From Myxococcota bacterium (GTDB taxonomy: Bacteria > Myxococcota_A > Polyangia > JAAYKL01), in the NCBI GenBank assembly GCA_030065855.1, contig JASJCT010000015.1, positions 16,724 through 80,723 of the forward strand: a DNA stretch of 64,000 bases, read 5' to 3'. How positions within the stretch are numbered: the stretch's first letter is position 1; every line of letters starts with the position of its first letter. The notes beneath the pieces were generated by a model, which saw nothing but the letters and a program-made list of their open reading frames with translations, was not told where the DNA came from and searched no databases. This document shows, one piece after another, positions 1 through 64,000 of this stretch. The position numbers were made by a program, and so were the translations under genes.

Positions 1-8
1 GTGCCCGC

Positions 9-809
9 TTGGTCAGCCGAATGATCGGTAGAGTGGCTCGGATCCCACTGCCTCAAAAAATCCTAACCCCTATCATCGGCGCCTACGCCCTTGGCATGGG
101 GGTCGATGTCGAAGAAGCCGAGGCGCCTATTGGCGGATTTCGATGTTTTGGGGAGTTTTTCGGCCGGCAGCTCCGTCCTGGTGCACGGCCCATCTCAACG
201 GACGCGGATGCAATGATTAGCCCCTGCGACGGTGCGATCGTAGGCTTTGGGGAGACAGGCCCTGGCAAAAAAACCGCATTTCACATCAAGGACAGCACCT
301 ATACGCCGGATGAACTCCTGGGCGCTCAAAAAGCCGGGAATACCTACGAAGGCGGGGGTCACCTGGTCATTTATCTACATCCCCGGGATTATCACCGGGT
401 CCACGCGCCTGCAGCGGGCACCCTAACCCGGCTGCGCCACATACCCGGTGCCCGATACCCGGTCAATGACTGGTTCCAAAATCGGGTGACCGGCATTCTC
501 GGCAAGAACGAACGGATGGTCTTTCAGATCGATCTTCCAGCAGGTGGTGGGCTGTCTCTCATCATGGTGGCTGCCTTTGGCGTGGGCAATATCGAGACAC
601 AATACCCCCTTGGTTCGACATTCGGCCCTGCAGTACCCCGGGAGCGCGACTTTGATCCGGCAATTGCGATGCAGCGGGGAGATGAGCTGGGTGCATTCCT
701 TTTGGGATCTACAGTGGTCCTGCTGTGGTCCAAAGGTGCTGTTACCCTAGATCAAGAGATCACAAAAGGCCGCATTGCTATGGGGCGGCGGCTTGGTAGA
801 ATAAACTGA
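9..809 (+). CDS. psd: phosphatidylserine decarboxylase proenzyme (start may lie upstream of window)
   Basis: 266-aa ORF with PSD hallmarks: the LHPRDYHRVHAP block and the self-cleavage LGST motif (FLLGSTVVLL) near the C-terminus. The frame stays open back to base 3. Confidence 0.85.
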   Translation: MVSRMIGRVARIPLPQKILTPIIGAYALGMGVDVEEAEAPIGGFRCFGEFFGRQLRPGARPISTDADAMISPCDGAIVGFGETGPGKKTAFHIKDSTYTPDELLGAQKAGNTYEGGGHLVIYLHPRDYHRVHAPAAGTLTRLRHIPGARYPVNDWFQNRVTGILGKNERMVFQIDLPAGGGLSLIMVAAFGVGNIETQYPLGSTFGPAVPRERDFDPAIAMQRGDELGAFLLGSTVVLLWSKGAVTLDQEITKGRIAMGRRLGRIN

Positions 810-842
810 TGGCCCAAAGATGTTCGGGCGTTAGGAGCGAAT

Positions 843-2300
843 ATGGTCGACGATCGCGACGATGATGATATTTTGGAGTTGACCGCGGAAATGGCATCCG
901 TCCCCCCTCCACCAGCGGCTTCCGACACTGCGGAGGGTTCGGACGAGGGTGCAGATACCGCATCTGAAACTGGCAATGCAGATGCCATCACCCCCCCTCC
1001 CCGTCCGAGCAATCCATTTATTCAAGTAGCCGAACCTCGGCCATCGCGGCCACCGTCTGTAATCCCGGATCCCGATCCAGAAGAAATGCAACAGCAGCGA
1101 CCGTCTTATATTCCCAAAGAGTCTGCCGTACCGGTGGTGGCGATCCCGATACGCAAGCTCCATAAGGATGGGAAACCCCGAAAGAGGAAAAAATTAGGCA
1201 AAAAATCCAAGCCTCCTGCCCCTGCACCAAAAGCAGCATCCAAGGATAAAAAAGACCAGTCCTCGAAAACTACAGCAACGGTCGAAACTAAGACGAAGCC
1301 TAAAGAAAAGGAAACTAAGGATTCAGGCACGCCAGAAGCGGTATTCGATGCAGTTTCCGAGCCTACGCCAACAGCCCCTGCCATAGATGCAAAGCCCAGT
1401 CATAAATCCACTAACGGCGATGACGAAGAGGAACTGGACCTTACCGACGCAGAGGAGGTGAAGGTAAAGCCGAAAAAAACCAAAGCCGTAGGCGATCCCA
1501 AGCCACCCAAGAAAAAACGACGGACCAAGATGCGCCGCAAACGCAGGCGCCCCAAAGAGTGGTGGGAAGATATCTTTGACGACGATTATCTGTCCCTCCT
1601 GCCAAGGAGTACACCGCGGGATCTGAGGCGGGAAGTCGACGTCATCGAAAATGCCCTCAATATCCCCAAAGGAGGGCTAGTACTGGATCTGGCATGTGGT
1701 GACGGCCGTCATGCCGTGGGATTGGCCCGTCGCGGTTATCGCATCGTGGGCGTGGATCTGTCCCTGCCCATGCTCGCCAGAGCTGGCGACGCTGCTCAGG
1801 AAGCTGGCCAAACCATTAATTTTATTCATGGAGACATGCGGGATTTGGGGTTTGATAGGACCTTTGACGCCATTTATTGCGTAGGGACTAGCTTTGGGTA
1901 TTTTGACGAGCAGACCAACTACAAGGTCTTATCGGGCATTGCCAAATCCCTTAAGCCTGGAGCACCGTTTCTCCTAGAGGTGGTCAACCGAGACCATGCG
2001 ATCCAAGGCCAGCCCAACCTCACCTGGTTCGAGGGCAATGGCAGCGTATGCATGGAAGAGACCAACTTTAATTTCCTTAACAGCCGGCTCACCGTGGTAC
2101 GCCAACTGATACTGGGAGAAAACGCCCGGCAAATCAGACACGAGCTCTCCGTGCGACTTTACAGCCTGCACGAGGTTGGCTCTATGCTGTATTCAACCGG
2201 CCTGTCAGTGTCCCAGATATCTGGCCATCCAGCCACACCCGGTGCTTTTTTTGGCGAGGACTCGGCACAGATCATCATCGTTGCCAACCGTCGCGGATAA
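843..2300 (+). CDS. class I SAM-dependent methyltransferase with ~250-aa Pro/Lys/Asp-rich N-terminal extension
   Basis: The C-terminal ~230 aa carry methyltransferase motif I (VLDLACGDGRHAVGLARRG), IVGVDLS and FIHGDMRD. The N-terminal half is low complexity and ends in the polybasic KKKRRTKMRRKRRRPK. An AGGAG lies just upstream of the ATG. Confidence 0.8.
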   Translation: MVDDRDDDDILELTAEMASVPPPPAASDTAEGSDEGADTASETGNADAITPPPRPSNPFIQVAEPRPSRPPSVIPDPDPEEMQQQRPSYIPKESAVPVVAIPIRKLHKDGKPRKRKKLGKKSKPPAPAPKAASKDKKDQSSKTTATVETKTKPKEKETKDSGTPEAVFDAVSEPTPTAPAIDAKPSHKSTNGDDEEELDLTDAEEVKVKPKKTKAVGDPKPPKKKRRTKMRRKRRRPKEWWEDIFDDDYLSLLPRSTPRDLRREVDVIENALNIPKGGLVLDLACGDGRHAVGLARRGYRIVGVDLSLPMLARAGDAAQEAGQTINFIHGDMRDLGFDRTFDAIYCVGTSFGYFDEQTNYKVLSGIAKSLKPGAPFLLEVVNRDHAIQGQPNLTWFEGNGSVCMEETNFNFLNSRLTVVRQLILGENARQIRHELSVRLYSLHEVGSMLYSTGLSVSQISGHPATPGAFFGEDSAQIIIVANRRG

Positions 2301-2310
2301 AAGAGGCGTT

Positions 2311-2946
2311 ATGGGAAAGCTGATATCTGCAATACTTCTCCTATCTGTGATGAGCTGTTCCACGGATCGCGCATTACAGCGCAATGAGTCCGAGGCCAGC
2401 CTCGTATTCAAGGATAATTTTGATCGGAAAGAATTGGGTAGCAACTGGCTAGATACGGGCGGCGGGTACAAAATCGCAAACGGTGAACTCCGGGTGCAAG
2501 GCGCGCGCAACAAGCCGTTGTGGCTCAAAAAAAAGCTCCCCAGGGAGGCAAAAATCACCTTTACCGCCAGATCCATGAGCCCGACCGTGGATATCAAGGC
2601 TGAGTTGTGGGGAGACGGACGGTCAAGAGCCACGGAATTATCATACACTGCCACGAGCTACGTGATTATTCTCGGCGGATGGAACAATACCAGATCTATC
2701 ATCGCCCGGATGAACGAACACGGCGCCGATCGCAAGGTGAGAAAAACCCCCAAGGCGCAAATGGGCAAGCCGTACCGATTTATGGTGAAACGATCCAAAC
2801 ATCGTCTCGTGTGGCATCTCGACGGTGCTCAGTTTCTCGAGATGAACGATCCCGAGCCTCTTGAGGGGCCTGGACACGAATTTTTTGCGTTTAACAACTG
2901 GAAGAGCGAGGTATTTTTCGACGACATTGCGATCTATGCGCTATGA
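2311..2946 (+). CDS. lipoprotein, probable concanavalin-A-like/DUF1080-like jelly-roll domain
   Basis: Start reassigned to the internal ATG giving MGKLISAILLLSVMSCS (signal peptide plus lipobox Cys). The upstream part of the tracked ORF overlaps the previous gene. The C-terminal FFDDIAIYAL ending is typical of DUF1080/LamG-like proteins. The fold call is tentative. Confidence 0.55.
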   Translation: MGKLISAILLLSVMSCSTDRALQRNESEASLVFKDNFDRKELGSNWLDTGGGYKIANGELRVQGARNKPLWLKKKLPREAKITFTARSMSPTVDIKAELWGDGRSRATELSYTATSYVIILGGWNNTRSIIARMNEHGADRKVRKTPKAQMGKPYRFMVKRSKHRLVWHLDGAQFLEMNDPEPLEGPGHEFFAFNNWKSEVFFDDIAIYAL

Positions 2947-2958
2947 TATCAGTGTGCC

Positions 2959-3837
2959 ATGACACCTAAAGAAATCGACGAGGCGATTTCCGATATCGAG
3001 ACCGGCATCGAGCGGTTGCAGGCGCTCTACAACCAGTATTTTATGGGTATCGAACGGATTGAGCCCACCATCCATCGCAAGAACGTGGACCGCAAGATCC
3101 AGGCCTTACGGCGAGAGCGAATTGGGAATACGGCCCAGCGATTTCGATTCCAGACCCAACTACAGAAGTACAATACCCATTCGACCCATTGGAGTCGGAT
3201 CTGTCGACAAATAGAGGAAGGCACCTACAGTCGACACGTATCCCTTGCAAAGCGAAGACAAGCGAAGCGGATAAAGAAAGAAGAAAACCCGCCGTTCGAC
3301 CCCGCCACCTTGGATGTCGATCCGGGTTTCCAGCTGGGTGACACTGGGGATGGGTCCCCACCGGTTTACGAGATAGACCCGGCCGCGATAGATGGGTTCT
3401 CATTGGACGAACCATTTGACCGAAGTGAGTCTTTAAGGACCGGTAACCCGGTCATCGATCCCATGGATGCACTGGACATCGACGATCCTTTTAGTGACGC
3501 CCCACCATTGCCAACACCGGCTGTGCCTGAAAAACCAGCACCCAAAAAGCGGATGGCAAATCGCCCTCCCCCATCTCCTCGCGCATCAGAACCCCGCAGC
3601 GGCCCGTCTCAGACAGAACGTGGATTTGATAAACAGCGCGCCGAATCAGTGTATCGCACCTTTGTGGCCGCGCGAAAGAAGTGCAACCAGCCCACTCAGG
3701 GCCTTTCTCTTGAAAAGGTCGTCCGGTCCTTGAAAAAACAATACGACAAAAAAGGGGGCGCCGTTGATTTCAAGGTGGTCATCCGAGACGGCAAGGCGGG
3801 CATCAAAGCAGTGCGTAAGTCAGACAAGTCGGATTGA
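2959..3837 (+). CDS. conserved hypothetical protein (helical N-terminal domain, Pro-rich linker, basic C-terminal domain)
   Basis: 292-aa ORF with good coding character. It resembles proteins I recall being annotated as a Myxococcus-type hypothetical family, but I cannot name a function. Confidence 0.5.
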   Translation: MTPKEIDEAISDIETGIERLQALYNQYFMGIERIEPTIHRKNVDRKIQALRRERIGNTAQRFRFQTQLQKYNTHSTHWSRICRQIEEGTYSRHVSLAKRRQAKRIKKEENPPFDPATLDVDPGFQLGDTGDGSPPVYEIDPAAIDGFSLDEPFDRSESLRTGNPVIDPMDALDIDDPFSDAPPLPTPAVPEKPAPKKRMANRPPPSPRASEPRSGPSQTERGFDKQRAESVYRTFVAARKKCNQPTQGLSLEKVVRSLKKQYDKKGGAVDFKVVIRDGKAGIKAVRKSDKSD

Positions 3838-3855
3838 TCGCACGCAGGTCGGCCA

Positions 3856-5835
3856 CTAATTATAACCAAGGCGGGGCGAACAGGTTGCCTGTAGATTGGT
3901 GGGAGCGGCGAGGGCATTGTCTAGCACTGCCAGGTGGGCAATGGTTCCCACTGACCCTTTGAGGTAATAGGTTAGATACGTCAAGTTGATCCTGGATAGT
4001 GTGTCCTTTGACGTGTGGTAGTTTGGATTTTTGTCATCATCCCCATCTTCGTTAGCTTGGATCGCTGGAAATCCTCTGTTCCAAAACGACGCCTGGTCGC
4101 TATTGGACTTGCCATCTTCGTCGATGATCGGGGTTAGGTAATCTTCAAACTCGTAGGTTTCAACCACTTCCACAAACGTTTCGGCAATGACCAGGTCCTC
4201 GGGATTCCCAGAGCTACTCGGTGTACGGGTATGCAATCGCAATACAGGATCACCATCTCCCTCGTATGCGATCATATCGATATTAAAGACGCCGATGATC
4301 ATGTCATCGTCATTTGATGCCTGCTTTGCATAGGCCTTGCTGCCGATCAACCCCTGTTCTTCGCCCGTAAAGAAGACGTAGCGAATCGTGCGCTCGAACG
4401 CCTGTTGACTCAACATTTCAGCTGCCAGCATCACCCCCACGCTGCCGCTGGCGTTGTCGTCCGCACCAGGTGCCCGACCGCTCGACGGTACATCGTCCAA
4501 GTGGGCAGAAATGATGACGATCTCCTCCGGAAGGGTCGTGCCGGGTTGCTCGCCGATAATGTTACGTCCTGACGAGGATCCGCTGGACCAGTCCTGGTAG
4601 CTCACCTCCAAACCATGGGCTGCCATGAACTCGTAGACATACTCGACAGCTTTCTCGATGGGCTCGCCTGATTTGGTATACCGCGTTGTTATTGTGTACT
4701 CCGAGCCACCGACAGTCACCGGCCATTCACCGCTCAAATCGCCGACATATGTCTCTACTTTGTTCTCGGTTACCTGCTCCATCATCCCGTCGATGATGGG
4801 ATCGTACTCAATCGAAGAAAATTGATAGGCAAATGCATGGGATCGGCTCAATATCATTGGCTCGTCATCCAATCGACGCATATCAAAGCCCATATTAGCG
4901 AATTCAATTGCCCGCTCCTCTCCAGCGCGAACCACCAGGTGTTGCCCATCGTCGAACACCACATCGACCTGATCAGCGACCTGTTGCCGGAGGCCCGGAC
5001 GCCCTGCTTCTGCGATTGCATAGGCAGAACCGACCGCATTCACATCCAGGATGGCATATGGCCACCCAGAACGGGCCAATTGCACGGGCGAAGCGATCAC
5101 CAATGCATAGTCGTTTTCTTGGGGATCTTGTAAGTGAGCGAACACCGGCAATGCCAGATCATCCAGCATTCCAGTCACTGGCACGCGAGCCAATACGAGG
5201 TCATTTCTCGTCTCCACTACAGAAACCGGTTCGGCGAAGAACATCTCGGGATACCCGTGTGGCTTTGACTGAACAGTGTCACCCCCAATATCCCCATTGG
5301 CTGCCTCGAAATCCAACCCCCAGGGCGCAGACATGGTAGCTGAATCCTCGTTGGACCAGCCAGAGCTCTCACTCTCCTTGAGTGCTCTTACCCGATAGGT
5401 GTACGTCGTCTGTGGCTCAACAGCTGTATCGTCGTATCCTGTTATATCTCCATCAACAGTTGCGATAGTGGAAAAGTCGTCTACACCGACTTTGCGCTGT
5501 ATCTCAAATGCATCTTCCCCATCTGAGTTATCCTCCCATGTAAGGACAATTTTTTCAGTGAATACTGTTTCTGAATCGCTGTCACTATCAGTGCTACTAT
5601 CGCTGTCTTCTTCAGTGTCTGTATCGCTGTCGCTGTCCCCATCGCTATCACTATCCCCATCGCTATCACTATCCCCATCGCTATCGCTGTCCCCATCACT
5701 ATCACTATCGCTGTCTCCATCTGAATCACCGCCTGCGTTGTCATCAGCGTCTTCTTCTGATGCACAACAGGGAAGCATCCAAGCAAACAGGTAAACGAGA
5801 ACCACGAGAGCACCGGTTTTTATATAAGCGGTCAT
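3856..5835 (-). CDS. secreted/lipoprotein M28-family aminopeptidase with fibronectin-III-like domain and acidic DSD repeat
   Basis: Start set at MTAYIKTGALVVLVYLFAWMLPCCAS, with GGAGG (reverse strand) immediately upstream. It has a (GDSDSD)n tract and an FN3-like segment (IVLTWEDNSDGEDAFEIQRK...TYTYRVRA). The M28 core shows ISAHLDD, APGADDNASG, FFTGEEQGLIGS and a late HTSKD. Confidence 0.8.
   Translation of the reverse strand: MTAYIKTGALVVLVYLFAWMLPCCASEEDADDNAGGDSDGDSDSDSDGDSDSDGDSDSDGDSDSDGDSDSDTDTEEDSDSSTDSDSDSETVFTEKIVLTWEDNSDGEDAFEIQRKVGVDDFSTIATVDGDITGYDDTAVEPQTTYTYRVRALKESESSGWSNEDSATMSAPWGLDFEAANGDIGGDTVQSKPHGYPEMFFAEPVSVVETRNDLVLARVPVTGMLDDLALPVFAHLQDPQENDYALVIASPVQLARSGWPYAILDVNAVGSAYAIAEAGRPGLRQQVADQVDVVFDDGQHLVVRAGEERAIEFANMGFDMRRLDDEPMILSRSHAFAYQFSSIEYDPIIDGMMEQVTENKVETYVGDLSGEWPVTVGGSEYTITTRYTKSGEPIEKAVEYVYEFMAAHGLEVSYQDWSSGSSSGRNIIGEQPGTTLPEEIVIISAHLDDVPSSGRAPGADDNASGSVGVMLAAEMLSQQAFERTIRYVFFTGEEQGLIGSKAYAKQASNDDDMIIGVFNIDMIAYEGDGDPVLRLHTRTPSSSGNPEDLVIAETFVEVVETYEFEDYLTPIIDEDGKSNSDQASFWNRGFPAIQANEDGDDDKNPNYHTSKDTLSRINLTYLTYYLKGSVGTIAHLAVLDNALAAPTNLQATCSPRLGYN
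5571..5735 (-). repeat. in-frame short tandem repeat DNA encoding the (G/S)DSDSD acidic tract
   Basis: Reiterated gctatcactatccccatc-type 18-nt units are visible on the plus strand. They translate to DSDGDSDSD repeats in the minus-strand peptidase gene. Confidence 0.8.
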
Positions 5836-5881
5836 TGCAACCACCTCCTTTTTTCTGACTGCCGTATTTATAAAAAAATAC

Positions 5882-5902
5882 AAAAATACCAATTGTATTT
5901 TT
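5882..5902. promoter_or_regulatory. AT-rich inverted repeat AAAAATAC-CAATT-GTATTTTT in divergent promoter region
   Basis: Read directly: 8-nt arms are perfectly complementary. It lies ~50-65 nt upstream of the minus-strand M28 gene start. Confidence 0.35.
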
Positions 5903-5974
5903 TTACTCTTAAGTATGGATGCCTTCTGCCACACCCTATTTACCCATTGACCACTATAAAGGATTGTGCTCAAA

Positions 5975-5991
5975 GATACTATTATAGTATC
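5975..5991. promoter_or_regulatory. perfect 17-bp palindrome GATACTAT-T-ATAGTATC (candidate operator)
   Basis: Read directly. It sits in the 253-bp AT-rich intergenic region between the two divergently transcribed M28 peptidase genes. Confidence 0.35.
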
Positions 5992-6088
5992 CTAAAATTA
6001 CATATTTTTCTCAATCAGAAAGACACAAAAAAGTGTAAAAATATTGCCACTTCTCAGTAATCAAAACCCAATTCACGGGAGGAAAACA

Positions 6089-7339
6089 ATGTGTTCTATT
6101 TTTAACAAAAAGCGAAAATATACGATTTTCTGTCTTACCTGTCTAATTGGGATTTCAGGAGCTATCGCATGTGGAAAAGAAAGCGCCGATTTTCCATCTG
6201 GCGACTCAGATGCGGACAGCGACACGGACACCGACACGGATAGCGACTCGGATGCTGACGCTGATACGGACGTAGACACCGACGCAGATAGCGACTCGGA
6301 TGCTGATGCTGATACGGACGCGGACACCGACGCGGATAGCGACTCCGACACGGATACAGATACAGACAGCGATACAGATACCAGCACTGATACCAGTACT
6401 AACTCTGACACGACCACAGAAACTGAAACCAGCAGCGATACAGAGGTTGACATCAATTGTCTAGATTTGGAGCGATTTAAACGTACAATTAAAACCCTAT
6501 CGGATTTCGGGGATCGCTGGAATGGCTCGGCGAGCTACGATGCAGCTGACGCGTGGCTATCGAATGAGTTGGAGGACATCGGCTACGAAGTGGAACGGGT
6601 CTCTTACACCTACCAAGGCTCATCTCGCACCACGATGTTTGTGACCAAAGTCGGCGCTACAGAGCCCGATAAAATGTATCTCATCTCTGCCCACCTGGAT
6701 GGCAGGGGAGGTGGCGGGGCTGCCGATGATGACGCCTCTGGTGTCGCTGTGGTGCTAGAACTGGCACATTGCTTTGCCGATCCGAACGTACACATTGGCA
6801 AATCCCTGCGCTTTGCATTTTGGAACAACGAGGAAACCGGATTTCAAGGGGCGAAAGCTTATAGAAATCAACGCGCGTCAATGCAGGGCATTGAGGACCC
6901 ACCGGGATCAGGCCTTTATCCCGAACCCACCTGGCTGGGCATTATCCAGTTTGACATGGTCTTATACGACCACGGTATTCCACCCCAGACAGAACAGAAT
7001 CCAGAGGCAGACATCGACGTGCAATACCAAGAAAGCGCCTCAGCAGCAGATGAGGGCGAGGCACTGGCCGAGCTGATGAAAGATGCCGCATCCATGTATG
7101 CAAGTGAATACCCAGTGCAGGTCGGAGACAACATGTACAACACCGACAGTGTGGTATTTGAAGATAGGATTGCAGCGGTGAGCGTGCGCGAGAATCGGCG
7201 GGACACTGAAATTGTAGATGCCAATCCGTACTACCATAACTCAGGCGATGTTTACGAAAACTACATCGAGGATGATTTTCGTATGGGCATCAATGCAGCA
7301 AAAGTAACGCTAGGAACTATCATAGAGCTAAACAAGTAA
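6089..7339 (+). CDS. lipoprotein M28-family peptidase with acidic D-S/D-T/D-A repeat
   Basis: Start set at MCSIFNKKRKYTIFCLTCLIGISGAIACGKES (lipobox), with GGGAGG 7 nt upstream. An ~80-aa DSD/DTD/DAD tract is followed by the M28 core (ISAHLDGRGGGGAADDDASG, FWNNEETGFQGAKAY). Confidence 0.8.
   Translation: MCSIFNKKRKYTIFCLTCLIGISGAIACGKESADFPSGDSDADSDTDTDTDSDSDADADTDVDTDADSDSDADADTDADTDADSDSDTDTDTDSDTDTSTDTSTNSDTTTETETSSDTEVDINCLDLERFKRTIKTLSDFGDRWNGSASYDAADAWLSNELEDIGYEVERVSYTYQGSSRTTMFVTKVGATEPDKMYLISAHLDGRGGGGAADDDASGVAVVLELAHCFADPNVHIGKSLRFAFWNNEETGFQGAKAYRNQRASMQGIEDPPGSGLYPEPTWLGIIQFDMVLYDHGIPPQTEQNPEADIDVQYQESASAADEGEALAELMKDAASMYASEYPVQVGDNMYNTDSVVFEDRIAAVSVRENRRDTEIVDANPYYHNSGDVYENYIEDDFRMGINAAKVTLGTIIELNK
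6197..6445 (+). repeat. in-frame short tandem repeat DNA encoding D-S/D-T/D-A acidic tract
   Basis: Reiterated gacagcgac/gacacggac/gatgctgac units are visible directly in the sequence. Confidence 0.8.
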
Positions 7340-7368
7340 GCTCAATAAACAAACTCCCGTGCGTCTGT

Positions 7369-8529
7369 CTATCCCACAATCACCCGGGGGGCGTGTGGGG
7401 CAGCGCGCGTGACGATTTCGTAATTAATCGTGCCGGCAAGTCGGGCCAGGTCTTCTGCTGTGACAGCTTCTTCCCCCTGCTGACCCAACAGAACGACGGG
7501 ATCGTTGACCGCTGCTTCGGGAATATCCGTGATATCTACCATCGTTAGGTTCATGCAAATACGGCCGCGAACCGGCGCCCGCTTGCCATTGATGAGCACA
7601 TGGGACAGGTTGGAGAGGCGCCGATCATAGCCGTCTGCATATCCCACGGGCAATACTGCCAAGCAGCTGGGTCGGGTCACGCGAAATGTCCGGCCATAGC
7701 CGACAAATTCACCGGCATCCACGGCCTTGATCTGGGCGATGCGGGTTTTCCACGTCATCACTGGCTTGAGCGCAATAGCATTGCGACCGAGGCTTTTGGC
7801 TGAGACATATGTTTCCTTTGAGGGCCACAAACCGTAAAGGGCAATGCCGACCCTAACGAGGTTGAAGTGGGTGGACGGAAAAAGGAGGGTCGCGGCTGAG
7901 CAGGCCGTGTGGGGAACGGAAACAGTCCATCCATCCTCGGCAAAGCGCGCCAGTATGTCGCGGAAGCGGGCCAGCTGTGCCAAGGCGAAACTGTGATCGG
8001 TCGTGTCTTCGATGTCGGCAAAGTGGGTATAGATGCCTTCTACGCGGACGCCGGACTCGGCAAGCAAGCGGGTAGCCGGAGTGATTTCTTCTGGCGTCAG
8101 TCCCTGGCGATTTGTCCCGGTTTCTACTTTGAGATGGATCGCCGCAGCCCCGGTCAGGGCAGCGGCACTGGCAACGGCCTTTGCAGCTTGCATGGAGGCC
8201 ACTGTCACCCGCAAATCAGCCCGAAGCACATCCCTGAGTTGAACCGCAGGTGTTGGCCCAAAGACGAGTATCGGTGTATCCATGCCCGCTTGCCGCAGCG
8301 CTAGCCCTTCGCCTGGGGAAAAGACGCCCAACCAGTCCGCACCTGCACGAAGCGCAATGGCAGCAACCTCAGCCATGCCGTGGCCATAGGCGTTTGCTTT
8401 CACCACTGCCATGAATCGGCTTGGGGGATCGAGCATTGCCTTTAACTGCTGTACATTCGAGATCAAGGCGGCCCTATCGATCTCGATCCAGCAGTTGGCG
8501 CAGTCGATGCCGGTGTCTGTCCCGCTCAT
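7369..8529 (-). CDS. alr: alanine racemase
   Basis: PLP-lysine motif AVVKANAYGHG, typical length and C-terminal half (VGYADGY, GRICMN). Start placed at MSGTDTGIDC; the tracked ORF begins 9 codons earlier. Confidence 0.9.
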   Translation of the reverse strand: MSGTDTGIDCANCWIEIDRAALISNVQQLKAMLDPPSRFMAVVKANAYGHGMAEVAAIALRAGADWLGVFSPGEGLALRQAGMDTPILVFGPTPAVQLRDVLRADLRVTVASMQAAKAVASAAALTGAAAIHLKVETGTNRQGLTPEEITPATRLLAESGVRVEGIYTHFADIEDTTDHSFALAQLARFRDILARFAEDGWTVSVPHTACSAATLLFPSTHFNLVRVGIALYGLWPSKETYVSAKSLGRNAIALKPVMTWKTRIAQIKAVDAGEFVGYGRTFRVTRPSCLAVLPVGYADGYDRRLSNLSHVLINGKRAPVRGRICMNLTMVDITDIPEAAVNDPVVLLGQQGEEAVTAEDLARLAGTINYEIVTRAAPHAPRVIVG

Positions 8530-8657
8530 GGGCCAAGAGACTACCAGCAGGACCAAAGATGCTCAATCCGTCTTACACGCGAAAAAAAATTCCCCCAATA
8601 TCCCTCATTTTCGTCTTGTCTTTCTTTGCATCGCGTTGGAACATACTATTTGAAAGG

Positions 8658-9371
8658 ATGTGCCAAATGAAACCAACCCGCTTTTTTTTGCTGCTGACCT
8701 TAATGTTTTGCAGTGCCACCCCATTGGTCAGCATCCAGACATTGGCAGAGGAAACGGCCGGGCCTCAGACATCAGAACAAGATACAGCACCAAAAGATGA
8801 TACAGCTTCCCCTAAGCATCAAGATGAGACTAACCCTCAAATATCAGCAGAAAGTGCAGCATCACCTGAGTCTCAGGAAGGCACTGCCCCATCTGAAATT
8901 GACACCGACCCTCCTGCGCAGGAGCAGGACAAAGCGGCCACAGCCGCATCAGAAAGCACACCCCCATCCACCACCCCCGAGGCAACCACGTCGCCAAAGC
9001 CGAGCGAAAAGCCGGCCGACGTGCCAGTAGCCACGGCAACCGTACAGCCGATTCAGACCCTCAAGCGTCAGACCATTCTGCCACCCGGGTATCTGAAAAA
9101 TAAGCGCCAGCAGACGTGGGGACATGTTTTACTGGGCTCTGGCGCTGGGATCATCATCGCCGGTGCCATCCTCACCGAAGTGGACGCATGGGGAGCCGTG
9201 GGCAAGACTGGCTTTGCTGCAGTGGGCGGGGGTATCGGCGTCCTCGTGACAGGCATGTTTCTCCTGGGTTTTTCCCAACCTGTCCACGCGCTAAAGCCAA
9301 AGCGACAGCGCCTCTCAGCCGCACCCAATGGCACCGGCGGCGGAGCAATCACCTACGAAATCATCTTTTAA
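8658..9371 (+). CDS. secreted low-complexity protein with C-terminal Gly-rich membrane segments
   Basis: Start moved to M(CQ)MKPTRFFLLLTLMFCSATPLVS (signal peptide), because the upstream part of the tracked ORF is antisense to alr. It has a Pro/Thr/Glu/Ser-rich middle and two hydrophobic Gly-rich segments near the C-terminus. Confidence 0.5.
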   Translation: MCQMKPTRFFLLLTLMFCSATPLVSIQTLAEETAGPQTSEQDTAPKDDTASPKHQDETNPQISAESAASPESQEGTAPSEIDTDPPAQEQDKAATAASESTPPSTTPEATTSPKPSEKPADVPVATATVQPIQTLKRQTILPPGYLKNKRQQTWGHVLLGSGAGIIIAGAILTEVDAWGAVGKTGFAAVGGGIGVLVTGMFLLGFSQPVHALKPKRQRLSAAPNGTGGGAITYEIIF

Positions 9372-9387
9372 CAGCTGCTTTTAACAG

Positions 9388-10713
9388 CTACTTTGACCAA
9401 CGAATCGTGTCCGCACCGCCCTTGACCGTGAGGTTCTGGTTGAGCCCCTCTGGATTTGAAATGTGGATACCCCCGCGAGAGGACCAGAACGCGACGGCCC
9501 GGCAGTCCGGGGCAAACGCGGGATCCATGTTCCGCCCCTGGCGCTGGGTAAGGCGCCTAATCTGACCTGATCCAGCATCGACCGTAAAGACATCGTAGGT
9601 GCCGCCATCGCGACCGGTAAACGCGATGAGATTCGATCCAGGGCGCTGACACCAGTTGGGCGTCTGGTTATAAGCCCCCTTGAAGGTGACACGCTTGGCA
9701 CCACCTCCGCCAGCGCCCATTACAAAAATCTGGGGCGACCCGTGGCGATCAGAGACAAACGCAATCTTTGACCCATCTGGGCTCCAGGTCGGTGACACGT
9801 CTATGGCGCCCGAGCTCGTTACGCGCCGAAGTCCTGACCCACTCGCGCTGCCGACATAAATCTCTGGATTGCCGTCCTTGGACAGCACCACAGCCATCTT
9901 GCCGCCGTGAAATGCCGCGCCCATGTTGAGCCCCCGTTCGGCAAGCACGGGCTTGCGCTGCCCAGTGCGATAGAGATAGGGAAACCCTTCGACAAACGAT
10001 GTATAGAAAATAGCACCGCCTGGCCCCCACGCTGGCAGCAGATTGATGGAATTGTTTTTGGTGACCCGACCCACACCTCCACCGGTCCAGTCAGCCGTGT
10101 AGATATGCTTGGACCCCGGGCCGATCCTTCTGGAAAACAATAGGCGCGTGCCAAAGACACCGTCCTCCCCAGTGAAATAGCCGATGACTTTGTTTATCCA
10201 CTTGTGAACCATCAACTTGAGGTCGTCCCGGCTGCCGTTGAACTTTTTCTGGAGCACTGGCTTTTCACCCCGAGCCACCTCGAATAGCTTGAACTCGAGG
10301 GTCAATCGACCGCCAGATGCCGTCACTTTGCACTTGCTAACCCCTTGGGCGCCGACTTGGATCCAGGGGTCTTTTTGGATCGACATGCCCTCAGCTGCCA
10401 GATCTGCCAAGTATGATTTGGGATCAACAACTTTAAAAAGACTAGAAAGTTTCAAGTCTGTGGATTCTACTTTCTGGATTTCTCGGGCCGCGCTTGGCGA
10501 GCCAAGGGGCAGGGGAATGGCGATCTTGTACAAATCCCGAATGCCGCCCCAGAGTTCCAGTTCCAGTGGTGCGTTCTCAGAGATGCGGGGCAGGCTTTCC
10601 TCGGCCTGAGACTTATCTGTCTTTGCCTTTTGAGACTGGGCTTGGAATGGCGCAAAAATACATAAGAGCAGCACCGCAACCAGGGTTCCTAATGTAATCG
10701 CCGTCGCTTTCAT
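9388..10713 (-). CDS. tolB: Tol-Pal system beta-propeller protein TolB
   Basis: Signal peptide, then an N-terminal TolB domain, then repeated propeller blades (PAWGPGG..., SPTWSPDGSKIAFVSDRHGSPQIFVM, DPAFAPDCRAVAFWSSR). GAGGTG RBS upstream. Confidence 0.85.
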   Translation of the reverse strand: MKATAITLGTLVAVLLLCIFAPFQAQSQKAKTDKSQAEESLPRISENAPLELELWGGIRDLYKIAIPLPLGSPSAAREIQKVESTDLKLSSLFKVVDPKSYLADLAAEGMSIQKDPWIQVGAQGVSKCKVTASGGRLTLEFKLFEVARGEKPVLQKKFNGSRDDLKLMVHKWINKVIGYFTGEDGVFGTRLLFSRRIGPGSKHIYTADWTGGGVGRVTKNNSINLLPAWGPGGAIFYTSFVEGFPYLYRTGQRKPVLAERGLNMGAAFHGGKMAVVLSKDGNPEIYVGSASGSGLRRVTSSGAIDVSPTWSPDGSKIAFVSDRHGSPQIFVMGAGGGGAKRVTFKGAYNQTPNWCQRPGSNLIAFTGRDGGTYDVFTVDAGSGQIRRLTQRQGRNMDPAFAPDCRAVAFWSSRGGIHISNPEGLNQNLTVKGGADTIRWSK

Positions 10714-10812
10714 TCTTCACCTCGTATTTAAGATACTTTTCACTTTGCCTAAAATATTTAGACACCACAGGCGGAGATACTATTTACGATGTACCCAAGA
10801 CAATGCCTCGGC

Positions 10813-11619
10813 CTACTCATACGGGCTGTCCTGACCGCGCAGATTGATGACAATGCCTCCCCCAAACACGCGGGGGGCAATTGCTTCCGGCGGTGCCGGG
10901 AGGTTGCGCACCTCAATCCTAACTTTGTCAACCGCGTTTTGGATGGCGTCATCGTACAAGGCATTACCGGACTTTTTTATAAACTTAAAAGAAACGATTG
11001 TCATATCGATATCAAATTTTAGGTGAATCTTTGCTTTCAGCTTGTTTTTTTGAGCTTCGGAAATCAACGTAGGCACCATGAGGCGCTCTTGGATGAGGCG
11101 CGTGATCCTTCTGCCATAGGTGGCGCCCATGGATGCCAGGGCCGGATCTGTAACGTCTCCATCTGGCACGCCATCTGGATGCCCCTCGGGCACGAAGTCG
11201 TCTTGTATCTCGGCAAATGCCCGGGCTTTGTCGAACACTTGTCGCAGTTTCTCGTCGGTCACCGCTCCTCTTTGGCGCGCGGGCTTTTTGGGTTTGGCTG
11301 GTGGTTCTGCTTTGTTTTCATTTCGGTCAAGGGGGAGGGTCTCTTCCGGGGCTGTGGGCAAGGCCGGGACAATGCGGTCTGGCAGGGCCTCCTTGTCTTT
11401 GATTTCACCCCATTTCAATAGGCGCGCCTCTACGTACTCAAAGGGTTCGCCACGCCCACCGGAATCGTCGCCAAACGATCCAGCTGCTGCGGCCAGCTTT
11501 GGCAGTGCAACCAGAAACATCCCGAGGAGTACAACGCTGACCACAGCGCCGACAAAGGCCACTGGATCTGCAGGCCGCGTCATGTTGAATACTTCAACCG
11601 GTTTTTCGCCCAACTGCAT
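10813..11619 (-). CDS. TolA/TonB-family envelope protein (start uncertain)
   Basis: Single N-terminal TM (AFVGAVVSVVLLGMFLVAL), a Pro/Lys/Glu-rich linker, and a C-terminal TonB_C/TolA-III-like domain (KIHLKFDIDMTIVSFKFIKKSGNALYDDAIQNAV). It lies directly upstream of tolB on the same strand. In-frame starts also exist at 11748, 11670 and 11583. Confidence 0.6.
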   Translation of the reverse strand: MQLGEKPVEVFNMTRPADPVAFVGAVVSVVLLGMFLVALPKLAAAAGSFGDDSGGRGEPFEYVEARLLKWGEIKDKEALPDRIVPALPTAPEETLPLDRNENKAEPPAKPKKPARQRGAVTDEKLRQVFDKARAFAEIQDDFVPEGHPDGVPDGDVTDPALASMGATYGRRITRLIQERLMVPTLISEAQKNKLKAKIHLKFDIDMTIVSFKFIKKSGNALYDDAIQNAVDKVRIEVRNLPAPPEAIAPRVFGGGIVINLRGQDSPYE

Positions 11620-11749
11620 AAACCCATTCTCACGCAGCTCCTCACTTAAAATCAAGTAGCTTGCACCCATTACTTGGCAGAATTTGTTGATAGCCCCTTC
11701 ATATCGACAAAAAAGCTTGCTAGAGTTCACTTGGGTTTGGAGGCTCATT

Positions 11750-12292
11750 GTGGCAGGATCGATTCAAAGGACAGGCTTACACGCCATAGCAATCGTCGCA
11801 GCATCAGCGGCCATCGCCATCGTGACGAATTTACTTCGAGCAGACGGCATTCCCCTGGTAACGGATATTCCATATGAAATCTTTGCACCGTGCAAGGATT
11901 CCGAGGTCGAATCCGAACAGGTACGACCGGACGAGCTTTCGAAAACCGGGGAGCAAACCATTCTGTACGTGGATGCCAGGCCACCGGAAATATACGAGAA
12001 GGAACACGTTCAAGGCGCCATCAACGTGCCCTACTCTGCCCTGTTCGGCGCTGACCAGAAGGACATCGACAGGGTTATCGAGGCCGTAAAACAAAAAAAA
12101 CCGACGTCGGTTATTGTTTATGGCGCGTACGCTGATCCATCATCTCCTGAAACAAAAGTGGACTTTGGCAAACCCCTGGCCCAACAGTTGGTCGAGGCAA
12201 CCATCTCAGGCGTACGACATGTCGAAGGGGGCCTTGACGCATTGAACAAAGCGGGCATTGCCACCGTCAAAGCAAACGGAGATAGCCAATGA
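11750..12292 (+). CDS. membrane-anchored rhodanese-domain protein
   Basis: GTG at 11750 has GGAGG 6-7 nt upstream. An N-terminal TM helix is followed by a rhodanese fold (ILYVDARPPEIYEKEHVQGAINVP). The usual active-site Cys loop is not obvious, so it may be a non-catalytic rhodanese. Confidence 0.65.
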   Translation: MAGSIQRTGLHAIAIVAASAAIAIVTNLLRADGIPLVTDIPYEIFAPCKDSEVESEQVRPDELSKTGEQTILYVDARPPEIYEKEHVQGAINVPYSALFGADQKDIDRVIEAVKQKKPTSVIVYGAYADPSSPETKVDFGKPLAQQLVEATISGVRHVEGGLDALNKAGIATVKANGDSQ

Positions 12293-12768
12293 ACAATGCG
12301 CGCCTGGAAATACCAAAGGATGTCCTCAGCGTGGGCTGCCGTTTGCTACTCGCAATAACCTTCATTTGGGCGTGCATTTACAAAATCGCCTATCCCTACG
12401 ATTTTGCGCTTCAGGTGGCCACCTATCAAATCCTGCCGCTATCCCTGGTCAACCTGCAGGCGATCATCCTACCCTGGGCCGAGCTGGTCGTAGGCGTCGT
12501 GCTCGTCGTTGGATGGTGGACGCGGGGCGCTGCCCTTGTGACCTGTGGCATGAACGTCATGTTTATCACAGCCATCGCCCTGGCACTCAGTGCGGATCTT
12601 CAACTCCAGTGCGGCTGTTTTTCATCATCTGAAGTCGGTGATCAGCTAAATGCTGGCCTGATTATTCGGGACATCGGGCTACTACTGGCCGGTCTTTTTC
12701 TAGTGGTTATCAGACCAGATAGGTTGACCCTGGATCGCTGGTTCGAAAGGAGAAGTAAACATGCATAG
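12289..12768 (+). CDS. MauE/DoxX-family membrane protein
   Basis: 159 aa with four hydrophobic helices and the family-typical CGCF motif (LQCGCFSS). Its start overlaps the rhodanese stop (ATGA). Confidence 0.65.
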   Translation: MNNARLEIPKDVLSVGCRLLLAITFIWACIYKIAYPYDFALQVATYQILPLSLVNLQAIILPWAELVVGVVLVVGWWTRGAALVTCGMNVMFITAIALALSADLQLQCGCFSSSEVGDQLNAGLIIRDIGLLLAGLFLVVIRPDRLTLDRWFERRSKHA

Positions 12769-13627
12769 TAAAAATCTATTTATCGGGTTGATGGTCGCCG
12801 TTGTGATGGGTGTATCGACAGCTGTTGCTGCAGCAGATATTGCCTGGGACAAGATCATCGGCATCGATCTTAAAAAACTGACCCCTGAGCATAAAAAGCA
12901 GACCGCGCAGCATCTCAACAAATTCGCCAACACGCGGGGGTGTAGCGGCAGTATCGCCCAATGCATGGCCCAAGGAGATATGACAGCCCGGCGGCACGCT
13001 GGCTATGTTGCACGCATGGTTCGCAAGGGCAAGTCAGGAGATTTCATCAAGGCCGGTATTGACCTGCGACACAAATCCGCCTTTCCCTCGGAGACATTTA
13101 ATATTGACCTCTCAGATCATCCGGTTGTGGGTGGCAAGAACCCCAAGGTCGTCGTTGTGGAATACGCTTGCTTTCAGTGCCCGTTTTGCGCCCACGTGGC
13201 ACCCCAACTAAAAAACCTAAAGACTCGGTTTGGAGATAAGGTCGCGCATTATTTCAAGCTCTTTCCCGTGCGAAGCCACAATCGGGGCGTCGCGTCAGCC
13301 TTGGCAGGCGTGGCAGCATATCGCCAGGGAAAATTCTGGGAGATGGCTGAGATCATGTTTGCCAAGCGCACGAACCTGGATGACCCAGACCTGTTGAAAT
13401 ACGCCAAGAAAGTGGGCCTGGACATTGCCAAATTCCAAGCAGACATCAAGGACAGGGGCGCCATGCGCTACATAGAAAAGGATAAGCTCGAAGGCATGCG
13501 GTTTGGCGTAGAAGGGACGCCCACGTTTTTCGTCAATGGAAAGGCGTACTTAGGAACACAAGACTATACTGAGATCGCAGACCGAATCGCCGAAGAGTTG
13601 GATATCGTCGAGGGCAGAATCAAGTAA
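12761..13627 (+). CDS. DsbA-family thiol:disulfide oxidoreductase (Thioredoxin_4-like)
   Basis: Signal peptide and CxxC active site in thioredoxin context (VVVEYACFQCPFCAH). The C-terminal GTPTFFVNG is typical of DsbA-like proteins. It overlaps the preceding gene by 8 nt. Confidence 0.8.
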   Translation: MHSKNLFIGLMVAVVMGVSTAVAAADIAWDKIIGIDLKKLTPEHKKQTAQHLNKFANTRGCSGSIAQCMAQGDMTARRHAGYVARMVRKGKSGDFIKAGIDLRHKSAFPSETFNIDLSDHPVVGGKNPKVVVVEYACFQCPFCAHVAPQLKNLKTRFGDKVAHYFKLFPVRSHNRGVASALAGVAAYRQGKFWEMAEIMFAKRTNLDDPDLLKYAKKVGLDIAKFQADIKDRGAMRYIEKDKLEGMRFGVEGTPTFFVNGKAYLGTQDYTEIADRIAEELDIVEGRIK

Positions 13628-13654
13628 TCCTATCCCTCCCCCATCGAGCTTGCC

Positions 13655-16351
13655 TTACCTCGCCAGGCGCCGACACTCCCGTACATACAATGCGGGTCCA
13701 GAGCACGCCGCACATTTCTTGTATGCTGCTCTTGATTCAGCAGCGCGTCCCTCCAGCTGGTGAATGTATCCAATGGAGAGCCAGGCCATGGCATTTTCAG
13801 GATTCGCAGTCACGGCGCGGGTTGCCAGGGAGAAGGCCTCGGATCGAGTCGATTTGTTTTCCATGAGTTTCGTGGCGAGCAGTGCAAGTGCCTGATCTCC
13901 ACTGGGGTTTGCAGCAATAGCCTGGCGCAGGTATTTTCTTTGTGCTGGGCCGCCTGATTTTTTTGCCTTGGCAAGCGCGGCTTCGTATTCACTGACTGCC
14001 TTTTTGCCTTCTTCTGGGGGTGTTGTAGATGGATTTTCCACCTGGTTCTTCGGGCTGACGGAATCCCCTAAATCCCCTTTTTCAAGTGGGACTTGCGAAT
14101 GCTCCCCTTTTGAAAAAGAGGGTTGGGGGGATTTTGACGGGACGTTTACAACAGCTTCCTCGGTGCCAGGGGTAGCAATGTCAGGCACCTCATCGGCTGA
14201 GGGAACAGGAGCAGGCGTTTCCTGGGCAGTATCGGGCAGCGGTTTTTTAGCGTCCTCTTCTGCGTGCTCTGTATGCTGGGATGCCGGGCGGATAGCCTCA
14301 ACGTCTTGGGATTGCTGGGAAGCGGCGATATTGATGTTGGTAGCGTCTGTTGCACCGCGGTCTGGGCTGGGTGGTGCGGCAACATGCCCAACCTCAGTGG
14401 TCTGCCAAATGATGTACCCCAGGATGGCGATCAGGGTGACTGCCAGGGCCAACGAAAGGGCAATTTTTCTACTTCGCTTGGCATCTGGTGCGGTCGCGTG
14501 TTCTGGGAAATCAGACCCCAGTGCGTTGCTTTCGCCGTCGTCGGTCAGCATGGACCCCAGCCTGACAGATTTGCTAGATGGGGAAGTGGATCCCTCAGGT
14601 TTGACCTGAGGAAATGCGCCATCCTGGTCCGCAAGATCACCCGCATCCCGGTCGTTAGGGCCGGGGGGTGGGGCTTGGGCATCGAGGGCCGCGGCAATCT
14701 TGGCTGCCTCGTCCTGCTGGGTATCTAAAGGATCGGGCAGCACCGATGGTTCCCCCCCATCGCCGATTTGCCCGACTGGCGGTGGTGGCAACGTGGTTCC
14801 CGCGCGCAATAGCGGTCTTTCCGCAGGGGTAGATGGGGCAGCGGGAAGTGGCGGTGGGTTTGTTGGAAAGGGCGTATCCCGGTCCTCGCGATCTTCAAGG
14901 GTCGATACTGGCTGTTCCTGCTCGGATTTGGATTCGGAGTCGGATTCGGATTCGGATTCGGATAGATCCTCTGGGAGCACATCGGCGAGTATGGGTTGTC
15001 CTTTTATGGTTTGCCCAGATACGTCTTCGCTCGGCAGAGGCGGGGGGACACTGCTGGACGCACCAGGCGAATCTGATACCGAATTGGATACCGGTGATGC
15101 CGGGTGTTGTGTCAACGCCTCGAGGTATGCGGAGCGCCGCACAGCAATCGATAACCTGGGCGCCACGCTGTGTTCCAAGTCCGGTGGTTTCATCCGCTGG
15201 GTACTTGTAACAGGCGGGGTGAGGTCGTCTTCTGGCCCGAGGGGTATCAGGGGTACTTCGGCTTCTGATGCCGCCCCCGCCACCACGTTGGGTGCGTCCC
15301 CGTGGGGTGAGAGAAGGCTCTCTCCGACCCGGTGGATTTGAATCTCCCCTTCGCTGTCGCCGGTGCCGCCCACAATCGCGGCCGCATCGCTGACCCGTTG
15401 CCCCAGCTGGGGTGATGTTTCGGTAATGAGCCCTTCAAAATAGAGCTTGGTGATAATGGATAACGCTTCCAAGTCGCCAAACGAGCACCTATCGACGACT
15501 TCCATGAGGGTGTTGCGGCTGTTGAAATGCTTGAGAATGTCGTTTACCTCATCTGGTATCTCGCCGATTCTGTCGACGAGAACATCCCCATCGACATCAA
15601 AAATCGAGGTAAGTGGCGGTAGCTGTTCTTGCAGCCGTCCCCATTCATCCAGGCGGCGCATGCCTTCCATCAACAACCCTTGGGTTGTCAATTCGATCCT
15701 GTCCTCGCGTTCGATATTGCGAAACTCGATTTCAAACGTGCCCTCTGACCACACGAGCATGCGGTAGACCGCGTCTGCTGCCTGGCGATGGCGGGTCACC
15801 GCATCGACGACTTTTCCCTCGCTAAAGTAGATCTCCCCCTCGTCATCCTCTCGAGCCAGGTGGATAACGCCAGATTTCCTACTGAAATCAATGGTCTGGA
15901 TGAGATCGACCACGCCCATGTCCATGAGATTTCCGGAAAATTTCGTTTTGGATCCCCGGCGCTCCAGGCGTTCTTTCTGGCGCCGCTGAAGGGCCAGGCT
16001 GACCCTGGCAAGAATCTCGCGAATAAAAATCGGCTTTGTCAGGTAATCATCGACACCCAATTCCAGGCCGCGAATTTTGTCTTCAATAGATTTTTGCGCT
16101 GTTAGAAAAATGAACGGGATACTCCCCCACTCATCGTTTTCCTTTAACTTCGTGCACAGCTCAAACCCGTCCATTTCGGGCATATTGGTATCTGAGATCA
16201 CGAGATCTGGTGTTGAAATACGCGTCTTTTCCAGGGCATCTGCCCCGTTGACAGCTTTGGTAACGCTAAATCCCGCCTTTTTGAGGCTGACCTCCAGGAC
16301 CCTTTGGCTTTTTGGGTCCGCATCGACTATCAATATATTTTGTTTTGCCAA
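13655..16351 (-). CDS. response regulator receiver + DUF4388 + Pro-rich linker + TM + TPR protein
   Basis: REC domain ([24 protein letters not shown]) and a DUF4388-like segment ([26 protein letters not shown]). A ~450-aa Pro/Ser/Asp-rich disordered region follows, then one TM ([20 protein letters not shown]). The C-terminus has TPR-like helices. Confidence 0.8.
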
Positions 16352-16539
16352 TGCCTTACCCGTGCGTAATTTTATACAAGAGAACTAAAGAAATCTTTAT
16401 TGGATACATCGCTCTTGTCAAGGAACTCGCTAAAAGTCCTACAAAAGCGCTTGACTTCGATAATCGCTCTCTAGTACCGATATTAGTGGAAAGATAAAAG
16501 ATCGAGATAGCGCTGCATGATGTAAGGGAGGAAAAAGCC

Positions 16540-16932
16540 GTGAGAAAGTTCGCAGTAACAGTTTGGATAATGCTCGTGTGCTGCGCCTATTTGGGCTGTG
16601 ATGAGGAATTTGGCATCAAGGACGTATCGCCTGCGGTGGGCGTGCTGGGCGGCGGTGAGCCGGTCACGATACGGGGTTCGGGATTCAATCCCAATCTCGG
16701 TCTCACCGTATATTTTGGTAATCAAAAGGCAGATAATGTCGTTGTCAGCAGTGTGAACAAGCTCACCGTGACCACCCCGTCCTCTCCAAAACCTACGGTT
16801 GTGGATGTACGGGTGGCCACCGATGACGGTAAGGAATACCTCATCAGGCGGGGATTTCGATATATCGAAAAAGCTGCCATGGACATTCGGGATCTCGGCA
16901 AGCGCCGGAGTCAACGAGACAAGCCCGAATAG
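16540..16932 (+). CDS. IPT/TIG-domain lipoprotein
   Basis: GTG start with GGGAGG upstream and lipobox AYLGC. The IPT/TIG pattern is ISPAVGVLGGGEPVTIRGSGF...VYFGNQKADNVVVSSVNKLTVTTP. Confidence 0.7.
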   Translation: MRKFAVTVWIMLVCCAYLGCDEEFGIKDVSPAVGVLGGGEPVTIRGSGFNPNLGLTVYFGNQKADNVVVSSVNKLTVTTPSSPKPTVVDVRVATDDGKEYLIRRGFRYIEKAAMDIRDLGKRRSQRDKPE

Positions 16933-16958
16933 TGTCTACCACAGCGGTGCAGCAGGTG

Positions 16959-17858
16959 CTATGCCCGCACGCAGTTTCTACCTTCGGCTTTGGCCTTGTA
17001 GAGGGCTTTGTCTGATCGCTTGATAAAATTCAACGGTGTGATGGCGCAATCATCCATGCTGGCCACGCCGACGCTCACGGTGATGGGAATCTCCTCTCCC
17101 TCGAAAATGAATGTATGAGAGGCGATGCGCCGTCTCAGCTGCTCGGCGAGCTCTATGGCACCGTCTTTCGAGGTTTCAGGCAGCAAAATGACGAATTCCT
17201 CCCCACCGTATCGCGCAAACACCTCTTCGCGGCGGGATCTGGCAGATACGAGCGTGGCCAAAATCTGGAGCACGTGATCTCCAGCAAGATGACCAAAGGT
17301 ATCGTTGACCGATTTGAAGCGGTCAATATCGAACAGTAAAATCGACAACTCGCGTTCGTATCGCTTTGCCCTGGACATCTCCCGTTCCAGTGCCTCCATA
17401 AAGTACCGTTTGTTGTAAATATCGGTCAGGCCGTCCTTGATGGTCATCTGGTAGATTTCTTCGTAGTATTCTGATTCCACGTCACTGCCGACGAGATACT
17501 TGAAAATCGTATCGCCTATCTTAATTTGGTCCCCATTCCTCAAGAATCTAGATAGGATCGGCTCGTTATTAACGTAAGTGCCGTTCGTGCTCTGCAGATC
17601 CGTGATCAGTCGCCTGCCAGATTCCATGGCCAGCCGCGCATGACGCCTTGACACAGGATCGCTGTTAATGACGATATGGTTTGACGGATCCCGACCGATA
17701 TTGGCGACCTTGCCCTTGAGCTCGAATTTGCGTCCCATATCCGGACGGGGGGGATAAATCATGACCAGCGCATCCTCGGTGGATTTTTGCGGGATGAAGC
17801 TAAAGCCGTCTGTAACGCGTGTATTTTCGGGATCGTCTCGCCGGTCCATCCCATGCAC
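16959..17858 (-). CDS. FHA-domain diguanylate cyclase (FHA-GGDEF)
   Basis: FHA motifs (IGRDPSNHIVINSDPVSRRHARL, TNGTYVN) are followed by a GGDEF domain with an intact RYGGEEF site. Confidence 0.9.
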   Translation of the reverse strand: MHGMDRRDDPENTRVTDGFSFIPQKSTEDALVMIYPPRPDMGRKFELKGKVANIGRDPSNHIVINSDPVSRRHARLAMESGRRLITDLQSTNGTYVNNEPILSRFLRNGDQIKIGDTIFKYLVGSDVESEYYEEIYQMTIKDGLTDIYNKRYFMEALEREMSRAKRYERELSILLFDIDRFKSVNDTFGHLAGDHVLQILATLVSARSRREEVFARYGGEEFVILLPETSKDGAIELAEQLRRRIASHTFIFEGEEIPITVSVGVASMDDCAITPLNFIKRSDKALYKAKAEGRNCVRA

Positions 17859-17915
17859 CCCGTTGTTGACGTAACTATCAATTTCTAACTAAAAACTTAT
17901 CATATATATCGGTAT

Positions 17916-18932
17916 ATGAACAACCAACGCGAGGGTCAAACAAGGAGCAAACGCGTTTTAACGTCCGATACACTTCCCGCTGAGTGGGCTTTTCTCAGCC
18001 CACTTGCATGGCAACTGGGCTTTGTCGCAATAGGTGCGGTATCGACCGGTACCGTCCCTCAAAGAAGTGCTGCCCACTACGAGGCCTATATTGCCAGTGG
18101 GTACCATGCAGACATGGCCTACCTCGCGCGACATCGAGAGCAGCGCTGCGATCTGCATCACCCAGGTATCTTGCGGGGTGCTACCGCGCTCATTGTGGCG
18201 GCATTGCCATATGCAAATGGTGCGACGTCCGCTGGATTTTGGAAATATGTGTCATCCAGTGCAAGAGGTATCGACTACCACACGACCGTGCGTGAGCGAT
18301 TAACCGTTATCGCTCATAGCATTAAAGACCGGTTTCCCAAGGCCAAATGCCGGGTGTTTGTGGATACCGCGCCTGTGATGGAGCGGACCTGGGCACTCCT
18401 CAGTGGCATTGGTCACATTGGCAAGAGCGGCATGCTCATCGTACCTGAAATAGGACCCCGCGTGGTGATCGGCGAGATCATATGCGCTGGCACGCCGACG
18501 ATACCGGTACAACAGGTAGCTCAGCCATATGAAGTTTGCGGCAATTGTACGGATTGTATGGATGCCTGCCCAACCCGGGCCATCTTATCCCCTGGGACCG
18601 TAGACAGTGCGCGGTGCCTTTCCTATTGGACCATCGAAAGCCGAGCGCCGCATATACCGACCCACATTGCCGAGCACATGACCGGGATGTTTGGTTGCGA
18701 TCAGTGCGCAACAGTCTGTCCGTGGGACAATCCAACCACTGCATCTGCCCTTGATCCACCACCAGACCCGGCAGCTGGCAAGGTCGCATCGATTGAAGAC
18801 ATCGCCACAATGGACGATCACATTCTCGAACAACACATCCTCGGCACAGCACTCTACCGCACTGGGATGCCCACAATCCGGCGCAACGCAAAAGCGATGT
18901 ACAAGAACCTCAAGGGATTTTTAACAGAATGA
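17916..18932 (+). CDS. queG: tRNA epoxyqueuosine(34) reductase
   Basis: QueG-like N-terminal domain (YIASGYHADMAYLARH) and two ferredoxin-type clusters (CGNCTDCMDACP, CDQCATVCPWD). Size is appropriate. Confidence 0.8.
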   Translation: MNNQREGQTRSKRVLTSDTLPAEWAFLSPLAWQLGFVAIGAVSTGTVPQRSAAHYEAYIASGYHADMAYLARHREQRCDLHHPGILRGATALIVAALPYANGATSAGFWKYVSSSARGIDYHTTVRERLTVIAHSIKDRFPKAKCRVFVDTAPVMERTWALLSGIGHIGKSGMLIVPEIGPRVVIGEIICAGTPTIPVQQVAQPYEVCGNCTDCMDACPTRAILSPGTVDSARCLSYWTIESRAPHIPTHIAEHMTGMFGCDQCATVCPWDNPTTASALDPPPDPAAGKVASIEDIATMDDHILEQHILGTALYRTGMPTIRRNAKAMYKNLKGFLTE

Positions 18933-18947
18933 GATACACTGCCTGTC

Positions 18948-20207
18948 ATGAGAATTGAGATTATTTACCCCAAGTGGCCCAAATTACCTGGACAACGGGT
19001 ATTCAACCTCCCCCCCCACGGCCCGGTCGTATTTGCTGCGACAATTCCAGATGAACACGAGGTGAGGTTTGTGGATGAACATGTCGATGCAGTGACGTTT
19101 GATGAGGATGTGGACCTGGTCTGCATTTCAATGATGCTCACGTGTCAAACCCCCCGCGGATACGAGATCGCTGATCGCTTCAGGGCCCTTGGCATCCCGG
19201 TGATCATGGGGGGCATTGCCGCCTCCTTGCACGCGGATGAAGCGACTGCTCACGCGGATGCCGTATTTATCGGAGAAGCCGAAGGTCGATTCCACCCTGT
19301 GCTCGCTGATTTGCAGGCAGGACACCTTCAGAAAAAATACGATTATTTGGATCTGCCAGCCCCCATCGATACCGTGGGCACGGCCCGGAGGTCCATTCTA
19401 AACCGGGAAAAGTACAGCTATCGGGGTGTACAGATGGTCGATCTGGTCCACGCCTCTCGCGGCTGTCGCTTCAACTGCTACCCGTGCTGCGTGCGCTATT
19501 TGGGAGGTCGTTCGTTTCGACCGCGCCCCATAGACAAAGTTGTGGCCGAGGTGGCGTCGATTCCCAACAACCGTTTGTTTTTCGTGGACAATTCCCTGGC
19601 CCAGGACAAAAAATGGGAGCTCGACCTGTTCCGTGCCCTCGCCCCTTTAAAGCGCAACATCGTGAGCCACCCCGTGGAAGACGACGACGACGTGCTCAGA
19701 GCAGCAGCTGATGCAGGCGTCTGGTGGGTTTATCAGGCGATCTTCGACACCTCAGACTTTATTCGGCAGCGGGTCCGCCGGCTCAAAGAGCACGACATTG
19801 CCGTGGAAGGGACGATTCTGCTCGGGCTCGACGATCACACAGAGGACGCCATCAAAGCCTTGGTGGATTTTCTAATGGAAATCGAGTTGGACCTGGCAGA
19901 ATTCACTGTCCTAACGCCCTTTCCCCACACAAAGGCCTATCAAGACCTGGCCGCCAGCGACCGCGTGCTCCACACGGATTGGCGGCGGTACACAGCTGGG
20001 GAGGTGGTCTTTAAGCCGGCAAACATGACCCCGAATCGACTCGAGTACCTCTACCACTACGCCTGGGAGACATTCTACAAGACCGAGCCACAGCAGTTAA
20101 AAATGGCCAACTTATTGAAAAAAGCCATAAAACGGGAGGTCTCAGCTGGCACGCGACATCGGTTCCAATCGCCGCGAAACCGCCTGGCCGCATCGAACGC
20201 GAAATAA
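18948..20207 (+). CDS. B12-binding-domain radical SAM protein
   Basis: An N-terminal Rossmann-like B12-binding region (VDLVCISMMLT...IPVIMGG) is followed by the radical SAM cluster motif CRFNCYPC (Cx3Cx2C). Confidence 0.75.
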   Translation: MRIEIIYPKWPKLPGQRVFNLPPHGPVVFAATIPDEHEVRFVDEHVDAVTFDEDVDLVCISMMLTCQTPRGYEIADRFRALGIPVIMGGIAASLHADEATAHADAVFIGEAEGRFHPVLADLQAGHLQKKYDYLDLPAPIDTVGTARRSILNREKYSYRGVQMVDLVHASRGCRFNCYPCCVRYLGGRSFRPRPIDKVVAEVASIPNNRLFFVDNSLAQDKKWELDLFRALAPLKRNIVSHPVEDDDDVLRAAADAGVWWVYQAIFDTSDFIRQRVRRLKEHDIAVEGTILLGLDDHTEDAIKALVDFLMEIELDLAEFTVLTPFPHTKAYQDLAASDRVLHTDWRRYTAGEVVFKPANMTPNRLEYLYHYAWETFYKTEPQQLKMANLLKKAIKREVSAGTRHRFQSPRNRLAASNAK

Positions 20208-20294
20208 CGCTTGGCTGGATGCGGACAGATGATAAGATGAGGCGGCGAATTATAAGAAGGCAGCGTAAACCCAAAAGCCAAAGCGGAGGAATCG

Positions 20295-21500
20295 ATGGTA
20301 AAGCGATATAGTGCAGGAGGCGCGCTACTCATAGGCGTAATGGCGGCGTTGATGATCGGGTGCGGCGGCGCGGAAAAGCCACAGAAAAAGGCGTTTGCAA
20401 GTGGTTCAGAGGCGCCTTTTGGCGGTGTTGGAGATACGTCTGAACTAAAGGGCAGCGGCGGTGGAGCTGCATCAACCGAAGACACTGGGACGTCCTACGA
20501 TGCAACAGACATCCGCATTCCAGGGTCAGACCTCAGCGGCAATACAAAGAAAAAAAATAAGAAGCAAAGGGCTGCCAAGGCAAAGAAGTGTCCAAAAGGC
20601 AAAAAAGGCAAGAAGTGCCGGGCAAGGAATCGAAAATCCAAGGGCATTCCCTATTCTGAAAAAATTAAGGATCAGACGTCCGGCATTGCGTGGGGCATGC
20701 ACTACAAGGCCGTCATGGCGAAATTCGAAAATATTATTAAGGACAGTTACAAAGAAGAGCTGAAGAACGCAGGCGGTGCGATCGAAGAGGATCGGGTCCG
20801 CACAAAAATGATAAGAGAAATCAACAACTTGCGTAATAGCTATGTCAAATTTGACGGGGATCGTTCCGGGTACGAAGGGGTTATGATCGAGCCCGAGTTC
20901 ACCCACAATAATGGCGAGTCCATGCTCATGTGGGATGCTGGCAAATTCGTGGAATACCTGTTCTTTTTCGATGGTCGCTTTTGGAAGCGACTGCGATCCT
21001 TTAGACGAGACTCCCTGGAGGACAAGATCACGTTTGAAGGATACGTCGAGAAGCTCACCTCCATGTTTGGCAAGGGCAAGGAAATTCAAACCGAAGATGG
21101 CAAGCTCGACGAAGTAAAATGGCAAGATGACGATACCTATATGATCGCCAGGGACAGGTCCAATTTTTATGGGGTCTACTGTTTGGTACTCTCGGCCAAA
21201 GTGACGGAGAACAACCTGGCGAGCCTGCGCACAAACCAACCCAAACCCGACGGGTATGTCACTGAAAAAGTATCTGATGTGGTTGCGGACGTCACTGGCG
21301 GCAATCTTTCCGACACCCATACATCGGTTGTCGATTCTTACACTGGAGAATCTGCTGGCGGCTCGAGTGGCGGGCATGTCGGCGACACGCATCATTCAGT
21401 GACAAAGGGAAGCGGAAAAAAACAGAGCGGGAAAAAGACCAAAGAAAAAGCAGGCAAACCCATTAAGGAAGACGAAGAAGGCGTAGACGACCTCTTTTAA
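20295..21500 (+). CDS. lipoprotein of unknown function with Lys-rich tracts
   Basis: Lipobox (AALMIGCGG), a polybasic KKKNKKQRAAKAKKCPKGKKGKKCRARNRKSK tract, a globular middle and a basic/acidic tail. I recognised no family. Confidence 0.5.
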   Translation: MVKRYSAGGALLIGVMAALMIGCGGAEKPQKKAFASGSEAPFGGVGDTSELKGSGGGAASTEDTGTSYDATDIRIPGSDLSGNTKKKNKKQRAAKAKKCPKGKKGKKCRARNRKSKGIPYSEKIKDQTSGIAWGMHYKAVMAKFENIIKDSYKEELKNAGGAIEEDRVRTKMIREINNLRNSYVKFDGDRSGYEGVMIEPEFTHNNGESMLMWDAGKFVEYLFFFDGRFWKRLRSFRRDSLEDKITFEGYVEKLTSMFGKGKEIQTEDGKLDEVKWQDDDTYMIARDRSNFYGVYCLVLSAKVTENNLASLRTNQPKPDGYVTEKVSDVVADVTGGNLSDTHTSVVDSYTGESAGGSSGGHVGDTHHSVTKGSGKKQSGKKTKEKAGKPIKEDEEGVDDLF

Positions 21501-21761
21501 ACACCAGCCCCCTATCCCCATCCGCGTTTACCTCCCCCTTCTACCACTTCTACCAGGCCACAACTCGGCAACGAACGTAGCTGAATAAAAAAATCACTGG
21601 TTCGCAATAGTGGTATGGCAAACGTCTTAACGAATGGGAAATTCATAAGCAATGACGGGCAACGGTCGTCATTGGACGGAGTTCTTAAATCTAGAACAAG
21701 GTGCGGGGAAGTTGAACGACGTCGTCTGTGACTGTTAAGGTACTATGGAAGGAGAGAAAAA

Positions 21762-22706
21762 ATGCGTAATTCGCTAATAACAAAGATGAAACTCATGCTG
21801 TGTATTCTGGTTGGCCTAACAGCGACCAGATGCGACGGCAACGAGGCGCCCGGATCTAGTGTGGATACCCATACGACATATACGTGTGACGGCAATGGAA
21901 ACATTATGCGCGAGGAGACCGACCGGGGAGCCGATGGGATCGTGGATCGCCGCAGTACATATACATATGACAATGATGGAAACCTATTATCCGAGGCGCA
22001 CGACGAAGACGCAGACGGCATCGTGGATCATCACGCGACATATACGTATGACGAAGATAGTAACATGTTAACCGCGGAGCGGGACTCCAACGCCGTCAAC
22101 GGCGAGAAAAAACGTACGATATATACTTATGACGATGAGGGAAATCTGTTGACCGAGGCGCACGACGAAGACATCGACGGCGACGTGGATAGCCGCACGA
22201 CATATACGTACGACGACAATGGAAACCGGCTGACTGAGGAGAGGGACTATGACACCGACGGCGTCGCAGATAACCGCACGACATATACATATGACAACGC
22301 TGGAAATCTGTTAATCGAGGAGCAGGACGAAGGCGCAGACGGCATCGCGGATATACGCATGACATATACGTATGACGAAGATGGCAACAAGTTGACTTAT
22401 GAGCACGACGGTGATGCCGACGGCGTGGTGGAAGTTCGCGTCGTATACCTATATGAAGAAGATGGCATGAAGATGACTGAGGAATGGGACGACGACGCAG
22501 ACGGTATCGCGAACTTACGCATAACATATACGTATGACTTGGATGGTAACCTGTTGACTGAGGATTGGGAATTGGAAACCGATAGCGGCTCAGATGAGCG
22601 CTGGTCATATACGTATGACAACGCTGGAAATTTGTTATCCGAGGAGTACGACATACGCGTCGACGGCGTTGTGGATAAGCGCCACACCTATACCTACGAT
22701 TGCTGA
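21762..22706 (+). CDS. secreted repeat protein: ten 28-aa YD-like / DxDxDG-like repeats
   Basis: Signal peptide, then 10 tandem units of consensus TYTYDxxGNLLTEExDxDADGxxDxRx, ending in TYTYDC. The corresponding 84-nt DNA periodicity is visible from ~21870 to 22700. Confidence 0.7.
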   Translation: MRNSLITKMKLMLCILVGLTATRCDGNEAPGSSVDTHTTYTCDGNGNIMREETDRGADGIVDRRSTYTYDNDGNLLSEAHDEDADGIVDHHATYTYDEDSNMLTAERDSNAVNGEKKRTIYTYDDEGNLLTEAHDEDIDGDVDSRTTYTYDDNGNRLTEERDYDTDGVADNRTTYTYDNAGNLLIEEQDEGADGIADIRMTYTYDEDGNKLTYEHDGDADGVVEVRVVYLYEEDGMKMTEEWDDDADGIANLRITYTYDLDGNLLTEDWELETDSGSDERWSYTYDNAGNLLSEEYDIRVDGVVDKRHTYTYDC

Positions 22707-22778
22707 GAACAGCAGCGAATCATAGGTTTGGCGCCAAAGCCCCCATACCCTCTGGGAAGTCCATCCCCTCTCCTCCCT

Positions 22779-23384
22779 TTATTCAAACGTAATGGGATAG
22801 TGGGCTACCATATCTGGCCCGTCAAAGGCGGGATACCGGATGGATTTCACGGTACGCCGGATGCATGCGCCGGCTTCTCCACTGATGATCACTTTGGGTC
22901 CCTGGAGGTTCACCCGGGTTACTTGACCACTGGACGCGATGCGCATGCCAACGACCACCTTACCCTTAGCAGGGGCATCGCTTGGAACGAGTACAAGGCA
23001 GCGCTCAATGCCGCCAAACACACGATCAATGCCCCGATCAATCTCACCTTCGGTGAGTTGTGCCTCTCCGCCTGCCCGGCCCATTTCGAGGTCACGACTG
23101 CCCGGAGCGCCTAGGTTATCGCCCTGGAGGCCACTACCTGTTTCCCAAGACCGTTGTCCATCCGACAGGGCACGCCGGGGCCGCCTGCGACGTTTATGCC
23201 GGCCGCGTCGCTTTTTTTTCACATCCCCCTCTAACGTGGATGCCGAGTCGTCCGAGGTGAGCTGTTCTTCTGGTATGTTAACAACTTGGCTGTCAAATAA
23301 AGTAAATATGCCTGTGGACTGGGCATAGAGCGCACAGAGCCAGAAGACTGATGCGACCACAATTCCCGCTGCAAACTGTTTCAT
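22779..23384 (-). CDS. membrane-anchored protein with AgmX/PglI-type (TonB_C-like) C-terminal domain
   Basis: N-terminal signal/anchor and a basic KKKRRGRHKRRRRPRR tract. The C-terminal ~90 aa (IDRVFGGIERC...VVVGMRIASSGQV...CIRRTVKSIRYPAFDGPDMVAHYPITFE) resemble the myxobacterial AgmX/PglI tail as I recall it. Confidence 0.45.
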   Translation of the reverse strand: MKQFAAGIVVASVFWLCALYAQSTGIFTLFDSQVVNIPEEQLTSDDSASTLEGDVKKKRRGRHKRRRRPRRALSDGQRSWETGSGLQGDNLGAPGSRDLEMGRAGGEAQLTEGEIDRGIDRVFGGIERCLVLVPSDAPAKGKVVVGMRIASSGQVTRVNLQGPKVIISGEAGACIRRTVKSIRYPAFDGPDMVAHYPITFE

Positions 23385-23420
23385 CGCTATTTTCGCCGAT
23401 CCTTGTTCAACCTGTTTTGC

Positions 23421-24062
23421 TTATTCCGCTCTTTGAATGAGACTCTCTTCAATTCTCTTAACAAAATTGTAGATCTGTTGTTTCCCGTGGGCGGTCTTGT
23501 ATTCGAGTTCAACGCCAATACCCGCTTCCGAAGAACGCGCACTTTGCCAGACCACCCGTCCATAACACTGATCTGGCGGGGCACTTTTATCGATAAAAAA
23601 TCTCAAGATGAGGGTCTCCCCAACCAGTACTGGTGCGTCCGTGGCAATAAAAATGCCTTCACGGCTGATGTTGGTGGCCTTGCCCCGATACCAATTATCT
23701 GAGGTTGAGAAGTCCACATCAAAGTCCACGGGAATACGCCGGCTTTTTCCTCGGCGCGCCTCCAGCCGCCCTTCGCAATACCGGACGAGGAACTGTATCT
23801 TTTCGGGTTCAGCCTTCTCCAAACTGATGCCCACACCTGGCTGAAGGGATCCTCGCCACCTGGTGGCAGGACGACGCCATACCACGCGCCCCCGCAGTTG
23901 GATCCCCTCTGGAATTTCAGGAAAACAGAGTTTTATCGAGACCATATCTCCCAAACCATAGGCCTTGTCTGTCGGGACAAACACGCCGCCCCCTGGAAGA
24001 TCGTGTAAGTACACCTGCTCGAAATCATCGCGACTCTCAAACCTCATCACTTCTGTACACAT
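23421..24062 (-). CDS. tandem PilZ-domain protein (TIGR02266-like)
   Basis: Two PilZ-like halves: RFESRDDFEQVY...GRVVWRR and RRIPVDFDVDF...GRVVWQS. Confidence 0.65.
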   Translation of the reverse strand: MCTEVMRFESRDDFEQVYLHDLPGGGVFVPTDKAYGLGDMVSIKLCFPEIPEGIQLRGRVVWRRPATRWRGSLQPGVGISLEKAEPEKIQFLVRYCEGRLEARRGKSRRIPVDFDVDFSTSDNWYRGKATNISREGIFIATDAPVLVGETLILRFFIDKSAPPDQCYGRVVWQSARSSEAGIGVELEYKTAHGKQQIYNFVKRIEESLIQRAE

Positions 24063-24233
24063 CTAAGTACCATTTTTTCCCGGGCGATCTTGTTATCCCT
24101 GGCCCCATGTTTTGCGCATCATATCAGACCTATCAATGCTCGCAATCCCAAGACAGATGGATGAAATTCGCCTAGACAACGTGCGCTTTCCTCGACTTTG
24201 ACGTAGGATGGCCGCAGCATCGAGGCAAAACCT

Positions 24234-26714
24234 ATGGAACGACTTCTCAAACCCTACCTTCGGTTGGCCATACGCCGTGCAGGAAGCGTGGTGATTGCCA
24301 TGGGGTTGATCTCAGCAGGCGTTGCGTACTGGCTGATGGCACACAGCCCCCTTGGACTGGATACCAATTTTACCACCTTACTGCCAGACGAACTGCCCTG
24401 CGTTATTGAGTCTCGACGCATCTCAACGCTGATCGGCTCCACTGACTACCTGATCGTAGCCATTGACTCGCCAGTGGTCGCGGACAATGTGGCCTTTGCA
24501 GACGACATCGCCCGCGAACTCGCTTCTTTAGAGGAGCTTACTTATGTCGCGACAAAACAGGATAAGACCTTTTTCAGAGATCATCGTCTGCTCTATCTCG
24601 ATCTTGAAGATTTAAAAAAGCTCGTCAATCGCGCAAAAGACCGGCTCGATTATGAGAAAAAAATTCGCAACCCGTTTTATATCGCCTTGGAAGAGGAGGC
24701 ACCGCCAGACATCGATATTGAAGATGTAATGACCCCATTGAAAGAGCGGCTTAAGCGGCGGGGCGCTGCAGTGGGTCTAGCCCAGATAGACGGACAGCAA
24801 AACGACCATGGGCTCGGCACCGAAGATCGCCTCATAGCCAAAGGGGGCACGCTGATGTCGGTCATTGCCCGGCCTAAAAAACCTGCCTTGGACATGAATT
24901 TCGGCCGCGCTTTGGTGGAAAAAACCGAAGCGCTCATCGCGCGACTTAACCCGCGGCGAAATCCAGATATGCGCGTAGAAGTGGCCGGGCCATACCGGAA
25001 CCGGTACCGGGAATACAATAACGTCATCGGTGATATTTTCTCGTCCCTCGCTGTTTCCATTTCCCTGATTCTGCTCATTATTACTGTTTATTTTAGAAGG
25101 GTTAGAATCGTCTTACTGATCTTTGTACCGCTCGCCGTCGGCATCCTTTGGACCGTTGGCCTCACTGCGCTGACCTTGGAACGCCTAAACATGACCACGG
25201 CCCTTATTTTCGCAGTGCTCCTCGGGCTCGGCATCGACTTTGGCGTGCACATGTCCGTGCGCTATCTGGACGAGCGCGCCCGAGGAAAATCACTCGAAGA
25301 TGCACTGGCGCTGGCTGTGATTCATACGGGCAAGGCGATTCTAACAGCTGGGCTTACAACCGCAGGTGGGTTGGCCGTGTTGATCCTAGCGCGATTTAAG
25401 GGGTTCAGTGAATTCGGGCTCATCGCCACCATGGGCATAACGACTTGCTTGCTGGTCTACACCTTGTTGTTGCCTGCCCTGGCCGTGCTCATGGAGCGGA
25501 TCTCGACGCCAAAACCCTGGCGCAAACGGGTTGTACAAAGACCTGATCGCAGCACGTCCGTCTCCTTATCCACGGGCTGGCTGGGCGCAGCCATTGGCGG
25601 GGTGGCATTACTCGCAGGCCTTGGCTTCACATCTGCGGGGAAAATTGATTTTGAATACGATTTCCGCAATCTCAGGGGTGAACGGGTGAGCGCCAGCATC
25701 GATTATGGAAAAACCCTGGGTCAGGGTTCGTCCCCTGTCGTAGCAGTGCTACCGACCCCAGAGGATGCCCAAGCGCTCACGCGCCATCTGGAAAGCATTA
25801 TCGATAATGACGTCGACAATAAAGATTTGGTAAAGCGCGCGTTTTCCATTTTTTCGTTTATTCCAGAAGATCAAGAGCCGAAGTTGGCCCAGCTCAAACA
25901 GCTTCGATCACATGTGGACAGTGCCCTTGGCTTGAGTCGCCTAGAAAAAGATACCAGAGAGACCCTTGCTCAAATTCGGCATTGGACCACTGCCAACCCG
26001 TTCGGGATTGACAGCCTGCCACAGTGGGTAAAGGACAAATTTCAGGAAAAAGATGGCACCTTGGGCCGCATGGTCTATCTCTATCCTCGGGCAAACGAGT
26101 GGATTATCTCTGAAATCGAGCGGTTCTACGAGGCCTACGGCAGCATCGATGTGCCTGGAAAGGGTGAGGTGCGGCCTTCTGCATCTGGGTTTATCATGGT
26201 GGAAGTGGTCCGCGCAGTACAGCGGGATGGGTGGCTCATGACGGTCGCGGCCACAGCCGTGGTCCTCGTACTACTGTTGCTGGACCTAAGATCCCTAAAG
26301 TCAGCGTTGATGGTGTTTGCGCCGCTCATCGTTGGGGCTGCGTGGACAATGGGGATCATGGCGATATTCGATATTCGGATAGGCCTTTACAACATGCTCG
26401 TGCTGCCCACTATGCTCGGCATTGGGGTTGATGCGTCAGTGCACCTCTACCATGCCTATCGGGAACACGGTCCCGGATCCCTTGGGTATGTCTTAAAAAC
26501 CACTGGTGCGGCCATTGCCGTGGCCGCAGCCACGACAGCTGTGGGATTTGTGGGCATGCTCGTGGTCTCCCACGCTGGCCTGCGATCGATAGGCATTCTT
26601 GCCCTCATCGGCATAGGCGCCACCCTGACGGCCGCCCTCGTCACCCTACCACTCGAACTGGCCCTTGGCGAAACCATGCGGTTTCGCAGCAGAGCAAAGG
26701 CAATAAAAAGGTAG
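24234..26714 (+). CDS. MMPL/RND-superfamily exporter (HpnN-like architecture)
   Basis: 826 aa with two repeats of TM1, a large periplasmic loop and a 5-TM bundle. SSD-type segments include GIDFGVHMSVRY and GVDASVHLYHAY. Confidence 0.8.
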   Translation: MERLLKPYLRLAIRRAGSVVIAMGLISAGVAYWLMAHSPLGLDTNFTTLLPDELPCVIESRRISTLIGSTDYLIVAIDSPVVADNVAFADDIARELASLEELTYVATKQDKTFFRDHRLLYLDLEDLKKLVNRAKDRLDYEKKIRNPFYIALEEEAPPDIDIEDVMTPLKERLKRRGAAVGLAQIDGQQNDHGLGTEDRLIAKGGTLMSVIARPKKPALDMNFGRALVEKTEALIARLNPRRNPDMRVEVAGPYRNRYREYNNVIGDIFSSLAVSISLILLIITVYFRRVRIVLLIFVPLAVGILWTVGLTALTLERLNMTTALIFAVLLGLGIDFGVHMSVRYLDERARGKSLEDALALAVIHTGKAILTAGLTTAGGLAVLILARFKGFSEFGLIATMGITTCLLVYTLLLPALAVLMERISTPKPWRKRVVQRPDRSTSVSLSTGWLGAAIGGVALLAGLGFTSAGKIDFEYDFRNLRGERVSASIDYGKTLGQGSSPVVAVLPTPEDAQALTRHLESIIDNDVDNKDLVKRAFSIFSFIPEDQEPKLAQLKQLRSHVDSALGLSRLEKDTRETLAQIRHWTTANPFGIDSLPQWVKDKFQEKDGTLGRMVYLYPRANEWIISEIERFYEAYGSIDVPGKGEVRPSASGFIMVEVVRAVQRDGWLMTVAATAVVLVLLLLDLRSLKSALMVFAPLIVGAAWTMGIMAIFDIRIGLYNMLVLPTMLGIGVDASVHLYHAYREHGPGSLGYVLKTTGAAIAVAAATTAVGFVGMLVVSHAGLRSIGILALIGIGATLTAALVTLPLELALGETMRFRSRAKAIKR

Positions 26715-26899
26715 CAGGGGACAGGTAGCAGGGGACGGAGGCTTTTGTTCAGGTAGCAGGGTAGCAGGGGACGGAGGCTTTTGTTCAGGTAGCAGAGGGT
26801 AGCAGGGGACGGAGGCTTTTGTTCAGGTAGCAGAGGGTAGCAGGGGACGGAGGCTTTTGTTCAGGTAGCAGGGTAGCAGGGGACGGAGGCTTTTGTTCA
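26710..26899 (+). repeat. tandem array (5 copies, 36-38-nt period) of GTAGCAGGGGACGGAGGCTTTTGTTCAGGTAGCAG(AG)G
   Basis: Read directly. Copies start at about 26725, 26761, 26799, 26837 and 26873. The array begins at the TAG stop of the MMPL gene. Its core GGGACGGAGGC recurs inverted at 28.05-28.12 kb. Confidence 0.9.
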
Positions 26900-27162
26900 A
26901 TTGAATTGGGCCGTTGGAAAAATAACACACACAGCGCATTAATAATTGAACTGAGATTATCGCGGATGTTGCAATGGATAGATATTTAGAGGATTCCTTT
27001 GGTTCATTTCTGCTCGCTTCTGCACACTTCGAGAAATGGGAACGCGCTTTGAGAACGGAAAGCGGAAATTCCTATCAATTCTGATAGATCAATACCTTCA
27101 CGCTTCCTTTTGCGGTGAGAATTTTTACTTACCTGCTCTGTTTTTGTACTCTTTGAGGTTTT

Positions 27163-27882
27163 TCACGAACGCAGAGGTCTGCCCCGTATTCTAATGGCAT
27201 ATAACAGGTTCTCGAAATCTGACGCGCATAGCGGCGTGTCCACGGTTTCACCTGGACAGTCATCAATCAAGTTCTCTTGTCGTAAATACAAATCACAAAG
27301 ACGCCGGTATTTCTTCCGGCGCGATGCTGCTGTCTTCCCACACGCGAGGTATGCCTGGGGGGGTGTTAGATGCACTGTATACTTATTTCTTTCACCAAAT
27401 GCATAGAAGCGATAGGAGGAATGCTTGTAGTTGGCTGGATGCGAGACAATGCCGACCCTTACTGGATTGGCATCGCAATAGAACATGGTTTTGAGCACCT
27501 CAAATTCATTTTTTATTTCGGTTGTTCTCGGGCGGTCGTATGCGACTTTTCCCTGCCGATTGTGTCTTTGGTTGTAGCCCATGCCAAATCGGGAATGGGC
27601 GTTTCGCATCCAATTTCCCAGGAACCTTGTCGCCCGTTTGAACCCCCTATTCCCGTTGAAATGAGGGAGGAGGCGGCCCACTTCATGGGTGTGGTTTCCC
27701 ATCAGGCAGTACCCATGGACCTGAATGTTCTCTCTGAAGCTTTTGGTATAGGTATCGAATAGTGCATTGAGATAGTTATATTTTTCAGCATCACGGGCAA
27801 AGACGTATTCTCGATTATGCGCCCGCCACATTTTGTGGAAGACACCAGTAACGGCCAAGGAAACGGCTCTTGGGATGCGCAT
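27163..27882 (-). CDS. REP-associated tyrosine transposase (RAYT; IS200/IS605-like Y1 HUH transposase)
   Basis: 239 aa with the HUH motif in CLMGNHTHEV and a C-terminal catalytic-Tyr region (ANYKHSSYRFYAF) typical of RAYTs. It is flanked by inverted repeat arrays. Confidence 0.75.
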   Translation of the reverse strand: MRIPRAVSLAVTGVFHKMWRAHNREYVFARDAEKYNYLNALFDTYTKSFRENIQVHGYCLMGNHTHEVGRLLPHFNGNRGFKRATRFLGNWMRNAHSRFGMGYNQRHNRQGKVAYDRPRTTEIKNEFEVLKTMFYCDANPVRVGIVSHPANYKHSSYRFYAFGERNKYTVHLTPPQAYLACGKTAASRRKKYRRLCDLYLRQENLIDDCPGETVDTPLCASDFENLLYAIRIRGRPLRS

Positions 27883-28003
27883 GGGTCAAACAGATATCAA
27901 TCTCTGTGCCAAACAAATAACCCAAGAAAATACGGATAGTTGGTCAAGTCGCACATTGACCGAGGATGGCGAAAAAAGATGGCGAGCAGCAGGTTCGCCG
28001 CCA

Positions 28004-28121
28004 CCATCGCCGATGCAGATTAGGCGAATCTTCTAAAACTGTTCGCCTCCGTCCCTGGTTCCTCATCGCCGATGCAGATTAGGCGAATCTTCTAAAACTG
28101 TTCGCCTCCGTCCCTGGTTCC
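28004..28121 (+). repeat. two tandem 59-nt copies containing a hairpin (AGGCGAA-N13-TTCGCCT) and core GCCTCCGTCCCTGG
   Basis: Read directly. Units start at 28004 and 28063. The core is the reverse complement of the core in the 26.7-kb array. Confidence 0.9.
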
Positions 28122-28147
28122 TTCTGGTTCCCTTTGTTGTCGTTTGC

Positions 28148-28642
28148 CTAAGACCGTACAAATTCCATGGATACTCTGCAGGGATCATCCTCCCCGTCTA
28201 GATCCAGGTCGTACGCCGCTGTGTTGGGTCCGCCATTGATGCGAAAGGTATTTCCGGTGAGTGTCGCTTCAAAATATTCGTAATCATCCGGTTCATCATC
28301 AAACTGGATGGCAAAGAACTCCCCGTCCTCGAAGAACATGAGACCTCCGACCGTAAAGTCATCCCGATCCGCAGGGGCGATGGTCAGGGTAAACCGCCCA
28401 TTGGCTTCGATGGTCATAAAACCACTACCACCGTCTCCAACGATGTTTGCGTGATCGGGGATGGGGAGATCATCAACTTCGGAATAAGAAAAATGAATTT
28501 CTGTGGCGGTCCAATTCCCCTGCAAATCGCTCGTACTGAATTCAGGCCCGGTAGTGGATTGGGCTCCGTTGGCGTCGGAGGAACAACTTGCAAGGCTCAA
28601 GCTCATCTGGAATGCAAGCAAAATGTACGGCAATTTTTTCAT
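28148..28642 (-). CDS. small lipoprotein of unknown function
   Basis: Start set at MKKLPYILLAFQMSLSLASCSSD (lipobox), with GGAGG upstream on the reverse strand. The acidic beta-rich body may be lipocalin-like. Confidence 0.55.
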   Translation of the reverse strand: MKKLPYILLAFQMSLSLASCSSDANGAQSTTGPEFSTSDLQGNWTATEIHFSYSEVDDLPIPDHANIVGDGGSGFMTIEANGRFTLTIAPADRDDFTVGGLMFFEDGEFFAIQFDDEPDDYEYFEATLTGNTFRINGGPNTAAYDLDLDGEDDPCRVSMEFVRS

Positions 28643-28759
28643 TATTCTAGCCTCCAATCCTCGTTTCTTATCGATGAGCCACTCGCTGATCACTTCATCC
28701 AATTAATCCCCAAATTCTGTCAATTCGCGTGGGTTGTCCAGAGAAAAGGGGACGTATCC

Positions 28760-29962
28760 TTAGATCGCCGCCAGTATATCTCGGAGGATATCCATCGCCT
28801 CGTGCAGTTGCTGATCGCTGAGATAGGGTGCGGGGCCAAGGCGCAGGGCCTGATCGCGGTAATCAGTATGAACCCCAGCCGCCCGTAGCCGCTCATGGAT
28901 CTCAGCTGCGCGGACGCTTCGGAGAACCAGAAAGCCGCCGTGCTGCGCCAGTCCAGCGCTTGTGTCGCGAACTATCAGACTGGGATCTGCGTCGAATCCG
29001 TCGAATCGTTCTATTAGTAGCTGCATCTGGTGTTGACTAATACTTCTTAAGAGCTCTTTGGTCAGTCCGCGCTCTCTGAAAAACGAGAACACCCGCGCAG
29101 CTCTATAGTGACTGACAGGATCATAGGTCGATCCGGCAAACCGCGCACCTCCGACACCGTAAGCTATCGTATCCCAGTGCCGCCCCTTGCTCAGCAGATC
29201 GAACTCCGCAAACCAGCCCGTAATGACCGGTCGCCACACCACACCCGGGGGAACCCGCATGAAGCAGTTCCCCTCGCCCAGCTGGCAGTATTTGTAGCCG
29301 CCGCCTACCACAAACGCATCGGTCAGATCCAGCGCCGGGATATCAAATGGAGCCACATTGACGGCGTGGTATGCATCCACCAGAAGCGGTACCCCATGAC
29401 GGCGACAGGTCGCTGCGATATCCGGGATACCCTCCAGCCGAAGTCCACTGTTGAAGAACACCGCTGATATAATCACTACGGTGGTCTGTTCATTAATCTC
29501 GCCGATTAACCGTTCAGTGGTGTGCTCTGGTGGATTTGCCTCTACGCGGATCAACGCCACGCCTTCTTCCACCAGCCTGTTGAGCTGGCGGCGCGCCGTG
29601 TGAAATTCGCTGTCCGTGGTTACGATTCGCCGGCGTCGCCAATCCACAGCGGATAAAAAACGAACCAGCAGATCGTGCGTGCTGGCTGCCAGAACCAGAT
29701 TCTCTGCTGGATCATTCAACAAGCAGGCATATCCCTCGCGCACCAATCGCGCCTGTTCAAACGCCCTTTCCCACTTTTCGTCCACTGCTTCGGCAGCATC
29801 GTGCCAGGCTCGTTCCATCCCCTCCCTGGCACAATCAGGCCAAGCTTGGTGGGAGTGCCCGGTCAGGAGCAGACGCTCCCCTACCCTGAAGGCCTGGTAG
29901 TACTTTTCCAGGGGATTCGGTGAACGATAAAACTGTCGCGGATCGGTCAATGGATGATCCAT
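28760..29962 (-). CDS. kynureninase-family / class V aminotransferase-fold PLP enzyme
   Basis: Start set at MDHPLTDPRQFY, because the 131 upstream codons of the tracked ORF have no support. The motif GGGYKYCQLGEGNCFMRV resembles the kynureninase PLP-lysine block (xYKYLNxGPG). HSHQAWP is present near the N-terminus. Confidence 0.55.
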   Translation of the reverse strand: MDHPLTDPRQFYRSPNPLEKYYQAFRVGERLLLTGHSHQAWPDCAREGMERAWHDAAEAVDEKWERAFEQARLVREGYACLLNDPAENLVLAASTHDLLVRFLSAVDWRRRRIVTTDSEFHTARRQLNRLVEEGVALIRVEANPPEHTTERLIGEINEQTTVVIISAVFFNSGLRLEGIPDIAATCRRHGVPLLVDAYHAVNVAPFDIPALDLTDAFVVGGGYKYCQLGEGNCFMRVPPGVVWRPVITGWFAEFDLLSKGRHWDTIAYGVGGARFAGSTYDPVSHYRAARVFSFFRERGLTKELLRSISQHQMQLLIERFDGFDADPSLIVRDTSAGLAQHGGFLVLRSVRAAEIHERLRAAGVHTDYRDQALRLGPAPYLSDQQLHEAMDILRDILAAI

Positions 29963-30217
29963 CCAACAGCCAATGCCATGGACCCTCCTCGTATGGACCG
30001 GCGCATGGGGAATCGGTGCCGGTGATGAACTGCATTGAATGTCAACCGAGTGAGTGTTTTTTTTACCGTGCCGATCCGACCTTGGCAAGCTTCGTTTCCT
30101 ACGATGCCCATCCCTGAAGCAATAGGTCGGCGGTGAGCGGTAATCCTGGATATTCTCTTCCCAAGCATTGACCAGCCATCCTGTGTCGCAAATACTAATT
30201 ACTGCAGAGGTGTTGAA

Positions 30218-30616
30218 ATGCGATTCGAGTCTGATCACTACATCATGGAATTCGACAAAGCCAAAAACCGAGTCTTTGGGAAAATATTCGGTTTCTGGCA
30301 GCAACCAGAGGACGAGCCCGATTTCATCAACCACTGGCGTGAGATTCTGAAGCACGTCAGCCCCGGGTTTTCAATACTGATAGACGCTTCTGAGTTCATG
30401 ACACCGCCGCAAAAAGTTCTCGCCCTGATATCCGAAGTCCAACGTCTATCCATTGAGGCCGGCATCCACAAGAGGGCAGAGGTTGTCCCCGGTTCGCATA
30501 TCGGCTCCATGGCAATCGAATTCGCGGCAGAGCGATCCGGCATCGGGAGCATTACGCGGAAATTCGCCAGCCACGAAGAAGCGGAAAAATGGTTGGACAA
30601 CCCTCTCGAACCATAG
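30218..30616 (+). CDS. hypothetical protein (possibly STAS/SpoIIAA-like fold)
   Basis: 132-aa ORF with balanced composition and GAGGTG upstream. The fold guess is weak. Confidence 0.4.
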   Translation: MRFESDHYIMEFDKAKNRVFGKIFGFWQQPEDEPDFINHWREILKHVSPGFSILIDASEFMTPPQKVLALISEVQRLSIEAGIHKRAEVVPGSHIGSMAIEFAAERSGIGSITRKFASHEEAEKWLDNPLEP

Positions 30617-30671
30617 ATCAACATCTTGAAGTCAAATCGGGATAGATGGTACCTGGGATGCATAAGGAGTA

Positions 30672-32642
30672 ATGCCCGATACTGCCACAAAGCGACCGAC
30701 CCACCAGGATCGCGCTATTTTTATCTTCGCACTCGCGCTCCTAAGTGGGGCGCTGCTAAAGGCCTCCCTTTATTTGCGTCCGGGCCCCTATGGGGTGCCG
30801 TTCGTCCTGAATCGGGTCAGCGAGCTCTTTATCTCCCTGTTTTACGAAGGCTTTGGCCTGGCCCTCATTTGCCTGCCTTTTTTTATTGCATCCCACCTCG
30901 CTGACAGGCGCAACCGACCTCTGCCAAGACCTTTGGGGGGAATTCAAATTTTTTTATGTTTTGCCTCTCTTATCATCGGCCATGCGGATCATGAGATCCA
31001 GCGGTTCATGGGTATCCACATCTCTATCAATTACCTTCAGACCTACGGCAGTATCGGCAAGACCCCGGCAGCTATCGGCCATGCCATTGCCGACGATGCC
31101 GGCGGCGCATACAGCGCATACCTGCTGATTGCCATACCCATTGTTTTTCTCGCGTGTGCCGTGCTGTTAACAGGCCGATTTCGGTTCCGCCTCGGGGAGA
31201 AAATCCGCCGTCCCGCGCTTCTTTGCAGTGCTCTGCTGTTCTATATCGCTCCAGCGATCTCCTGGTATGCCGCCCCTGATGAGGACCGAATTTTCAATCG
31301 GGTTCGGCCGCCTGCAATTTTGGTTTACGACGAAATCAATGGACTGTTTCCAACACCCAGAGAATTTAAGAACATCAACGACACCATCTCGAAATATCGC
31401 AACTGGTGGCACCGGAAAGCCGATTCAAACACGTGGGTTTTTACTTCAAATGCCTATCCCTTGAGAAAGCAAAACACGAGCCGCTGTCCCACACCCCAAG
31501 GGACGCCATGGCGATTTATCTTGCTGCAGCTCGAGACATTCCGCGCCAAGGATATGCAGCTGTTCAATCCACACCTGTCTGTCCAACCCACGCCGTTTAT
31601 CGATGCCCTGGGCCGCGATCCTAAAAGCGCCTACTGGCCCAGGTGCTTCTGCAATGGACTGCCGACCGTGGTTGCTTTTATGGCCATGCACACGGGCCTT
31701 ATGCCCCATTCTGAACAGCGCGTTGCAACGGCGTTCACCCATATGGCAATGGAAGGATTTCCAGAAATGCTGCGCAGGAACGGCTACCACACTGCGTTTT
31801 TCTCCGGGCCGGATCCGGATTGGGATAACGAGCGCTTCTGGCTAAACCAGTGGTATGACCACGTGGTGTATAACCCGGCGTATAAAGAGATAGATCGCCC
31901 CTTGTTTCAAGAAGCTGCCCAATACCTCAAAAAAATAGGAAAGACAGGCAAGCCCTTCTTTGTCAGCATCGTCTCGATTAGCAATCACATCCCCTTTAGG
32001 TCACCGGAGCCAGAGCTCAACATCACAGATGGCAAGACCATCTTCGACCGCCTGCACAACACAATGCGGTATACAGACGACGTGGTGCGGGAATTTTACG
32101 AAGCGATCCGCGAGGAACCCTGGTTCGAGCGCACAGTGCTCATCATAACCGGGGATCACGGGTATGATCTCGGCGATAGGGGATGGGTCATGGGCCACGA
32201 AAATCTGCGCCGAGAATCGACCTGGGTCCCACTCATTCTTCATGGCGCCCACCCGGCACTGCCAAGCGGAGCCCAGCCAAGCGCAGCGAGTCATGTGGAT
32301 CTCGCACCCACGGTCTTGGATCTGGCGGGTATCTGCCCGGAGAACAGCTTCATGGGACACTCCCTTCTCAAGCAAAGTCCAGCCACATCATCGGCAGTGG
32401 CTGTGCGGGACGGGACTGCATTGTACGAAACAGCAGATTTTTCCGCATATTTCCCCAAAGGCGCCCCCCCAATGCTCTTTGAAGCCACAGACGTTTTCCA
32501 AGAAAGAGATATATCGACCGCACATAAAAAGGTTCTGGATGCTTATCGCGCCACAACCCACATGCTGTTGGAAATCACAGACTATGCTTACGAAAAAAAC
32601 AGAATTGTACCCGTCGACCCCATGCGCAAGCAGGCAAACTAA
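30672..32642 (+). CDS. membrane-bound sulfatase/LTA-synthase-family (alkaline phosphatase superfamily) enzyme
   Basis: The N-terminal ~200 aa have several TM helices. The extracytoplasmic sulfatase-like domain ends with ITGDHGYDLGDRG. Confidence 0.7.
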   Translation: MPDTATKRPTHQDRAIFIFALALLSGALLKASLYLRPGPYGVPFVLNRVSELFISLFYEGFGLALICLPFFIASHLADRRNRPLPRPLGGIQIFLCFASLIIGHADHEIQRFMGIHISINYLQTYGSIGKTPAAIGHAIADDAGGAYSAYLLIAIPIVFLACAVLLTGRFRFRLGEKIRRPALLCSALLFYIAPAISWYAAPDEDRIFNRVRPPAILVYDEINGLFPTPREFKNINDTISKYRNWWHRKADSNTWVFTSNAYPLRKQNTSRCPTPQGTPWRFILLQLETFRAKDMQLFNPHLSVQPTPFIDALGRDPKSAYWPRCFCNGLPTVVAFMAMHTGLMPHSEQRVATAFTHMAMEGFPEMLRRNGYHTAFFSGPDPDWDNERFWLNQWYDHVVYNPAYKEIDRPLFQEAAQYLKKIGKTGKPFFVSIVSISNHIPFRSPEPELNITDGKTIFDRLHNTMRYTDDVVREFYEAIREEPWFERTVLIITGDHGYDLGDRGWVMGHENLRRESTWVPLILHGAHPALPSGAQPSAASHVDLAPTVLDLAGICPENSFMGHSLLKQSPATSSAVAVRDGTALYETADFSAYFPKGAPPMLFEATDVFQERDISTAHKKVLDAYRATTHMLLEITDYAYEKNRIVPVDPMRKQAN

Positions 32643-32713
32643 CCCCCCTACAAAAAATCCCAACTCCGCAGTATACTCCCCAATTGGTGTGTATTTAACT
32701 TTGGAGAGAAACA

Positions 32714-33469
32714 ATGAGCTCAGATCGGAAAACAGGCATCATTTTTTTAATCGGAGTGCTTATGTTCGTCTCAGGGTGTCGCATTAACTGGGATGATGAC
32801 TTGATAGACACGGGCCCTCTGAATCTTCCTGATCCTGCGCCAGGTGGTGGATGCCCAGTAGGTAGCTGGGATGGGTTTGACAACACCAATAGCCCGTACA
32901 TGGGCAGCGCAAAGGAAGTAAAAGTAGAAGTCAGTGTGTCAACGGATTTCAGGTGCCCCTTTTGTCGACAGTTCGCCTTATGGGCCATGGAACTATGGGA
33001 AAAACCCAATATCCGGGACTACGCCCGTCTATACTATCACCACTATCCCATAGAGTCGCTACATGATGGAACCGAAGAGATCCACGCTGCTGCTGTTGCT
33101 ACTGCAAATCAGGGGTTCGACAAATTCTGGCCGCTCCACGACGAGATATTCAACCGGGCAGAGGCAGGGACGCCGATGACCATCGCAGATGTTGTCGCCT
33201 ATGCCCAGACCCAGCTCGCACTCGATATGACCCTCTTCAACGCAGACCGCACTGCAGAAGCAACCCAGACATTCATAGAGTCTGAAAAAGAGCAAGCCAG
33301 GAACCTGGGGCTCACGGGTACGCCTTCGGTCTGGATCTGCGGCATTAAGCTCGATAGTTGGGGTGACCTTGAAACGGCCCTCAATCACTTTCTCGCCAAT
33401 GTCGTGCCTGATACGGACTCAAGCACGGATACGACCGACATCGACGGCGGGCCCGACGCCAACGAGTAA
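32714..33469 (+). CDS. DsbA-like thioredoxin-fold lipoprotein
   Basis: Lipobox (LMFVSGC), CxxC active site (FRCPFCRQF) and C-terminal GTPSVWICG, followed by an acidic tail. Confidence 0.7.
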   Translation: MSSDRKTGIIFLIGVLMFVSGCRINWDDDLIDTGPLNLPDPAPGGGCPVGSWDGFDNTNSPYMGSAKEVKVEVSVSTDFRCPFCRQFALWAMELWEKPNIRDYARLYYHHYPIESLHDGTEEIHAAAVATANQGFDKFWPLHDEIFNRAEAGTPMTIADVVAYAQTQLALDMTLFNADRTAEATQTFIESEKEQARNLGLTGTPSVWICGIKLDSWGDLETALNHFLANVVPDTDSSTDTTDIDGGPDANE

Positions 33470-33489
33470 GGAGCCAATTAGGAATGGCG

Positions 33490-34701
33490 CTAGCTGATTT
33501 TTTCCTTTAGTCGCTGCTCGATGGCGTCCATGATTTCATCGAGGGTCGACGCCCGTTCAATTGGCGGATCGCTCACCGCAGCCAGGTCGCCCGTGGCCAC
33601 GCCCGATTCTATGGTCTCGATCACTGCAGCTTCGAGCGCAACTGCGAACTGAACCAATGCGGGGTTGTCGTCCAACTCGCCGCGCTTTTTGAGCCCACCG
33701 GTCCAGGCAAATAGAGTAGCGGTCGGATTGGTCGATGTCTTCTCTCCTTTGAGATGCCGCAGGTAGTGGCGCGTCACTGTGCCGTGGGCCGCCTCGAACT
33801 CGTACTTGCCATCTGGCGATACGAGTACCGACGTCATAAGCCCCAAGCTGCCAAAACCGCTCGCGACCATATCGCTCATCAGGTCGCCTTCGTAATTCAT
33901 GCACGCCCACAGAAATCCACCTTCGTCCCGAACCGATCGGGCCACGGCATCGTCGATGAGCAGCGACTCGTAGGCAATCCCCGCTGCCTCGAACGCCTCT
34001 TTGCGGCGCTCGACCTCTTGGCGAAAGATCTCCCGAAACCGGCCGTGATAGGTCTTGCTGATCGTATCCTTGACACCCAACCACAGGTTCGTGCCCTGCT
34101 CCAGGGAAAAGGCAATGCACACACGGGCAAAGGATCGGATCGAGGATTCGAGGTTGTGCACTGCCATCACCACACCTGGCTCGTTAAATTCGTGAACGAA
34201 CAGGGTCTCGGGCTGACCACCAGCGGTGGGCGTATAGACGAGCGTTACTTTGCCGGGTTCGCTGACCACTTTCTCTACATTTGTAAAAATATCGCCGTAT
34301 GCGTGACGGGCGATGGTTATTGGCTTCTTCCAGGGGCGCATCATGGGCGGGACATTGCGCACCAGAATCGGCGTTCGAAAGATGGTCCCATCGAGATAGG
34401 CCCGAATGGTGCCGTTGGGGCTGGGCCACGCTTTTTTCAGTCCCTTTTCCTTCACGCTCGCCTCGTCCGGCGTAATGGTCGCGCACTTCACGCCCACGCC
34501 GTGCTTCTTGATCGCTTTGGCCGCTGCCAGCGTGACGCCATCGTCTGTCTCATCTCGACTGGATAGACTAAGGTCGTAGTACTCGAGGTTGAGGTCGATA
34601 AATGGCTCGAGGAGCCGCTCTTTGGTCATTGCCCAGATGATCCGGGTCATTTCGTCGCCGTCGATCTCTACCAATGGGGTTTTCATCTCGATTTTCATCA
34701 C
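33490..34701 (-). CDS. icd: NADP-dependent isocitrate dehydrogenase (~400-aa homodimeric, eukaryote-like subfamily)
   Basis: Matches to this IDH subfamily: N-terminal [24 protein letters not shown], and [23 protein letters not shown]. Confidence 0.9.
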
Positions 34702-34875
34702 TCACCCTTTCGTAATGCTGCCTTGCTTCTCACTGCACTTGCTTCGCTCGCGAGAAGTATACAGAAGCCCGAGGATGTCTCAAGTAGGTGCCCTGCTGAG
34801 CTGGGAAATCTCTTGCATCCCTTGTCTCAAGGCCCCTCACTTGCTGTTTGGCAATACCTGCGCCATGATGGGTAT

Positions 34876-35367
34876 ATGGATCTCAAAGAACTGGTCAAAA
34901 CGCCGCTCTCCCTGTTTGAAGAGATCTTTCCTGGCGATACCAATGCGTATGGCACGGCGTTTGGTGGCAAAATTCTCGCCCTCATGGATCGCGCTGCTGG
35001 ACTGGCAGCAGCGCGGTTCGCCCGTTGTAACGTGGTCACCGCATCCCTTGATGCCCTGGAATTTCGCGCGTCTGTTCAGCAAGGAGAGATTGCAGAGATC
35101 GTGGCCCAAGTGGTCTACACGTCCACCCATACGTGTGGCGTGGACGTACAGGTATTCGCACTCACCAAGAGCGCTTGGCAGCGTCGACCCTGCTGCCGGG
35201 GCATCCTTTTTATGGTCGCTGTCGGTCCGGATAGCAAACCTTTAGCAATTCCCAAGCTAAACGTGACATCGCCCGAGGAACAGGCAAGGTGGAACGATGC
35301 CGAACTGATTCATAAAGCCATGATAGAGCGACGCAACAAGTCCAACTCCCCTACAACCGAGGAATAA
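34876..35367 (+). CDS. acyl-CoA thioesterase (hotdog fold)
   Basis: Start set at MDLKELVK. Contains the motif PGDTNAYGTAFGGKILALMDRAAG, typical of YciA/BFIT-type thioesterases. Confidence 0.75.
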   Translation: MDLKELVKTPLSLFEEIFPGDTNAYGTAFGGKILALMDRAAGLAAARFARCNVVTASLDALEFRASVQQGEIAEIVAQVVYTSTHTCGVDVQVFALTKSAWQRRPCCRGILFMVAVGPDSKPLAIPKLNVTSPEEQARWNDAELIHKAMIERRNKSNSPTTEE

Positions 35368-35378
35368 GGAGAAGCCGA

Positions 35379-36449
35379 ATGAACCACGTTTATGCTGTCA
35401 TTATGGCCGGCGGCGTTGGCTCCCGCTTCTGGCCAGCGAGTCGAGCGAAAACCCCCAAGCAACTCCTGGACTTGACCCGTAGCGGCCAAACCATGATCGC
35501 TGCCACCGTGGACAGGCTCGTCCCGGAAATACCGCCTGAGCGGGTGATTGTCGTAACAGGGGATATTACAAAAGACGCAGTGGCCAAAGCCCTGCCGGAT
35601 CTGCCTCTGGAAAACATCCTGTCCGAACCAAAAGGTCGCAATACCGCTCCCTGTATCGGATGGGCCGCTGTCCATGTGAAGCGCAAGGACGAAAACGGCG
35701 TGTTGGCGGTCCTGCCGTCGGATCACCTGGTAGCGGACAGGGCCGCGTTTTTTGCATCAGCTGAGCGGGCCGTAGAAGCAGCATCCAAGGGTGCCCTGGT
35801 TACCTTTGGCATCAAGCCAGATAGGCCCGAGACCGGGTTTGGGTACATCGAAATGGGCGATCCCGTGGCCCCTGGGGTTCAAGCGGTTTTGAGATTTGTC
35901 GAAAAACCAGACCTGCCCCAAGCGATGCAGTACCTGGAAGCGGGTAATTTCACCTGGAATTCAGGGATGTTCTTCTTCACCGCGACTCGTATTTTGGGAG
36001 AGATACATCGCCAAATGCCCGACCTGCATTCGGGGCTGGCCGCGATAGACGCTGCAATGGACGCGGGATCCGAAGCCGAAACAGTGCGGCACATCTACCC
36101 CACCCTGCCGGCCCAATCCATTGATTACGGCATTATGGAGGGCGCTGAGAATATCCTGTGCGTACCAGTGGATTTCGGCTGGTCCGATCTGGGCTCGTGG
36201 ACAGCGGCCCACGACTTGTCCTCCAAAGACGAAAACGGCAATGCCGTGGAGGGGGACGCCATTGTGATCGACGCCAAGGATTGCCTGATGCGCGCGCCAA
36301 AGGACAAGTTAGTCGCCCTTGTGGGGGTCAGGGATCTCGTGGTTGTGGACACCGGAGATAGCCTCCTCGTCTGCCATCGCACCAAGGCCCAAGCAGTGAA
36401 GGCCGTGGTCGATGCACTGAAAGCAAGAGGCCGCACAGATCTGCTCTAA
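35379..36449 (+). CDS. mannose-1-phosphate guanylyltransferase (nucleotidyltransferase only, no PMI domain)
   Basis: N-terminal AVIMAGGVGSRFWPASR, PSDH, GYIE and the overall 356-aa architecture. Confidence 0.8.
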   Translation: MNHVYAVIMAGGVGSRFWPASRAKTPKQLLDLTRSGQTMIAATVDRLVPEIPPERVIVVTGDITKDAVAKALPDLPLENILSEPKGRNTAPCIGWAAVHVKRKDENGVLAVLPSDHLVADRAAFFASAERAVEAASKGALVTFGIKPDRPETGFGYIEMGDPVAPGVQAVLRFVEKPDLPQAMQYLEAGNFTWNSGMFFFTATRILGEIHRQMPDLHSGLAAIDAAMDAGSEAETVRHIYPTLPAQSIDYGIMEGAENILCVPVDFGWSDLGSWTAAHDLSSKDENGNAVEGDAIVIDAKDCLMRAPKDKLVALVGVRDLVVVDTGDSLLVCHRTKAQAVKAVVDALKARGRTDLL

Positions 36450-36457
36450 AGGTCGCT

Positions 36458-36685
36458 TCAGGACTGCTCGGTCGCTGGCGGCGGCAACTTGGACGGCCGA
36501 AGGAACGTGGCGTCTGTTGTCACGACCGACAAGAGCGGCTCCCAGTCCTCCATGGCGTCGCTTTTTACAAGCACCTTGAGGGAGAACTCGCCAGCGCGAA
36601 GCCGGGCTTGGAATGTCTCTTCGTCGATCGGGCCCTGTTCTTCATTCCCGTTTTTGATCCACCATTTTCGCCTTGAAACATCCAT
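36458..36685 (-). CDS. GYF_2 (DUF4339)-domain small protein
   Basis: Contains KWWIKNGNEEQGPIDEETFQARLRAGEFSLKVLVKSDAMEDWEPL. Start set at MDVSRRK; a longer form starting at 36760 is possible. Confidence 0.55.
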   Translation of the reverse strand: MDVSRRKWWIKNGNEEQGPIDEETFQARLRAGEFSLKVLVKSDAMEDWEPLLSVVTTDATFLRPSKLPPPATEQS

Positions 36686-36781
36686 ATAATTGAGTAAAGC
36701 GCGATAATCGCGCCAGTCAAATCCCATTGCGGCAGACAAAAGGCGTTGACCAGACCCCATACCTTTGCATACCGTAAGGAT

Positions 36782-37570
36782 ATGGGGTTAGCACTCAAAC
36801 GGCCGATCATTTATTTCGACGTGGAGACCACCGGCCTTGACCCTCAAAAAGATCGCATCATCGAGCTGGCCGCTGTTAAACACTGGCCCGACGGTAGAGA
36901 AGAGGAAAAATGCCGGCGGTTCAATCCGCTCATCCCCATTCCAAAAGAAGCGACCGCGATCCACGGCATCACCGATGCAGACGTAAAAAACGAGCTTCCC
37001 TTTGCCAGGTATGCGAGGGGACCAGGGGGTATTGGGGACTTTTTCAAAGGGTGCGACCTGGCCGGATTCAACATTATTTATTTCGATATCCCAATGCTCA
37101 AAGCAGAATTGGTACGCGCTGGAGAAAATCTAGACATTTCAGATATTTATGTAGTAGACGCCTATCGCATCTTCACGACCAAGGAACCCAGAGATCTCGG
37201 CGCGGCGGTTCGGTACTACTGCGGTGAATCCCACACCGACGCCCACAGCGCACTCGGCGATGTTCAGGCGACTGTCGCTGTTTTGAATGCCCAGCTGGAC
37301 AAGTATGCGGATCTGCCACGCTCACCAGCTGAACTCGACACATCCCTTCGCCACCCCGAATCAGTGGACCGGGAGGGAAAGCTTAAATGGATGGACGGCG
37401 AAATCTCCATCTCCTTTGGTCGCCACAAGGGGCGGACATTAAAATATCTGGCGCGAGAGGAGCCGGATTATCTAAGGTGGATGATCGACAATGAGATCGC
37501 CCCGGATGCGGCCGCTCACCTCAGGGACGCGCTCATGGGTCATTTTGCCGCACCACCTGAGAAAAAATAG
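36782..37570 (+). CDS. DEDDh 3'-5' exonuclease (DnaQ-like) with DUF3820-like C-terminal domain
   Basis: Exo I motif FDVETTGLD and Exo III motif HSALGDV. The C-terminal KGRTLKYLAREEPDYLRWMIDNE resembles the exodeoxyribonuclease X C-terminal/DUF3820 module. Confidence 0.8.
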   Translation: MGLALKRPIIYFDVETTGLDPQKDRIIELAAVKHWPDGREEEKCRRFNPLIPIPKEATAIHGITDADVKNELPFARYARGPGGIGDFFKGCDLAGFNIIYFDIPMLKAELVRAGENLDISDIYVVDAYRIFTTKEPRDLGAAVRYYCGESHTDAHSALGDVQATVAVLNAQLDKYADLPRSPAELDTSLRHPESVDREGKLKWMDGEISISFGRHKGRTLKYLAREEPDYLRWMIDNEIAPDAAAHLRDALMGHFAAPPEKK

Positions 37571-37677
37571 AATAATTCCACTTGCCAACCCCGCATCAGA
37601 GCAGTATGGTCCCTACGCTTACACGTGCCGCAAGACGTGCAGCCAGCGGCTTGGCTGCGTCTGTTTGGAGGAAAAGG

Positions 37678-38082
37678 ATGAGCGAAGAAGAGGTGCTGAA
37701 TACGACAGCAACTGGGCCCGAGGCATCACAGGAAACGCAACGCACAACACCTGCAGTCCAGGTTCCGGCTGAAAACCGCGAGCATGCCCCAGCGCAGCGC
37801 GGAAGCGATTTCAACTCAGATGTGGATGCAGACCGAAAAAAACGTCGAAAATCTCGTGGCTTAGGGGAACCGGTATTTTGCCGGCCGCTCGAAGTCGTTG
37901 TGCGCGACGACCGGGTCGAACAGGCAATCCGACAGCTCAAAAACCGCATGGCCCGCGAAGGCGTATTGCGCGAGCTTAAAAATCGGCGCCACTACTTCAA
38001 ACCCAGCGAACTCAAGCGCATCAAAAGCCGCGAAGCAGCCAGACGCCGGCGAAAGCAGGCGCGTCAGAAATCCGGATTCTAG
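37678..38082 (+). CDS. rpsU: 30S ribosomal protein S21 with ~70-aa N-terminal extension
   Basis: The C-terminal 60 aa (LEVVVRDDRVEQAIRQLKNRMAREGVLRELKNRRHYFKPSELKRIKSREAARRRRKQ) are a clear S21. ATG 37678 has GGAGGAAAAGG upstream. There is no in-frame ATG/GTG close to the S21 core. Confidence 0.75.
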   Translation: MSEEEVLNTTATGPEASQETQRTTPAVQVPAENREHAPAQRGSDFNSDVDADRKKRRKSRGLGEPVFCRPLEVVVRDDRVEQAIRQLKNRMAREGVLRELKNRRHYFKPSELKRIKSREAARRRRKQARQKSGF

Positions 38083-38236
38083 GGCTCATTATTCTTCTCC
38101 GTCTCTAAATAAAACGGCGACAATTCATCTACCAGGGCGGTACGCCGCGCGACACCGCCGGTGGAGGGCGTCTTATCCCTGACTCGTCTTCAGTCGCTGT
38201 GGGCTTCAGAGGGTGTCTAAAAGGGCGGTCCAAAAT

Positions 38237-38311
38237 GTAGGGCTGGGGTTTATCCCCAGCCAATATCGAGTTGGGACGCCGATTTCGGCCTGGGATAAAC
38301 CCAGGCCCTAC
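38237..38311. repeat. twin GC-rich hairpins in mutually inverted orientation (REP/BIME-like or terminator)
   Basis: Two hairpins: GGCTGGGG-TTTAT-CCCCAGCC (38241-38261) and GGCCTGGG-ATAAA-CCCAGGCC (38287-38307). They are bracketed by GTAGGGC ... GCCCTAC and lie between rpsU and comEC. Confidence 0.6.
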
Positions 38312-38390
38312 GACTAAAGCCACTTTGAAGTGCCCTTGGGCTAATTGGAATTGCTGCCAGTGGCACGGGTCTTGATACGATCCCCTCTCC

Positions 38391-40862
38391 GTGAGTGTCG
38401 TTGTTATTCTTTCTCTCTCTTTTGCGTCAGGTATCGCGCTGGGCACGATGCTGCCCCTCCCAGGGTGGATTGCAGCGTTGATGCTCGGGCTCTCAGGGAT
38501 CGTCGTTTTATGGAGCATCGTCTCGGGCCGATCAGTGGCGCTGTGGACAATAACAATGACATTTCTCATTGGCTGGTCGAGACCCGAGCCCATTTGCCAT
38601 CGAACTCCTGAGGCATCGGTACACAGACCCTGCGTGCGCCTGGTACAAGGTAGCGTTCAGTCATGGCCCACCCTCTTCAAAGACAGGTCCAGGTTAATGA
38701 TCGACCTTGAGCAACAGACCGATTGTCTGGATGGACCTCGGCTATCGCCGCTTAAACAAACATCTGGGCGCCTCTTGCTGACCATCGCCGCCCCTGGGCA
38801 GATACATATCCATCCGGGTGATCGGATTCGATTTCGCGCCAGGGTCAAAGCACTGCAATTACCCCGGAATCGCGGCCAAACATTAAAGAAAACAACAGGA
38901 GAACTGTTTGTGTCAGTGGTCGGCGATCCAAGCGATATCGCTATCGTTGAGACGGGTATGCCCGGGTTGGGACCCATGTTCAGTGCCCTGAGGCGATCTC
39001 TTTCAGCCTTTTGGATGCAGGCCCTTGCCCCAGACACGGCGTCATTGGCTCGGGCGCTCATTCTCGGCGAATCCCACGTGCTCAGCTATGCCCAAAAAGA
39101 GCGGTTTCGACGCACCGGCACTGCCCACCTGCTTTCGGTTTCCGGGCTTCATTTGGGACTTTCGGTGCTGTTTGCATTTATTTTGCTAATGTTCGCGCTG
39201 AAGCGGATCCCCTACCTTACCAGGCGTTTGGATGTGGGCCGCATTGCAGCTGCCCTCTCCATTCCAGCAGCCATTGGATTCACATACCTGAGTGGGGCCC
39301 GGGTGCCGGTTGTCCGGGCCTGTGTCATGGTAATAAGCGCCCTGTTCGCGCGCGTTTTCGGTCGGGGAAAAGGCGCGATGGAAGCACTGACCCTGGCCGG
39401 TGTATTCCTTTTGCTCATCGAGCCCAGAGCGCTTTCCACGCCTGGATTTCAGCTGTCTTTTGCAGCAGTCCTAGGGTTTTTCGCTGTTTCCTCTCGTCAC
39501 CGAACCAAATGGAAACCGGATCCACTGGACGCAATAGCGCCCCAATCCTTTGGGCAAAAATGGGCACGGCAAGGGTTCGCTGCTGTGTTGCATCTCCTCA
39601 GCGCCACAACAGCTGCAACGGCCGCGACCACCCCCCTGTTGCTCTATCACTTCGGCTATGTATCAGTCGTGGCAGTACCGGTGAATCTCCTCGCAGTGCC
39701 CCTCACAGGTTTTGTGATCCTCCCGGGATTGCTCATGTCGAGTTTTATGTCCGTGATCTGTCCTGCAATTGCCACACCTATCGCGGAGATCACAGGCATT
39801 CTTCTCAATTCACTCGATAGGGCCCTCGGTTATATCTCGACATTGCCGTGCACAATCGACAACCCAGGACCGATACTCTCCCTAGGGCTCCTAGCAGTGT
39901 GCCTGGCTGCCCTGATCTACCTCGGTGGGAAAAAACAAATGGCCGCAGCGGCGATGGCTGTTGGCCTGATGCTCGCTGTTTTGAGCCTGTGGTTAGACAG
40001 CGCCCGGTTTCAAAAGGGCCGCTTAACCATTGATTTTCTCGATGTGGGACAGGGGGACGCTACCCTTATTACCTATCCCAACGGGCAGCACTGGCTCGTG
40101 GATGCGGGTGGGGCATGGCGCGGCCAGTTCGATGCAGGGGAACGCATTGTGGCGCCAGTACTTCGAGGGCTAGATGTGCGCCAGCTCGACGTGGCTGTGG
40201 TGAGCCATCCAGATGTGGATCACGTGGGCGGCATGCCAGCTGTGATCGATGCGTTCCCGGTCACTGAAATTTGGGATAATGGCCAAGGGGAGATAGAAGG
40301 CGCAGATGAACGCTACCATGCGCTCCTCGAAACCGCCCGATCTCGCCGCATACCCATTCGGCAGCCTCCGGATATCTGCGGTACCCGAAAGATCGGGTCC
40401 GTTGCTGTATCTGTGCTTCACCCTTGTCAAGCGGGGAGCAGCTATGATCCTGGCCGCTCACCAAACGATAATTCTCTGGTCCTGTTCATCCAGCACGGAT
40501 CGGTCTCACTATTGCTTCCAGGCGATATCGGGCGAGGGACTGAGCAGTATCTCGTCGAACAGCGCAGTATCCAACCGGTCACCCTATTGAAACTCGCCCA
40601 CCACGGCAGCAGTACTTCCTCGGGCCCAAGCTTTCTCAACGCCGCTAGCCCGCGCATTGCCATTGTGAGCGCGGGCCGGTTTAACCGGCACAGGTTGCCC
40701 CATCCAACCATCGTTCAACAAATGCGCACGCGGGGTATTGGGCTCTATCGCACTGCGCTGCATGGCGGCATCCGAGCGATTTCCAATGGCAGCACAATTC
40801 AGATTGAAACTGCAGCCGATGTAAAACTGCCAGGTATTAATGGTTTTGATCATTCACTTTGA
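38391..40862 (+). CDS. comEC: DNA internalization-related competence protein ComEC/Rec2
   Basis: 823 aa with an OB-like N-terminus and a polytopic Competence domain (AHLLSVSGLHLG). The C-terminal metallo-beta-lactamase domain shows DVGQGDA, VVSHPDVDHVGG and LAHHGS. Confidence 0.85.
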   Translation: MSVVVILSLSFASGIALGTMLPLPGWIAALMLGLSGIVVLWSIVSGRSVALWTITMTFLIGWSRPEPICHRTPEASVHRPCVRLVQGSVQSWPTLFKDRSRLMIDLEQQTDCLDGPRLSPLKQTSGRLLLTIAAPGQIHIHPGDRIRFRARVKALQLPRNRGQTLKKTTGELFVSVVGDPSDIAIVETGMPGLGPMFSALRRSLSAFWMQALAPDTASLARALILGESHVLSYAQKERFRRTGTAHLLSVSGLHLGLSVLFAFILLMFALKRIPYLTRRLDVGRIAAALSIPAAIGFTYLSGARVPVVRACVMVISALFARVFGRGKGAMEALTLAGVFLLLIEPRALSTPGFQLSFAAVLGFFAVSSRHRTKWKPDPLDAIAPQSFGQKWARQGFAAVLHLLSATTAATAATTPLLLYHFGYVSVVAVPVNLLAVPLTGFVILPGLLMSSFMSVICPAIATPIAEITGILLNSLDRALGYISTLPCTIDNPGPILSLGLLAVCLAALIYLGGKKQMAAAAMAVGLMLAVLSLWLDSARFQKGRLTIDFLDVGQGDATLITYPNGQHWLVDAGGAWRGQFDAGERIVAPVLRGLDVRQLDVAVVSHPDVDHVGGMPAVIDAFPVTEIWDNGQGEIEGADERYHALLETARSRRIPIRQPPDICGTRKIGSVAVSVLHPCQAGSSYDPGRSPNDNSLVLFIQHGSVSLLLPGDIGRGTEQYLVEQRSIQPVTLLKLAHHGSSTSSGPSFLNAASPRIAIVSAGRFNRHRLPHPTIVQQMRTRGIGLYRTALHGGIRAISNGSTIQIETAADVKLPGINGFDHSL

Positions 40863-40920
40863 CGCAAATATGGTGTATTTAGCTAACGTTTAACGAACCT
40901 GTGAAACCAAGGAGTTATTC

Positions 40921-41199
40921 ATGGCCGATATTAGCAAAAATCAAACCCACAGCATGGATGTCGAGGTTCTCCGTCCCCGACTTAGAGACCTCGCCGATGA
41001 AATGACCAAGAAATTCGGTATCAAAGCTGAATGGGATGGGGATACCTGTCATCTCTCTGGGAACTTTCTCAAGTCCGGCACCCTCAAGCTGACGCCGAAC
41101 GATGTGTCCGTCGAACTCACCCTGGGCATGATGGCAAAAATGTTGAAGGGGCAAATAGAAAAGGAAATCGAATCTCGCGTCCAAAAGCTATTTGCCTAA
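40921..41199 (+). CDS. small polyhydroxyalkanoic-acid-system-family-like protein
   Basis: 92 aa. The pattern (...KFGIKAEWDGDTCHLSGNFLKSGTLKLTPNDVSVELTLGMMAKMLKGQIEKEI) resembles the PF09650-type family as I recall it. Confidence 0.4.
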   Translation: MADISKNQTHSMDVEVLRPRLRDLADEMTKKFGIKAEWDGDTCHLSGNFLKSGTLKLTPNDVSVELTLGMMAKMLKGQIEKEIESRVQKLFA

Positions 41200-41203
41200 C
41201 ACG

Positions 41204-44200
41204 CTATGCATCATTGCGGGGTAGCTCAGCGCCGCAGCTCGGACAGAAGCTGAAGTCCTCCCCACTGATCGGCGCGCCACAAGCGGTACAACTGTTTCGA
41301 ACCGGTCCGAGCTCGACGATCAGCTCTCCTTCTCTTACCGGCACCATGCGTTTGTCCTCCTTGAAATTGGCTGACTTGAGCACGCGTTTGACCATACCGT
41401 CTGTAGGAGCGAGGATCGCCTTCTCCTGCTTCATGATCGAGATGTTGAAAATCTCGTCGCCCTGCTTGACCATGTCACCGGGCTGGACGTAGACGATCCA
41501 CAGGTCGCCGTTGCTGGGACAGGCCACGTGCAGCGGATTATCCGGTTCAGCCATCTCGATCGCGTCCACCTTCGTCGAGGAGGCCTCGGCGACCTTGACA
41601 TCGTAAGTGAACGACTCGTCGTCCAGCACGTAGCGCACAGTGCTCGCGCCCTGCTCGTCCGGATCGGAAATGTCGAGAATGGTGATCAGGTGGGGCTTGC
41701 CCTGACTGTCGTTGAACTGTAGTTCCTGTTTTGGCTCCAGTCCCTCGAACCAGATATCCAGCGGGATCCGGTTCGGATTGCCGAATTCCTGACGGAATTT
41801 CATCGTCCCCAGGGCGTCGGTGGGATGGTTGAGGTACATCACCAGCTCCTCTTCCAATGGTTCGCGCCCCAGTTGGGTGCGCAGCTCATCGCGCTCCTGG
41901 GCAATATCGATGTCAGTGAGCTCGATGAGGGGAGAGTCCTCGGCTCGTTGGGCAATCGCCTGCCGGTATTCGGGACCAAACGCACTCTCGTAAACCCAAT
42001 CCGGCGGAAACCCCAGGGGCAATCGGCCAAAGCGTCCGAGTAACAAATCCCTGAACGAGTCATTGCTCTCTCGGTACAGTGTCAGTCGTTCCTTTTTCAG
42101 CTTGTCACTCAATTCATCTTCAGGTGTGTCAACAACGGCTTCGAGAATATCGAGGAAATGCCTGACCTGCCGCTCGCCCCCTTGTTTGAAAGCGCTGGTC
42201 ACCCCTAAGAACGCCGTGTTCCAGGTGATCTGAGAGCCAGGGGTCACGTCGTGGTAGCGCACGATTTGGCGGGTGCCAGTCAAAAATCGAAGCATGTCGG
42301 GCAACAGCTGGATGTAGCCCTGTTTCATCGCACCTTCCTGGCACGATGAGGTGGCGCCACCGGGCATCCCGTGCTTGACCACGCAGTAATCGGTTCCCTG
42401 AAAATAGGGTGCTGTGTAGCGATCGTAGTACGGCATGATCTGTTTGAGGATGAAATTACACTGTTCCACCATTTCTTTGTCGATTGCGGTCTCGAGCCCC
42501 AGTGTGTCCTCGATATAGGCGGCCGTCGCTAGCACATCGCCCTGTCCGTACCAGCGCACCGCAGCCCCCATGGCGACATCGACGATGTGTGCCCCGGCCT
42601 TGGCCGCGGCGCCGACAGAGGGGATAAACAACCCATCGGTGTAGTGGCGGTGGTAGTGGATGATCAGCCGGGGATACTTTTTGCGGATCGCTCGAATCAG
42701 CTCGGCGATGAACTGGGGCGGACAGACGCCGGCCATATCCTTGAGGCCCAAAATGAATATCTCAGTGGCTTTCTTCCGGCTTAATCCACTGACATCGACG
42801 ACTAACTTGACGATCTCCTCGAGCACGGAGAGGTAGTGCGGCACATCAAATCCCTTGGCCCAGGAGAGGGATATGGCCGGCTCAAATACATTTTTGTCCG
42901 AGCTGAGCACGACTTCGGCCAGGGGTCGCATGTTTTCAATGTGGTTTAAAAAATCAAAGCAGCGGATCACATCGTAGTGTTTGCAAATCATCTCCCCGGT
43001 CAGCGCCATCAGATTTCTGGGCTGGGGTTTGTAGCCGAGTAGGTTGGTCGAGCGCACGAGAATCTGTTTTGGCGTCTGCGGTGCAAACCGGTTCCACTGG
43101 GCAGCCTCATTGAACGGGTAGGTCTTATTGGCCAGCATGGCCACGTGGAAGTGGGCGCCGCCGCCGTTCTCGATTGAGAAGAGCCCGCAGTGGTCCAGAT
43201 AGGGACCGATCACCGTGTCCTCGGCCAGGCGAAAGCGGTTACCGCTGTTGGACTGGGTCACATCCCGGGTGGTCGTATCAGTGAAATGGACCTTTCCTGA
43301 ATCGCGCACCCGGTCCAGCAGGGCGGTGCGGTCCTTTCTGGGCAGCGCGAGCGTGGCATTGTTTGGTTTCAACGCTGGAACGACCGGCTCGAGCCGGCCG
43401 AGCCGATGGTCGCCGCGGCCGCGGTACTGGCCCAGCGCCACAAAGGGGTTGTAACCCTTGGCTGAAATCACCGCCACCAGCCGGCTGAGGCGCAGCGCCT
43501 CGGGTTCGTGGTCCTTGTAAAGGACGAACTGCGGGTTGTGTTGAATGAACCGGGTGTCGAACTCGCCGCTGCGAAAAGCCGGGCTTTTGAAAATTTGGCG
43601 GTGGAAGGGGATGGTCGTCTTGATGCCACCGACGAGGTACTCGGTGAGTGCCCGGGCCAGGATGCCCATCACTTTGGGCCAGGATCGGCCGTAGGCGATC
43701 AACAGTGCTGCGGCAGAGTCGTATTGCGCTGGAAATTGGTAGCCGGACGAAATGCAGGAGTCCAGCCGGATGCCAGGGCCTCCCGGCGAGATGTAGCGCG
43801 AGATGCGGCCGCTGTTGGGCGAAAAATCGACTTGTGGATCTTCGCAGTTGATCCGTGTTTGCATGGCGTAGTGCAGGGGGGTCAGGGATTCCTCGTTGAA
43901 CCGCAACCGGGCGCCAAAGGCGATAGCGATTTGCTCTTCGACCAGATCGATGCCATAGCGACATTCGGTAATGCCGTGTTCCACCTGCAATCGCGTGTTG
44001 ACCTCAATAAGGTAGGGATTGGCGTCGGCATCGATCAGAAACTCAACTGTGGCCAGGGACACGTAGCCCACGTGCCGGATCAACTCTCTCGCGTACTGCT
44101 TCAGCTTTGACCGCAGCGTGGACGTCATGCCTAGCCAGGGAGAGGGGGTGATTTCGATCAATTTCTGGTGGTTGCGCTGAATCGAGCAATCGCGCTCATC

Positions 44201-44905
44201 AAAGGCAAACACGTTGCCGTAATGGTCCGCCACCACCTGAATCTCGATGTGTCTCACCGAGGTGAGCAGTTTTTCCACGAACAATCGCGGATTGCCAAAT
44301 GAGGACTGGGCCAGGGCCGAAGCCTTTTCAAATGCGTCGTCGAGCTCCTCTTCGCGGTAAATTTCGTAGATGCCCCTGCCGCCACCGCCTCCTTCTGCTT
44401 TAAGCATAATCGGAAAGCCGATCTGTCTGGCGATTGCTTTGGCCTCGGCAATATCCACGGCACCTTCTGAGCCCGGGACCGTCGGGATATCCAGCTCCCG
44501 GGCAACGCGACGCACTTGGACCTTGTTGCCCAGCAGTCGCATGGTCCTGGCGTCGGGACCGATGAACACAATTCCCGCCTGCTGGCATTTTTCAGGAAAG
44601 GTCGCGTCTTCTGACGCAAAGCCCCAGGCCGGGTGGATCGCGGCGATGTTGCGGGTCTTGGCCAGGTGGATGATGCGATCCACGTCGAGATAGGCACGGG
44701 GGTTGTCCCCGATCAGGATCAACTCCTGCGCGCCTGAGATAAAAGGCGCTGTTTTGTCGATGTCCGTGGCGGTTACCACCGAGACCGCCTCGGGGAACTC
44801 GCGGATCGAGCGCACGATGCGCCGAGCTGGAATGCCGCGGTTGGCCACCAGTATTCTCTTGCCGCGTATTTCCTCTACAACCTCAAGAAACGATTTTTTC
44901 TTCAT
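41204..44905 (-). CDS. pyc: single-chain pyruvate-carboxylase-type biotin enzyme (BC-CT-BCCP) with extra C-terminal zinc ribbon
   Basis: Biotin carboxylase domain (ILVANRGIPARRI, GGGGRGI, EVNTRLQVEH). Carboxyltransferase domain (FTDTTTRDVTQS, LGLKDMAGV, IIHYHRHYTDG). Biotinyl domain has MK in NISIMKQEKAI. The last ~30 aa are CTACGAPISGEDFSFCPSCG. Confidence 0.8.
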   Translation of the reverse strand: MKKKSFLEVVEEIRGKRILVANRGIPARRIVRSIREFPEAVSVVTATDIDKTAPFISGAQELILIGDNPRAYLDVDRIIHLAKTRNIAAIHPAWGFASEDATFPEKCQQAGIVFIGPDARTMRLLGNKVQVRRVARELDIPTVPGSEGAVDIAEAKAIARQIGFPIMLKAEGGGGGRGIYEIYREEELDDAFEKASALAQSSFGNPRLFVEKLLTSVRHIEIQVVADHYGNVFAFDERDCSIQRNHQKLIEITPSPWLGMTSTLRSKLKQYARELIRHVGYVSLATVEFLIDADANPYLIEVNTRLQVEHGITECRYGIDLVEEQIAIAFGARLRFNEESLTPLHYAMQTRINCEDPQVDFSPNSGRISRYISPGGPGIRLDSCISSGYQFPAQYDSAAALLIAYGRSWPKVMGILARALTEYLVGGIKTTIPFHRQIFKSPAFRSGEFDTRFIQHNPQFVLYKDHEPEALRLSRLVAVISAKGYNPFVALGQYRGRGDHRLGRLEPVVPALKPNNATLALPRKDRTALLDRVRDSGKVHFTDTTTRDVTQSNSGNRFRLAEDTVIGPYLDHCGLFSIENGGGAHFHVAMLANKTYPFNEAAQWNRFAPQTPKQILVRSTNLLGYKPQPRNLMALTGEMICKHYDVIRCFDFLNHIENMRPLAEVVLSSDKNVFEPAISLSWAKGFDVPHYLSVLEEIVKLVVDVSGLSRKKATEIFILGLKDMAGVCPPQFIAELIRAIRKKYPRLIIHYHRHYTDGLFIPSVGAAAKAGAHIVDVAMGAAVRWYGQGDVLATAAYIEDTLGLETAIDKEMVEQCNFILKQIMPYYDRYTAPYFQGTDYCVVKHGMPGGATSSCQEGAMKQGYIQLLPDMLRFLTGTRQIVRYHDVTPGSQITWNTAFLGVTSAFKQGGERQVRHFLDILEAVVDTPEDELSDKLKKERLTLYRESNDSFRDLLLGRFGRLPLGFPPDWVYESAFGPEYRQAIAQRAEDSPLIELTDIDIAQERDELRTQLGREPLEEELVMYLNHPTDALGTMKFRQEFGNPNRIPLDIWFEGLEPKQELQFNDSQGKPHLITILDISDPDEQGASTVRYVLDDESFTYDVKVAEASSTKVDAIEMAEPDNPLHVACPSNGDLWIVYVQPGDMVKQGDEIFNISIMKQEKAILAPTDGMVKRVLKSANFKEDKRMVPVREGELIVELGPVRNSCTACGAPISGEDFSFCPSCGAELPRNDA

Positions 44906-44924
44906 TATTTTTTTTTCTCCAGCT

Positions 44925-45075
44925 AGCGAGACCGCTCGCTCGCCCAGGGGGAAATTAGCAGAAAAACATAGAAATCCATAAACAATTTCAACGAGACCAC
45001 TCGCCCGGGGGGCAAATCAGCAGGAAAACTGGGAATTCATAAACGAATTCAACGAGACCGCCCGTCCAGGGGGAT
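44925..45075. repeat. three tandem ~61-65-nt units; the third is the 3' end of birA
   Basis: Plus-strand units start at about 44925, 44991 and 45052 (A(A/G)CGAGACC...CC(A/G)GGGGG...). The first two also share ...AGCAG(A/G)AAAAC...CATAAAC(A/G)A(A/T)TTCA. They fill the birA-pyc intergenic space. Confidence 0.8.
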
Positions 45076-46002
45076 AATACTTCCCGATCGGATGTGCCGT
45101 TCGCGGCCGTCTGTCAGTACCTTTAACCACCCTTTTTCAGTGAGCCCGACGATGGTTCCTTCAAAAGGTCCGCCCTGATAGTCCAGCACTGTCACCGGCG
45201 TTCCCAGGTAGGCCATCGATGCGGTTAGTCGCTGCACGACGCTTGGGTCGGCATCCTGCTCGAAGAGGTCTACCAGCTGTTTCCCCCCGCGCGATGTCAA
45301 CGCCAGCCACAGTGCCAGGGGAGTATGTTGACCGCCACTGTCGTCGAGGCATCCAGCGGGCATGGCGTGGGGCTCCCGGAGTCTATCCGGCCCAGGGGCA
45401 GTGGCCAGGTTGAGACCAATGCCGGCGATGGTGTGTTCATTCTTTTTCTCGACGAGGATGCCCCCCACTTTTTTGTCGTCGATGAGGAGGTCGTTGGGCC
45501 ATTTCAGCCTGCAGGTCAAACCCAGGTCCGCAAGCGCGGTGGACATGGCGAAGCCCACCAACAGAGATAGCATTTCGTCGAGCGGTGCGGGCGGTGCGGG
45601 CAGGTGCCATGCGCCGTAGATATTGCCCGGTGGAGAGTACCAGTCGCGACCCAGCTGCCCGCGTCCAGCCCGCTGGGAAAGAGTCAGTACCGAGTCCCAG
45701 TGCGAAAGGGTTCTGCTCTGTAGGAAATGCCAGGCTACATCGAGTGAGGACGTGCACGGCCCTGTGATCACACATGCATGGTCATGGGGCTGCGCAGCGG
45801 TCCAGCAACTGTGGCGTTCGTTATCAGTTTGGCAGGTGACAGCCGACCAGGGACCAAACCGGTCGATGTCCACGGCCCAGCACAGCGCAGCGTTGCGAAG
45901 CAGGTCAGGGCGCGTGCCCTCGGCCACGCCGGCGATCCCCGCTTGCCTGATGTGGATGCCCTTCATTGCTCTATCCGTAACCGATAACCGGTAATTGGTC
46001 AT
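45049..46002 (-). CDS. birA: biotin--protein ligase (no obvious N-terminal HTH; start uncertain)
   Basis: Signature QRAGRGQLGRDWYSPPGNIY (GRGRxGRxW-type biotin-binding loop) and KWPNDLLIDDKKVGGILVE. It lies immediately upstream of the biotin enzyme on the same strand. Confidence 0.8.
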   Translation of the reverse strand: MTNYRLSVTDRAMKGIHIRQAGIAGVAEGTRPDLLRNAALCWAVDIDRFGPWSAVTCQTDNERHSCWTAAQPHDHACVITGPCTSSLDVAWHFLQSRTLSHWDSVLTLSQRAGRGQLGRDWYSPPGNIYGAWHLPAPPAPLDEMLSLLVGFAMSTALADLGLTCRLKWPNDLLIDDKKVGGILVEKKNEHTIAGIGLNLATAPGPDRLREPHAMPAGCLDDSGGQHTPLALWLALTSRGGKQLVDLFEQDADPSVVQRLTASMAYLGTPVTVLDYQGGPFEGTIVGLTEKGWLKVLTDGRERHIRSGSIIPLDGRSR

Positions 46003-46126
46003 CCCATATGTGTAGGCAATAGAGTAAACCCCTCGATTTCAAGGACGTTATCGACAATCGACACCCGTCCGGAGGCATTGTTGACGCTGCATGCAAAATG
46101 CACTACATTATCAAAAGAGGTGAACA

Positions 46127-46402
46127 ATGGCTGAAAATGCAACGACAACACTTCAAGCCAGGCTCGATCCTAAGAGCAAGCGCGCGGTTGAAGATGCAGC
46201 AAAACTCCGCCATGTGGGCTTGTCTGACTACATTCGGCTGGTCCTGGTTCCCACTGCAAAGCGGGAAGTGGCGCAAGCCAAACAGCAGGTGCTGCAAATG
46301 ACCGCCGAAGAACAGGAACGATTCTGGCAAGCACTCCAGGCTCCGGCAAAACCAACCAAAGCGCAACGCAGGCTCGGTAACATCATGCGAGGGAAAGCTT
46401 GA
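46127..46402 (+). CDS. DUF1778/TacA-like RHH antitoxin
   Basis: 91 aa. The LQARLDPKSKRAVEDAAKLRHVGLSDYIRLVLVPTAKREV pattern is typical of DUF1778 antitoxins partnered with GNAT toxins. Confidence 0.75.
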   Translation: MAENATTTLQARLDPKSKRAVEDAAKLRHVGLSDYIRLVLVPTAKREVAQAKQQVLQMTAEEQERFWQALQAPAKPTKAQRRLGNIMRGKA

Positions 46403-46920
46403 GATCCGTCAGCTGGCCAGAGGGCTACGCCATTGAACAGCTGGAAAAACATCATCAGCGCAAGTGCTTTAAAAGTGGCGTCGATGCCGTAGACCAGTGG
46501 CTGAAAAAGAGCGCACGACAGGCCCAGGAGAAACGACTCTCCGTTACCCGCGTACTGATTGAAGAACCAGACACAATTGCCGGCTATTATACGCTTGCCA
46601 TGGGGCAGGTGAGCTTTGACGAATTGCCTCTCGAAATCGTTCGCAAGCTTCCAGGCACCTTGCTGCCGATCATCACCCTGGCGTGGCTGGGCATAGATCA
46701 AAGATATCAAGGCAGTGGTCTCGGAGGCAGGATATTAGCGCAAGCGCTTGCCGATTGTCATCGCACCGGTCAGGTGATGCCGTTTGTTGCAGTGCTATTG
46801 GATTGCGCAACCAAGGAGGCAAAGCGCTTTTATCAGCACTATGATTTCGAAGGCTTGCCAGGGCATCCCATGAAGTTGATGCTGCCCTGGAAACTGCTGG
46901 ATGCGATGATGAAACGTTGA
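46399..46920 (+). CDS. GNAT-family acetyltransferase toxin (TacT-like)
   Basis: Its start overlaps the antitoxin stop by 4 nt. GNAT acetyl-CoA motif: YQGSGLGGRILAQAL. Confidence 0.7.
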   Translation: MRSVSWPEGYAIEQLEKHHQRKCFKSGVDAVDQWLKKSARQAQEKRLSVTRVLIEEPDTIAGYYTLAMGQVSFDELPLEIVRKLPGTLLPIITLAWLGIDQRYQGSGLGGRILAQALADCHRTGQVMPFVAVLLDCATKEAKRFYQHYDFEGLPGHPMKLMLPWKLLDAMMKR

Positions 46921-46954
46921 TGAAACGGGCAATCGGCAGTGACACCTGTTGCTA

Positions 46955-48121
46955 TTATTTGAGCGCTTCGACTGAGGATGTGTCGTAATCCCGGTTGTAG
47001 CGAATCCTTTGGTGGGCCTCTTCTGAAAGGGACGTCTGACCGTTGAGGACCAATGACGCGACTTCCTCGCCTACCCCTGGGCCGAGCATGAAGCCCTGAC
47101 CGCACATCCCCACGGCCAGGGTCAACCCCTCGATTTCCAGGACGTTGTCGACAATCGGCACCCCATCCGGGGTCATGGGATAACAGCCGCGCCAGACGCG
47201 CCTCACGAGCAGGTTCTGCATCTTTGGTATCAATGAGATCATCCGCTGGGCCAAGATTGGGAGAAATTCGGATGAGCTCTCGCGATCCTGGCCGATGAAT
47301 AACTCCTTGGGCGTGTAGCAGAAGATGATTTGCCCCTCCGCGTTCTGGCCAAAATAGAAATTCGCGGTCTTTCCCTCTGGGCCAGGGCGCATGTCCACCA
47401 CCAGCGGGTTTAGAAAATGGGCCACTGGCGCGGTAATGCCCCCCTCGTGGGCCTCTGGTACCACTGGTATCTGAATCCCCAGGGCCTCCCCGTCCTCTGC
47501 AGCATCTGAACCAGTGGCGATGACCACGTGGGCTGTCTCGTATCGACCCTGATCCGTGACCACTGCCCGTATCCGGCCACCTTGTTGCTCGTACGCCACC
47601 ACCCTTTCGTTAAAGCGAAACTGAGCGCCACATGCCATGGCCGCCCGCATAAAGGCGGTCGGCACTTTGAGCGGTGACAGCTGGCCGTCATTGGGCGAGA
47701 AGGTACCGCCGCGCAAGCCTTCTCGGGTAATGCCCGGGATGATGTCTGCCATGGTATCTGCGTCCACCCAATCGATGTCGAGCTGGTAGCTCTTTTGTAT
47801 GGGCAGCAGTGCCTTGAGCGTCTTTTCGAACCCGGCGTCATAGACCGGGAAGGCATACCCGCCTGGCTTCCACCCCACATCCACGCCGTGGGTCTCTTTC
47901 CACGAGGACATCTGCTCGAGGCTGCGACTGCAGAGGATGATCTTTGCCGGATCCGAATGGGTCGCTCGAATGCCGCCAATGGCAGCCTTGTTATCCCCCT
48001 GACCCACGGCAGCGCGGCGATCGATGACCAGCACGCGGAGTCCCTGCTGGGCCAGGTTGTAGGCCGCAGGCACACCCACGCTGCCGCCCCCAACGACAAT
48101 GGCGTCAAATGATGTCGTCAT
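46955..48121 (-). CDS. FAD-dependent oxidoreductase, DAO family (beta subunit of opine-oxidase / sarcosine-oxidase / archaeal proline-dehydrogenase type)
   Basis: Start set at MTTSFDAIVVGGGSVGVPAAY (GxGxxG). It overlaps the stop of the upstream alpha-like gene by 17 nt. Confidence 0.75.
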   Translation of the reverse strand: MTTSFDAIVVGGGSVGVPAAYNLAQQGLRVLVIDRRAAVGQGDNKAAIGGIRATHSDPAKIILCSRSLEQMSSWKETHGVDVGWKPGGYAFPVYDAGFEKTLKALLPIQKSYQLDIDWVDADTMADIIPGITREGLRGGTFSPNDGQLSPLKVPTAFMRAAMACGAQFRFNERVVAYEQQGGRIRAVVTDQGRYETAHVVIATGSDAAEDGEALGIQIPVVPEAHEGGITAPVAHFLNPLVVDMRPGPEGKTANFYFGQNAEGQIIFCYTPKELFIGQDRESSSEFLPILAQRMISLIPKMQNLLVRRVWRGCYPMTPDGVPIVDNVLEIEGLTLAVGMCGQGFMLGPGVGEEVASLVLNGQTSLSEEAHQRIRYNRDYDTSSVEALK

Positions 48122-51100
48122 CCCGATCCTCCGTTTGGATAAAGGCGTAGAGGGGGGTCTCGGCAATGAGCGGTCGAATGGTCCCGGGCGTGACCTCTTT
48201 TGGCAAGACCCCCTCTTCGCGAAAGATGCGCTGCACGAGCGCAGTGCAGGTCTTGCCACCGCAGCCCCCCATGCTGGGCCGGGCCAGGGATTTGAGTTGA
48301 TTCAAGTCCCGCACGCCAGCCCGGATCTCCCGTACAATTTCGCTCTTTCGAATCCGCTCGCAGCGGCAGACAATCGGATCTTCATCGTCGTCGAGCTTCT
48401 CTGTTGCAAGGGGTACCGAGGGACCCCGAATACTAAAGCCGGCAACGTTGAGGCGATCTTCAAACGGCACTGCCACCAGTGCCAACTTGCGGCGATCCTG
48501 ATCCTCCCGCTCCCGCACGGCGACGAGCTGACCCTTGCCCAGGGGCAGGCCATCGATATCGGTCGTCAGCACGTCTGTGCCCAGGTTTATTTTCTCATTG
48601 CCAAACTCAACCGGCAGGGAGACCAGGGCCAGGTTTTTTTCTTTGTCGTAGTCCTCTGCCACCAGGACGATGGCCAAGCCTGGGCAGCGAACCACGCAAC
48701 TGCCGCACCCCAAGCAGCCGCCCGAGTACTCGGGCAAGCCCATGATGCCGCCCGGCATGGAGATCAGGCCGTGGGGACACGCGGCAACGCAGGGGTCGCA
48801 TGGAATTTCCTGTACGCAGCGAATGACCGGAAAGATGGGTTCGCCCCCCTTGGGCACACGCCACGCTGTGGTCTTGCCAGGCCGACTGCGCAGCACTGCA
48901 GCCAGGGATTCCCAATGTTCTGGAATATCAATGGGCACGCCGCGGTCCCGGGCCAGCCTGCGGCCAACCATGCGCCCGGAAAAAATGGCAGCCGAGGCCT
49001 CGGCCACCTCGTCTGAATCGCCAGCAGCAACCACGTTGAGACCGTATTCCCGGGCCTTGGTTAAGATCTCATCCACTGGCGCAAGGCCCACGGCAATGAG
49101 CAACGTGTCAGCTTCAAAGGTCTGCTCAGTACCTGAAATGGGCCTGCCTGTTTCATCGATTTCAGCAATGGTAACCCGCTCCAGCCGCCCGTTCCCAGAG
49201 GCCTTGATGACCGAGTGCCGGGTCCATATGGGCACGCCGAGGCGCTTGATCTTGTCCGCATGGACCTTGTACCCACCGCATTCCGGCAAGGCTTCGACCA
49301 GGCCCACCACATCGATACCTGCCTGCAGGGCGTGATAGGCGCCGATAAGCCCCACATTGCCGCCGCCCAGGACAAAGAGCTTCTTCGAGGTCGAGATCAA
49401 ATCCCGATTGACCAGGGTCTGGAATGCACCGGCACCGTAGATCCCCGGCAGGTCGCACCCTGGGAACGACAGGGCCTTTTCCCGGGCCCCCAGGGCGACG
49501 ATCAACGTCTCGGGGGTAACCAGTCGATAACCCTGGGGCGTTGAAATGCCCACTTTGCCGTCTCCAAACAATCCCAGGGCCGTGGCCCGGGTCCATACGC
49601 GCACACTGGGCAAGGCAGCCACGTCGTCGGCCAGGTTTCTGCCAATATCAATGCCGCGGATGCCGGCGTAGCAATCAGCTGCGGATCCGAAAAACCCATG
49701 GGTCTGGAGGGTGAGCTTGCCCCCGAGCTCGGGCTTGTCATCGACCACGAGCACCTCGATCCCCACCCGCCCGAGCTCAATGGCAGCAGAAAGACCGGCC
49801 GGACCGCCCCCTAGCACGAGCACGGGCACGGATATTTCTTTTGGAAATCCCATTTTCTCTGGCCCGCTTGCAGGGGGAAGTGGTGGCAGGCCGTCACAGC
49901 GCTCAACTGTCATGCCAGGTTCCACAGGCACCATGCAGGATTTGACCATGCGGCCGTTGGCCATCACTGAGCACTGGGAACACTGACCATTGGCGCAGAA
50001 GATACCCTGGGCACCCCCGTCCCGGTGGTGGTGGCCAAAAACAGAAATACCAGCTGCAAACAGGGCCGACGCGATCATCTCGCCCTTCTGAGCCGGCAGT
50101 GTCTCACCTTCAAATGTAAATGATATGGGATCACTGGCCGGCGGTGTCAAAATCGGATGGGATGTGATGCGCCGCTCCCCCACAGCCGGTGTGTCGGTTT
50201 TATCGGACGTCTTTGATTGTCTGAAAGACGCGTATTTCTGAGATGCGGTGGTGCGGTAGGTGGGCAAAAACGGTACCCCGACATCGAAATGGGGGTCGCC
50301 CCATGTGGTATCTCGATGCGCGGCGAGCGCTTCCTGTTCGAGCAGCCACCCCGCAATGGTGGCCGCATCTCCTGGCATGGCCATGGGCACGTCTTGGGGA
50401 AGTCGATGCACCAGGACGGTCGGTTGTTGCTGTGTTATTTTCTGCTGAAAAGCGCGGATACTGGAAACCGGCCCTTCCCGGCCAGGCGCTGGCTCTGCAA
50501 ACGCGACCCGACCCGGGCCTAGCCCGACCGCGCGCGCTACTTGCTCAACCCGTTCCACGACCTGCCGCGCATGGGCTTCAGCACCGGCCAACCCGCAGGT
50601 GGGTTCGTGACGGCCCAGAACGAGGACACCGGCATACCCCCGTGCCAATGCACCCAACAACACAGCCGGCCGGATCCCGCCAGCACACGGCAGCTCGAGG
50701 ATATCGACGCCATGGGGCAGCCGGGGCGATGTCGGCGCCTTAAGGGCGCTGCGCGGACATGCCACTGCGAGGACCCGGCCCGTATCCTCCACCGGGATGG
50801 GCGGCAACTGGGCAGGCGCTACCCGGGGTTGATCGATGGCCCCACAAGGACATGCTGCCGAGCAAACCCCACAGCCGCGGCAAGCCTTGGGATCTATCAC
50901 TGCTCTGGATCGACCGTCTTGTTGCAGAACAACCCGGGCCACGGAAAATGGGCAAGCTGTCTCGCACACCCCACAGGCGATGCATCGCAAGGGGTTCACC
51001 GTACAGATGGCTTGGGGAAATGTTCGGTCCCAAATCGACAGCTGCCCCGGGGTTCGGGTGGACTTGATATGGCCGGTGGGACAGATCTTCGCGCAAGCAC

Positions 51101-51626
51101 CGCATCCGATACATGCCTCAGGCGGATCGTCAGCTGGGGTTCCAACCGTTTTTTTCTCCCCGCGATGCATGCGGGCAATGGCACTGGTGGCATAAGTATC
51201 GCAGACCCGGGTACACAGGCCGCACAGAATGCAGGTTTCATCTGTGGCAGGGAATTGGGTGTCCCCCACCCCCATGGATGTGGCCAGGGCTTGGATCGCC
51301 GGCACCTCAGGGCATCTGGCCAGCAGCATCTTTACGACCATTTGCCTGTGGCGCAAGACCTCCTCAGTGGCAGTGAACACGACAATGTCTGCCTGGGCCG
51401 GGTAATTGCAGGAGGTAACCAGCTTTTTGCGGCCGTTCACTGCTACCTGGACGAGGCATAGGCGACACGCGCCCAAGGGTTCAAGTGCCTCGTGATGGCA
51501 CAGGGAGGGGATCTCAAGGCCGAGTCGGCTCGCCACATCGATCAGGGGCTCGTGCAACCGGGCCTGGGTCTTTAGCCCATCGACAGTTAATTCGACATGT
51601 TGTTCTTTGGTTTCTCTCGTCATCAT
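48105..51626 (-). CDS. multidomain iron-sulfur flavoprotein: NuoG-type 2Fe-2S + 4x[4Fe-4S] + MvhD/FlpD-like module fused to an opine-oxidase-A/HcnAB/proline-dehydrogenase-alpha-like unit
   Basis: Start set at MMTRETKEQHVELTVDG. Motifs read in order (1-4): (1) CHHEALEPLGACRLCLV. (2) CILCGLCTRVC, CIGCGACAKICP, CIACGVCETACP, CRGCGVCSAACP. (3) LELPCAGGIRPAVLLGALARGYAGVLVLG...TCG. (4) FTFEGETLPAQKGEMIASAL...CANGQCSQC. Motifs (5-7): (5) VLVLGGGPAGLSAA and FVLGGGNVGLIGA. (6) CDPCVAACP and CLGCGSCVVRCP. (7) BFD-like CRCERI...GGCGGKTC. Confidence 0.7.
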   Translation of the reverse strand: MMTRETKEQHVELTVDGLKTQARLHEPLIDVASRLGLEIPSLCHHEALEPLGACRLCLVQVAVNGRKKLVTSCNYPAQADIVVFTATEEVLRHRQMVVKMLLARCPEVPAIQALATSMGVGDTQFPATDETCILCGLCTRVCDTYATSAIARMHRGEKKTVGTPADDPPEACIGCGACAKICPTGHIKSTRTPGQLSIWDRTFPQAICTVNPLRCIACGVCETACPFSVARVVLQQDGRSRAVIDPKACRGCGVCSAACPCGAIDQPRVAPAQLPPIPVEDTGRVLAVACPRSALKAPTSPRLPHGVDILELPCAGGIRPAVLLGALARGYAGVLVLGRHEPTCGLAGAEAHARQVVERVEQVARAVGLGPGRVAFAEPAPGREGPVSSIRAFQQKITQQQPTVLVHRLPQDVPMAMPGDAATIAGWLLEQEALAAHRDTTWGDPHFDVGVPFLPTYRTTASQKYASFRQSKTSDKTDTPAVGERRITSHPILTPPASDPISFTFEGETLPAQKGEMIASALFAAGISVFGHHHRDGGAQGIFCANGQCSQCSVMANGRMVKSCMVPVEPGMTVERCDGLPPLPPASGPEKMGFPKEISVPVLVLGGGPAGLSAAIELGRVGIEVLVVDDKPELGGKLTLQTHGFFGSAADCYAGIRGIDIGRNLADDVAALPSVRVWTRATALGLFGDGKVGISTPQGYRLVTPETLIVALGAREKALSFPGCDLPGIYGAGAFQTLVNRDLISTSKKLFVLGGGNVGLIGAYHALQAGIDVVGLVEALPECGGYKVHADKIKRLGVPIWTRHSVIKASGNGRLERVTIAEIDETGRPISGTEQTFEADTLLIAVGLAPVDEILTKAREYGLNVVAAGDSDEVAEASAAIFSGRMVGRRLARDRGVPIDIPEHWESLAAVLRSRPGKTTAWRVPKGGEPIFPVIRCVQEIPCDPCVAACPHGLISMPGGIMGLPEYSGGCLGCGSCVVRCPGLAIVLVAEDYDKEKNLALVSLPVEFGNEKINLGTDVLTTDIDGLPLGKGQLVAVREREDQDRRKLALVAVPFEDRLNVAGFSIRGPSVPLATEKLDDDEDPIVCRCERIRKSEIVREIRAGVRDLNQLKSLARPSMGGCGGKTCTALVQRIFREEGVLPKEVTPGTIRPLIAETPLYAFIQTEDRDDDII

Positions 51627-51720
51627 ACTTCGCTCAACGCTTAACTTAGTGATTTCTATAACAGACGGCAAAACCGCAACCAAGTGTTAAAAAACCCTAG
51701 CGCGAGGAAGAGAGGAAGAA

Positions 51721-51749
51721 TTGACAAATGTTTTGATTGCACCTAGCAT
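51721..51749 (+). promoter_or_regulatory. candidate sigma-70-type promoter TTGACA-17 nt-TAGCAT for the peptide/rSAM operon
   Basis: Read directly: TTGACA 51721-51726, a 17-nt spacer, TAGCAT 51744-51749. GGAGG at 51765-51769 and ATG at 51776 follow. Confidence 0.35.
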
Positions 51750-51775
51750 GGCCAAAATCCTAAAGGAGGTGTGTG

Positions 51776-52039
51776 ATGACGGAACGCAAGAGCTATTCCC
51801 TTGTCTTCAGGTTTGAGGTGGAGGAGGATGTGGCGGAGAAACGCCTGGACGCCATTGCCGAAGAGATGGTCGCGCCGCTTCGCAAACTCGCGTCAAATCT
51901 AAAGGTCGAAACCCTTAAACAGACCTTTGGCAAGGAGATCGGCAACGTACGGCTGCGCGCCCTGCAGGAAGAGCTGGTCATTGAGAGCGGGGCAGCCAGC
52001 GGATACCAGGGCAAGCTCTGGGAAAAGGCCTGCTGCTGA
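51776..52039 (+). CDS. candidate RiPP precursor peptide (87 aa; helical acidic leader, C-terminal core ...SGAASGYQGKLWEKACC)
   Basis: GGAGG lies 6 nt upstream of the ATG. The stop is 14 nt before the radical SAM gene. The only Cys, Trp and late Tyr cluster in the last 12 residues, and the peptide ends in CC-stop. Confidence 0.6.
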   Translation: MTERKSYSLVFRFEVEEDVAEKRLDAIAEEMVAPLRKLASNLKVETLKQTFGKEIGNVRLRALQEELVIESGAASGYQGKLWEKACC

Positions 52040-52053
52040 CAGCCAGCGCGAAT

Positions 52054-53466
52054 ATGGAAATAGCTGTGCAGCAAATCCAGGGCCAGATGGGCTACACGCT
52101 CGCCCCTCACGCGGTCCTGACGGTGGGAGATCATCGCGTCATGATCTCACGCCTTTCCCGGGGTTGGGTGCTACTATCCCCGGGTGACTACCAAAGCCTC
52201 GTTGATTTCTTCGACGAACATACATCTGCTAAGCTAGACACAGAGAGTCGCCAGATCGCAGAGCGCCTGTACCGCCTCGGACTCGCGCTGTGTGATGGTA
52301 AGCTAGCAGAACACCTCACGCCGTCCATGCCGGCTTTTCCCGAGAGCCTGCTCATTAAAATGACAGGGCACTGCAACTACAACTGCGATTACTGTTACGA
52401 TCACTCAGAATCCAGACGCAAACAGGATGTGGATGTAGCCAGGATTGTAACCACGATAGATCCCATTCTCGATCAGACCGGTAAGCTCAATATCACGTTC
52501 CACGGCGGTGAGCCCCTGCTGCGGTTCAGCGCGATTTCACGCATTGTCGACCACTGTGCCGAGCGCCATGCTGACAAAGCCATTCGCTTTGCCATACAAA
52601 CCAACGGCGCTTTGCTGGACGACACAACAGTCGAATTTCTCGATCGTCATGACTTTAGCGTGGGCATCTCCCTGGACGGATCAACACCAGACACCAACCA
52701 CCATCGGGGCCCCAAGGCATTGGACCACTTCTGCAGGCTACTCGAGCAGTACCCCGCTTTTATGGAGAAGCGCTGTGGTGCGCTCTCGGTCATCTCCCAG
52801 GCCAACGTGCGCGCGCTGCCTGACTTTGCCCTGTGGCTCCAGGACCACGGAATCCGCGGCCTCTCCACAACTGTCCTGGACCCCACGGGCCGGGCAAAAG
52901 ATCTGAATCAGAGTATCGGGCCCCAAGAGATTACAGGGCTGTACGATGCCTGGCTGCAACTCGTCCGAGCCGAGCGTATCACCGACCTCAAAATACAAAA
53001 TTTATTGGCCTACATGGACAACCTGGCCTGCTTTGACCCACCCAATTTCTGTCAAAAGGGTCCCTGCGGCGCGGGCGGTGAGTTCCTCGTGCTCGACGCG
53101 GACGGCAGTTTTCGTGCCTGTGATTGCATCATCCACGACGCCTTTATTTTAGGAGATCATAAGTGTACGCTGGAGCAGGCACTGGACGCGCCGTCGAGAA
53201 GACGGGTGGTCGACCGACACGCCTGGCTGGTATCACATGGCCCCTGTGCTGACTGCCCGTGGATACACTTGTGTGGAGGCACCTGCGCGGCCAAGGCCCT
53301 TGGATGCGCTACGGACGAAAACGCCGTCTATCCCGTGGAGTGCGCGCTCAACAAGCACCTGTACCCCATCTTGCTCGAGGCCTATGCCAGCGAACCAGAG
53401 GGCGCCTTGTACCAATACTATCGCCGGCACTCAAAAGCGCGACAGCGGCAGAACCCAGTGGTTTGA
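52054..53466 (+). CDS. radical SAM / SPASM-domain peptide-modifying enzyme
   Basis: Radical SAM motif MTGHCNYNCDYCY (Cx3Cx2C, ~52372-52395). The SPASM signature is CGAGGEFLVLDADGSFRAC (C..Gx4C) plus CADCPWIHLCGGTC (Cx2Cx5Cx3C). A ~95-aa N-terminal extension before the cluster motif may be an RRE/PqqD-like domain. Confidence 0.85.
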   Translation: MEIAVQQIQGQMGYTLAPHAVLTVGDHRVMISRLSRGWVLLSPGDYQSLVDFFDEHTSAKLDTESRQIAERLYRLGLALCDGKLAEHLTPSMPAFPESLLIKMTGHCNYNCDYCYDHSESRRKQDVDVARIVTTIDPILDQTGKLNITFHGGEPLLRFSAISRIVDHCAERHADKAIRFAIQTNGALLDDTTVEFLDRHDFSVGISLDGSTPDTNHHRGPKALDHFCRLLEQYPAFMEKRCGALSVISQANVRALPDFALWLQDHGIRGLSTTVLDPTGRAKDLNQSIGPQEITGLYDAWLQLVRAERITDLKIQNLLAYMDNLACFDPPNFCQKGPCGAGGEFLVLDADGSFRACDCIIHDAFILGDHKCTLEQALDAPSRRRVVDRHAWLVSHGPCADCPWIHLCGGTCAAKALGCATDENAVYPVECALNKHLYPILLEAYASEPEGALYQYYRRHSKARQRQNPVV

Positions 53467-54254
53467 TGGGTAACGCAGCCGACACGCTCATCGACCGCAT
53501 TGCAGCCTCTCTTCCACTGGATTCCACATGCATCACTGACCTGCCCGAAGCCGCAAGCGTGGACTCCTTTGATCCAGCCGTGCACGCCAAAGCCTGGTGG
53601 TGTTATGGGGTTGCAGCGCGCGCTTCAGGAGCTCCCCTCATCGACGAGCAGACCTTTCTGAAGGGATATTTTAGGGCTTTTTGTGACTTCTACCTGGCTG
53701 CGGCCCAGGCGCGCGAGGGTGACGGTAGCCCCTTGGAGAGGGGCCTCCCTCCCATTGTCTGTACAGCCCACTTCCCCAGCTATCCGCTTTACATGCGCGC
53801 GTTTAGGGAACGCGGCGCTTGTGTCCTGATCAGTCGCCGGGCTACTTGGATGGGCGATGGATGGCTGCAATCCGTGCATGAAAAAGGGGCCTTGAGCGCA
53901 GTGACGCAGGCTGTCCAAAAGGGGCGATCCATTGTGGCGATGATCGACCATGCCTTCCCAACAACCAGTAATGCGCCCATCCCTTTTCTCGGTTTGCCTT
54001 GCGCCACGCCCATGGGCTTGTTTGCGCTGGCCTCGCGCATGTCTCTCGGTATGGGCCTGCTCGTACCAGGGAACAACAGTGAACCAGAGGTTGTTGATTA
54101 CCCTGCAACAGCCAACATGGTACCTGGAACACTGGCTGCGGCCATGCTTCGGGATCTCAGCCGGGTTATTATGAAGACCCCAGAGCGCTGGCTGCTCTGG
54201 CCAAATCTAAACCATCGCTGGGAGCAAGACGCAGATTTATTTGACCTGGACTGA
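53466..54254 (+). CDS. LpxL/HtrB-like (lipid A biosynthesis acyltransferase family) protein with degenerate HX4D motif
   Basis: The ATG overlaps the rSAM stop (TGATG). The family-like C-terminal block is PERWLLWPNLNHRW (compare the PxQYxWxHxRW pattern I recall for LpxL). AHFPSYPLY occupies the position where the family has HxGNWE. Confidence 0.55.
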   Translation: MGNAADTLIDRIAASLPLDSTCITDLPEAASVDSFDPAVHAKAWWCYGVAARASGAPLIDEQTFLKGYFRAFCDFYLAAAQAREGDGSPLERGLPPIVCTAHFPSYPLYMRAFRERGACVLISRRATWMGDGWLQSVHEKGALSAVTQAVQKGRSIVAMIDHAFPTTSNAPIPFLGLPCATPMGLFALASRMSLGMGLLVPGNNSEPEVVDYPATANMVPGTLAAAMLRDLSRVIMKTPERWLLWPNLNHRWEQDADLFDLD

Positions 54255-54309
54255 TGCAAATATTGTAAGGATTGCGACGGTGATGATGTTCTGGAATACA
54301 GCGGGATTC

Positions 54310-55785
54310 TTAAAGTATATTGAAATCCCACCTGAGCTTGGCCCAAACCCTATCGTGTCGCTTGGCACCGGAGAGCATGCCGACCTCGATGCCGGGCTGG
54401 TATGTAATAAAGCCCAGGCCGGCCTTGAGGCCGTCGAGGATGGTGTAGCTGACCGTGGCGCGGGCCAACCAACCGTGCTGGGCGTTCCAGCCGAAGAGGA
54501 TTCCAGCTAACGCCAGGGTCATGTCGCCGTCGAGCACGTCGTGGGTGTAGCGCAGGGCGATCGATGGCTCTTCCACTGGGAATAGGACGTCGGGCAGATC
54601 TTCCAAGAGCCAGCTCTTCTTGATTTCGAGAAAGAGCATGGTGTCCTTAAGGCCTGAGTAGGTGATGCCTAGCAAGCCGCCGATGGAGGCGGCTTGTTCG
54701 TCGGAGAGCTCGGGTTGAACCGCTTCCTGATCACCGGTGTTGTAGTTTCTATCCTTTTCGGCACTGATTTCCCACTTGAACAACCAGCTGTCTACAGGCC
54801 AGGCACCCGAATGGCCGACCATGATGTAGCGGTGATGGTTGAGTACGATGTCCGTGCTGCGATCGATGATGATGCCCGAGAGGAGCGCCTGGTAGTCCAA
54901 CTCGATCACCCCCTGCTGATCGAGTACCGAGGCAACGTAGAGGGCCAGGTCGATGCCCGGTCCTTTGTAACCCCAGCGCAAGAGTACCTGCTGGGTGTTC
55001 AGGCTGAACAGGGCCTGTTTGTGTTTGTACCAAACCGGAGTGGTGGAGAGAAACTCCACTACATCGTCGGGTAGAAAGGCCGGCAGCGGGCTGAACAGGC
55101 CAAATGGCGGCGGTCGGTAGCCAAAGTTCGATTCGTGGATCACCAGCGCCTCGATGCGATGATAGCCGACAAACAACCCGATACGGGTGGAGAGAACCGG
55201 CAGGCGTAAGTCGTCGAGATCGGCTAGCCCTGGTTCCCGCAAATCACGCGGGCTGGCCACATCTACTAAACTGACCATGTCCCCTTCTCCCCAAACCACA
55301 ATTTGGCGCCCTATGCTCAACTCCACCTCACCAAAGGTCACGGCCAGGTATGACTCCCGCACATCTAATAACCACTCATAAGCATCGAGGGTGGGTTGAT
55401 CGTAGCTGTCCCGCTGGTAGAGGTAGGCAACGTCGTACTCCCCATGGCCTGAAACAACCAGGCGCAAGATCTCCCCTTTGTACCGCAAGACCAGATCGAG
55501 GTTCTGGCGCCCCTTGGCAAAGGGATTGTCCTCGAACCGCTCGGTCCACAGTGCCCATTCGGTCCTGAAAAAGCCACCCAAACGCCAGCGTGATGGGTTT
55601 TCCCCGCCTGCGCTCTCTTCGATTCCGGCCATGACGTCGGCGGACACATCGGCAAAGCCCGCACTGTCCGCGTCTTCGCCCCACCCTTCCCCGTCACCCC
55701 AGTCGTCCTCCGAGGAGGAATCCTCTGCAGTTAGACTATTGTCAGCACAAATCAGCCCCGGAGAGAGTAACTCGGCAAGAAGCAC
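54310..55785 (-). CDS. DUF1302-family outer-membrane beta-barrel-like protein
   Basis: The block SIGRQIVVWGEGDMVSLVDVASPRDLREPG matches the DUF1302 RQxVxWGE signature. The body is long, beta-rich and aromatic, ending in ...RWDFNIL. The start codon is uncertain: GTG at 55785, and the signal peptide may begin upstream. Confidence 0.65.
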   Translation of the reverse strand: MLLAELLSPGLICADNSLTAEDSSSEDDWGDGEGWGEDADSAGFADVSADVMAGIEESAGGENPSRWRLGGFFRTEWALWTERFEDNPFAKGRQNLDLVLRYKGEILRLVVSGHGEYDVAYLYQRDSYDQPTLDAYEWLLDVRESYLAVTFGEVELSIGRQIVVWGEGDMVSLVDVASPRDLREPGLADLDDLRLPVLSTRIGLFVGYHRIEALVIHESNFGYRPPPFGLFSPLPAFLPDDVVEFLSTTPVWYKHKQALFSLNTQQVLLRWGYKGPGIDLALYVASVLDQQGVIELDYQALLSGIIIDRSTDIVLNHHRYIMVGHSGAWPVDSWLFKWEISAEKDRNYNTGDQEAVQPELSDEQAASIGGLLGITYSGLKDTMLFLEIKKSWLLEDLPDVLFPVEEPSIALRYTHDVLDGDMTLALAGILFGWNAQHGWLARATVSYTILDGLKAGLGFITYQPGIEVGMLSGAKRHDRVWAKLRWDFNIL

Positions 55786-55838
55786 GGCGCAGCACAGGGT
55801 CCGGGCGTGATTTCTATCTGTGATGGTGAAAGGCAGTG

Positions 55839-56675
55839 CTAGAGCCCTTTCTCCAGTCGCCGCTCGGTGAACTCCGCGTCGGTTACAGATGCCTGATTGT
55901 ATTTCAGGGAATGGTACATCATCACCGTGGTCGATTCGACTTTTCCATTTTTCAAGGTTCGCACGGTTAGTCTATGGGCTGTCCAGATGTCGTCTACTTT
56001 TCGAATGTCGTCGAATTTCATGTACTTGAGTTTCCGCCCTTCCTTGACCCATATCTTGGCTTGAATCGGCATCAGCTTGGACTTGCTGATCCAATAGTGG
56101 GACTTAAGATAACCGGTCTCCTTCTGCTCTTTGGCTGTTTTGGGTCTGGCCTCGATCAACCAGCAATCTTCATTGTCGACCTTCATGGACTGCTCGATCA
56201 TCTTGTAGTCATAGGCATCTATGTCCTTTTTCGTCATATCCGAGTAAGAGATATCAGTGCCCAGAAAGGCACCCGACTTGTCAGAAGTAGAGATACGAGT
56301 CGATTTGCGCAGACTGGGTAGATAGAGCCACTGATCGTCGTCCTTGGCCCCCTCATCATAGTCGATAGACAACAGTCCGGTATTGCGCATATCAGGAGGG
56401 CTCTCGAACAGCATCAACATCTTTCGTCCGCCGTTGAATTCAAGCGATTTCGAGTAGAGGACGCGTTCTCGTTTGCGACCCGAGCTGTCGATCAGGGTCA
56501 TCGACACTTTGGAGAGCACCTTGTCCCCATCATCCCGATCCTCCATCGCCTGCGCAATCTTGCGCGGATCAGATGTATTGGGATCTAGGGCTCGCGCCTC
56601 TGTGCTCATGGTGACCAAGGCCACTGTCAATCCACATCTAAACAAGAGAGCAGTAAATCCATAACTTTGTTTCAT
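55839..56675 (-). CDS. LolA-like outer-membrane lipoprotein-sorting protein family
   Basis: Signal peptide. Size (~250 aa mature) and sequence style match the LolA_like proteins found next to MMPL exporters. It begins 13 nt after the MMPL stop. Confidence 0.6.
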   Translation of the reverse strand: MKQSYGFTALLFRCGLTVALVTMSTEARALDPNTSDPRKIAQAMEDRDDGDKVLSKVSMTLIDSSGRKRERVLYSKSLEFNGGRKMLMLFESPPDMRNTGLLSIDYDEGAKDDDQWLYLPSLRKSTRISTSDKSGAFLGTDISYSDMTKKDIDAYDYKMIEQSMKVDNEDCWLIEARPKTAKEQKETGYLKSHYWISKSKLMPIQAKIWVKEGRKLKYMKFDDIRKVDDIWTAHRLTVRTLKNGKVESTTVMMYHSLKYNQASVTDAEFTERRLEKGL

Positions 56676-56688
56676 TCGATATTCCTTT

Positions 56689-59244
56689 CTACAAACGCTT
56701 TTCTCTCGGTTTGGATCGGTAGGCCAACCTCAGCAAGGCCGGTCCGACAATGAGATCGAAGAGAAGCGCAAAAATAATGGCCAACCCGGCCAGCGCACCG
56801 AACCGCGCCAGGGGATACATGGTTGCTGCCAGAAACACCAAGAAACCCATGACCAAAATGATGCTAGTGCTGGTCATGGCGCGCCCGGTATGGGAAAAGG
56901 CGTGATCAATAGCCGCATCCACATCGCCGTAGTCCGCATAATGAACCCTGAATTGATGGAGAAAGTGGATGGTGTCATCCACGGCAATACCGATGACGAT
57001 TGAAGCAATAATCAGATTGGCCGTATCCAGGGGAATCGAGGCAAAGCCCATGATCCCCATAACTGAAACCACGGGTAGCAGGTTGGGTACCATCGAAATC
57101 AACCCCAGCTTAATGTCTCGCAGCAATAAAACCATCACAATCGTAATGGCTATAAAAGCAACCCCAAAGCTTCGGATCAGATCCGATATTAACGCGCTGA
57201 CCACCGTAGACACGCAAAACACTGAACCGGTTGTCTTAATGATGGCTCTGTCACCAATAAACTCCTCAACCCCCTTGGCAATATGTGCGGTCAATGGCTT
57301 GTAAGACCAAGCGTCCATCCAATTGACGCGGATGGTCATCAAACTCTTCACAAAGTCGACGGTTGTCAGTCTTTTCAGTTGATCTGGAGCTGCATTTTCA
57401 AAGAGGGTAAACATATCGACCACACCGCGTTCTGTATCTGGAATCCGATAAAAGGCCTGATTCGACTCGTTAACCGCTCTCCAGCTCTCGCGGATCACGT
57501 CGAGCAGACTGGTGGTCGTACCCACAATGGGTTGCGTACTCTTTGGATCCTGATAAGCGCTGATGTGGTTTTCTAGTTTTTCAAGTTGTATCAGCAGATC
57601 GCGATCCTTGAGATTTTGATCTTCTTTGGCACTGATCAGCAACGCCACATTTGCCGTCCCACCCACATGTCGATCCATCTCGTCCATGGCCTGACGAATA
57701 TCCCGATCCTCGGGAATCCAGCTCAGGGCATCATGGTGCACCACCAGGGTTGTGGCCCCAGCGGCAACAATCAAGGTAAAGCCTGCTGAGACCCAAAGCG
57801 TCATTCGCCTGCGCAGATGCTGATTCGCCCCCTGTCCCGCACTTGGACGTGACAGATAGTTACAAAAATTCAAAAATCGATTGAGCAGGTCACGGCGAGT
57901 CTCACCTGGCTTGACACCCAACAGACTCTTGTTGTTGAACGAGAGCATCACCGGGAGGAAAACCAGCGAGTGGATCAGCGTCACGGCAATACCCAGTGCA
58001 CCAAATGTCCCCATATCGATGATCGCCCCCAGGGTTGCAAAGCGAAAGCTAATCAGCCCCACTGCCGTCGTTAACGTGGTGTAAAACACCGGAACACCGG
58101 TTGTGGATATGGCGTAGATGATCGCCTGCTGATTGGGGATTCCCCGACCGCGCCCATCTCGATACACCGACTGAATATGAACCGAGCCCCCCACGCCGAC
58201 GCAGGCCAAGAATGCGGGCAAGACATTGGTCAGCATGGTCATCGGCACGCCGGATATGGCCATCGCGCCGAGGGTCCACCCCGCTGACTGCCAGACCACC
58301 AACACCGGCCCGATAATGCCGAGGGGATGACGGAAAATCAGCGCCAGCACCAAGGTCATTACCGCCAGTGCAATCAGGGTCAGGCGATAGAAATCCTGCA
58401 ACATCATCTCGTTTAGAGATGCATTGAAGGCGGGCAATCCAGCCACGGAGATGTGAAATCCGTCGTGATGGTGTTTATCTGTAATCGCCACAACCTCGCG
58501 GAAGACGCGATCCAAATCTCTCTCATCTAGAAAATCGGTTCTGACGATGACCACCGAGTGCCGCCCCTCAGCCCCTACCACCTGCCCTACTAGGACCTCG
58601 TCGTTCAACACGCGCTGCTTCAACGCGGGCAGATCCGCTTTGGTGGGCCATTCGTCCAGCAGACCGGCCACCTCGAGCCCCCCGCCCTTCCATGCTGTCC
58701 GGCGAACATTGATCAATGAGATGATCTCTTCGACAATGGTGCTGCCGCCCTCATCTCCCCAACCTTCATCCCCGTCAAATCCCTCGAAACCAGCCGGATC
58801 ATTTGCAGTAGCAGCACCAACGGCATCTGACCCGTCATCAACAGGGCTTGCACGAAACGGATCGTCCACTTGCTTGGCACTTTTGCCTCGCCGTCGTTGC
58901 CCCAGGCTGTTGAGCTGCAGATCGATCACTGCTAAATCGTCGTGAAGCGCTTTCAACCGCTCCAGATAAGACATGGAAAAGACATCGCCTTCCACGAGTA
59001 TCTGGTAAATGTTGTCCTGGCCGAAGTCATCGTACAGCTCGTCGAGAACGATGATTTCGTCAGCTTTGTCCCCCATGAAGGCCTCGGTGGAATTGTCGAT
59101 GGTCAGCTTGTCCCAGGCCTGGTACCCCATAAAGCCGGTGATGGTGAAGTTGAGCACCAGAAAAATCCAGCGAAAGCGAAGCACGCATTCCCCCCAGCGT
59201 CTGAAAAAGGGATTCTGCGGAGCAGAATACGGATCGGTTGACAC
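56689..59244 (-). CDS. MMPL/RND-superfamily exporter
   Basis: 851 aa with a GTG start and two TM bundles. The SSD-type segment is IGIAVDDTIHFLHQF. The large first periplasmic loop carries an acidic insertion. Confidence 0.8.
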   Translation of the reverse strand: MSTDPYSAPQNPFFRRWGECVLRFRWIFLVLNFTITGFMGYQAWDKLTIDNSTEAFMGDKADEIIVLDELYDDFGQDNIYQILVEGDVFSMSYLERLKALHDDLAVIDLQLNSLGQRRRGKSAKQVDDPFRASPVDDGSDAVGAATANDPAGFEGFDGDEGWGDEGGSTIVEEIISLINVRRTAWKGGGLEVAGLLDEWPTKADLPALKQRVLNDEVLVGQVVGAEGRHSVVIVRTDFLDERDLDRVFREVVAITDKHHHDGFHISVAGLPAFNASLNEMMLQDFYRLTLIALAVMTLVLALIFRHPLGIIGPVLVVWQSAGWTLGAMAISGVPMTMLTNVLPAFLACVGVGGSVHIQSVYRDGRGRGIPNQQAIIYAISTTGVPVFYTTLTTAVGLISFRFATLGAIIDMGTFGALGIAVTLIHSLVFLPVMLSFNNKSLLGVKPGETRRDLLNRFLNFCNYLSRPSAGQGANQHLRRRMTLWVSAGFTLIVAAGATTLVVHHDALSWIPEDRDIRQAMDEMDRHVGGTANVALLISAKEDQNLKDRDLLIQLEKLENHISAYQDPKSTQPIVGTTTSLLDVIRESWRAVNESNQAFYRIPDTERGVVDMFTLFENAAPDQLKRLTTVDFVKSLMTIRVNWMDAWSYKPLTAHIAKGVEEFIGDRAIIKTTGSVFCVSTVVSALISDLIRSFGVAFIAITIVMVLLLRDIKLGLISMVPNLLPVVSVMGIMGFASIPLDTANLIIASIVIGIAVDDTIHFLHQFRVHYADYGDVDAAIDHAFSHTGRAMTSTSIILVMGFLVFLAATMYPLARFGALAGLAIIFALLFDLIVGPALLRLAYRSKPREKRL

Positions 59245-59286
59245 TATGATATCACTCCTCGTCGTGCGCTACTGCATGATGTCTGA

Positions 59287-62200
59287 TCACGTGCATACAC
59301 CTGTAGATTCGCCGCTGAATTCACATGGCACACAGTGTTCACCCAAGTTACATGTCGTCCTCGTAAACAACAGTTTCTCCAGCGTGTCGAGGTAGCATCC
59401 CGGAACGCACGCGCCAGGATCACCAGCGGCAACGCCGCCTGCCGTACAAGTTGGAAATCCATTGACAGCTGGATCCAAAATGATCGAATTCGGCGCACAG
59501 AGGTGGTTTTCCTGAGTGCAACTATCCTGGACCACCTGATCGCCTAATTCGGCGGGAATAAGTTCACTGGGCACACAGGTACCGATCTGGACCCCTTCCT
59601 CTTCACAGCACTTGTCAAACACCACCGGCAGATGCTGCGGCCCCGGATCCCCAGGGAGATGACACGCGCCGGTTGCCTCACCGGTAAACGGATCGAAACA
59701 AGGGGAACAACGGCTGTTCTCCGGGCATCCAGTTTCCGGTAACAGAGCCCCTTGAGTCGCCACCCAAGGTAGGCAGTCGGGCAGGCAACGTCCTTCTAGA
59801 TCGGCAAAAGAGGTGCACGTCGTCGGAATGAAACCATCATCCTGGAAATCGTCTGGGACACAGAGCAATCCCTGGTCTGGCGAACACACATCATCGCCAA
59901 GCATGGTCTGTTGCTCTGCTGAGATGAGCGCCTTAGGCAGGCAGCGTCCCTCACTGTCACAACAGGTTTCAAACACCACTGGCGGGCGGACCGGCCCTGA
60001 ATCCCCGGGGAATTCGCAAGCACCAGTGGCAATACCGGTATAGAGATCGTAGCAGGGAGCGCACAAATGATACTCAGGACAGATATCCTGGGGCAACCAT
60101 CCTGCCTGTTCGGCAATGGCCGGGAGGCACTCTGGCAAACAGCGCCCTTCGGCATCGATGATGGAATAGCAGTGCGACGGTGCTGTCTCCTCGACGATAA
60201 AATCCGGTGCACAGAGCAGGTCCTGCCCCTGCGCACAGGTATGCTCACTGAGCTGTGCCTGCTGATCGACCGAAACCAGTGTATCTGGCACACAACGGCC
60301 CAATCCCTCACAGCAGCGGTCAAAGATCACAGCCGGTTCTGTCGGACCGGGATCACTGCCCATCTCGCAGATCTCCGTATTGTCTCCTGAAAATGGATCG
60401 TAGCACGGTGCGCAGCGCTCACCTGCTTCACAGACATCCTGTACCAAAAAGGCCTGTCCAGCAGCGGCGGGCAAGCACTTGGCTACACAGCGTCCCTCGG
60501 CAGCCAAAATTCCGTGACAAGTGGTCGGAATAAAGTCGTCCACTAGAAAATCATCGGGAACACACAAGAGACCATAGCCACTGGTGCAGACATCCAGGCC
60601 AAGATGGGGGTGTTGATCCTCGGGGATCATCGCTTGGGGCACGCAGGTACCTGCCTCATCGCAGCATGCCTCGAAGACTACCGGCTCCAGGGCAGGTCCC
60701 GGATCTCCGCCCATGCGGCATACCCCTGTGTCCTCGCCGGTAATTGGATCGTAACACGGTGCACACCGATAAAACGGCGGGCACAAATCCTGTGGCAGGT
60801 CGTCTTGCTGCGCTGCAATTTCCGGCAGGCAAATCGGTGCACACCGGCCCTCACCGCCATAGGGCAACCGACACATCTCAAGCACAAAGTCCGCTTCCAA
60901 AAACGCGTCCGGTACACAGCGCAGGGTCTCATCCCCAGTACAGGTATCAGAGCCCAGGCTCTCCAGGTCCTGTTGGGGAATGAGGTCCTTGGGGATGCAG
61001 GTGCCAAGCTCCCCGCAGCAGGCATCGAACACCACGGCAGGCTCTGTAGGTCCTGGATCATCCCCGAGCTCGCAAAGTCCGGTGGCATCTCCTGTGAATG
61101 GGTCATAGCAAGGTGCACACAGGTGGTGCGCAGGGCAAATATCTTGATAGAGGGAATCCTGTTCCTCGGCGATTTCCGGCAGACAGGTCGATATGCAGCG
61201 GCCCTCGGCCTCTAGTACGCCGTGGCAAGTGGTGGGGACAAAGCCGTCCTCCATGAAATCGTGGGGCACGCAGAGCAATCCCTGATTGGCTGTACACGCG
61301 TCGAGGCCGAGGTGGGACTGTTGATCACCTGAAATCAGCCATTCGGGCACACAACTTCCCAAACCATTGCAACAGGCCTCAAACACCACTGGTTCCAAGG
61401 TCGGACCGGGATCGCCCCCCAACTCACAAAGCCCCGTCGATATCCCGTCCGTGGGATCATAACAGGGCGCACAGCGATAGTTTGCAGGACAGATGTCCTG
61501 GGGGAGATCGTCCTGTTGGCCTGCCACATCCGGCAGGCAGATCGGGACACAGCGACCTTCTGCACCCAAGGTGGACCGGCACATATCCAGCACAAAATCT
61601 TCCTCGAAAAAATCGTCGGGAGCGCAAAGCAGCGCTTCATCCCCTTCGCAGGTATCCGGGCCGAGATGATCCAGCTCATTTTCGGATATCAAGCCTGCTG
61701 GAATGCAGCTACCCCCCCCATTGCAACAGGTATCGAACGTCACTGCCGGTTCAGTCGGGCCAGTATCCTCGCCCATCTCGCAGAGCCCGGTGAGGTCGCC
61801 GGAAAAGGGATCATAGCACGGCGCACACAGGTATTTTTCAGGGCATATATCTTGGTACAATAGATCCTTATTTTTTGCCATCTCAGGAAGGCATTCGGGT
61901 ACGCAGCGCCCCTCAGCGCCAAGGACCCCGTGACAAGTGGTCGGAATGAATCCCGTTTCTATAAAGTCGTCAGGCACGCAGAGCAGGCCCTGGTTTTCCG
62001 GACACATGTCGATACCTAGATGCTCCTGCTGATTTTGGGGAATCAATGACAGGGGCACACAGCTGCCCAAGTCGTCACAGCACGTCTCGAAAAGTACCGG
62101 CTCCATCAAAGGCCCTGGATCACCCCCCAGCTCGCACAGGCCGGTGGATTCGCCATCGAACGGATCGTAGCAAGGAGCACAGCGGTAGTAGGCCGGACAG

Positions 62201-62874
62201 ACATCCTGCGGCAGGCCGTCCATCTGATCCGCCACTTCCGGCAGACAAATGGGCACACATCGTCCCTCAGCCCTCTGCGTTGAACGACAGGAGGCGAGCA
62301 CGAAATCATCCTGTCGAAATTCTTCTGGCATGCAGAGCATCGGCCCATCACCGTCACAGGTATCCACCCCAAGGCGAGATTGATGCTCGGCTGGGACCAG
62401 CTCGGTTGGGATACACCATCCCTGTTCATGGCAACATTTGTCAAAGGTCACGGCTGGCTCAGCCGGCCCTGTGTCATTGCCCAAATCGCACAGCTCGGTC
62501 GTGTTTCCGTCAAATGGATCGTAACAAGGGGCGCAGAGGTAATGTTCCGGACACTGATCCTGAGGAAGCAGGTCCTCCTGCTCAGCAATATCGGGCAGGC
62601 AACTCGGCAGACAGCGGCCTTCGGCATCCAGCGTTGAACGACAAGACGCGGGCACATAACTATCGAACGCGACAAATTCGGTCGGAAGACACAAGTAGTC
62701 CACATCGCAGCTATCTCGATTGAGAAACGCAACGTTTTCGTCCGGTACCAAGCTGCTGGGCAAGCAACTCCCCAAATCGTGACAGCAAGACGGTAGGGGT
62801 TCGCCACGACTTGACTCCCCGCACCCGAGCAAACATCCGATAAATATTGTAAAGCAACACCGCCAAAACATCAT
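59287..62874 (-). CDS. giant lipoprotein composed of ten ~115-aa cysteine-rich repeats (12 Cys per repeat)
   Basis: Start set at MMFWRCCFTIFIGCLLGCGESS (lipobox LLGC), with GGAGG upstream. The repeat consensus is CCxxxGxCxP..L.P......LGxDxC.....LCxPDxF...xF...C......EGRCxPxCLP.......LxQDxCP..YxCAPCYDPFxGxxTGxCExGxDPGPxEPxVxF. The tenth unit is truncated. Confidence 0.8.
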   Translation of the reverse strand: MMFWRCCFTIFIGCLLGCGESSRGEPLPSCCHDLGSCLPSSLVPDENVAFLNRDSCDVDYLCLPTEFVAFDSYVPASCRSTLDAEGRCLPSCLPDIAEQEDLLPQDQCPEHYLCAPCYDPFDGNTTELCDLGNDTGPAEPAVTFDKCCHEQGWCIPTELVPAEHQSRLGVDTCDGDGPMLCMPEEFRQDDFVLASCRSTQRAEGRCVPICLPEVADQMDGLPQDVCPAYYRCAPCYDPFDGESTGLCELGGDPGPLMEPVLFETCCDDLGSCVPLSLIPQNQQEHLGIDMCPENQGLLCVPDDFIETGFIPTTCHGVLGAEGRCVPECLPEMAKNKDLLYQDICPEKYLCAPCYDPFSGDLTGLCEMGEDTGPTEPAVTFDTCCNGGGSCIPAGLISENELDHLGPDTCEGDEALLCAPDDFFEEDFVLDMCRSTLGAEGRCVPICLPDVAGQQDDLPQDICPANYRCAPCYDPTDGISTGLCELGGDPGPTLEPVVFEACCNGLGSCVPEWLISGDQQSHLGLDACTANQGLLCVPHDFMEDGFVPTTCHGVLEAEGRCISTCLPEIAEEQDSLYQDICPAHHLCAPCYDPFTGDATGLCELGDDPGPTEPAVVFDACCGELGTCIPKDLIPQQDLESLGSDTCTGDETLRCVPDAFLEADFVLEMCRLPYGGEGRCAPICLPEIAAQQDDLPQDLCPPFYRCAPCYDPITGEDTGVCRMGGDPGPALEPVVFEACCDEAGTCVPQAMIPEDQHPHLGLDVCTSGYGLLCVPDDFLVDDFIPTTCHGILAAEGRCVAKCLPAAAGQAFLVQDVCEAGERCAPCYDPFSGDNTEICEMGSDPGPTEPAVIFDRCCEGLGRCVPDTLVSVDQQAQLSEHTCAQGQDLLCAPDFIVEETAPSHCYSIIDAEGRCLPECLPAIAEQAGWLPQDICPEYHLCAPCYDLYTGIATGACEFPGDSGPVRPPVVFETCCDSEGRCLPKALISAEQQTMLGDDVCSPDQGLLCVPDDFQDDGFIPTTCTSFADLEGRCLPDCLPWVATQGALLPETGCPENSRCSPCFDPFTGEATGACHLPGDPGPQHLPVVFDKCCEEEGVQIGTCVPSELIPAELGDQVVQDSCTQENHLCAPNSIILDPAVNGFPTCTAGGVAAGDPGACVPGCYLDTLEKLLFTRTTCNLGEHCVPCEFSGESTGVCT

Positions 62875-63178
62875 AGAACGCCTCCCCGTTACCCGGCAAA
62901 AACCATCCCCGATATCTTTCATCTTGCCGAAAAAGAATAAATGGTATGGCGAAAACATAAGTAGAATAAAAACACTTTTAGAAGCTTTACCTCAATGATT
63001 TTGCTCAGCCTGCCGATGTTCGAGCAAGTCGTCTAAGATTGCATCGAGGAGCAGGTCTTTGAATAAAAAGTATGAATTACCCGCGCGGGAAAGGGTATGC
63101 AGAGTCGTCCGAGATTGTGATCCCGGACTCAGAAGCATGTGCGAAATCATAATTCGGAACTAGATTATTGAATCAGCA

Positions 63179-64000
63179 TCAGTCAAACAGGTGGCTGACC
63201 TTGATCATGAAGATCTGTTCTCGTTCTTCTTTGTCGAGATAAGAGAGGCTTTTCCGCAGTGAGGGGCTGCTTCCAGGGACATCCGCGAATCCGCCATGGG
63301 TGTATAGGACATAGAGGACGCTGCCGGGGCGGTATTCCCAGCGCAGTAGGGTTTGCATATTGAGCTGAGTGCCGCCCATGTCGGCTGCTTCGTCGGCATA
63401 ATCGATGGGAGACGTGGTATGCTTGTTTTGCAGCCAATGATAGTCAGAATAATCTGCCGCATAAGACAGAAGTTGCGCTTGCACTTGGAAAGTCAGATCG
63501 CGCCTCAGCACCAGGGTGCCGCCAAAGTTGAGATCGAACTGATCAACGGTTCGCTTGCCGATAATTGTTCTATCGGTGCCGAGGTCGTCGACTACCGTGT
63601 CAACATACGCCTTCTGCCCTTCCATGTGGGACAGTTTAGGGGTCACGCTTAGTTCTAATCGACCCAGTCGCAGTATACCCGAGACTTGTGTCTCGATACC
63701 ATATCCATAGGGTAGGCGGGTCACCAGGAAAGTCATATTCGCACCAACCTTCCAGTGCATGGGTGTGGTCAGATAAACCCACCCATCCAGATGCCTTGGA
63801 AGATACAATAGCGGACCACCCCTGGTTTCCATGTCGTCATAGTGCGCATTGCTGATATCTATGACGACGTTCGATACCCAACCACCACCGAACATCGCGG
63901 CGATTTCTCCGGTCAGCCAGTGGCCGAGGTCGACGCCATCCAGGTTGAGCGAACCACGCAACGTCAGACTTGCGATGGCAATATCGAAGGGTCCCCATCG
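63179..64000 (-). CDS. C-terminal part of a beta-rich (probable outer-membrane barrel, possibly DUF5916-like) protein; 5' end outside window
   Basis: The frame is open to the window edge. It has alternating-hydrophobic beta-strand character with frequent aromatic residues and ends in ...IFMIKVSHLFD. The family guess is weak. Confidence 0.45.
   Translation of the reverse strand, partial: RWGPFDIAIASLTLRGSLNLDGVDLGHWLTGEIAAMFGGGWVSNVVIDISNAHYDDMETRGGPLLYLPRHLDGWVYLTTPMHWKVGANMTFLVTRLPYGYGIETQVSGILRLGRLELSVTPKLSHMEGQKAYVDTVVDDLGTDRTIIGKRTVDQFDLNFGGTLVLRRDLTFQVQAQLLSYAADYSDYHWLQNKHTTSPIDYADEAADMGGTQLNMQTLLRWEYRPGSVLYVLYTHGGFADVPGSSPSLRKSLSYLDKEEREQIFMIKVSHLFD

Follow-up and report, generated by a model that had tools for sequence, protein, structure and literature searches.

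A candidate RiPP-type cassette joining a small Trp-containing peptide, a radical SAM/SPASM enzyme and an LpxL/PatA-fold homologue in Myxococcota and other bacteria

Introduction

Peptide maturation by radical SAM (rSAM) enzymes with a SPASM region is a known kind of system. In the triceptides (XyeB/YhhB, GrrM/OscB, FxsB) a small precursor with an aromatic-X-X core and an rSAM/SPASM enzyme make up a minimal cassette, and the cassette described here is built likewise, its W-x-K being of a kind that would permit an aryl-to-C-beta cross-link as in triceptides. Unlike triceptides, it has a single motif, a Cys/Thr-Cys after that motif and a partner of the LpxL/PatA fold. To our knowledge such a partner occurs in no triceptide cluster, and we found none in the literature. 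Darobactin and dynobactin (DarE, DynA), like the cassette, rely on a single rSAM/SPASM enzyme and have a short core at the C-terminus, and in the second ring of darobactin a C-C bond joins the Trp and Lys of W-S-K (cited in PMC10288494). Unlike darobactin, the cassette has neither a W-x-W ether motif nor a DarBCD-type exporter, and it carries an extra Cys and an acyltransferase-like gene. The closest curated and structural relatives of its rSAM enzyme are PapB and CteB/ScfB, which share its architecture, an N-terminal domain preceding the rSAM core and the SPASM region. Unlike the PapB and SCIFF systems, the precursor is not Cys-rich and bears no resemblance to SCIFF (six-Cys-in-forty-five), and Cys is dispensable for retention of the rSAM enzyme.

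With LpxL, LpxM and PatA the third protein has in common its fold and its Pfam family, PF03279; the catalytic His, the Asp of 'DQ' and an F-x-G...TPxG element are conserved as well. It differs from them in being ~40-60 aa shorter and, on our reading of the sequence, in lacking the N-terminal hydrophobic anchor, in having Pro for the +5 Glu/Asp, and in belonging to a small separate family whose genes invariably adjoin an rSAM gene and a peptide gene. Its substrate is presumably a peptide and not a glycolipid; we know of sugar and lipid hydroxyls as acceptors in the LpxL/PatA enzyme family, but of no peptide. Should the third protein acylate its peptide, the cassette product would be a ribosomal lipopeptide, as are selidamides, lipolanthines and goadvionins. 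The lipidated RiPPs that we know of use GNAT-type or PKS/FAS-linked acyltransferases and not the LPLAT fold, and we know of none that is paired with an rSAM/SPASM Trp cross-linker.

Our literature searches found no description of a cassette with the W-x-K...C motif or of an rSAM RiPP together with an LpxL-type enzyme; the original prediction had likewise not seen the pairing with an LpxL-type protein described. One large survey of rSAM RiPPs does not mention an acyltransferase partner. Public records name the three proteins 'hypothetical protein' or generically. With these names, no description found in the literature searched and NCBIfam scores that all lie below cut-off, the earlier view that the locus fits no recognised RiPP class still holds. 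What is new here, as far as we found, is a family of precursors whose W-x-K-x-(T/C)-C core is sharply conserved, an rSAM clade outside all curated maturase families, and an obligate LpxL/PatA-fold partner that tracks one Cys of the peptide.

The three-gene locus

The stretch of DNA that was analysed (the window) is 64,000 nucleotides long and comes from a Myxococcota MAG. It contains a three-gene unit of ~2.5 kb in total, made up of an 87-aa ORF, a 470-aa rSAM/SPASM enzyme and a 262-aa acyltransferase-fold protein, with the following features.

51721..51749, plus strand: sigma-70-like promoter candidate TTGACA-17-TAGCAT, 10/12 positions agreeing; weak evidence
51765..51769, plus strand: Shine-Dalgarno GGAGG, 6 nt upstream of the small-ORF ATG; direct sequence reading
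51776..52039, plus strand: precursor gene, 87 aa and stop; leader of ~75 aa, then core
52001..52036, plus strand: core region GYQGKLWEKACC, carrying the motif G-Y-x-x-[KR]-[LIM]-W-x-K-[AT]-[TC]-C
52054..53466, plus strand: radical SAM/SPASM peptide maturase, 470 aa, assigned from PF04055, homologues, AF2 model and Foldseek
52054..52338, plus strand: N-terminal domain, residues 1-95, a candidate leader-binding RRE-like domain from family conservation and predicted structure
52372..52395, plus strand: CX3CX2C radical-SAM cluster motif CNYNCDYC, residues 107-114
53065..53343, plus strand: SPASM auxiliary-cluster region C338...C430, from the Cys pattern, invariant in the alignment
53466..54254, plus strand: LpxL/LpxM/PatA-fold acyltransferase homologue, 262 aa, from PF03279 and the fold match
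53769..53771, plus strand: codon of His102 in the HFP(E/S)YP motif, aligning with the catalytic His of the canonical HxGNW[E/D]
53946..53948, plus strand: codon of Asp161 in M-x-D-Y/H, aligning with the Asp of the canonical 'DQ' motif

The gap of 14 nt between the small ORF and the rSAM gene, and the TGATG at 53464-53468 in which the rSAM stop overlaps the ATG of the third gene (translational coupling), are as the original prediction had read them. Its promoter-like element and GGAGG ahead of the small ORF are also both present, but the promoter match is unremarkable against shuffled sequence, 2 promoter-like sites being found in the region versus 1.2 +/- 1.2 in shuffles. Because this number is not above that of the shuffles, the promoter candidate is no proof alone. 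A functional tie to the flanking DUF1302, LolA-like and MMPL genes was rejected, as those genes are not conserved at other loci.

The rSAM/SPASM enzyme

Membership of the radical SAM superfamily was met with PF04055 at 58.6 bits (cut-off 29.5), and the Cys residues of CX3CX2C are invariant in 28 homologues. For SPASM we required the seven-Cys pattern CX9-15GX4C ... CX2CX5CX3C ... C with its two auxiliary clusters, and the enzyme meets it completely (C338-X12-G351-X4-C356, C398-X2-C401-X5-C407-X3-C411, C430), with the Cys residues invariant in the alignment; the CNYNCDYC and full SPASM signature claimed at the outset for the 470-aa enzyme are thus confirmed. The Pfam SPASM model PF13186 gave no match in the window enzyme at E<=0.1. 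About 75 full-length homologues were found at 34-51% identity, and a profile built from the homologues separates members (at least 435 bits) from other rSAM/SPASM proteins (at most 327 bits). A Foldseek search with the AF2 model of the enzyme (pLDDT 90) returned CteB at the top, with anSME, ChlB, TigE, SkfB and SuiB, and a PDB sequence search likewise gave CteB, at 83 bits, as the best match among solved structures.

No NCBIfam model reached its cut-off for the precursor, the rSAM enzyme or the third protein. The rSAM enzyme scored 125 bits against PapB (NF047865, cut-off 340) and 100.3 bits against the SCIFF maturase ScfB/CteB (TIGR03974, cut-off 425), so that neither membership was met. The triceptide maturases YhhB (NF041707, 76.8 bits, cut-off 445), GrrM/OscB (TIGR04261, 61.5 bits, cut-off 310), FxsB (TIGR04269, 56.5 bits, cut-off 370) and AmcB (NF041718, 81 bits, cut-off 425) were not met either, nor were DynA (NF041298, 86.5 bits, cut-off 450) and DarW (NF041300, 57.4 bits, cut-off 650). 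Membership of any curated maturase family was rejected, all scores being below cut-off. Clustering with anaerobic sulfatase-maturating enzymes would have refuted the original prediction; this identity was rejected, the enzyme scoring 102.7 bits where TIGR03942 requires 349. Such enzymes act on sulfatases without a small precursor of their own, and here a conserved, dedicated small ORF is present. Other non-peptide roles for the enzyme were considered and rejected.

Since the Pfam Radical_SAM match begins at residue 101, ~95-100 aa precede the rSAM core, in agreement with the predicted N-terminal extension of ~95 aa. This domain is conserved across the rSAM family, including W38, and in the AF2 model its residues 14-80 form four beta-strands and two helices. 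The reference for an RRE is a PqqD-like, leader-binding winged helix with three strands and three helices. The RRE model PF05402 found no match in the enzyme. The Foldseek alignments to the RRE-bearing CteB, TigE and SuiB run over the full length (465-475 columns), without a residue-level check. The N-terminal domain is a candidate leader-binding domain of RRE type, an identity that agrees with the model but is undemonstrated.

The precursor family

The 87-aa ORF, with its ATG at 51776, its stop at 52039 and the C-terminus GYQGKLWEKACC, was confirmed in the sequence as first proposed; the public record annotates the gene as a hypothetical protein. Its leader had been called acidic and is only mildly so (14 D/E versus 12 K/R by our own count). 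When the 87-aa ORF was used in a word-based homologue search, only the ORF itself was recovered, and its conservation was revealed by inspecting the neighbourhoods of the rSAM homologues. The word-based search alone would have implied a non-conserved ORF; the neighbourhoods lead to the opposite conclusion.

In an alignment of 17 precursors from other loci, Trp is the sole invariant residue and Cys is near-invariant, and the leaders, 65-75 aa in length, are well conserved. The core motif of the family is (GY-x-x-K/R-L)-W-x-K-[A/T]-[T/C]-C. Lys at W+2 has exceptions, L167 having Leu there and both L168 and L010 having Arg, and across the family W-x-K/R/L/Q variants occur around the invariant Trp; the precursors from Bacillus and Mycobacterium carry exactly L-W-S-K. 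There is one motif per peptide, without repeats, and the precursor is not Cys-rich (1-2 Cys). From 0 to 48 residues follow the Cys, some members having tails of 30-48 aa. Two residue patterns to which the original prediction had given weight did not come through the alignment intact: of the Y-Q-G triplet no more than the G-Y remains, and that in part of the family, and in the terminal Cys-Cys pair the final Cys is near-invariant but the penultimate one is Thr in most members. The alignment shows the 87-aa product to consist of a long family-conserved leader followed by a C-terminal core, G-Y-x-x-K/R-L-W-x-K-A/T-T/C-C.

Recurrence of the trio

At 19 loci a small ORF with W-x-K/R/L-[A/T/V]-[T/C]-C adjoins the rSAM gene and is followed by the acyltransferase-like gene in each. 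These loci span Myxococcota, Beta- and Gammaproteobacteria, Bacillus and Mycobacterium kansasii/innocens, and they include two (L171 and L172) that were fetched later as a prospective test and both show the trio. The pattern W.[KRL][ATV][TC]C was also run on 13,899 ORFs, comprising every fetched locus and the window, and of its 23 matches 21 directly adjoin a homologue of this rSAM enzyme. The same trio is present in a more distant Planctomycete clade (L010 ...LWTRACG, L016 ...VWDKLC, L017 ...IWDKFC), where the third genes match PF03279. The arrangement of small ORF, rSAM gene and third gene is far beyond chance. Had the small ORF not been conserved beside rSAM homologues, the original prediction would have been refuted; these homologues do keep a small ORF with a W-x-K...C end and the acyltransferase.

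One could still suppose that the 87-aa ORF is no gene and that the three ORFs are unrelated, given that the word-based search recovered the small ORF only and that the promoter match is no better than chance. Conservation already refutes this, and we give it practically no weight: the C-terminal motif and the position beside the rSAM gene recur in at least 19 loci across phyla, and the rSAM and third genes overlap and in some organisms are fused.

The Cys follows the third gene

A Cys stands at W+4 or W+5 in each of the 22 loci where the third gene has HMM or Pfam support and the precursor can be read, and it is absent in all six loci without the third gene (Fisher's test ~3e-6, uncorrected for phylogeny); absence of the third gene was judged within flanks of 3-5 kb only. 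In a neighbour-joining tree at least 3 separate lineages have lost both the third gene and the Cys. Against this link, L020 is without the third gene and yet carries a distal C-terminal Cys. The Trp is retained in the Cys-less relatives (L007 ...VWAKAWFAIGF, L013 ...VWGQITF, L166 ...RLWALHI, L086 ...GWSKGLW, L009 ...GWQKAGADP).

These data bear on whether the rSAM enzyme makes a thioether of the sactipeptide or ranthipeptide type, joining the Cys sulfur to a carbon of Trp, Lys or Thr and leaving the LpxL-like protein an accessory or later tailoring role. The Cys lies 4-5 residues from the Trp in every third-gene locus, CteB is the best solved-structure match, and the best NCBIfam scores are those to PapB and the SCIFF maturase (125 and 100 bits), but these are far under the cut-offs of 340 and 425. 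Moreover, in L166, L007, L013 and L086 the rSAM enzyme scores 435-604 bits on the family profile and adjoins a precursor without any Cys, and therefore the Cys cannot be essential to the rSAM reaction. The original prediction had put the Cys forward as a thioether donor for the rSAM enzyme; instead it tracks the acyltransferase-like gene, and the rSAM gene persists without it. Judged by this co-variation, the Cys behaves as a partner of the third gene and not as an obligatory thioether donor, and we regard a thioether product as quite unlikely.

The third protein

The window protein matches PF03279 at 26.6 bits (cut-off 22.3) in its C-terminal half only, and 9/12 members of its family match this model. 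Its AF2 model, predicted from a 4-sequence alignment, has a pLDDT of 83, and the only significant Foldseek matches are LpxM (5KN7, 5KNK) and PatA (5F2Z and others), with probability 1.0 and TM ~0.6. The assignment to the lipid-A-acyltransferase family, made at first from the sequence, is upheld by the PF03279 score above gathering and by this LpxM/PatA fold. The fold search settled the identity where the PDB sequence search, with the third-protein profile or a C-terminal fragment, had failed, giving only a marginal PatA match (E ~0.2) or noise. Word-based searching recovered 3 relatives only, and a HMMER profile search of 1.84 billion representatives showed the family to be small, with 96 clusters at E<=1e-10.

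His102 is kept in 77/82 aligned representatives (94%), so that the catalytic-His criterion is met by alignment, and Asp161, W242 and W245 are each found in 89/89; the TPxG element is conserved as well. The +5 position of H-F-P-(E/S)-Y-P is Pro in 74/82 and the acidic residue of HX4(D/E) is absent. In LpxM, E127A is listed as a catalytic-residue substitution (title of PDB 5KNK). The invariant Asp161, elsewhere in the protein, could conceivably stand in for the missing acid. PatA uses His and a distal Glu instead of a +5 acid, and therefore the absence of this acid need not abolish activity. The His is missing from L168 and from 5/82 representatives, and the distant L025/L059 homologues apparently lack it too.

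Two natural fusions (P0188, P0178) join the N-terminal domain and SPASM region of the rSAM family, without CX3CX2C, to the acyltransferase-like domain. They adjoin proteins of 235-269 aa with twin-arginine-like signals and the ends ...EHTC and ...EPTC.

Perhaps the third protein has kept only the fold and serves without catalysis, as a scaffold, a substrate chaperone or an immunity factor. The replacement of the +5 acid by Pro, the missing His in some members and the fusion to a degenerate rSAM enzyme, which indicates that catalytically dead modules are tolerated in the system, would all fit. However, His, Asp161, TPxG and W242/W245 are kept as a conserved active-site pattern, PatA works without the +5 acid, and the strict association of the third gene with two nucleophilic residues, Cys and Thr, is suggestive of chemistry at these residues, so that a non-catalytic role appears to us improbable.

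Proposed function

A recurring trio that matches no peptide class we found described is probably the source of a new cross-linked, possibly lipidated, peptide. Our preferred reading, which we hold to be reasonably probable, is an undescribed RiPP-type three-gene cassette in which the rSAM enzyme makes a Trp cross-link and the third protein acts at the Cys/Thr; its chemistry is inferred. The rSAM enzyme would bind the leader through its extra N-terminal domain and, by way of a 5'-deoxyadenosyl radical, form a cross-link at the invariant Trp, the likeliest product being a bond from Trp(aryl) to the C-beta of the residue two positions on (W-x-K), by the three-residue cyclophane logic known from triceptides and from the W-S-K ring of darobactin. 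The LpxL/PatA-fold protein may then act on the adjacent Cys (and Thr/Cys) of the same peptide, as the co-variation, the fold and the fusions suggest, most likely by acyl transfer from an acyl-thioester such as acyl-ACP or acyl-CoA to give a cross-linked, lipidated peptide. Counting against this reading are the thioether chemistry of the nearest relatives of the rSAM enzyme (PapB, SCIFF maturase, CteB), the residues other than Lys at W+2, the Pro in place of the +5 acid and the lost His of a few third proteins, and the non-peptide acceptors known for the LpxL/PatA enzyme family.

How an LPLAT-fold enzyme might have been recruited to a ribosomal peptide can be put in two ways, and we advance them tentatively, as a possibility short of an even chance. 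In version (a) the conserved Cys/Thr would be S- or O-acylated beside the Trp cross-link made by the rSAM enzyme. In version (b), the more radical one, an N-to-S acyl shift at T/C-C would form a peptidyl-Cys thioester that is itself the acyl donor; the variable stretch beyond the Cys would be released, and the peptide would be cyclised or passed to an acceptor such as the conserved Lys. Version (b) would account for the 0 to 48 residues that follow the Cys. If either were true, this would be a new RiPP class, present in Mycobacterium kansasii among others, and if the partner acylates the peptide, ribosomal lipopeptides would have a further biosynthetic route, hitherto unknown, and the lipid A/PIM acyltransferase fold a new class of substrate.

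At the third-gene loci no conserved dedicated protease or exporter was found in the neighbourhoods, and therefore either leader removal and export depend on functions encoded elsewhere or the product remains intracellular. The latter would agree with another role for the cassette, in which the same two enzymes mature an intracellular peptide, a protein-derived cofactor or a protein tail and not a secreted natural product, by a logic like that of mycofactocin, PQQ or the QhpC subunit of quinohemoprotein amine dehydrogenase, with the product in or on the cell. The long, well conserved leader, the 30-48 aa tails past the Cys in some members, the twin-arginine-like proteins ending in T-C beside the fusion variants, and the cassette being fixed in M. 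kansasii, where it is on 141 contigs, all lend this some support. However, the neighbourhoods conserve neither a redox partner nor a client enzyme, and features that mark secreted peptides are present in the Cys-less sister clade, where leaders of the Gly-Gly type occur with a C39-peptidase ABC exporter and a peptidase resembling M61. We consider a product of this kind rather unlikely, though it keeps more of our belief than a thioether or a non-catalytic partner does.

The hosts of the cassette include an opportunistic pathogen, M. kansasii. A search of plasmids with the rSAM enzyme gave no match, and a scan of metagenomes returned mostly unrelated rSAM/SPASM loci, the only family members being L081-L087. 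The cassette is small and is carried by culturable strains (Duganella fentianensis, Variovorax sp. IB41 and Bacillus sp. DX1.1), so that the hypothesis is directly testable.

Three open reading frames in the window

The layout of three open reading frames (ORFs) in the original prediction was an exact match to the window sequence:

51776-52039: 87-aa small ORF, the putative precursor, with GGAGG 6 nt 5' of its start and the C-terminus GYQGKLWEKACC
52054-53466: 470-aa radical-SAM/SPASM ORF (rSAM), starting 14 nt past the small ORF, with CNYNCDYC and a full SPASM Cys set
53466-54254: third ORF, 262 aa, its ATG overlapping the rSAM stop as TGATG

The SPASM cysteines are arranged as C338-X12-G351-X4-C356, C398X2C401X5C407X3C411 and C430, and Pfam placed a Radical_SAM/Fer4_12 match from residue 101 onward. 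The third protein matched PF03279 (lipid A biosynthesis acyltransferase) only narrowly above the cut-off (26.6 versus 22.3 bits). In public annotation the products are, in gene order, a 'hypothetical protein', a 'radical SAM protein' and a 'hypothetical protein'. A promoter-like element (TTGACA-17-TAGCAT) had also been pointed out and is indeed present, but shuffled sequence gives such elements at equal frequency and it carries little weight. The main claims of the earlier interpretation, a peptide precursor with a radical-SAM enzyme and an LpxL-like partner, were supported, since both the small ORF and the third gene recur beside rSAM homologues.

A conserved precursor gene beside the rSAM

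The 87-aa sequence itself was the only match in a word-based search. We examined the DNA around rSAM homologues, taken from genomes, metagenomes and assemblies, and on reading these flanks found that a small ORF with a recognisably common C-terminus adjoins the rSAM at all member loci. At one locus (L083) the precursor was lost to the contig end and the third gene still follows the rSAM.

C-termini of small ORFs beside rSAM genes (L numbers denote loci fetched around rSAM homologues)
Window, Myxococcota MAG: GYQGKLWEKACC
L161: GYESKLWEKACC
L163, Ca. Thiodiazotropha: GYNGKLWEKATC
L164, Bacillus sp. DX1.1: GYASRLWSKATCQ
L003, Mycobacterium innocens: YGYEHRLWSKATCG
L001, Duganella: GYDSRLWEKTTCA
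L002, Variovorax: NAMWTKTTCDIGGH
L004, Lysobacterales: GYESRIWEKATC, plus a 47-aa tail

When 17 precursors were aligned, Trp was the sole invariant residue and Cys was nearly invariant; the position two residues after the Trp (W+2) is mostly Lys, with Arg, Leu or Gln in a minority of members. The leaders of these 17 also align: a beta-like K-I-x-V-x-L-x-V-x-V-D/E stretch is followed by a helix-like one and by another short conserved stretch. The pattern W.[KRL][ATV][TC]C matched 23 of the 13,899 ORFs in all sequence gathered (fetched loci plus window). Of these 23, 21 lie directly beside a homologue of this rSAM; the 87-aa ORF is thus a gene, and selection on its core motif is strong.

Between 0 and 48 residues follow the conserved Cys, depending on the precursor. 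Tails of 38-48 residues are found in L004:4602-4988, L005:4629-4988, L165:3496-3993, L025:247-702 and L059:4370-4735; they are charged and heptad-like (coiled-coil-looking), for example KATNDPRERLEDPVTEIERLSEQAKRLESEIASLHANLNKLKNAQGR, and other precursors end at the Cys. The gene order differs in M. innocens (L003:4938-7498), where the precursor (ending in YGYEHRLWSKATCG) comes after the acyltransferase-like gene and not before the rSAM. M. kansasii has the same proteins as M. innocens, and because versions of its precursor and third protein were found on 141 contigs, the cassette appears to be fixed in this opportunistic pathogen.

The rSAM enzymes form a separate family

About 75 full-length rSAM homologues, from very different bacteria, share 34-51% identity with the window enzyme, its N-terminal 95 residues included. 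With a family profile the split was clean in the fetched loci, members scoring 435-677 bits and all other rSAM/SPASM proteins at most 327. No NCBIfam model reached its cut-off against the rSAM: the best was PapB (125 versus 340), followed by the anaerobic sulfatase maturase anSME (103 bits versus 349), DynA (86 versus 450) and the cyclophane maturases (56-81 versus 310-445), and the SCIFF maturase model gave 100 bits. Nor did any NCBIfam model match the precursor or the third protein. Foldseek alignments of the AF2 model of the rSAM (pLDDT 90) were full-length, and the enzyme is built from three domains in the same way as CteB, TigE and SuiB.

Members carry public names such as 'hypothetical protein' and 'radical SAM/SPASM domain-containing protein', and the third proteins are named automatically as 'LpxL/LpxP family acyltransferase' or 'phosphatidylinositol mannoside acyltransferase'. 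In the full-text literature searched, we found no description of the motif or of an rSAM-RiPP cluster with an LpxL/PatA-type enzyme, although most subscription journals were outside its coverage and absence is therefore unproven. Uncharacterised rSAM-RiPP families are numerous. The cassette is outside every family that could be tested, and we conclude that it represents an rSAM/SPASM peptide-maturation family that is undescribed and combines a new precursor motif with an LPLAT-fold partner, its chemistry being only inferred.

The third protein is a specialised LpxL/PatA offshoot

Among member loci with a readable precursor, 19 have a homologue of the third gene after the rSAM gene, as does L083, and 9 of 12 members of the third-protein family matched PF03279 independently. 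For the AlphaFold2 model (mean pLDDT 83), the only significant neighbours in the PDB were LpxM from Acinetobacter and PatA from Mycobacterium smegmatis (probability 1.0, TM ~0.6), all later hits having E > 0.04. Against canonical PF03279 proteins, His102 aligns with the catalytic His of HxGNW(E/D) and Asp161 with the Asp of the 'DQ' motif. Among 89 family representatives, Asp161, W242 and W245 are each present in 89/89 and the His in 77 of the 82 aligned positions, whereas at +5 Pro takes the place of the canonical acidic residue in 74/82. When 1.84 billion representative proteins were searched with a profile, no more than 96 clusters came up at E<=1e-10, almost all of ~250 aa, with ordinary LpxL-like proteins of ~300 aa coming after them. 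The third protein thus belongs to a small and specialised branch of LpxL/PatA proteins that has kept most of the active site but not the canonical acid.

In one divergent member (L168), whose precursor ends ...VWSRTTCC, the catalytic His of the third protein is replaced by Gln. Just upstream at this locus lies a gene (L168:2262-2816) for an HFCD flavoprotein of PF02441, the family to which LanD-type Cys decarboxylases belong.

The conserved Cys co-varies with the third gene

Six loci with an rSAM of the family or its sister clade lack the third gene within the 7-11 kb fetched, read in six frames. Their precursors keep the Trp and are missing the nearby Cys.

Small-ORF C-termini at loci without the third gene
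L166: GYAGRLWALHI
L007: WGQVWAKAWFAIGF
L013 (= L084): WGQLHGQVWGQITF
L086: GWSKGLW
L009: GWQKAGADP
L020: DWPKSIPQGC, the Cys distal

Where HMM or Pfam supported a third gene and the precursor could be read (22 loci), Cys was always present at W+4 or W+5 (Fisher test ~3e-6, naive in that phylogeny is ignored). Since the gene-less loci occupy at least three separate positions in a neighbour-joining tree of the rSAMs, the third gene and the Cys have been lost together repeatedly. Two loci fetched later as a test, L171 (GGYEGRLWAKATC) and L172 (AGYDTRLWEKATC), have both. The trio is repeated, with Cys at W+4, in a distant Planctomycete clade (rSAM ~300 bits):

L010: precursor LWTRACG, third gene passing the PF03279 cut-off
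L016: precursor VWDKLC, third gene passing the PF03279 cut-off
L017: precursor IWDKFC

Loci L008, L025 and L059 resemble these, with weaker support for their third proteins. The invariant Trp thus goes with the rSAM, and the Cys with its preceding Thr/Cys goes with the LpxL/PatA-like protein.

The search of representative proteins also found two natural fusions, in which the rSAM-family N-terminal domain and SPASM region, without CX3CX2C, are joined to an LpxL-like domain:

L169:829-2976: fusion P0188; partner protein gene at L169:2-811
L170:5001-6701: fusion P0178; partner protein gene at L170:3173-3880

The partners are 235-269 aa long and bear a twin-arginine-like signal (RREF[IL]KLA); their C-termini are rich in His and finish in ...EHTC or ...EPTC. 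This suggests that entire exported proteins ending in T-C can be substrates of the acyltransferase-like domain. Overall, the rSAM and the third protein probably act as a complex on one peptide. A Trypsin_2 peptidase gene lies between P0178 and its partner.

Proposed chemistry

The conserved cassette and the associations of residues with enzymes are results; the chemistry is inferred only. The cassette works like other rSAM/SPASM RiPP pathways, the enzyme presumably binding the long leader through its N-terminal domain. Because only the Trp is invariant and W+2 is mostly Lys, the most economical reaction would be a Trp-aryl to C-beta cross-link within W-x-K, perhaps similar to that in triceptides and darobactin. 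The same logic applies to three-residue cyclophanes and the darobactin W-S-K ring, whose chemistry is summarised in PMC10288494. The LpxL/PatA-like protein would then use His102, perhaps with the invariant Asp161, to acylate either the thiol of the Cys or the side chain of the Thr/Cys, with an acyl-thioester as the donor, and the final product would be a lipidated peptide.

Several points count against this reading. The closest curated rSAM relatives form thioethers (PapB, 125 bits; SCIFF maturase, 100 bits), and the acyltransferase-like protein lacks the canonical acid and in a few members has lost the His. PatA, however, pairs its His with a distal Glu and not with the +5 acid. To our knowledge, enzymes of the LpxL/PatA fold acylate glycolipids and not peptides, which counts against peptide acylation. 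More speculatively, the Cys might be a leaving group in a thioester-mediated transfer, since the 0 to 48 residues after it are otherwise unexplained.

Genomic surroundings and product location

The genes flanking the cassette vary among loci, and therefore the three genes form the functional unit. No conserved protease or exporter was found in the flanks of fetched loci with the third gene. Whether the product is secreted, membrane-bound or intracellular is undecided; a lipid tail would suggest membrane-bound. The Cys-less sister clade of the rSAM (L007:4606-8649, L086:231-6146, L013:3317-5054) has no LpxL-like gene. It has leaders of the Gly-Gly type (..DLISGSGG.., ..ISGGN..), Trp-rich cores (WGQVWAKAWFAIGF, GWSKGLW), in L086 a C39-peptidase ABC exporter, and a secreted M61-like peptidase of ~560 aa that is conserved, and looks like a conventional secreted Trp-cross-linked RiPP system.

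Neighbours of the cassette in the window
46955-51683, strand -: 1192-aa multi-domain iron-sulfur flavoprotein, divergent from the cassette, followed by a DAO-family FAD oxidoreductase
54310-59244, strand -: DUF1302 protein, LolA-like/DUF1329 protein and MMPL/RND-type transporter (sterol-sensing-like domain); converging on the cassette
59287-62958, strand -: 1223-aa ORF, no Pfam match at E<=1e-5

Together the convergent genes resemble machinery for exporting hydrophobic compounds; because other loci do not conserve them beside the cassette, any connection with a lipidated product is no more than a thought. The flavoprotein has two Fer2_4, 4Fe-4S dicluster, FlpD, Pyr_redox_2 and BFD-like domains, and together with its neighbour is reminiscent of a sarcosine/opine-oxidase-like or heterodisulfide-reductase-related complex. 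In Bacillus sp. DX1.1, an apparent second peptide-modification region (L164:6789-9419) lies immediately downstream of the cassette, with an 89-aa ORF whose C-terminus is ...YYAGDTCCSIE, a nitroreductase-family gene, a 79-aa W/D/N-rich ORF (containing SDSWHNSWNKDGDFTDTWGKG) and another radical SAM gene. On a metagenomic contig (L171:3088-5082), an eCIS_core gene (extracellular contractile injection system) lies directly downstream of the cassette.

Follow-up and report, generated by a model that had tools for sequence, protein, structure and literature searches.

A giant cysteine-repeat lipoprotein encoded with an RND pump, a LolA-like carrier and a DUF1302 barrel in Polyangia: candidate cargo of a trans-envelope export module

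The 64,000-nucleotide stretch of Myxococcota DNA analyzed in this work (hereafter the window) contains an operon that links a giant, cysteine-rich lipoprotein to a pump, a LolA-like carrier and an outer-membrane barrel. The four genes are very probably coupled in function, whatever the cargo. Our leading explanation, to which we assign a probability of only about 0.4, is that the lipoprotein is the cargo of a four-gene trans-envelope export module that delivers it to the cell surface; that the operon is an export module of this kind with a lineage-specific fourth partner is put forward just as tentatively. The corresponding features are the following:

54310..55785, minus strand: gene for the DUF1302-family outer-membrane beta-barrel, 491 aa as called
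55645..55710, minus strand: acidic EDDWGDGEGWGEDADSAGFADV motif at residues 26-47 of the barrel, within its disordered N-terminal extension
55839..56675, minus strand: gene for the periplasmic LolA-like carrier (PF17131 / TP_0789-like), 278 aa
56689..59244, minus strand: gene for the RND inner-membrane transporter (Pfam MMPL, HAE3-like), 851 aa
58705..58791, minus strand: acidic GF..DEGWGDEGG-TIVEEIISLINV motif at residues 152-180 of the pump, within its predicted first periplasmic loop
59287..62874, minus strand: Cys-repeat lipoprotein gene, 1,195 aa, acidic, 124 Cys (from ORF, ribosome-binding site and lipobox)
59299..62796, minus strand: ten-repeat array, about 118 aa and 12 conserved Cys per unit (from sequence)
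62821..62832, minus strand: lipobox L-L-G-C (residues 15-18), where the signal peptide ends (read from sequence)
62875..63178, minus strand: AT-rich intergenic region upstream of the lipoprotein gene, 304 nt

The genes are co-directional, in the order Cys-repeat lipoprotein, MMPL/RND pump, LolA-like carrier and DUF1302 barrel, and the four ORFs were all confirmed together with the gaps of 42, 13 and 53 nt that a first-pass annotation had given for them. Terminators between the genes had been named there as evidence that would speak against a common module, and a search of the three junctions found no terminator-like site. The reading frame of the lipoprotein gene extends without a stop as far as 62958, and its ATG at 62874 follows a GGGGAGG ribosome-binding site at a distance of 6 nt; the RND gene starts with a GTG preceded by GAGGAG and the LolA-like gene with an ATG preceded by AAGGA. 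Short gaps, a ribosome-binding site before each gene and the lack of intergenic terminators thus form an operon anatomy that supports our explanation. Read from the GTG at 55785, the barrel has a truncated signal peptide, and its homologues carry normal Sec signals; the true start probably lies upstream of 55785, at a non-canonical codon, and the 53-nt gap may therefore be shorter. Region 62875..63178, in which neither a convincing sigma-70 match nor an Rfam family was found, is the only gap large enough for an operon promoter, which presumably lies within it. At the other end, the operon stops where a convergent gene terminates at 54254. An acyltransferase-like gene (53259-54254) adjoins the operon in the window and is not kept at the other linked loci.

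Bacterial lipoproteins, the substrates of Lgt/LspA, were defined by an N-terminal signal peptide ending in a lipobox, [LVI][ASTVI][GAS]C. By this definition the Cys-repeat protein, whose N-terminus from ATG 62874 reads MMFWRCCFTIFIGCLLG followed by C, is predicted to be lipidated. The deposited annotation (P0001; 1,158 aa) begins downstream and so misses the lipobox. Of 104 Met-initiated homologues, 80 fit a permissive lipobox-like pattern somewhere within residues 1-60, and most of the N-termini listed resemble genuine lipoprotein signal peptides. The protein is rich in Cys (10.4%) and in Asp and Glu (206 residues, against 40 Lys and Arg). Odd and even types of repeat unit alternate, the final unit being a divergent C-terminal cap, and neither the number of Cys per repeat (12) nor their spacing varies. 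Since the units share only 52-67% DNA identity and TRF finds no array, the repeats are not an assembly artefact. An AF2 model of two repeat units reached a pLDDT of 91 and a pTM of 0.80, but a Foldseek search of the PDB with this model returned nothing with E < 1, a profile search of the PDB with the 118-aa repeat gave only matches of E = 0.3 or worse, and the whole protein had no match in Pfam or NCBIfam at E ≤ 0.01. The Cys-repeat lipoproteins are thus a previously undescribed family without a Pfam, NCBIfam or PDB relative. At least 191 homologues were found, every named one from Myxococcota/Polyangia, and the family profile matches 735 representatives of 50% identity clusters.

The family assignments proposed earlier for the other three products (MMPL, LolA-like, DUF1302) proved right, each with a Pfam match above the cut-off. 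The pump matches Pfam MMPL PF03176 in two stretches (6.9e-29, 101.3 bits, cut-off 20.5) as well as sterol-sensing/Patched models. Its best NCBIfam match is HAE3 TIGR00921 (1.3e-63), at 215.2 bits below the cut-off of 351.9 bits, so that the pump is HAE3-like and is not assigned by the curated HAE3 model. An RND protein of this branch should have 12 membrane-spanning segments in two bundles, with a large periplasmic loop ahead of each. A crude hydropathy scan placed clusters of membrane segments at about 285-434 and 668-833, with large loops between them, and single segments near 25-45 (by eye) and at 484-502; the only PDB relatives found were HpnN and NPC1, both weak. The carrier matches PF17131 over profile positions 2-184 of 184 (1.5e-49, cut-off 30 bits), and its closest solved structure is 9TP6, P. 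gingivalis LolA3 (5.6e-40), with 3BK5 and 4Z48 matching too. Its N-terminus, MKQSYGFTALLFRCGLTVALVTMSTEARA followed by LD, has the features of a Sec-type signal peptide (...EARA before LD) and no lipobox, because the Cys at residue 14 follows an Arg; the carrier is accordingly predicted to be a soluble periplasmic protein. The barrel matches DUF1302 PF06980 over residues 100-207 only (5.7e-09, 36 bits, cut-off 23.2), and nearly all of its 117 homologues have a precomputed PF06980 assignment. Its AF2 model (pLDDT 89, pTM 0.85), disordered at residues 1-59, retrieved OccAB3, AlgE and OpdO in Foldseek with a probability of 1.00 and a TM of about 0.5-0.57. This agrees with the reported 18-strand, AlgE/Occ-like DUF1302 barrel (PMC13499233), from which, rather than from a count in our model, the figure of 18 strands is taken here.

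All five trio-linked MMPLs compared (window, L102, L004, L085, L096) carry the acidic motif of the pump loop, which the unlinked MMPL paralogues of the window and L102 lack. Similar acidic W/F-G motifs occur within the first 140 aa of 75 of the 117 barrel homologues. The MMPL paralogue of the window (24234-26714; Pfam MMPL 1.1e-34) had been described as lacking partners, and indeed no LolA-like or barrel match lies nearby, its neighbours being a PilZ protein and proteins without an assigned function.

The four-gene order recurs in two other genomes, at locus L102 and partly at L004, where the Cys-repeat gene overlaps the MMPL gene by 4 nt. The four products of L102 are 56%, 65%, 71% and 61% identical to those of the window. 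As the flanking genes at both loci are unrelated to those of the window, the block is a syntenic unit: its arrangement is more than chance, and it behaves as one conserved unit. In at least eight further Polyangia loci, long Cys-repeat lipoproteins adjoin homologous LolA-like and barrel genes and a LolCDE-like ABC pump. Barrels of these ABC-type loci are 34% identical to that of the window (9e-88) and the LolA-like proteins 34-37% (about 1e-55). The best NCBIfam matches are LolC/E TIGR02212 for the permease (3.9e-32) and LolD TIGR02211 for the ATPase (6.2e-64), all below the curated cut-offs, and these sequences identify the pump as a predicted lipoprotein-release-type machine (LolCDE-like, type VII ABC). 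Two unrelated pump classes are thus swapped while lipoprotein, carrier and barrel are kept. Lipoprotein and barrel genes share a 4-nt overlap in L001, L098, L099 and L101. Altogether, 14 distinct loci showed linkage; three gene orders and two pump classes occur among them, and the stop and start codons often overlap.

A transporter, LolA-like and barrel set adjoins 9 of the 12 closest lipoprotein homologues with a readable context, and linkage depends on length, being found for 10 of 15 proteins of at least 900 aa versus 3 of 68 below 700 aa. In a species-dereplicated scan of the family, 5 of 79 members were linked and 74 unlinked; P0004 and P0006, two long members with the same N-terminal tether, have no linkage either. 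Because the lipoprotein served to find the ABC-type loci, their 100% linkage in the barrel tree is ascertainment-biased. Conversely, MMPL-LolA-barrel trios in the same order and with 44-59% identity lack an upstream Cys-repeat gene in L085 and L096, and in L103 a barrel paralogue (54% identical) adjoins PUFA/PKS-type lipid genes. Co-occurrence of the Cys-repeat gene with the trio, which the first-pass annotation had named as a check, therefore holds for L102 and L004, holds with another pump at the ABC-type loci and fails for most family members; this mixed outcome speaks for coupling on balance. Of the pattern said there to count against it, the trio without the lipoprotein exists, whereas the lipoprotein is not inserted in the window only, so that the proposal is not refuted. 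Given these trios and the many family members without such neighbours, the coupling of lipoprotein and trio is facultative, not obligate. No lipid-biosynthesis genes and no catabolic genes are conserved beside the Cys-linked loci.

If the lipoprotein is the cargo, it would first be exported by Sec and lipidated; the pump would then take its acyl anchor out of the inner membrane's periplasmic leaflet and hand it to the hydrophobic groove of the LolA-like carrier. The carrier would dock on the barrel and pass the lipoprotein over, and the repeat rod, either joined to the barrel or threaded across it, would become exposed on the cell surface. The acidic WG motif in the pump loop and the barrel tail might serve as a common docking site at which the carrier is loaded and unloaded. 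Support for this reading comes from the four-gene order kept among unrelated flanks, the linkage of the closest homologues and of long forms far more often than short ones, the true barrel and LolA-like homologues beside LolCDE-like pumps, the lipoprotein/barrel overlaps, the exchange of the pump with the rest kept, the lipobox in most family members and the motif common to pump and barrel. There are also precedents, both for a barrel gene adjoining the gene of its lipoprotein cargo (Slam, PMC5449769) and for a MacB-type system that secretes a lipidated protein (Aat, PMC7943197). That delivery to the surface would bypass Lol and Slam, as the first-pass annotation suggested, is likewise a conjecture. 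More doubtful than the cargo role itself is the wider proposal that Polyangia possess a dedicated, modular surface-lipoprotein route, in which an ABC or HAE3 RND pump might extract one giant lipoprotein, PF17131 carry it and DUF1302 install it.

Several points count against the lipoprotein as cargo. Most family members, including two long ones, are unlinked, and an 18-strand barrel could not let through a folded protein of 1,170 residues and about 60 potential disulfides. To our knowledge, there is no case of an RND pump extracting a lipoprotein, and no PF17131 protein that we know of has been shown to carry lipoproteins. LolB is not bound by LolA3, whose deletion caused no phenotype in F. johnsoniae (PMC13103446, PMC11885536). 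Furthermore, where phenotypes of related HAE3/DUF1302/DUF1329 cassettes have been published, they involve small hydrophobic molecules or a component of the envelope and not lipoproteins (PMC6394551; 10.1101/072470). The trios of L085 and L096 and the barrel beside lipid genes in L103 indicate that the core module has other cargo elsewhere.

In the main alternative, rather unlikely in our judgement, the lipoprotein is an accessory subunit of an exporter of lipids or hydrophobes. Pump, carrier and barrel would convey a small lipid or amphiphile as far as the outer membrane or beyond it, and the lipoprotein would be a cap, plug, stabilizer or surface extension of the barrel, with a role like that of DUF1329 or the BNR propeller in proteobacterial cassettes or of LptE for LptD. 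The core trio without the lipoprotein and the barrel paralogue in a lipid-synthesis cluster fit this idea, as do the monoterpene tolerance conferred by the related AmeABCD cassette (PMC6394551), the cofitness of DUF1302/DUF1329/BNR/RND genes, proposed to export an envelope component (10.1101/072470), and the DUF1302-DUF1329 complex predicted by AF-multimer (PMC13499233). The lipoprotein/barrel gene overlap would suit a stoichiometric complex, and the canonical fourth component, a BNR propeller protein, is absent among the four operon genes and their neighbours, which leaves a slot. However, an accessory role explains neither the LolCDE-like nature of the pumps at the sister loci nor the restriction of linkage to the long forms within a broad lipoprotein family; all known barrel-plug lipoproteins are far smaller than a 10-repeat rod, and the Cys-linked loci lack conserved lipid-biosynthesis genes.

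Two further explanations are improbable. The module may be a surface receptor with an uptake or exchange system, in which the lipoprotein, exposed on the surface, binds metal ions, polymer or prey material and, in the manner of SusD with SusC, supplies or gates the DUF1302 channel; pump and carrier would handle the hydrophobic ligand thus captured. The resemblance of DUF1302 barrels to the substrate-specific Occ/OprD and AlgE channels, the cation-binding potential of a very acidic, Cys-rich protein and the presence of DUF1302/DUF1329 genes in aromatic and steroid catabolic islands (10.1101/072470) are in its favour, but the invariant Cys pattern fits structural disulfides and the Cys-linked loci lack conserved catabolic genes. 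RND and type VII ABC transporters are generally known as exporters or extractors, not importers. That the genes merely share a neighbourhood, as co-regulated or parked surface genes with independent products, is similarly improbable: internal promoters are possible within the operon, and most family members and the more distant trios are unlinked, but the 14 loci with their varied gene orders, pumps and overlapping codons speak against it, and so does the barrel subfamily in 5 of the 79 dereplicated neighbourhoods, compared with about 1% by a rough, uncomputed guess (for a genome of about 10 Mb that holds a few copies).

Both DUF1302 barrels and LolA3/PF17131 carriers occur widely and are conserved, but neither has a known substrate. 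A second question is how bacteria place lipoproteins on their surface outside the Neisseria Slam paradigm; in F. johnsoniae, lipoproteins are still surface-displayed when LolA and LolB are all absent (PMC11885536). At the linked loci, a concrete candidate cargo is encoded in the operon itself, and two unrelated pumps serve the same carrier, barrel and lipoprotein in a natural experiment, which makes both questions directly testable. Should the wider dedicated route exist in Polyangia, it would provide the first cargo and function for PF17131 and DUF1302, the first RND pump mobilizing a lipoprotein and a new repeat fold forming a surface fibre. Whatever the mechanism, the Cys-repeat lipoproteins are a sizeable uncharacterized family with a confident AF2 model that has no PDB relative.

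The four-gene block is a variant of a known cassette type, and no published description of the lipoprotein-exporter linkage was found in the literature. The background given in the first-pass annotation on an MMPL, LolA-like and DUF1302 trio was correct in outline, in that cassettes of HAE3-RND, DUF1302 and LolA-superfamily proteins are known and their substrate is not settled (PMC6394551; 10.1101/072470), but the published proteobacterial cassette uses DUF1329 plus a BNR propeller. This AmeABCD or Sama_1588-1591 type combines an HAE3 RND pump, a DUF1302 barrel, a DUF1329 LolA-superfamily protein and a BNR/Ycf48-like propeller, and shares with the window the co-encoded HAE3-like pump, DUF1302 barrel and LolA-superfamily protein, for which envelope-spanning hydrophobic export was proposed (PMC6394551; 10.1101/072470; PMC13499233). 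The window's unit was rejected as a member of this type, as it has no BNR propeller gene and its carrier, although scoring weakly on DUF1329 (26.4 bits), belongs to PF17131 (168.6 bits). In addition, a giant Cys-repeat lipoprotein gene leads the operon, and sister loci replace the RND pump by a LolCDE-like ABC transporter.

Slam (DUF560), the translocon of Neisseria and other Proteobacteria, likewise has an outer-membrane barrel encoded beside a lipoprotein thought to be surface-placed, and gene adjacency successfully predicted Slam cargo (PMC5449769, PMC8406197). Only this adjacency logic is common to both, and a Slam translocon was rejected: the barrel is Pfam DUF1302, AlgE/Occ-like with 18 strands and unrelated to the 14-strand DUF560 barrel with its N-terminal TPR domain, and Slam has no dedicated inner-membrane pump or carrier. 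In the Aat system of enteroaggregative E. coli, MacB-like AatPC, TolC-like AatA and the acyltransferase AatD secrete lipidated dispersin; this composite system, too, dedicates a type VII ABC transporter and an outer-membrane channel to one lipidated protein whose gene is close by (PMC7943197). However, the outer-membrane component differs, there is no LolA-like carrier and the cargo is glycine-acylated by a dedicated enzyme. The Borrelia BBJ23-BBJ29 cluster, which like the unit of the window is known from prediction only, combines a MacB-like ABC transporter and a LolA-like protein with an Omp85 rather than a DUF1302 barrel and has no candidate cargo gene. A myxobacterial precedent is the CglB/Glt module of Myxococcus xanthus, in which dedicated outer-membrane barrels govern the surface exposure of CglB, a Cys-rich outer-membrane lipoprotein adhesin (PMC9946355). 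CglB is unrelated in sequence and consists of a single VWA domain, and a pump and LolA-like carrier are not part of that system. Finally, the Lol pathway (LolCDE-LolA-LolB) has the same logic of inner-membrane extractor, LolA-fold carrier, outer-membrane acceptor and lipoprotein. The canonical pathway was rejected, since the unit contains neither an ABC transporter nor LolB; it has an RND pump, an 18-strand barrel in place of the LolB lipoprotein as acceptor and a carrier of the LolA3/TP_0789 family, which does not pair with LolB (PMC13103446), and it would serve one neighbouring cargo instead of lipoproteins in general.

The four genes form a conserved unit on the minus strand, in the order and with the coordinates predicted by the first-pass annotation, and the gaps of 42, 13 and 53 nt were confirmed:

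59287-62874, minus strand: lipoprotein gene, 1,195-aa ORF
56689-59244, minus strand: pump gene, 851-aa ORF
55839-56675, minus strand: LolA-like gene, 278-aa ORF
54310-55785, minus strand: barrel gene, 491-aa ORF

A purine-rich ribosome-binding site precedes each of the first three genes, no terminator-like hairpins were found in the three junctions, and a convergent gene ending at 54254 closes the unit downstream. Upstream of the lipoprotein gene lies a 304-nt AT-rich spacer with no recognisable sigma-70 promoter, and no Rfam family or riboswitch was identified in 54000-64000. The G+C content differs among the genes of this stretch (54310-62874; 57.2% for the lipoprotein, 53.6% for the pump, 49.8% for the carrier and 58.1% for the barrel), which may stem from amino acid composition (Cys/Gly/Pro/Asp-rich versus Lys-rich). 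The source is a Myxococcota MAG, whose deposited proteins QNJ97_05785 and QNJ97_05770 match the lipoprotein and the barrel, respectively, with 100% identity.

The lipoprotein begins with MMFWRCCFTIFIGCLLG followed by Cys and so carries a lipobox. The public annotation of QNJ97_05785 (1,158 aa) starts 37 residues past the start supported by the ribosome-binding site (62763-62874); this deposited start is too far downstream, so that the signal peptide and lipobox are omitted and the lipoprotein nature cannot be recognised in databases. The remainder of the protein is built of ten ~118-aa repeats, in each of which 12 Cys are invariant; the whole protein has 124 Cys, with 206 acidic against 40 basic residues. 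No tandem repeat was detected at the DNA level in this gene, and the repeat units share only 52-67% DNA identity, which marks the array as old rather than as a product of misassembly. The 118-aa repeat had zero matches in Pfam, NCBIfam and the PDB. Two consecutive repeats were modelled confidently by AlphaFold2 (pLDDT 91, pTM 0.80), and a Foldseek comparison of this model with the PDB identified no relative (best E = 1.1). The double-repeat profile retrieved 735 cluster representatives among 1.84 billion, and the named members of the family all belong to Myxococcota, mostly Polyangia.

Long lipoproteins of one clade recur beside homologous carrier and barrel genes. The genomic context was read for the 12 closest lipoprotein homologues, including that of the window, and nine of them (window, P0002, P0003, P0008, P0009, P0010, P0014, P0016 and P0027) are linked to genes for a transporter, a PF17131 protein and a homologue of the window's barrel; the unlinked homologues are P0004, P0006 and P0061 of Sandaracinus amylolyticus. 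Among the nine, only the window and P0002 have an RND pump, instead of which the others possess an ABC ATPase and a fused double FtsX/MacB_PCD permease, with LolD and LolC/E, respectively, as best NCBIfam matches, both under cut-off. Compared with the window, the barrels of these ABC-type loci are 32-35% identical (9e-69 to 9e-88) and their LolA-like proteins 34-37% identical (about 1e-55). In four linked loci the genes for lipoprotein and barrel overlap by 4 nt, and all linked loci come from uncultured genomes.

A whole-lipoprotein query over the genome collection returned no loci because its patterns were too specific. With a single-repeat alignment as query, 79 loci were obtained from species-dereplicated genomes, all of them from Myxococcota, and a barrel was nearby in only 5. 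Linkage depends on lipoprotein length: 10 of 15 lipoproteins of at least 900 aa are linked (a class enriched by the choice of look-ups), as are 1 of 8 with 700-900 aa, 2 of 27 with 400-700 aa and 1 of 41 with fewer than 400 aa. Greedy ORF clustering of all neighbours was noisy, with antisense ORFs in high-GC loci; despite this noise, the most recurrent neighbour family was the barrel. A search for an N- or C-terminal signal unique to the linked lipoproteins found none, and a C-terminal cap and a Cys-x-x-Tyr-x-Pro tether are common to linked and unlinked long lipoproteins. A separate group of shorter Cys-repeat lipoproteins (L010, L011 and L014) has two conserved upstream genes of unknown function, encoding a protein of ~690 aa and a lipoprotein of ~590 aa. 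L011 and L014 also contain a convergent gene for a DUF1302-type barrel whose long N-terminal extension is rich in Pro, Glu and Gln, without a pump or carrier gene within 9 kb, and in L014 a B12-radical SAM (KedN5-like) gene adjoins the barrel gene.

The linkage is also seen from the barrel side. P0124, the closest barrel on a long contig (61% identity; locus L102), lies in an arrangement exactly as in the window, namely, a 950-aa Cys-repeat lipoprotein (56%) with the lipobox VIVIGC, followed by an MMPL (65%), a LolA-like protein (71%) and DUF1302, whereas the genes flanking this block are unrelated to the window's flanks. Two marine metagenome loci, L085 and L096, contain MMPL, LolA-like and barrel genes in this order, with products 44-59% identical to those of the window, and no Cys-repeat gene was found within 6.4 kb (L085) or 4.9 kb (L096) upstream. 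The barrel-centred metagenome scan, based on a 4-sequence alignment, yielded only 12 loci, which were mostly short and without exception RND-type, so the reverse conditional, from barrel to Cys-repeat gene, is poorly sampled, especially in the ABC clade. A 54%-identical DUF1302 barrel paralogue from the MAG that also contains L102 adjoins PUFA/PKS-type lipid genes without the other partners (L103 1-11590); immediately upstream of it are a PUFA-synthase-like megasynthase (KS, KS, FabA, FabA), a CapK-like ligase and a phosphatidylserine decarboxylase. This hints at a role of some DUF1302 barrels in the export of a specific lipid.

The first-pass annotation proposed a dedicated surface-lipoprotein export module and suggested inspecting relatives for co-occurrence of lipoprotein and trio. 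Co-occurrence was observed in 9 of the 12 closest homologues and at the P0124 locus, but in only 5 of the 79 dereplicated loci, and it is absent from L085 and L096. The trio thus does exist without the lipoprotein, yet the P0124 locus and the linked homologues speak against an insertion of the lipoprotein in the window only. From this we take the core trio to be the older, more general module and the lipoprotein to be a lineage-specific addition, which has nonetheless been kept with both pump classes and in several gene orders.

The pump is an MMPL/HAE3-like RND protein (Pfam MMPL, 6.9e-29) with HAE3 as best NCBIfam match, under the curated cut-off. The carrier, a LolA-like protein with a full-length PF17131 match, has a Sec signal, and its closest solved relative is Porphyromonas gingivalis LolA3 (9TP6, 5.6e-40), a protein with no known function that does not pair with LolB (PMC13103446; PMC11885536). 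The Pfam DUF1302 match of the window barrel is weak and partial, and PF06980 is present on nearly all of 117 homologues. Its AlphaFold2 model (pLDDT 89, pTM 0.85) shows a large barrel whose N-terminal tail is acidic and disordered. The barrel profile had no match among PDB sequences, and fold comparison alone succeeded, revealing a likeness to AlgE and Occ channels that has already been published for DUF1302 (PMC13499233). Read from the GTG at 55785, the barrel ORF has a truncated signal peptide (MLLAELLSPGLICA), whereas its homologues have normal Sec signals. The in-frame codons upstream of this GTG (55785-55838) read ...ITDRNHARTLCCAV, resembling the missing n-region, and include no ATG, GTG or TTG. 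Either translation begins at a non-canonical codon (ATC at 55824 or CTG at 55797), or the MAG sequence contains an error here.

Pump and barrel have similar acidic motifs:

58705-58791, minus strand: pump acidic motif GF..DEGWGDEGG-TIVEEIISLINV, residues 152-180, periplasmic loop 1, in trio-linked MMPLs
55645-55710, minus strand: barrel acidic motif EDDWGDGEGWGEDADSAGFADV, residues 26-47, disordered N-terminal tail, like that of the pump

The pump motif was found in every trio-linked MMPL, namely, those of the window, L102, the partly matching locus L004, L085 and L096, and is absent from unlinked MMPL paralogues; a similar motif is present in 75 of 117 barrel homologues. The forms shared by pumps and barrels are DEGWGDE, DDWGD and GFxD, with an acidic W/F-G character. 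The LolA-like carrier may dock on this motif at the start and again at the end of its route; a single short linear motif at both ends would suit such docking. The second MMPL gene (24234-26714) indeed has no such partners, as was noted initially, and adjoins an RHS-repeat protein fragment (21762-22706) and a PilZ-domain protein (23421-24062).

A neighbouring radical SAM/SPASM enzyme (52054-53466) was considered as lipoprotein maturase and rejected, since it has no counterpart in any other linked locus; the same holds for the acyltransferase-like gene and for the DUF5916 gene upstream. An 88-aa ORF with the C-terminus ...GKLWEKACC lies 15 nt upstream of this enzyme's gene (51773-53466, plus strand), and its product is a more likely substrate of the enzyme than the lipoprotein is; the two look like a RiPP precursor-maturase pair and have no relation to the lipoprotein operon. 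The best NCBIfam matches of the enzyme are PapB, CbpB and SCIFF-type maturases, all under cut-off. The ORF at 53259-54254 (plus strand), convergent to the barrel gene, has a weak lipid A acyltransferase-like domain (PF03279, 6.9e-06) and shares ~200 nt with the end of the radical SAM gene, which makes a later true start probable. At 48105-51683 (minus strand), a 1,192-aa HdrA-like multidomain iron-sulfur flavoprotein with 2Fe-2S, several 4Fe-4S, FlpD/MvhD-like and pyridine-nucleotide-disulfide oxidoreductase domains suggests an anaerobic or microaerobic lifestyle of this MAG.

We consider the four genes to be functionally coupled, with a probability of about 0.85. What the module carries is a more tentative matter, and the idea that the lipoprotein is its cargo is put forward at somewhat less than even odds. 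Lipidic moieties within the periplasmic leaflet of the inner membrane are known substrates of both pump classes (LolCDE, MacB, HpnN, MmpL3), and the LolA fold shields acyl chains. We infer that the cargo constant across the linked loci, and encoded in them, is the lipoprotein's acyl anchor, which favours a dedicated Lol-like route that would end at the barrel as its outer-membrane end point. Adjacency of barrel and cargo genes has a precedent in Slam (PMC5449769), and in the Aat system a MacB-type machine secretes a lipidated protein (PMC7943197).

Several points speak against the lipoprotein as cargo. The main alternative, which we regard as somewhat less likely, is that the lipoprotein belongs to a lipid exporter as an accessory subunit associated with the barrel. 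Elsewhere the trio clearly does without the lipoprotein, and once folded, a protein with some 60 potential disulfides could not cross a barrel. To our knowledge, no RND pump moves a lipoprotein. Related proteobacterial cassettes have been tied to small hydrophobic molecules (PMC6394551; 10.1101/072470). The constancy of the acyl anchor in the linked loci nevertheless inclines us towards the lipoprotein as cargo.

The cassette type of HAE3-RND pump, LolA-superfamily protein and DUF1302 is already known. Full-text searches on DUF1302, PF17131/LolA-like proteins and myxobacterial Cys-rich lipoproteins turned up no account of three further features, which appear to be new. These are the family of Cys-repeat lipoproteins as such, the repeated presence of its members in operons with PF17131 and DUF1302 genes, and the replacement, in one homologous system, of an RND pump by a LolCDE-like ABC pump.

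What the first reader, a model, noticed from the sequence alone, without database searches (positions are those of the whole stretch)
59287..62874. ~1200-aa lipoprotein built from ten 12-cysteine repeats in an alternating A/B pattern
Seen: after a lipobox signal (LLGC) the whole protein consists of ~115-aa units. Each has 12 Cys in fixed spacing: CC-x4-C ... C ... C ... C ... EGRC-x3-C ... C ... C-x2-C (CAPCYDPF) ... TGxC. The units are separated by a GDPGPxEPxV linker. Neighbouring units differ systematically. Type A reads ...DFVLxxCRSTxxAEGRCxPICLP...DxLPQDxCPxxYRCAPCYDP. Type B reads ...QGLLCVPDDFxxxGFIPTTCHGxLxAEGRC...LYQDICPxxxLCAPCYDPF. The evolutionary unit is therefore an ~230-aa AB pair amplified several times, with a truncated tenth unit. 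An even Cys count per unit suggests six disulfides per module. I do not recognise the module; it differs from the short Myxococcus cysteine-rich repeat, EGF, and TSP3. Candidate roles are a surface adhesin or stalk, a metal or metalloid binder, or a protease-resistant coat component.
Basis: partly seen in the sequence, partly recalled or inferred. Interest (0 to 1): 0.75.

Follow-up and report, generated by a model that had tools for sequence, protein, structure and literature searches.

The report
New disulfide-rich rod lipoprotein family
This is a real 1195-residue lipoprotein made of ten copies of an undescribed 118-residue, 12-cysteine domain, predicted to form a rigid acidic rod; its family occurs only in Polyangia myxobacteria and sits beside outer-membrane barrels and pumps that move greasy molecules, so it is probably a new accessory part of such systems.

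Summary
The ORF at 62874..59287 (minus strand) encodes a 1195-aa lipoprotein with lipobox LLGC and a strong SD. It has ten modules of 117-118 aa (the last is 107 aa), each with exactly 12 Cys.

- **A/B alternation is real only for modules 2-7.** The layout is U1-(AB)x3-U8-U9-cap. The closest ortholog has (AB)x2.
- **It is not an assembly artefact.** Module DNA identity is at most 67%, and the same gene appears in three assemblies.
- **The module matches nothing known.** Pfam, NCBIfam and PDB sequences give no hit. Foldseek gives nothing (best E 3.3) despite confident AF2 models (pLDDT 93; two-module pTM 0.83, which points to a rigid rod).
- **New here:** each module is an ancient duplication of a ~50-aa beta-alpha-beta half (hhalign 96%). 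Cys2 and Cys8 are lost together, which implies a disulfide.
- **Distribution:** 759 representative clusters. All 79 genome loci are in Polyangia.
- **Context:** the gene heads an operon with an HAE3/MMPL RND pump, a LolA-like protein and a DUF1302 barrel, an Ame-like cassette. Long relatives pair with DUF1302-like barrels plus FtsX-ABC or RND transporters. Short relatives pair with FadL-like barrels.

Best reading (confidence about 0.4): an outer-membrane-anchored rod that partners these barrels. Function is untested.

The parts
62881..62887 (-). Shine-Dalgarno GGGGAGG, 6 nt upstream of the ATG at 62874
   Evidence: Read directly from the sequence.
62821..62874 (-). Lipoprotein signal peptide MMFWRCCFTIFIGCLLG plus the lipid-acceptor Cys18 (lipobox LLGC)
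   Evidence: At least 77% of N-terminally complete homologs have a lipobox-type signal. Other gene callers give the same 1195-aa product (P0248).
62788..62820 (-). Short tether (GESSRGEPLPS) between the lipid Cys and the first module
   Evidence: Across the family the tether has a median of 20 aa and a range of 7-128.
62437..62787 (-). Module U1 (aa 30-146), a unique N-terminal module; orthologous to module 1 of P0002 (64% identity)
60316..62436 (-). Modules U2-U7 (aa 147-853): three tandem AB pairs of 236 aa (708 nt), the recently amplified core
   Evidence: Identity matrix. Lag-708 periodicity. Ortholog P0002 has two AB pairs. AF2 model of U2+U3: pLDDT 93.5, pTM 0.83. AF2 model of U3: pLDDT 93.3.
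59611..60315 (-). Modules U8 and U9 (aa 854-1088), unique modules orthologous to modules 6 and 7 of P0002
59290..59610 (-). Module U10 (aa 1089-1195): divergent 12-Cys C-terminal cap without the GDPGP...VxF tail; the stop codon is at 59287-59289
   Evidence: Cap-like last modules are seen in the homologs inspected.
56689..59244 (-). HAE3/MMPL-type RND transporter with a sterol-sensing-like domain, 42 bp downstream on the same strand
   Evidence: Pfam MMPL 101 bits, SSD 50 bits. TIGR00921 HAE3 E=1e-63, below that model's cut-off. The same gene (73% identity) overlaps the CR gene's stop by 4 bp in ortholog locus L084.
55839..56675 (-). LolA-like (TP_0789-like, PF17131; weak DUF1329) periplasmic protein, 13 bp after the RND gene
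   Evidence: Pfam 168.6 bits. Recurs near CR genes in L002, L005, L006, L030 and L090.
54310..55785 (-). DUF1302-family outer-membrane beta-barrel, last gene of the operon
   Evidence: Pfam DUF1302 36 bits, above its cut-off. Homologs lie directly downstream of the CR gene in L002, L005, L006 and L030; a 4-bp overlap was read in L002, L088, L089 and L090, and L085 has a 29-bp gap. Family assignment of the L085, L088, L089 and L090 genes.
63179..64000 (-). 3' part of an 800-aa CBM9+DUF5916 gene upstream on the same strand (cut by the window end); its link to the system is uncertain
   Evidence: Full gene seen in L091. Not present upstream in ortholog locus L084.

Best explanation
The gene encodes a secreted, N-terminally lipidated envelope protein. 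It is held to a membrane, most likely the outer membrane, by a short flexible tether.

The rest of the protein is a rigid, strongly acidic rod of ten modules. Each module is a duplicated ~50-aa beta-alpha-beta half, fixed by about six disulfides. At least one disulfide (Cys2-Cys8) staples the two halves together. A divergent cap module closes the far end.

The rod is proposed to be a dedicated accessory subunit of envelope systems that move hydrophobic molecules. In this window it would work with the co-transcribed HAE3-type RND pump, LolA-like carrier and DUF1302 barrel, which together form an Ame-like cassette. It would dock on the barrel and extend the transport path away from the membrane, either to capture or hand over substrate or to shield or organise the barrel. 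Rod length would be tuned by gain and loss of modules.

**Shown:** the gene, the signal and lipobox, the module anatomy, the hierarchical duplication, the lack of any known homolog or fold, the confident rigid two-module model, and the conserved gene linkage.

**Inferred:** lipidation, outer-membrane location, disulfide formation, physical contact with the barrel, and any role in transport.
For: **Anatomy**
- Ten 12-Cys modules.
- Lipobox plus SD.
- Lipobox-type signals in at least 77% of relatives.

**Structure**
- Module AF2 model: pLDDT 93.3, pTM 0.84.
- AB-pair model: pLDDT 93.5, pTM 0.83, with the junction at pLDDT about 96. This argues for a rigid rod.
- The two halves of the module align at 96% probability, E=2.4e-9.
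- Cys2 and Cys8 are lost together in 14 modules and Cys8 is never lost alone.

**Operon**
- Gaps between the four genes are 42, 13 and 53 bp.
- The arrangement is identical in L091.
- The CR gene followed by the RND gene is also seen in the 63%-identical ortholog.

**Linkage across the family**
- Of 68 loci with at least 2 kb downstream, 26 have a FadL-like, DUF1302-like or 'c6' barrel within 4 kb. In 11 the barrel is directly downstream on the same strand.
- Every FadL-like hit lies within 1.4 kb of the CR gene, although the flanks reach about 10 kb.
- Eight of ten long-form loci carry a DUF1302-like barrel and/or an FtsX-ABC or RND transporter next to the CR gene. A 4-bp start/stop overlap was read in four of them.
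- Partner type tracks rod length. Forms of 2-4 modules go with FadL or c6 barrels, and long forms go with DUF1302.

**Literature**
- DUF1302 + LolA-superfamily + HAE3 RND cassettes act on hydrophobic compounds (PMC6394551; bioRxiv 10.1101/2020.07.04.188060).
- DUF1302 is a predicted 18-strand barrel that docks DUF1329 (PMC13499233).
Against: - About 60% of loci show no recognised barrel or transporter neighbour, including Sandaracinus L001, L086 and L087. The link is frequent but not universal.
- Proteobacterial DUF1302/DUF1329/RND cassettes work without any such protein, so it is not a core part.
- The partner barrels belong to three unrelated families, which is odd for one specific docking interface.
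- No coordinates were available, so no hydrophobic groove, interface or rod length could be examined.
- No complex prediction was possible.
- Loci from related genomes are not independent observations.
- The side of the outer membrane on which the rod sits is unknown.
Confidence: 0.4

Rival explanations
1. The protein is a free-standing surface fibril: an adhesin, stalk or protective coat. The rod is displayed on the cell surface for attachment, spacing or protease resistance. Its transport-gene neighbours are unrelated to its job, or only help to export it.
For: - A rigid, disulfide-rich, very acidic repeat rod (pI 4.05) is typical of extracellular structural proteins.
- Module number varies from 2 to about 11 or more, as in adhesins.
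- Several paralogs occur per genome.
- About 60% of loci lack barrel or transporter neighbours.
Against: - Tight operon links, some with overlapping start/stop, tie the gene to barrels and pumps in many lineages.
- No known adhesin or S-layer domains were found.
- No route across the outer membrane is known for a folded protein with about 60 disulfides.
Confidence: 0.22
2. The rod is a periplasmic bridge or adaptor. Anchored in the outer-membrane inner leaflet, or in the inner membrane, it spans the periplasm and links the inner-membrane RND or FtsX-ABC transporter to the DUF1302 barrel. It would take the place of a membrane-fusion protein or of the AmeC propeller.
For: - The cassettes lack any HlyD-type adaptor, and the window operon lacks an AmeC-like propeller.
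- The CR gene sits between the transporter and barrel genes in L085 and L090.
- The rod is predicted to be rigid.
- Disulfides form in the periplasm (established knowledge).
Against: - Module number ranges from 2 to 11 or more, which does not fit a fixed periplasmic width.
- Short forms pair with FadL-like barrels with no inner-membrane transporter in the operon.
- Some cassettes also carry propeller lipoproteins.
Confidence: 0.15
3. The rod is the cargo. The FtsX-ABC (LolCDE-like) or RND transporter, the LolA-like carrier and the DUF1302-like barrel form a dedicated Lol-like route. This route extracts the lipoprotein and delivers or displays it at the outer membrane, analogous to Slam-type translocons that are encoded next to their substrates.
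For: - The CR protein is the only lipoprotein consistently encoded in the ABC/FtsX + TP_0789-like + barrel cassettes.
- MacB/FtsX-type ABC transporters and LolA-like proteins are the parts of the lipoprotein-sorting pathway (established knowledge; papers listed).
Against: - The same cassette types exist widely without CR genes and give hydrophobic small-molecule phenotypes.
- FadL-like partners have no known protein-export role.
- An RND pump replaces the ABC transporter in the window.
Confidence: 0.12
4. The protein binds or buffers metals or cations. The dense cysteines or the acidic surface would bind metals, metalloids or Ca2+.
For: - 10% Cys and 17.5% Asp+Glu, with about -13 to -21 net charge per module.
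- YHS/YtkA copper-type genes lie a few kb upstream on the other strand in L091.
Against: - Cys count is strictly even, and loss is correlated in pairs, which points to structural disulfides rather than free thiols.
- The protein is exported to the oxidising periplasm.
- No metal-binding motif family matched.
- Metal genes are not conserved neighbours.
Confidence: 0.08

Closest known systems
AmeABCD-type cassettes (DUF1302 OM protein + DUF1329/LolA-superfamily protein + COG4447 propeller + HAE3 RND), e.g. Castellaniella defragrans; related Pseudomonas DUF1302/DUF1329/BNR/RND genes
   Same: The window operon has an HAE3/MMPL RND pump, a LolA-like (PF17131, weak DUF1329) protein and a DUF1302 barrel on one strand with short gaps. 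The known cassettes act on hydrophobic compounds.
   Different: No AmeC-like propeller gene is in the operon. A 1195-aa Cys-repeat lipoprotein, absent from the described cassettes, heads the operon. In relatives an FtsX-type ABC transporter often replaces the RND pump.
Myxococcus cysteine-rich repeat proteins (TIGR02232 / DUF4215-type) and MXAN_6577-like Cys-rich proteins
   Same: Both are myxobacterial, secreted, built of tandem Cys-rich repeats and probably disulfide-bonded.
   Different: No HMM match even at E<=10. The module is 118 aa with 12 Cys rather than about 40 aa, with its own motifs (CC-x5-C, EGRC-x3-C, CxPCxDP, TGxC, GDPGP) and its own beta-alpha-beta x2 architecture.
Eukaryotic small disulfide-rich modules (follistatin/Kazal, Clip, EGF, TSP3)
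   Same: Small modules that depend on disulfides and are arranged in tandem. These were the top, non-significant Foldseek rows.
   Different: Foldseek E is at least 3.3, probability at most 0.07, TMq at most 0.23. There is no sequence similarity.
Lipoprotein partners of outer-membrane barrels (SusD/RagB with SusC, TbpB with TbpA, Slam substrates)
   Same: A lipoprotein gene sits next to an outer-membrane barrel gene, often with translational coupling. A capture, hand-over or cargo relationship is plausible.
   Different: This is an analogy only. No homology was detected. The partner barrels here are FadL-like, DUF1302-like or an unassigned small OMP, not TonB-dependent transporters or Slam. 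Surface exposure is untested.

Membership tests
Bacterial lipoprotein (Lgt/LspA substrate) | N-terminal signal peptide ending in a lipobox [LVI][ASTVI][GAS]C | tested here: met
   MMFWRCCFTIFIGCLLG|C, with SD at the correct spacing. At least 77% of complete homologs have such a signal.
Bacterial lipoprotein (Lgt/LspA substrate) | Actual diacylglyceryl modification and signal peptidase II cleavage | not testable with these tools
   Needs palmitate labelling, globomycin sensitivity or mass spectrometry.
Myxococcus cysteine-rich repeat (TIGR02232 / Pfam DUF4215) and other catalogued Cys-rich repeats | Significant match to the family HMM | tested here: not met
   Pfam-A and NCBIfam scans of the whole protein returned 0 families at E<=10.
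Any solved protein fold (PDB) or viral predicted fold (BFVD) | Significant sequence-profile or structural match | tested here: not met
   The 100-sequence profile against PDB sequences gave 0 hits at E<=10. Foldseek best E was 4.5 (single module), 3.3 (two modules) and 2.1 (BFVD). AlphaFold DB was not available.
Ame-type HAE3 RND cassette | HAE3-family RND inner-membrane transporter | tested here: met
   Pfam MMPL 101 bits and SSD 50 bits, both above their cut-offs. TIGR00921 E=1e-63 but 215 bits, below the 352-bit cut-off. So it is HAE3-like, and subfamily membership is not strict.
Ame-type HAE3 RND cassette | DUF1302 outer-membrane protein and LolA-superfamily (DUF1329) periplasmic protein in the same operon | tested here: met
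   DUF1302 36 bits (cut-off 23.2). LolA_like PF17131 168.6 bits. DUF1329 26.4 bits (cut-off 23.1). Same strand, with gaps of 13 and 53 bp.
Ame-type HAE3 RND cassette | COG4447/BNR (Ycf48-like) beta-propeller periplasmic protein (AmeC) | tested here: not met
   None of the five same-strand genes in the window or L091 cluster has such a domain. The Cys-repeat gene is present instead.
Ame-type HAE3 RND cassette | Efflux of, or tolerance to, hydrophobic compounds | not testable with these tools
   Needs genetics and transport assays.
New 12-Cys module family (this work) | ~118-aa module with 12 conserved Cys and the motifs CC-x5-C, EGRC-x3-C, CxPC[YF]DP, TGxC | tested here: met
   All ten window modules match. 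589 modules in 120 homologs were found, 95% with 12 Cys. The exhaustive profile search gave 759 representative clusters at E<=1e-3.

The most novel reading that the evidence does not exclude
The 12-Cys module is a new protein fold. The rods built from it would be a previously unrecognised class of trans-envelope component. One version is a rigid, length-adjustable, disulfide-stapled adaptor or antenna that completes DUF1302/LolA-like/RND-or-ABC and FadL-type hydrophobe transport machines in Polyangia. The other version is the dedicated cargo of a Lol-like export route that ends in a DUF1302 barrel. Either would give the first functional handle on the long-uncharacterised DUF1302/DUF1329-type cassettes.
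Probability: 0.3. Interest if true: 0.8.

Novelty: new variant of a known kind. Interest (0 to 1): 0.6.

Why it matters
- **A missing domain family.** The module is absent from Pfam, NCBIfam and the PDB, yet it folds confidently in silico, so it is a clean candidate for a new domain family and fold.
- **A record of repeat growth.** A half-module doubled to a module, modules paired as AB, and the AB array then changed in copy number between close orthologs.
- **A lead on uncharacterised transport systems.** The family recurs next to DUF1302, LolA-like, HAE3-RND or FtsX-ABC, and FadL-like genes. This links it to envelope systems for hydrophobic molecules whose mechanisms are still unknown even in Pseudomonas.
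- **Testable proposals.** A lineage-specific extra subunit, or a dedicated cargo, would give concrete experiments on how such systems bridge the periplasm or the cell surface in myxobacteria, which are rich in lipids, sterols and secondary metabolites.
- **An annotation fix.** The NCBI gene model drops the signal peptide, and one homolog is mis-named 'Tryptophan synthase alpha chain'.

Tried and rejected
- **Family and structure searches came back empty.** Pfam and NCBIfam scans of the protein gave nothing. The PDB sequence-profile search gave nothing. Foldseek against PDB (single module and pair) and BFVD gave only chance-level rows such as follistatin, Kazal and Clip.
- **One locus search had to be redone.** The search for related loci with the diverse 100-sequence alignment failed because no stretch was conserved enough. 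It worked with a narrower alignment.
- **Assembly artefact rejected.** TRF found no DNA-level tandem repeat, and the longest exact repeat is 20 nt.
- **Some neighbour clusters dismissed.** The most frequent neighbour cluster was Ser/Thr kinases, which are generic in myxobacteria. Clusters 1, 7 and 20 were antisense ORF artefacts of GC-rich DNA.
- **Domain fusions gave little.** Ten atypical members gave only one case, P0202 with a fatty-acid hydroxylase.
- **The second MMPL gene is solitary.** The gene at 24234-26714 has no LolA or DUF1302 partners.
- **No RNA genes.** Rfam and tRNA scans of the region and window found none.
- **Promoter and terminator scan uninformative.** Counts were near shuffle expectation.
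- **Literature search found no prior description.** This covered Cys-rich lipoproteins with FadL in myxobacteria.
- **Apparent joint loss of Cys1 and Cys2 is an alignment artefact.** In 18 modules, insertions follow the CC.

Full report
**1. The observation**

The minus strand carries one long ORF, 59287..62958. The ATG at 62874 has a GGGGAGG Shine-Dalgarno six nt upstream. It opens with MMFWRCCFTIFIGCLLG|C, a short lipoprotein signal with lipobox LLGC. Other gene callers give exactly this 1195-aa product (P0248). The NCBI model (P0001, 1158 aa, 'hypothetical protein QNJ97_05785, Myxococcota bacterium') starts later and loses the signal.

Cutting the protein at each 'CC' gives ten units of 117-118 aa, with the last at 107 aa. 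Each unit has exactly 12 Cys.

The DNA periodicity is clear. Identity is 0.457 at lag 354 nt and 0.452 at lag 708, against 0.266 +/- 0.019 for other lags. The repeat finder reports families spaced 354 or 708 nt apart at 60-79% identity.

**2. The A/B pattern**

The identity matrix gives these groups:

| Units compared | Protein identity |
|---|---|
| U2, U4, U6 (type A) with each other | 58-66% |
| U3, U5, U7 (type B) with each other | 62-70% |
| A against B | 48-58% |
| U1, U8, U9 against all others | about 50% |
| U10 against all others | about 33% |

In U2-U7 the 708-nt lag (0.609) beats the 354-nt lag (0.535).

The closest ortholog, P0002 (63% identity), reads U1-A-B-A-B-U8-U9-cap, with module-by-module best matches to the window protein. 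The two proteins therefore differ by exactly one AB pair. The AB pair is the unit of recent copy-number change, but only in the core of the protein.

U10 keeps all 12 Cys and lacks only the linker tail. Similar last modules end the relatives I inspected. It is a cap, not a truncation.

**3. Not an artefact**

- Module DNA identities are 41-67%.
- The longest exact repeat is 20 nt.
- TRF finds nothing.
- The identical gene, with the same neighbours, is on three contigs from separate assemblies, including a 195.8-kb scaffold.

**4. What the module is**

No database matched it:

- Pfam-A and NCBIfam give no hit even at E<=10.
- A 100-sequence module profile (A1) finds nothing among PDB sequences at E<=10.
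- Foldseek against PDB and BFVD gives only chance-level rows, with best E of 4.5, 3.3 and 2.1 and TMq at most 0.23.

The structure predictions were nonetheless confident:

- With alignment A1, AlphaFold2 gives a model of module U3 with pLDDT 93.3 and pTM 0.84. Its layout is beta-alpha-beta, a short strand, then beta-alpha-beta.
- A two-module model (U2+U3, 56 paired sequences) has pLDDT 93.5 and pTM 0.83, with the junction at about 96. This argues for a fixed inter-module geometry, a rod rather than beads on a string.

- **The module is an internal duplication.** The two halves of the module are homologous. hhalign of the half-1 and half-2 profiles gives 96% probability, E=2.4e-9. It superposes G-x-C-[VL]-P ... 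L..D.C ... LC.P in both halves, at the same ~52-residue offset as the repeated secondary structure. A weak 156-nt lag is also visible in the DNA. So the module is an ancient duplication of a ~50-aa unit.
- **Cys2 and Cys8 are probably paired.** Both are missing in 14 modules, with at least three different replacement types. Cys8 is never lost alone (Fisher p=8e-19, not corrected for relatedness). The best explanation is a Cys2-Cys8 disulfide joining the two halves. By the half-to-half alignment, Cys1, 2, 8 and 11 are the 'extra' cysteines, so a second staple Cys1-Cys11 is a reasonable inference only. Three modules lose Cys2 and Cys4 instead, which I cannot explain.

**5. The family**

- The search for homologous proteins gave 191 hits. 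Every hit that carries a source name is called hypothetical, and none has a Pfam domain.
- 120 of them hold 589 full modules, 95% with 12 Cys. Most proteins have 6 modules, with a range of 4-11.
- The exhaustive profile search finds 759 representative clusters at E<=1e-3. These include 2-4-module forms.
- A scan of one genome per species returned 127 confirmed sites. The 79 loci kept are all in class Polyangia: Polyangiales, Sandaracinaceae, Kofleriaceae, Haliangiales and Labilithrix. Several genomes carry more than one copy.
- At least 77% of N-terminally complete members have a lipobox-type signal. The tether to the first module has a median of 20 aa and a range of 7-128.
- Modules are acidic throughout the family, with a median net charge of -7. 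The window protein is extreme at pI 4.05, with 206 Asp+Glu against 39 Lys+Arg.
- Sources name members 'hypothetical protein'. One Sandaracinus copy carries the legacy mis-annotation 'Tryptophan synthase alpha chain'.
- I found no paper describing the family.

**6. Genomic context**

In the window the gene heads a same-strand run with 42-, 13- and 53-bp gaps:

1. Cys-repeat gene
2. 851-aa MMPL/SSD RND pump (HAE3-like; TIGR00921 E=1e-63, below that model's cut-off)
3. LolA-like protein (PF17131, 169 bits; weak DUF1329)
4. DUF1302 barrel

An 800-aa CBM9+DUF5916 gene lies upstream on the same strand.

This is the gene set of the AmeABCD cassette of Castellaniella defragrans. That cassette has a DUF1302 outer-membrane protein, a LolA-superfamily protein, an HAE3 RND pump and a COG4447 propeller, and it is involved in monoterpene tolerance and Nile-red efflux (PMC6394551). 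The propeller is missing here, and the Cys-repeat lipoprotein is present instead.

Related literature:
- Pseudomonas DUF1302/DUF1329 genes are co-fit with BNR and RND genes on Tween 20 and fatty esters (bioRxiv 10.1101/2020.07.04.188060).
- DUF1302 is a predicted 18-strand barrel with no solved structure. It is predicted to dock DUF1329 (PMC13499233).

Across relatives I clustered all ORFs of 83 loci without prior assumptions. The recurrent specific neighbours were:

| Neighbour | Loci | Notes |
|---|---|---|
| FadL/TodX-like barrel (PF03349, E=1e-15) | 15 | 12 within 200 bp on the same strand; both gene orders occur |
| DUF1302-like barrel | 8 | |
| Unassigned small OMP 'c6' | 5 | An MMPL pump is also present in 3 of these |
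| LolA-like protein | 5 | |
| ABC ATPase | 6 | |
| Beta-propeller lipoprotein | 4 | |

- Of 68 loci with at least 2 kb downstream, 26 have one of the three barrel types within 4 kb. In 11 it is directly downstream on the same strand.
- As an internal control, every FadL-like hit lies within 1.4 kb of the Cys-repeat gene, although the flanks searched reach about 10 kb.
- Eight of the ten long-form loci examined carry the barrel and/or an inner-membrane transporter next to the gene.
  - The ten loci are the window, L084, L085, L086, L087, L088, L005, L089, L002 and L090.
  - The usual layout is ABC ATPase + double-FtsX/MacB permease, then the Cys-repeat gene, then a DUF1302-like barrel. A 4-bp overlap was read in L002, L088, L089 and L090. 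A TP_0789/LolA-like gene lies nearby.
  - Sources.
- Partner type follows rod length. Forms of 2-4 modules go with FadL-like or c6 barrels, and long forms go with DUF1302-like barrels.
- The link is not universal. Sandaracinus L001, L086, L087 and about 60% of the genome loci show none of these neighbours.

**7. How it most likely works**

The following are shown:
- an exported, lipobox-bearing protein built as a rigid, capped, acidic rod of a new disulfide-rich module;
- a gene tightly linked in many lineages to outer-membrane barrels and inner-membrane transporters of hydrophobe-transport type.

The rest is inferred. The rod would be lipid-anchored, probably in the outer membrane, because the +2 residue is Gly. 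The sorting rule behind that is recalled knowledge and was not tested. It would be disulfide-bonded in the periplasm, dock to the co-encoded barrel, and extend or organise the transport path. I put this at about 0.4.

The rivals are a free-standing surface fibril or adhesin (0.22), a periplasmic bridge replacing an adaptor or AmeC (0.15), the cargo of a dedicated Lol-like route (0.12), and a metal or cation binder (0.08).

- The variable module number argues against a fixed periplasm-spanning ruler.
- The strictly even and pairwise-covarying Cys argue against free-thiol metal binding.
- The existence of the same cassettes without this protein elsewhere argues that it is an accessory subunit or a cargo, not a core part.

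**8. Comparison and novelty**

It is not a member of any catalogued Cys-rich repeat family, since the HMM tests failed. It matches no solved fold. The operon meets three of the four gene-content features of an Ame-type cassette and fails the fourth, the propeller.

I file it as a new variant of a known kind: a tandem-repeat, disulfide-rich envelope lipoprotein attached to a known type of transport cassette, built from an apparently new domain. The more radical reading is a new fold that forms a new class of trans-envelope component or dedicated cargo. That reading is not excluded, and I give it about 0.3.

**9. Limits**

- No coordinates and no multimer prediction were available.
- AlphaFold DB was not available for fold comparison.
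- Neighbourhood counts are not corrected for shared ancestry.
- ORF calling in GC-rich loci was heuristic.
- All functional statements are inference from context.

Noticed in passing
window 62763-62874 (minus strand): The NCBI gene model (P0001/MDJ0762483.1, 1158 aa) starts at an internal TTG and omits the signal peptide and lipobox. The 1195-aa call has a strong SD and is the one made by other pipelines (P0248).
   Followed up: yes
window 24234-26714 (+): A second MMPL-family RND gene (826 aa) stands alone. Its neighbours are a PilZ protein (23421-24062), an RHS-repeat ORF (21762-22706) and unannotated ORFs. It has no LolA-like or DUF1302 partner.
   Followed up: partly
window 63179-64000 (minus strand); L091 7294-9696: An 800-aa CBM9_1+DUF5916 protein is encoded just upstream on the same strand, about 300 bp before the Cys-repeat gene. 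It is not present upstream in the closest ortholog's locus (L084), so its link to the operon is unclear.
   Followed up: partly
window 48105-51683 and 46955-48259 (minus strand): A 1192-aa fusion protein combines 4Fe-4S dicluster, FlpD (MvhD-like), 2Fe-2S (Fer2_4), a pyridine-nucleotide-disulfide oxidoreductase domain and a BFD-like domain. It sits next to a DAO-family FAD oxidoreductase. This is an unusual electron-transfer architecture.
   Followed up: no
window 52054-54254 (+): A radical SAM gene and an LpxL-like lipid A acyltransferase-family gene converge on the end of the DUF1302 gene. They could be lipid-related, but their orientation gives no operon link.
   Followed up: no
P0202 (776 aa, from the representative search): One family member has an N-terminal fatty-acid hydroxylase / alkylglycerol-monooxygenase-like membrane domain fused to three Cys-repeat modules. 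This is a single, possibly mis-called, fusion that again points to lipids.
   Followed up: partly
P0245 / AKF04543.1 (Sandaracinus amylolyticus): A 6-module homolog in a cultured species is named 'Tryptophan synthase alpha chain' in GenBank and UniRef. This is an evident mis-annotation.
   Followed up: yes
L003 12121-15365; L026 7101-8705; L029; L032: Beta-propeller lipoproteins (weak TIGR03866/WD40-type hits) co-occur with the Cys-repeat gene and DUF1302-like barrels in four loci. They may be the counterparts of AmeC.
   Followed up: partly
P0190, P0177, P0204 (short-form relatives): In a sub-group the leading 'CC' is replaced by an N-terminal extension, CPY.GPP..DP..LP.C. Three modules lose Cys2 and Cys4 instead of Cys2 and Cys8. 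Both hint at alternative disulfide wiring.
   Followed up: no
L091 1-6956: Upstream of the cluster, on the other strand, lie YtkA/YHS-domain (copper-type) genes and a two-component system. They are not seen near other family members.
   Followed up: no
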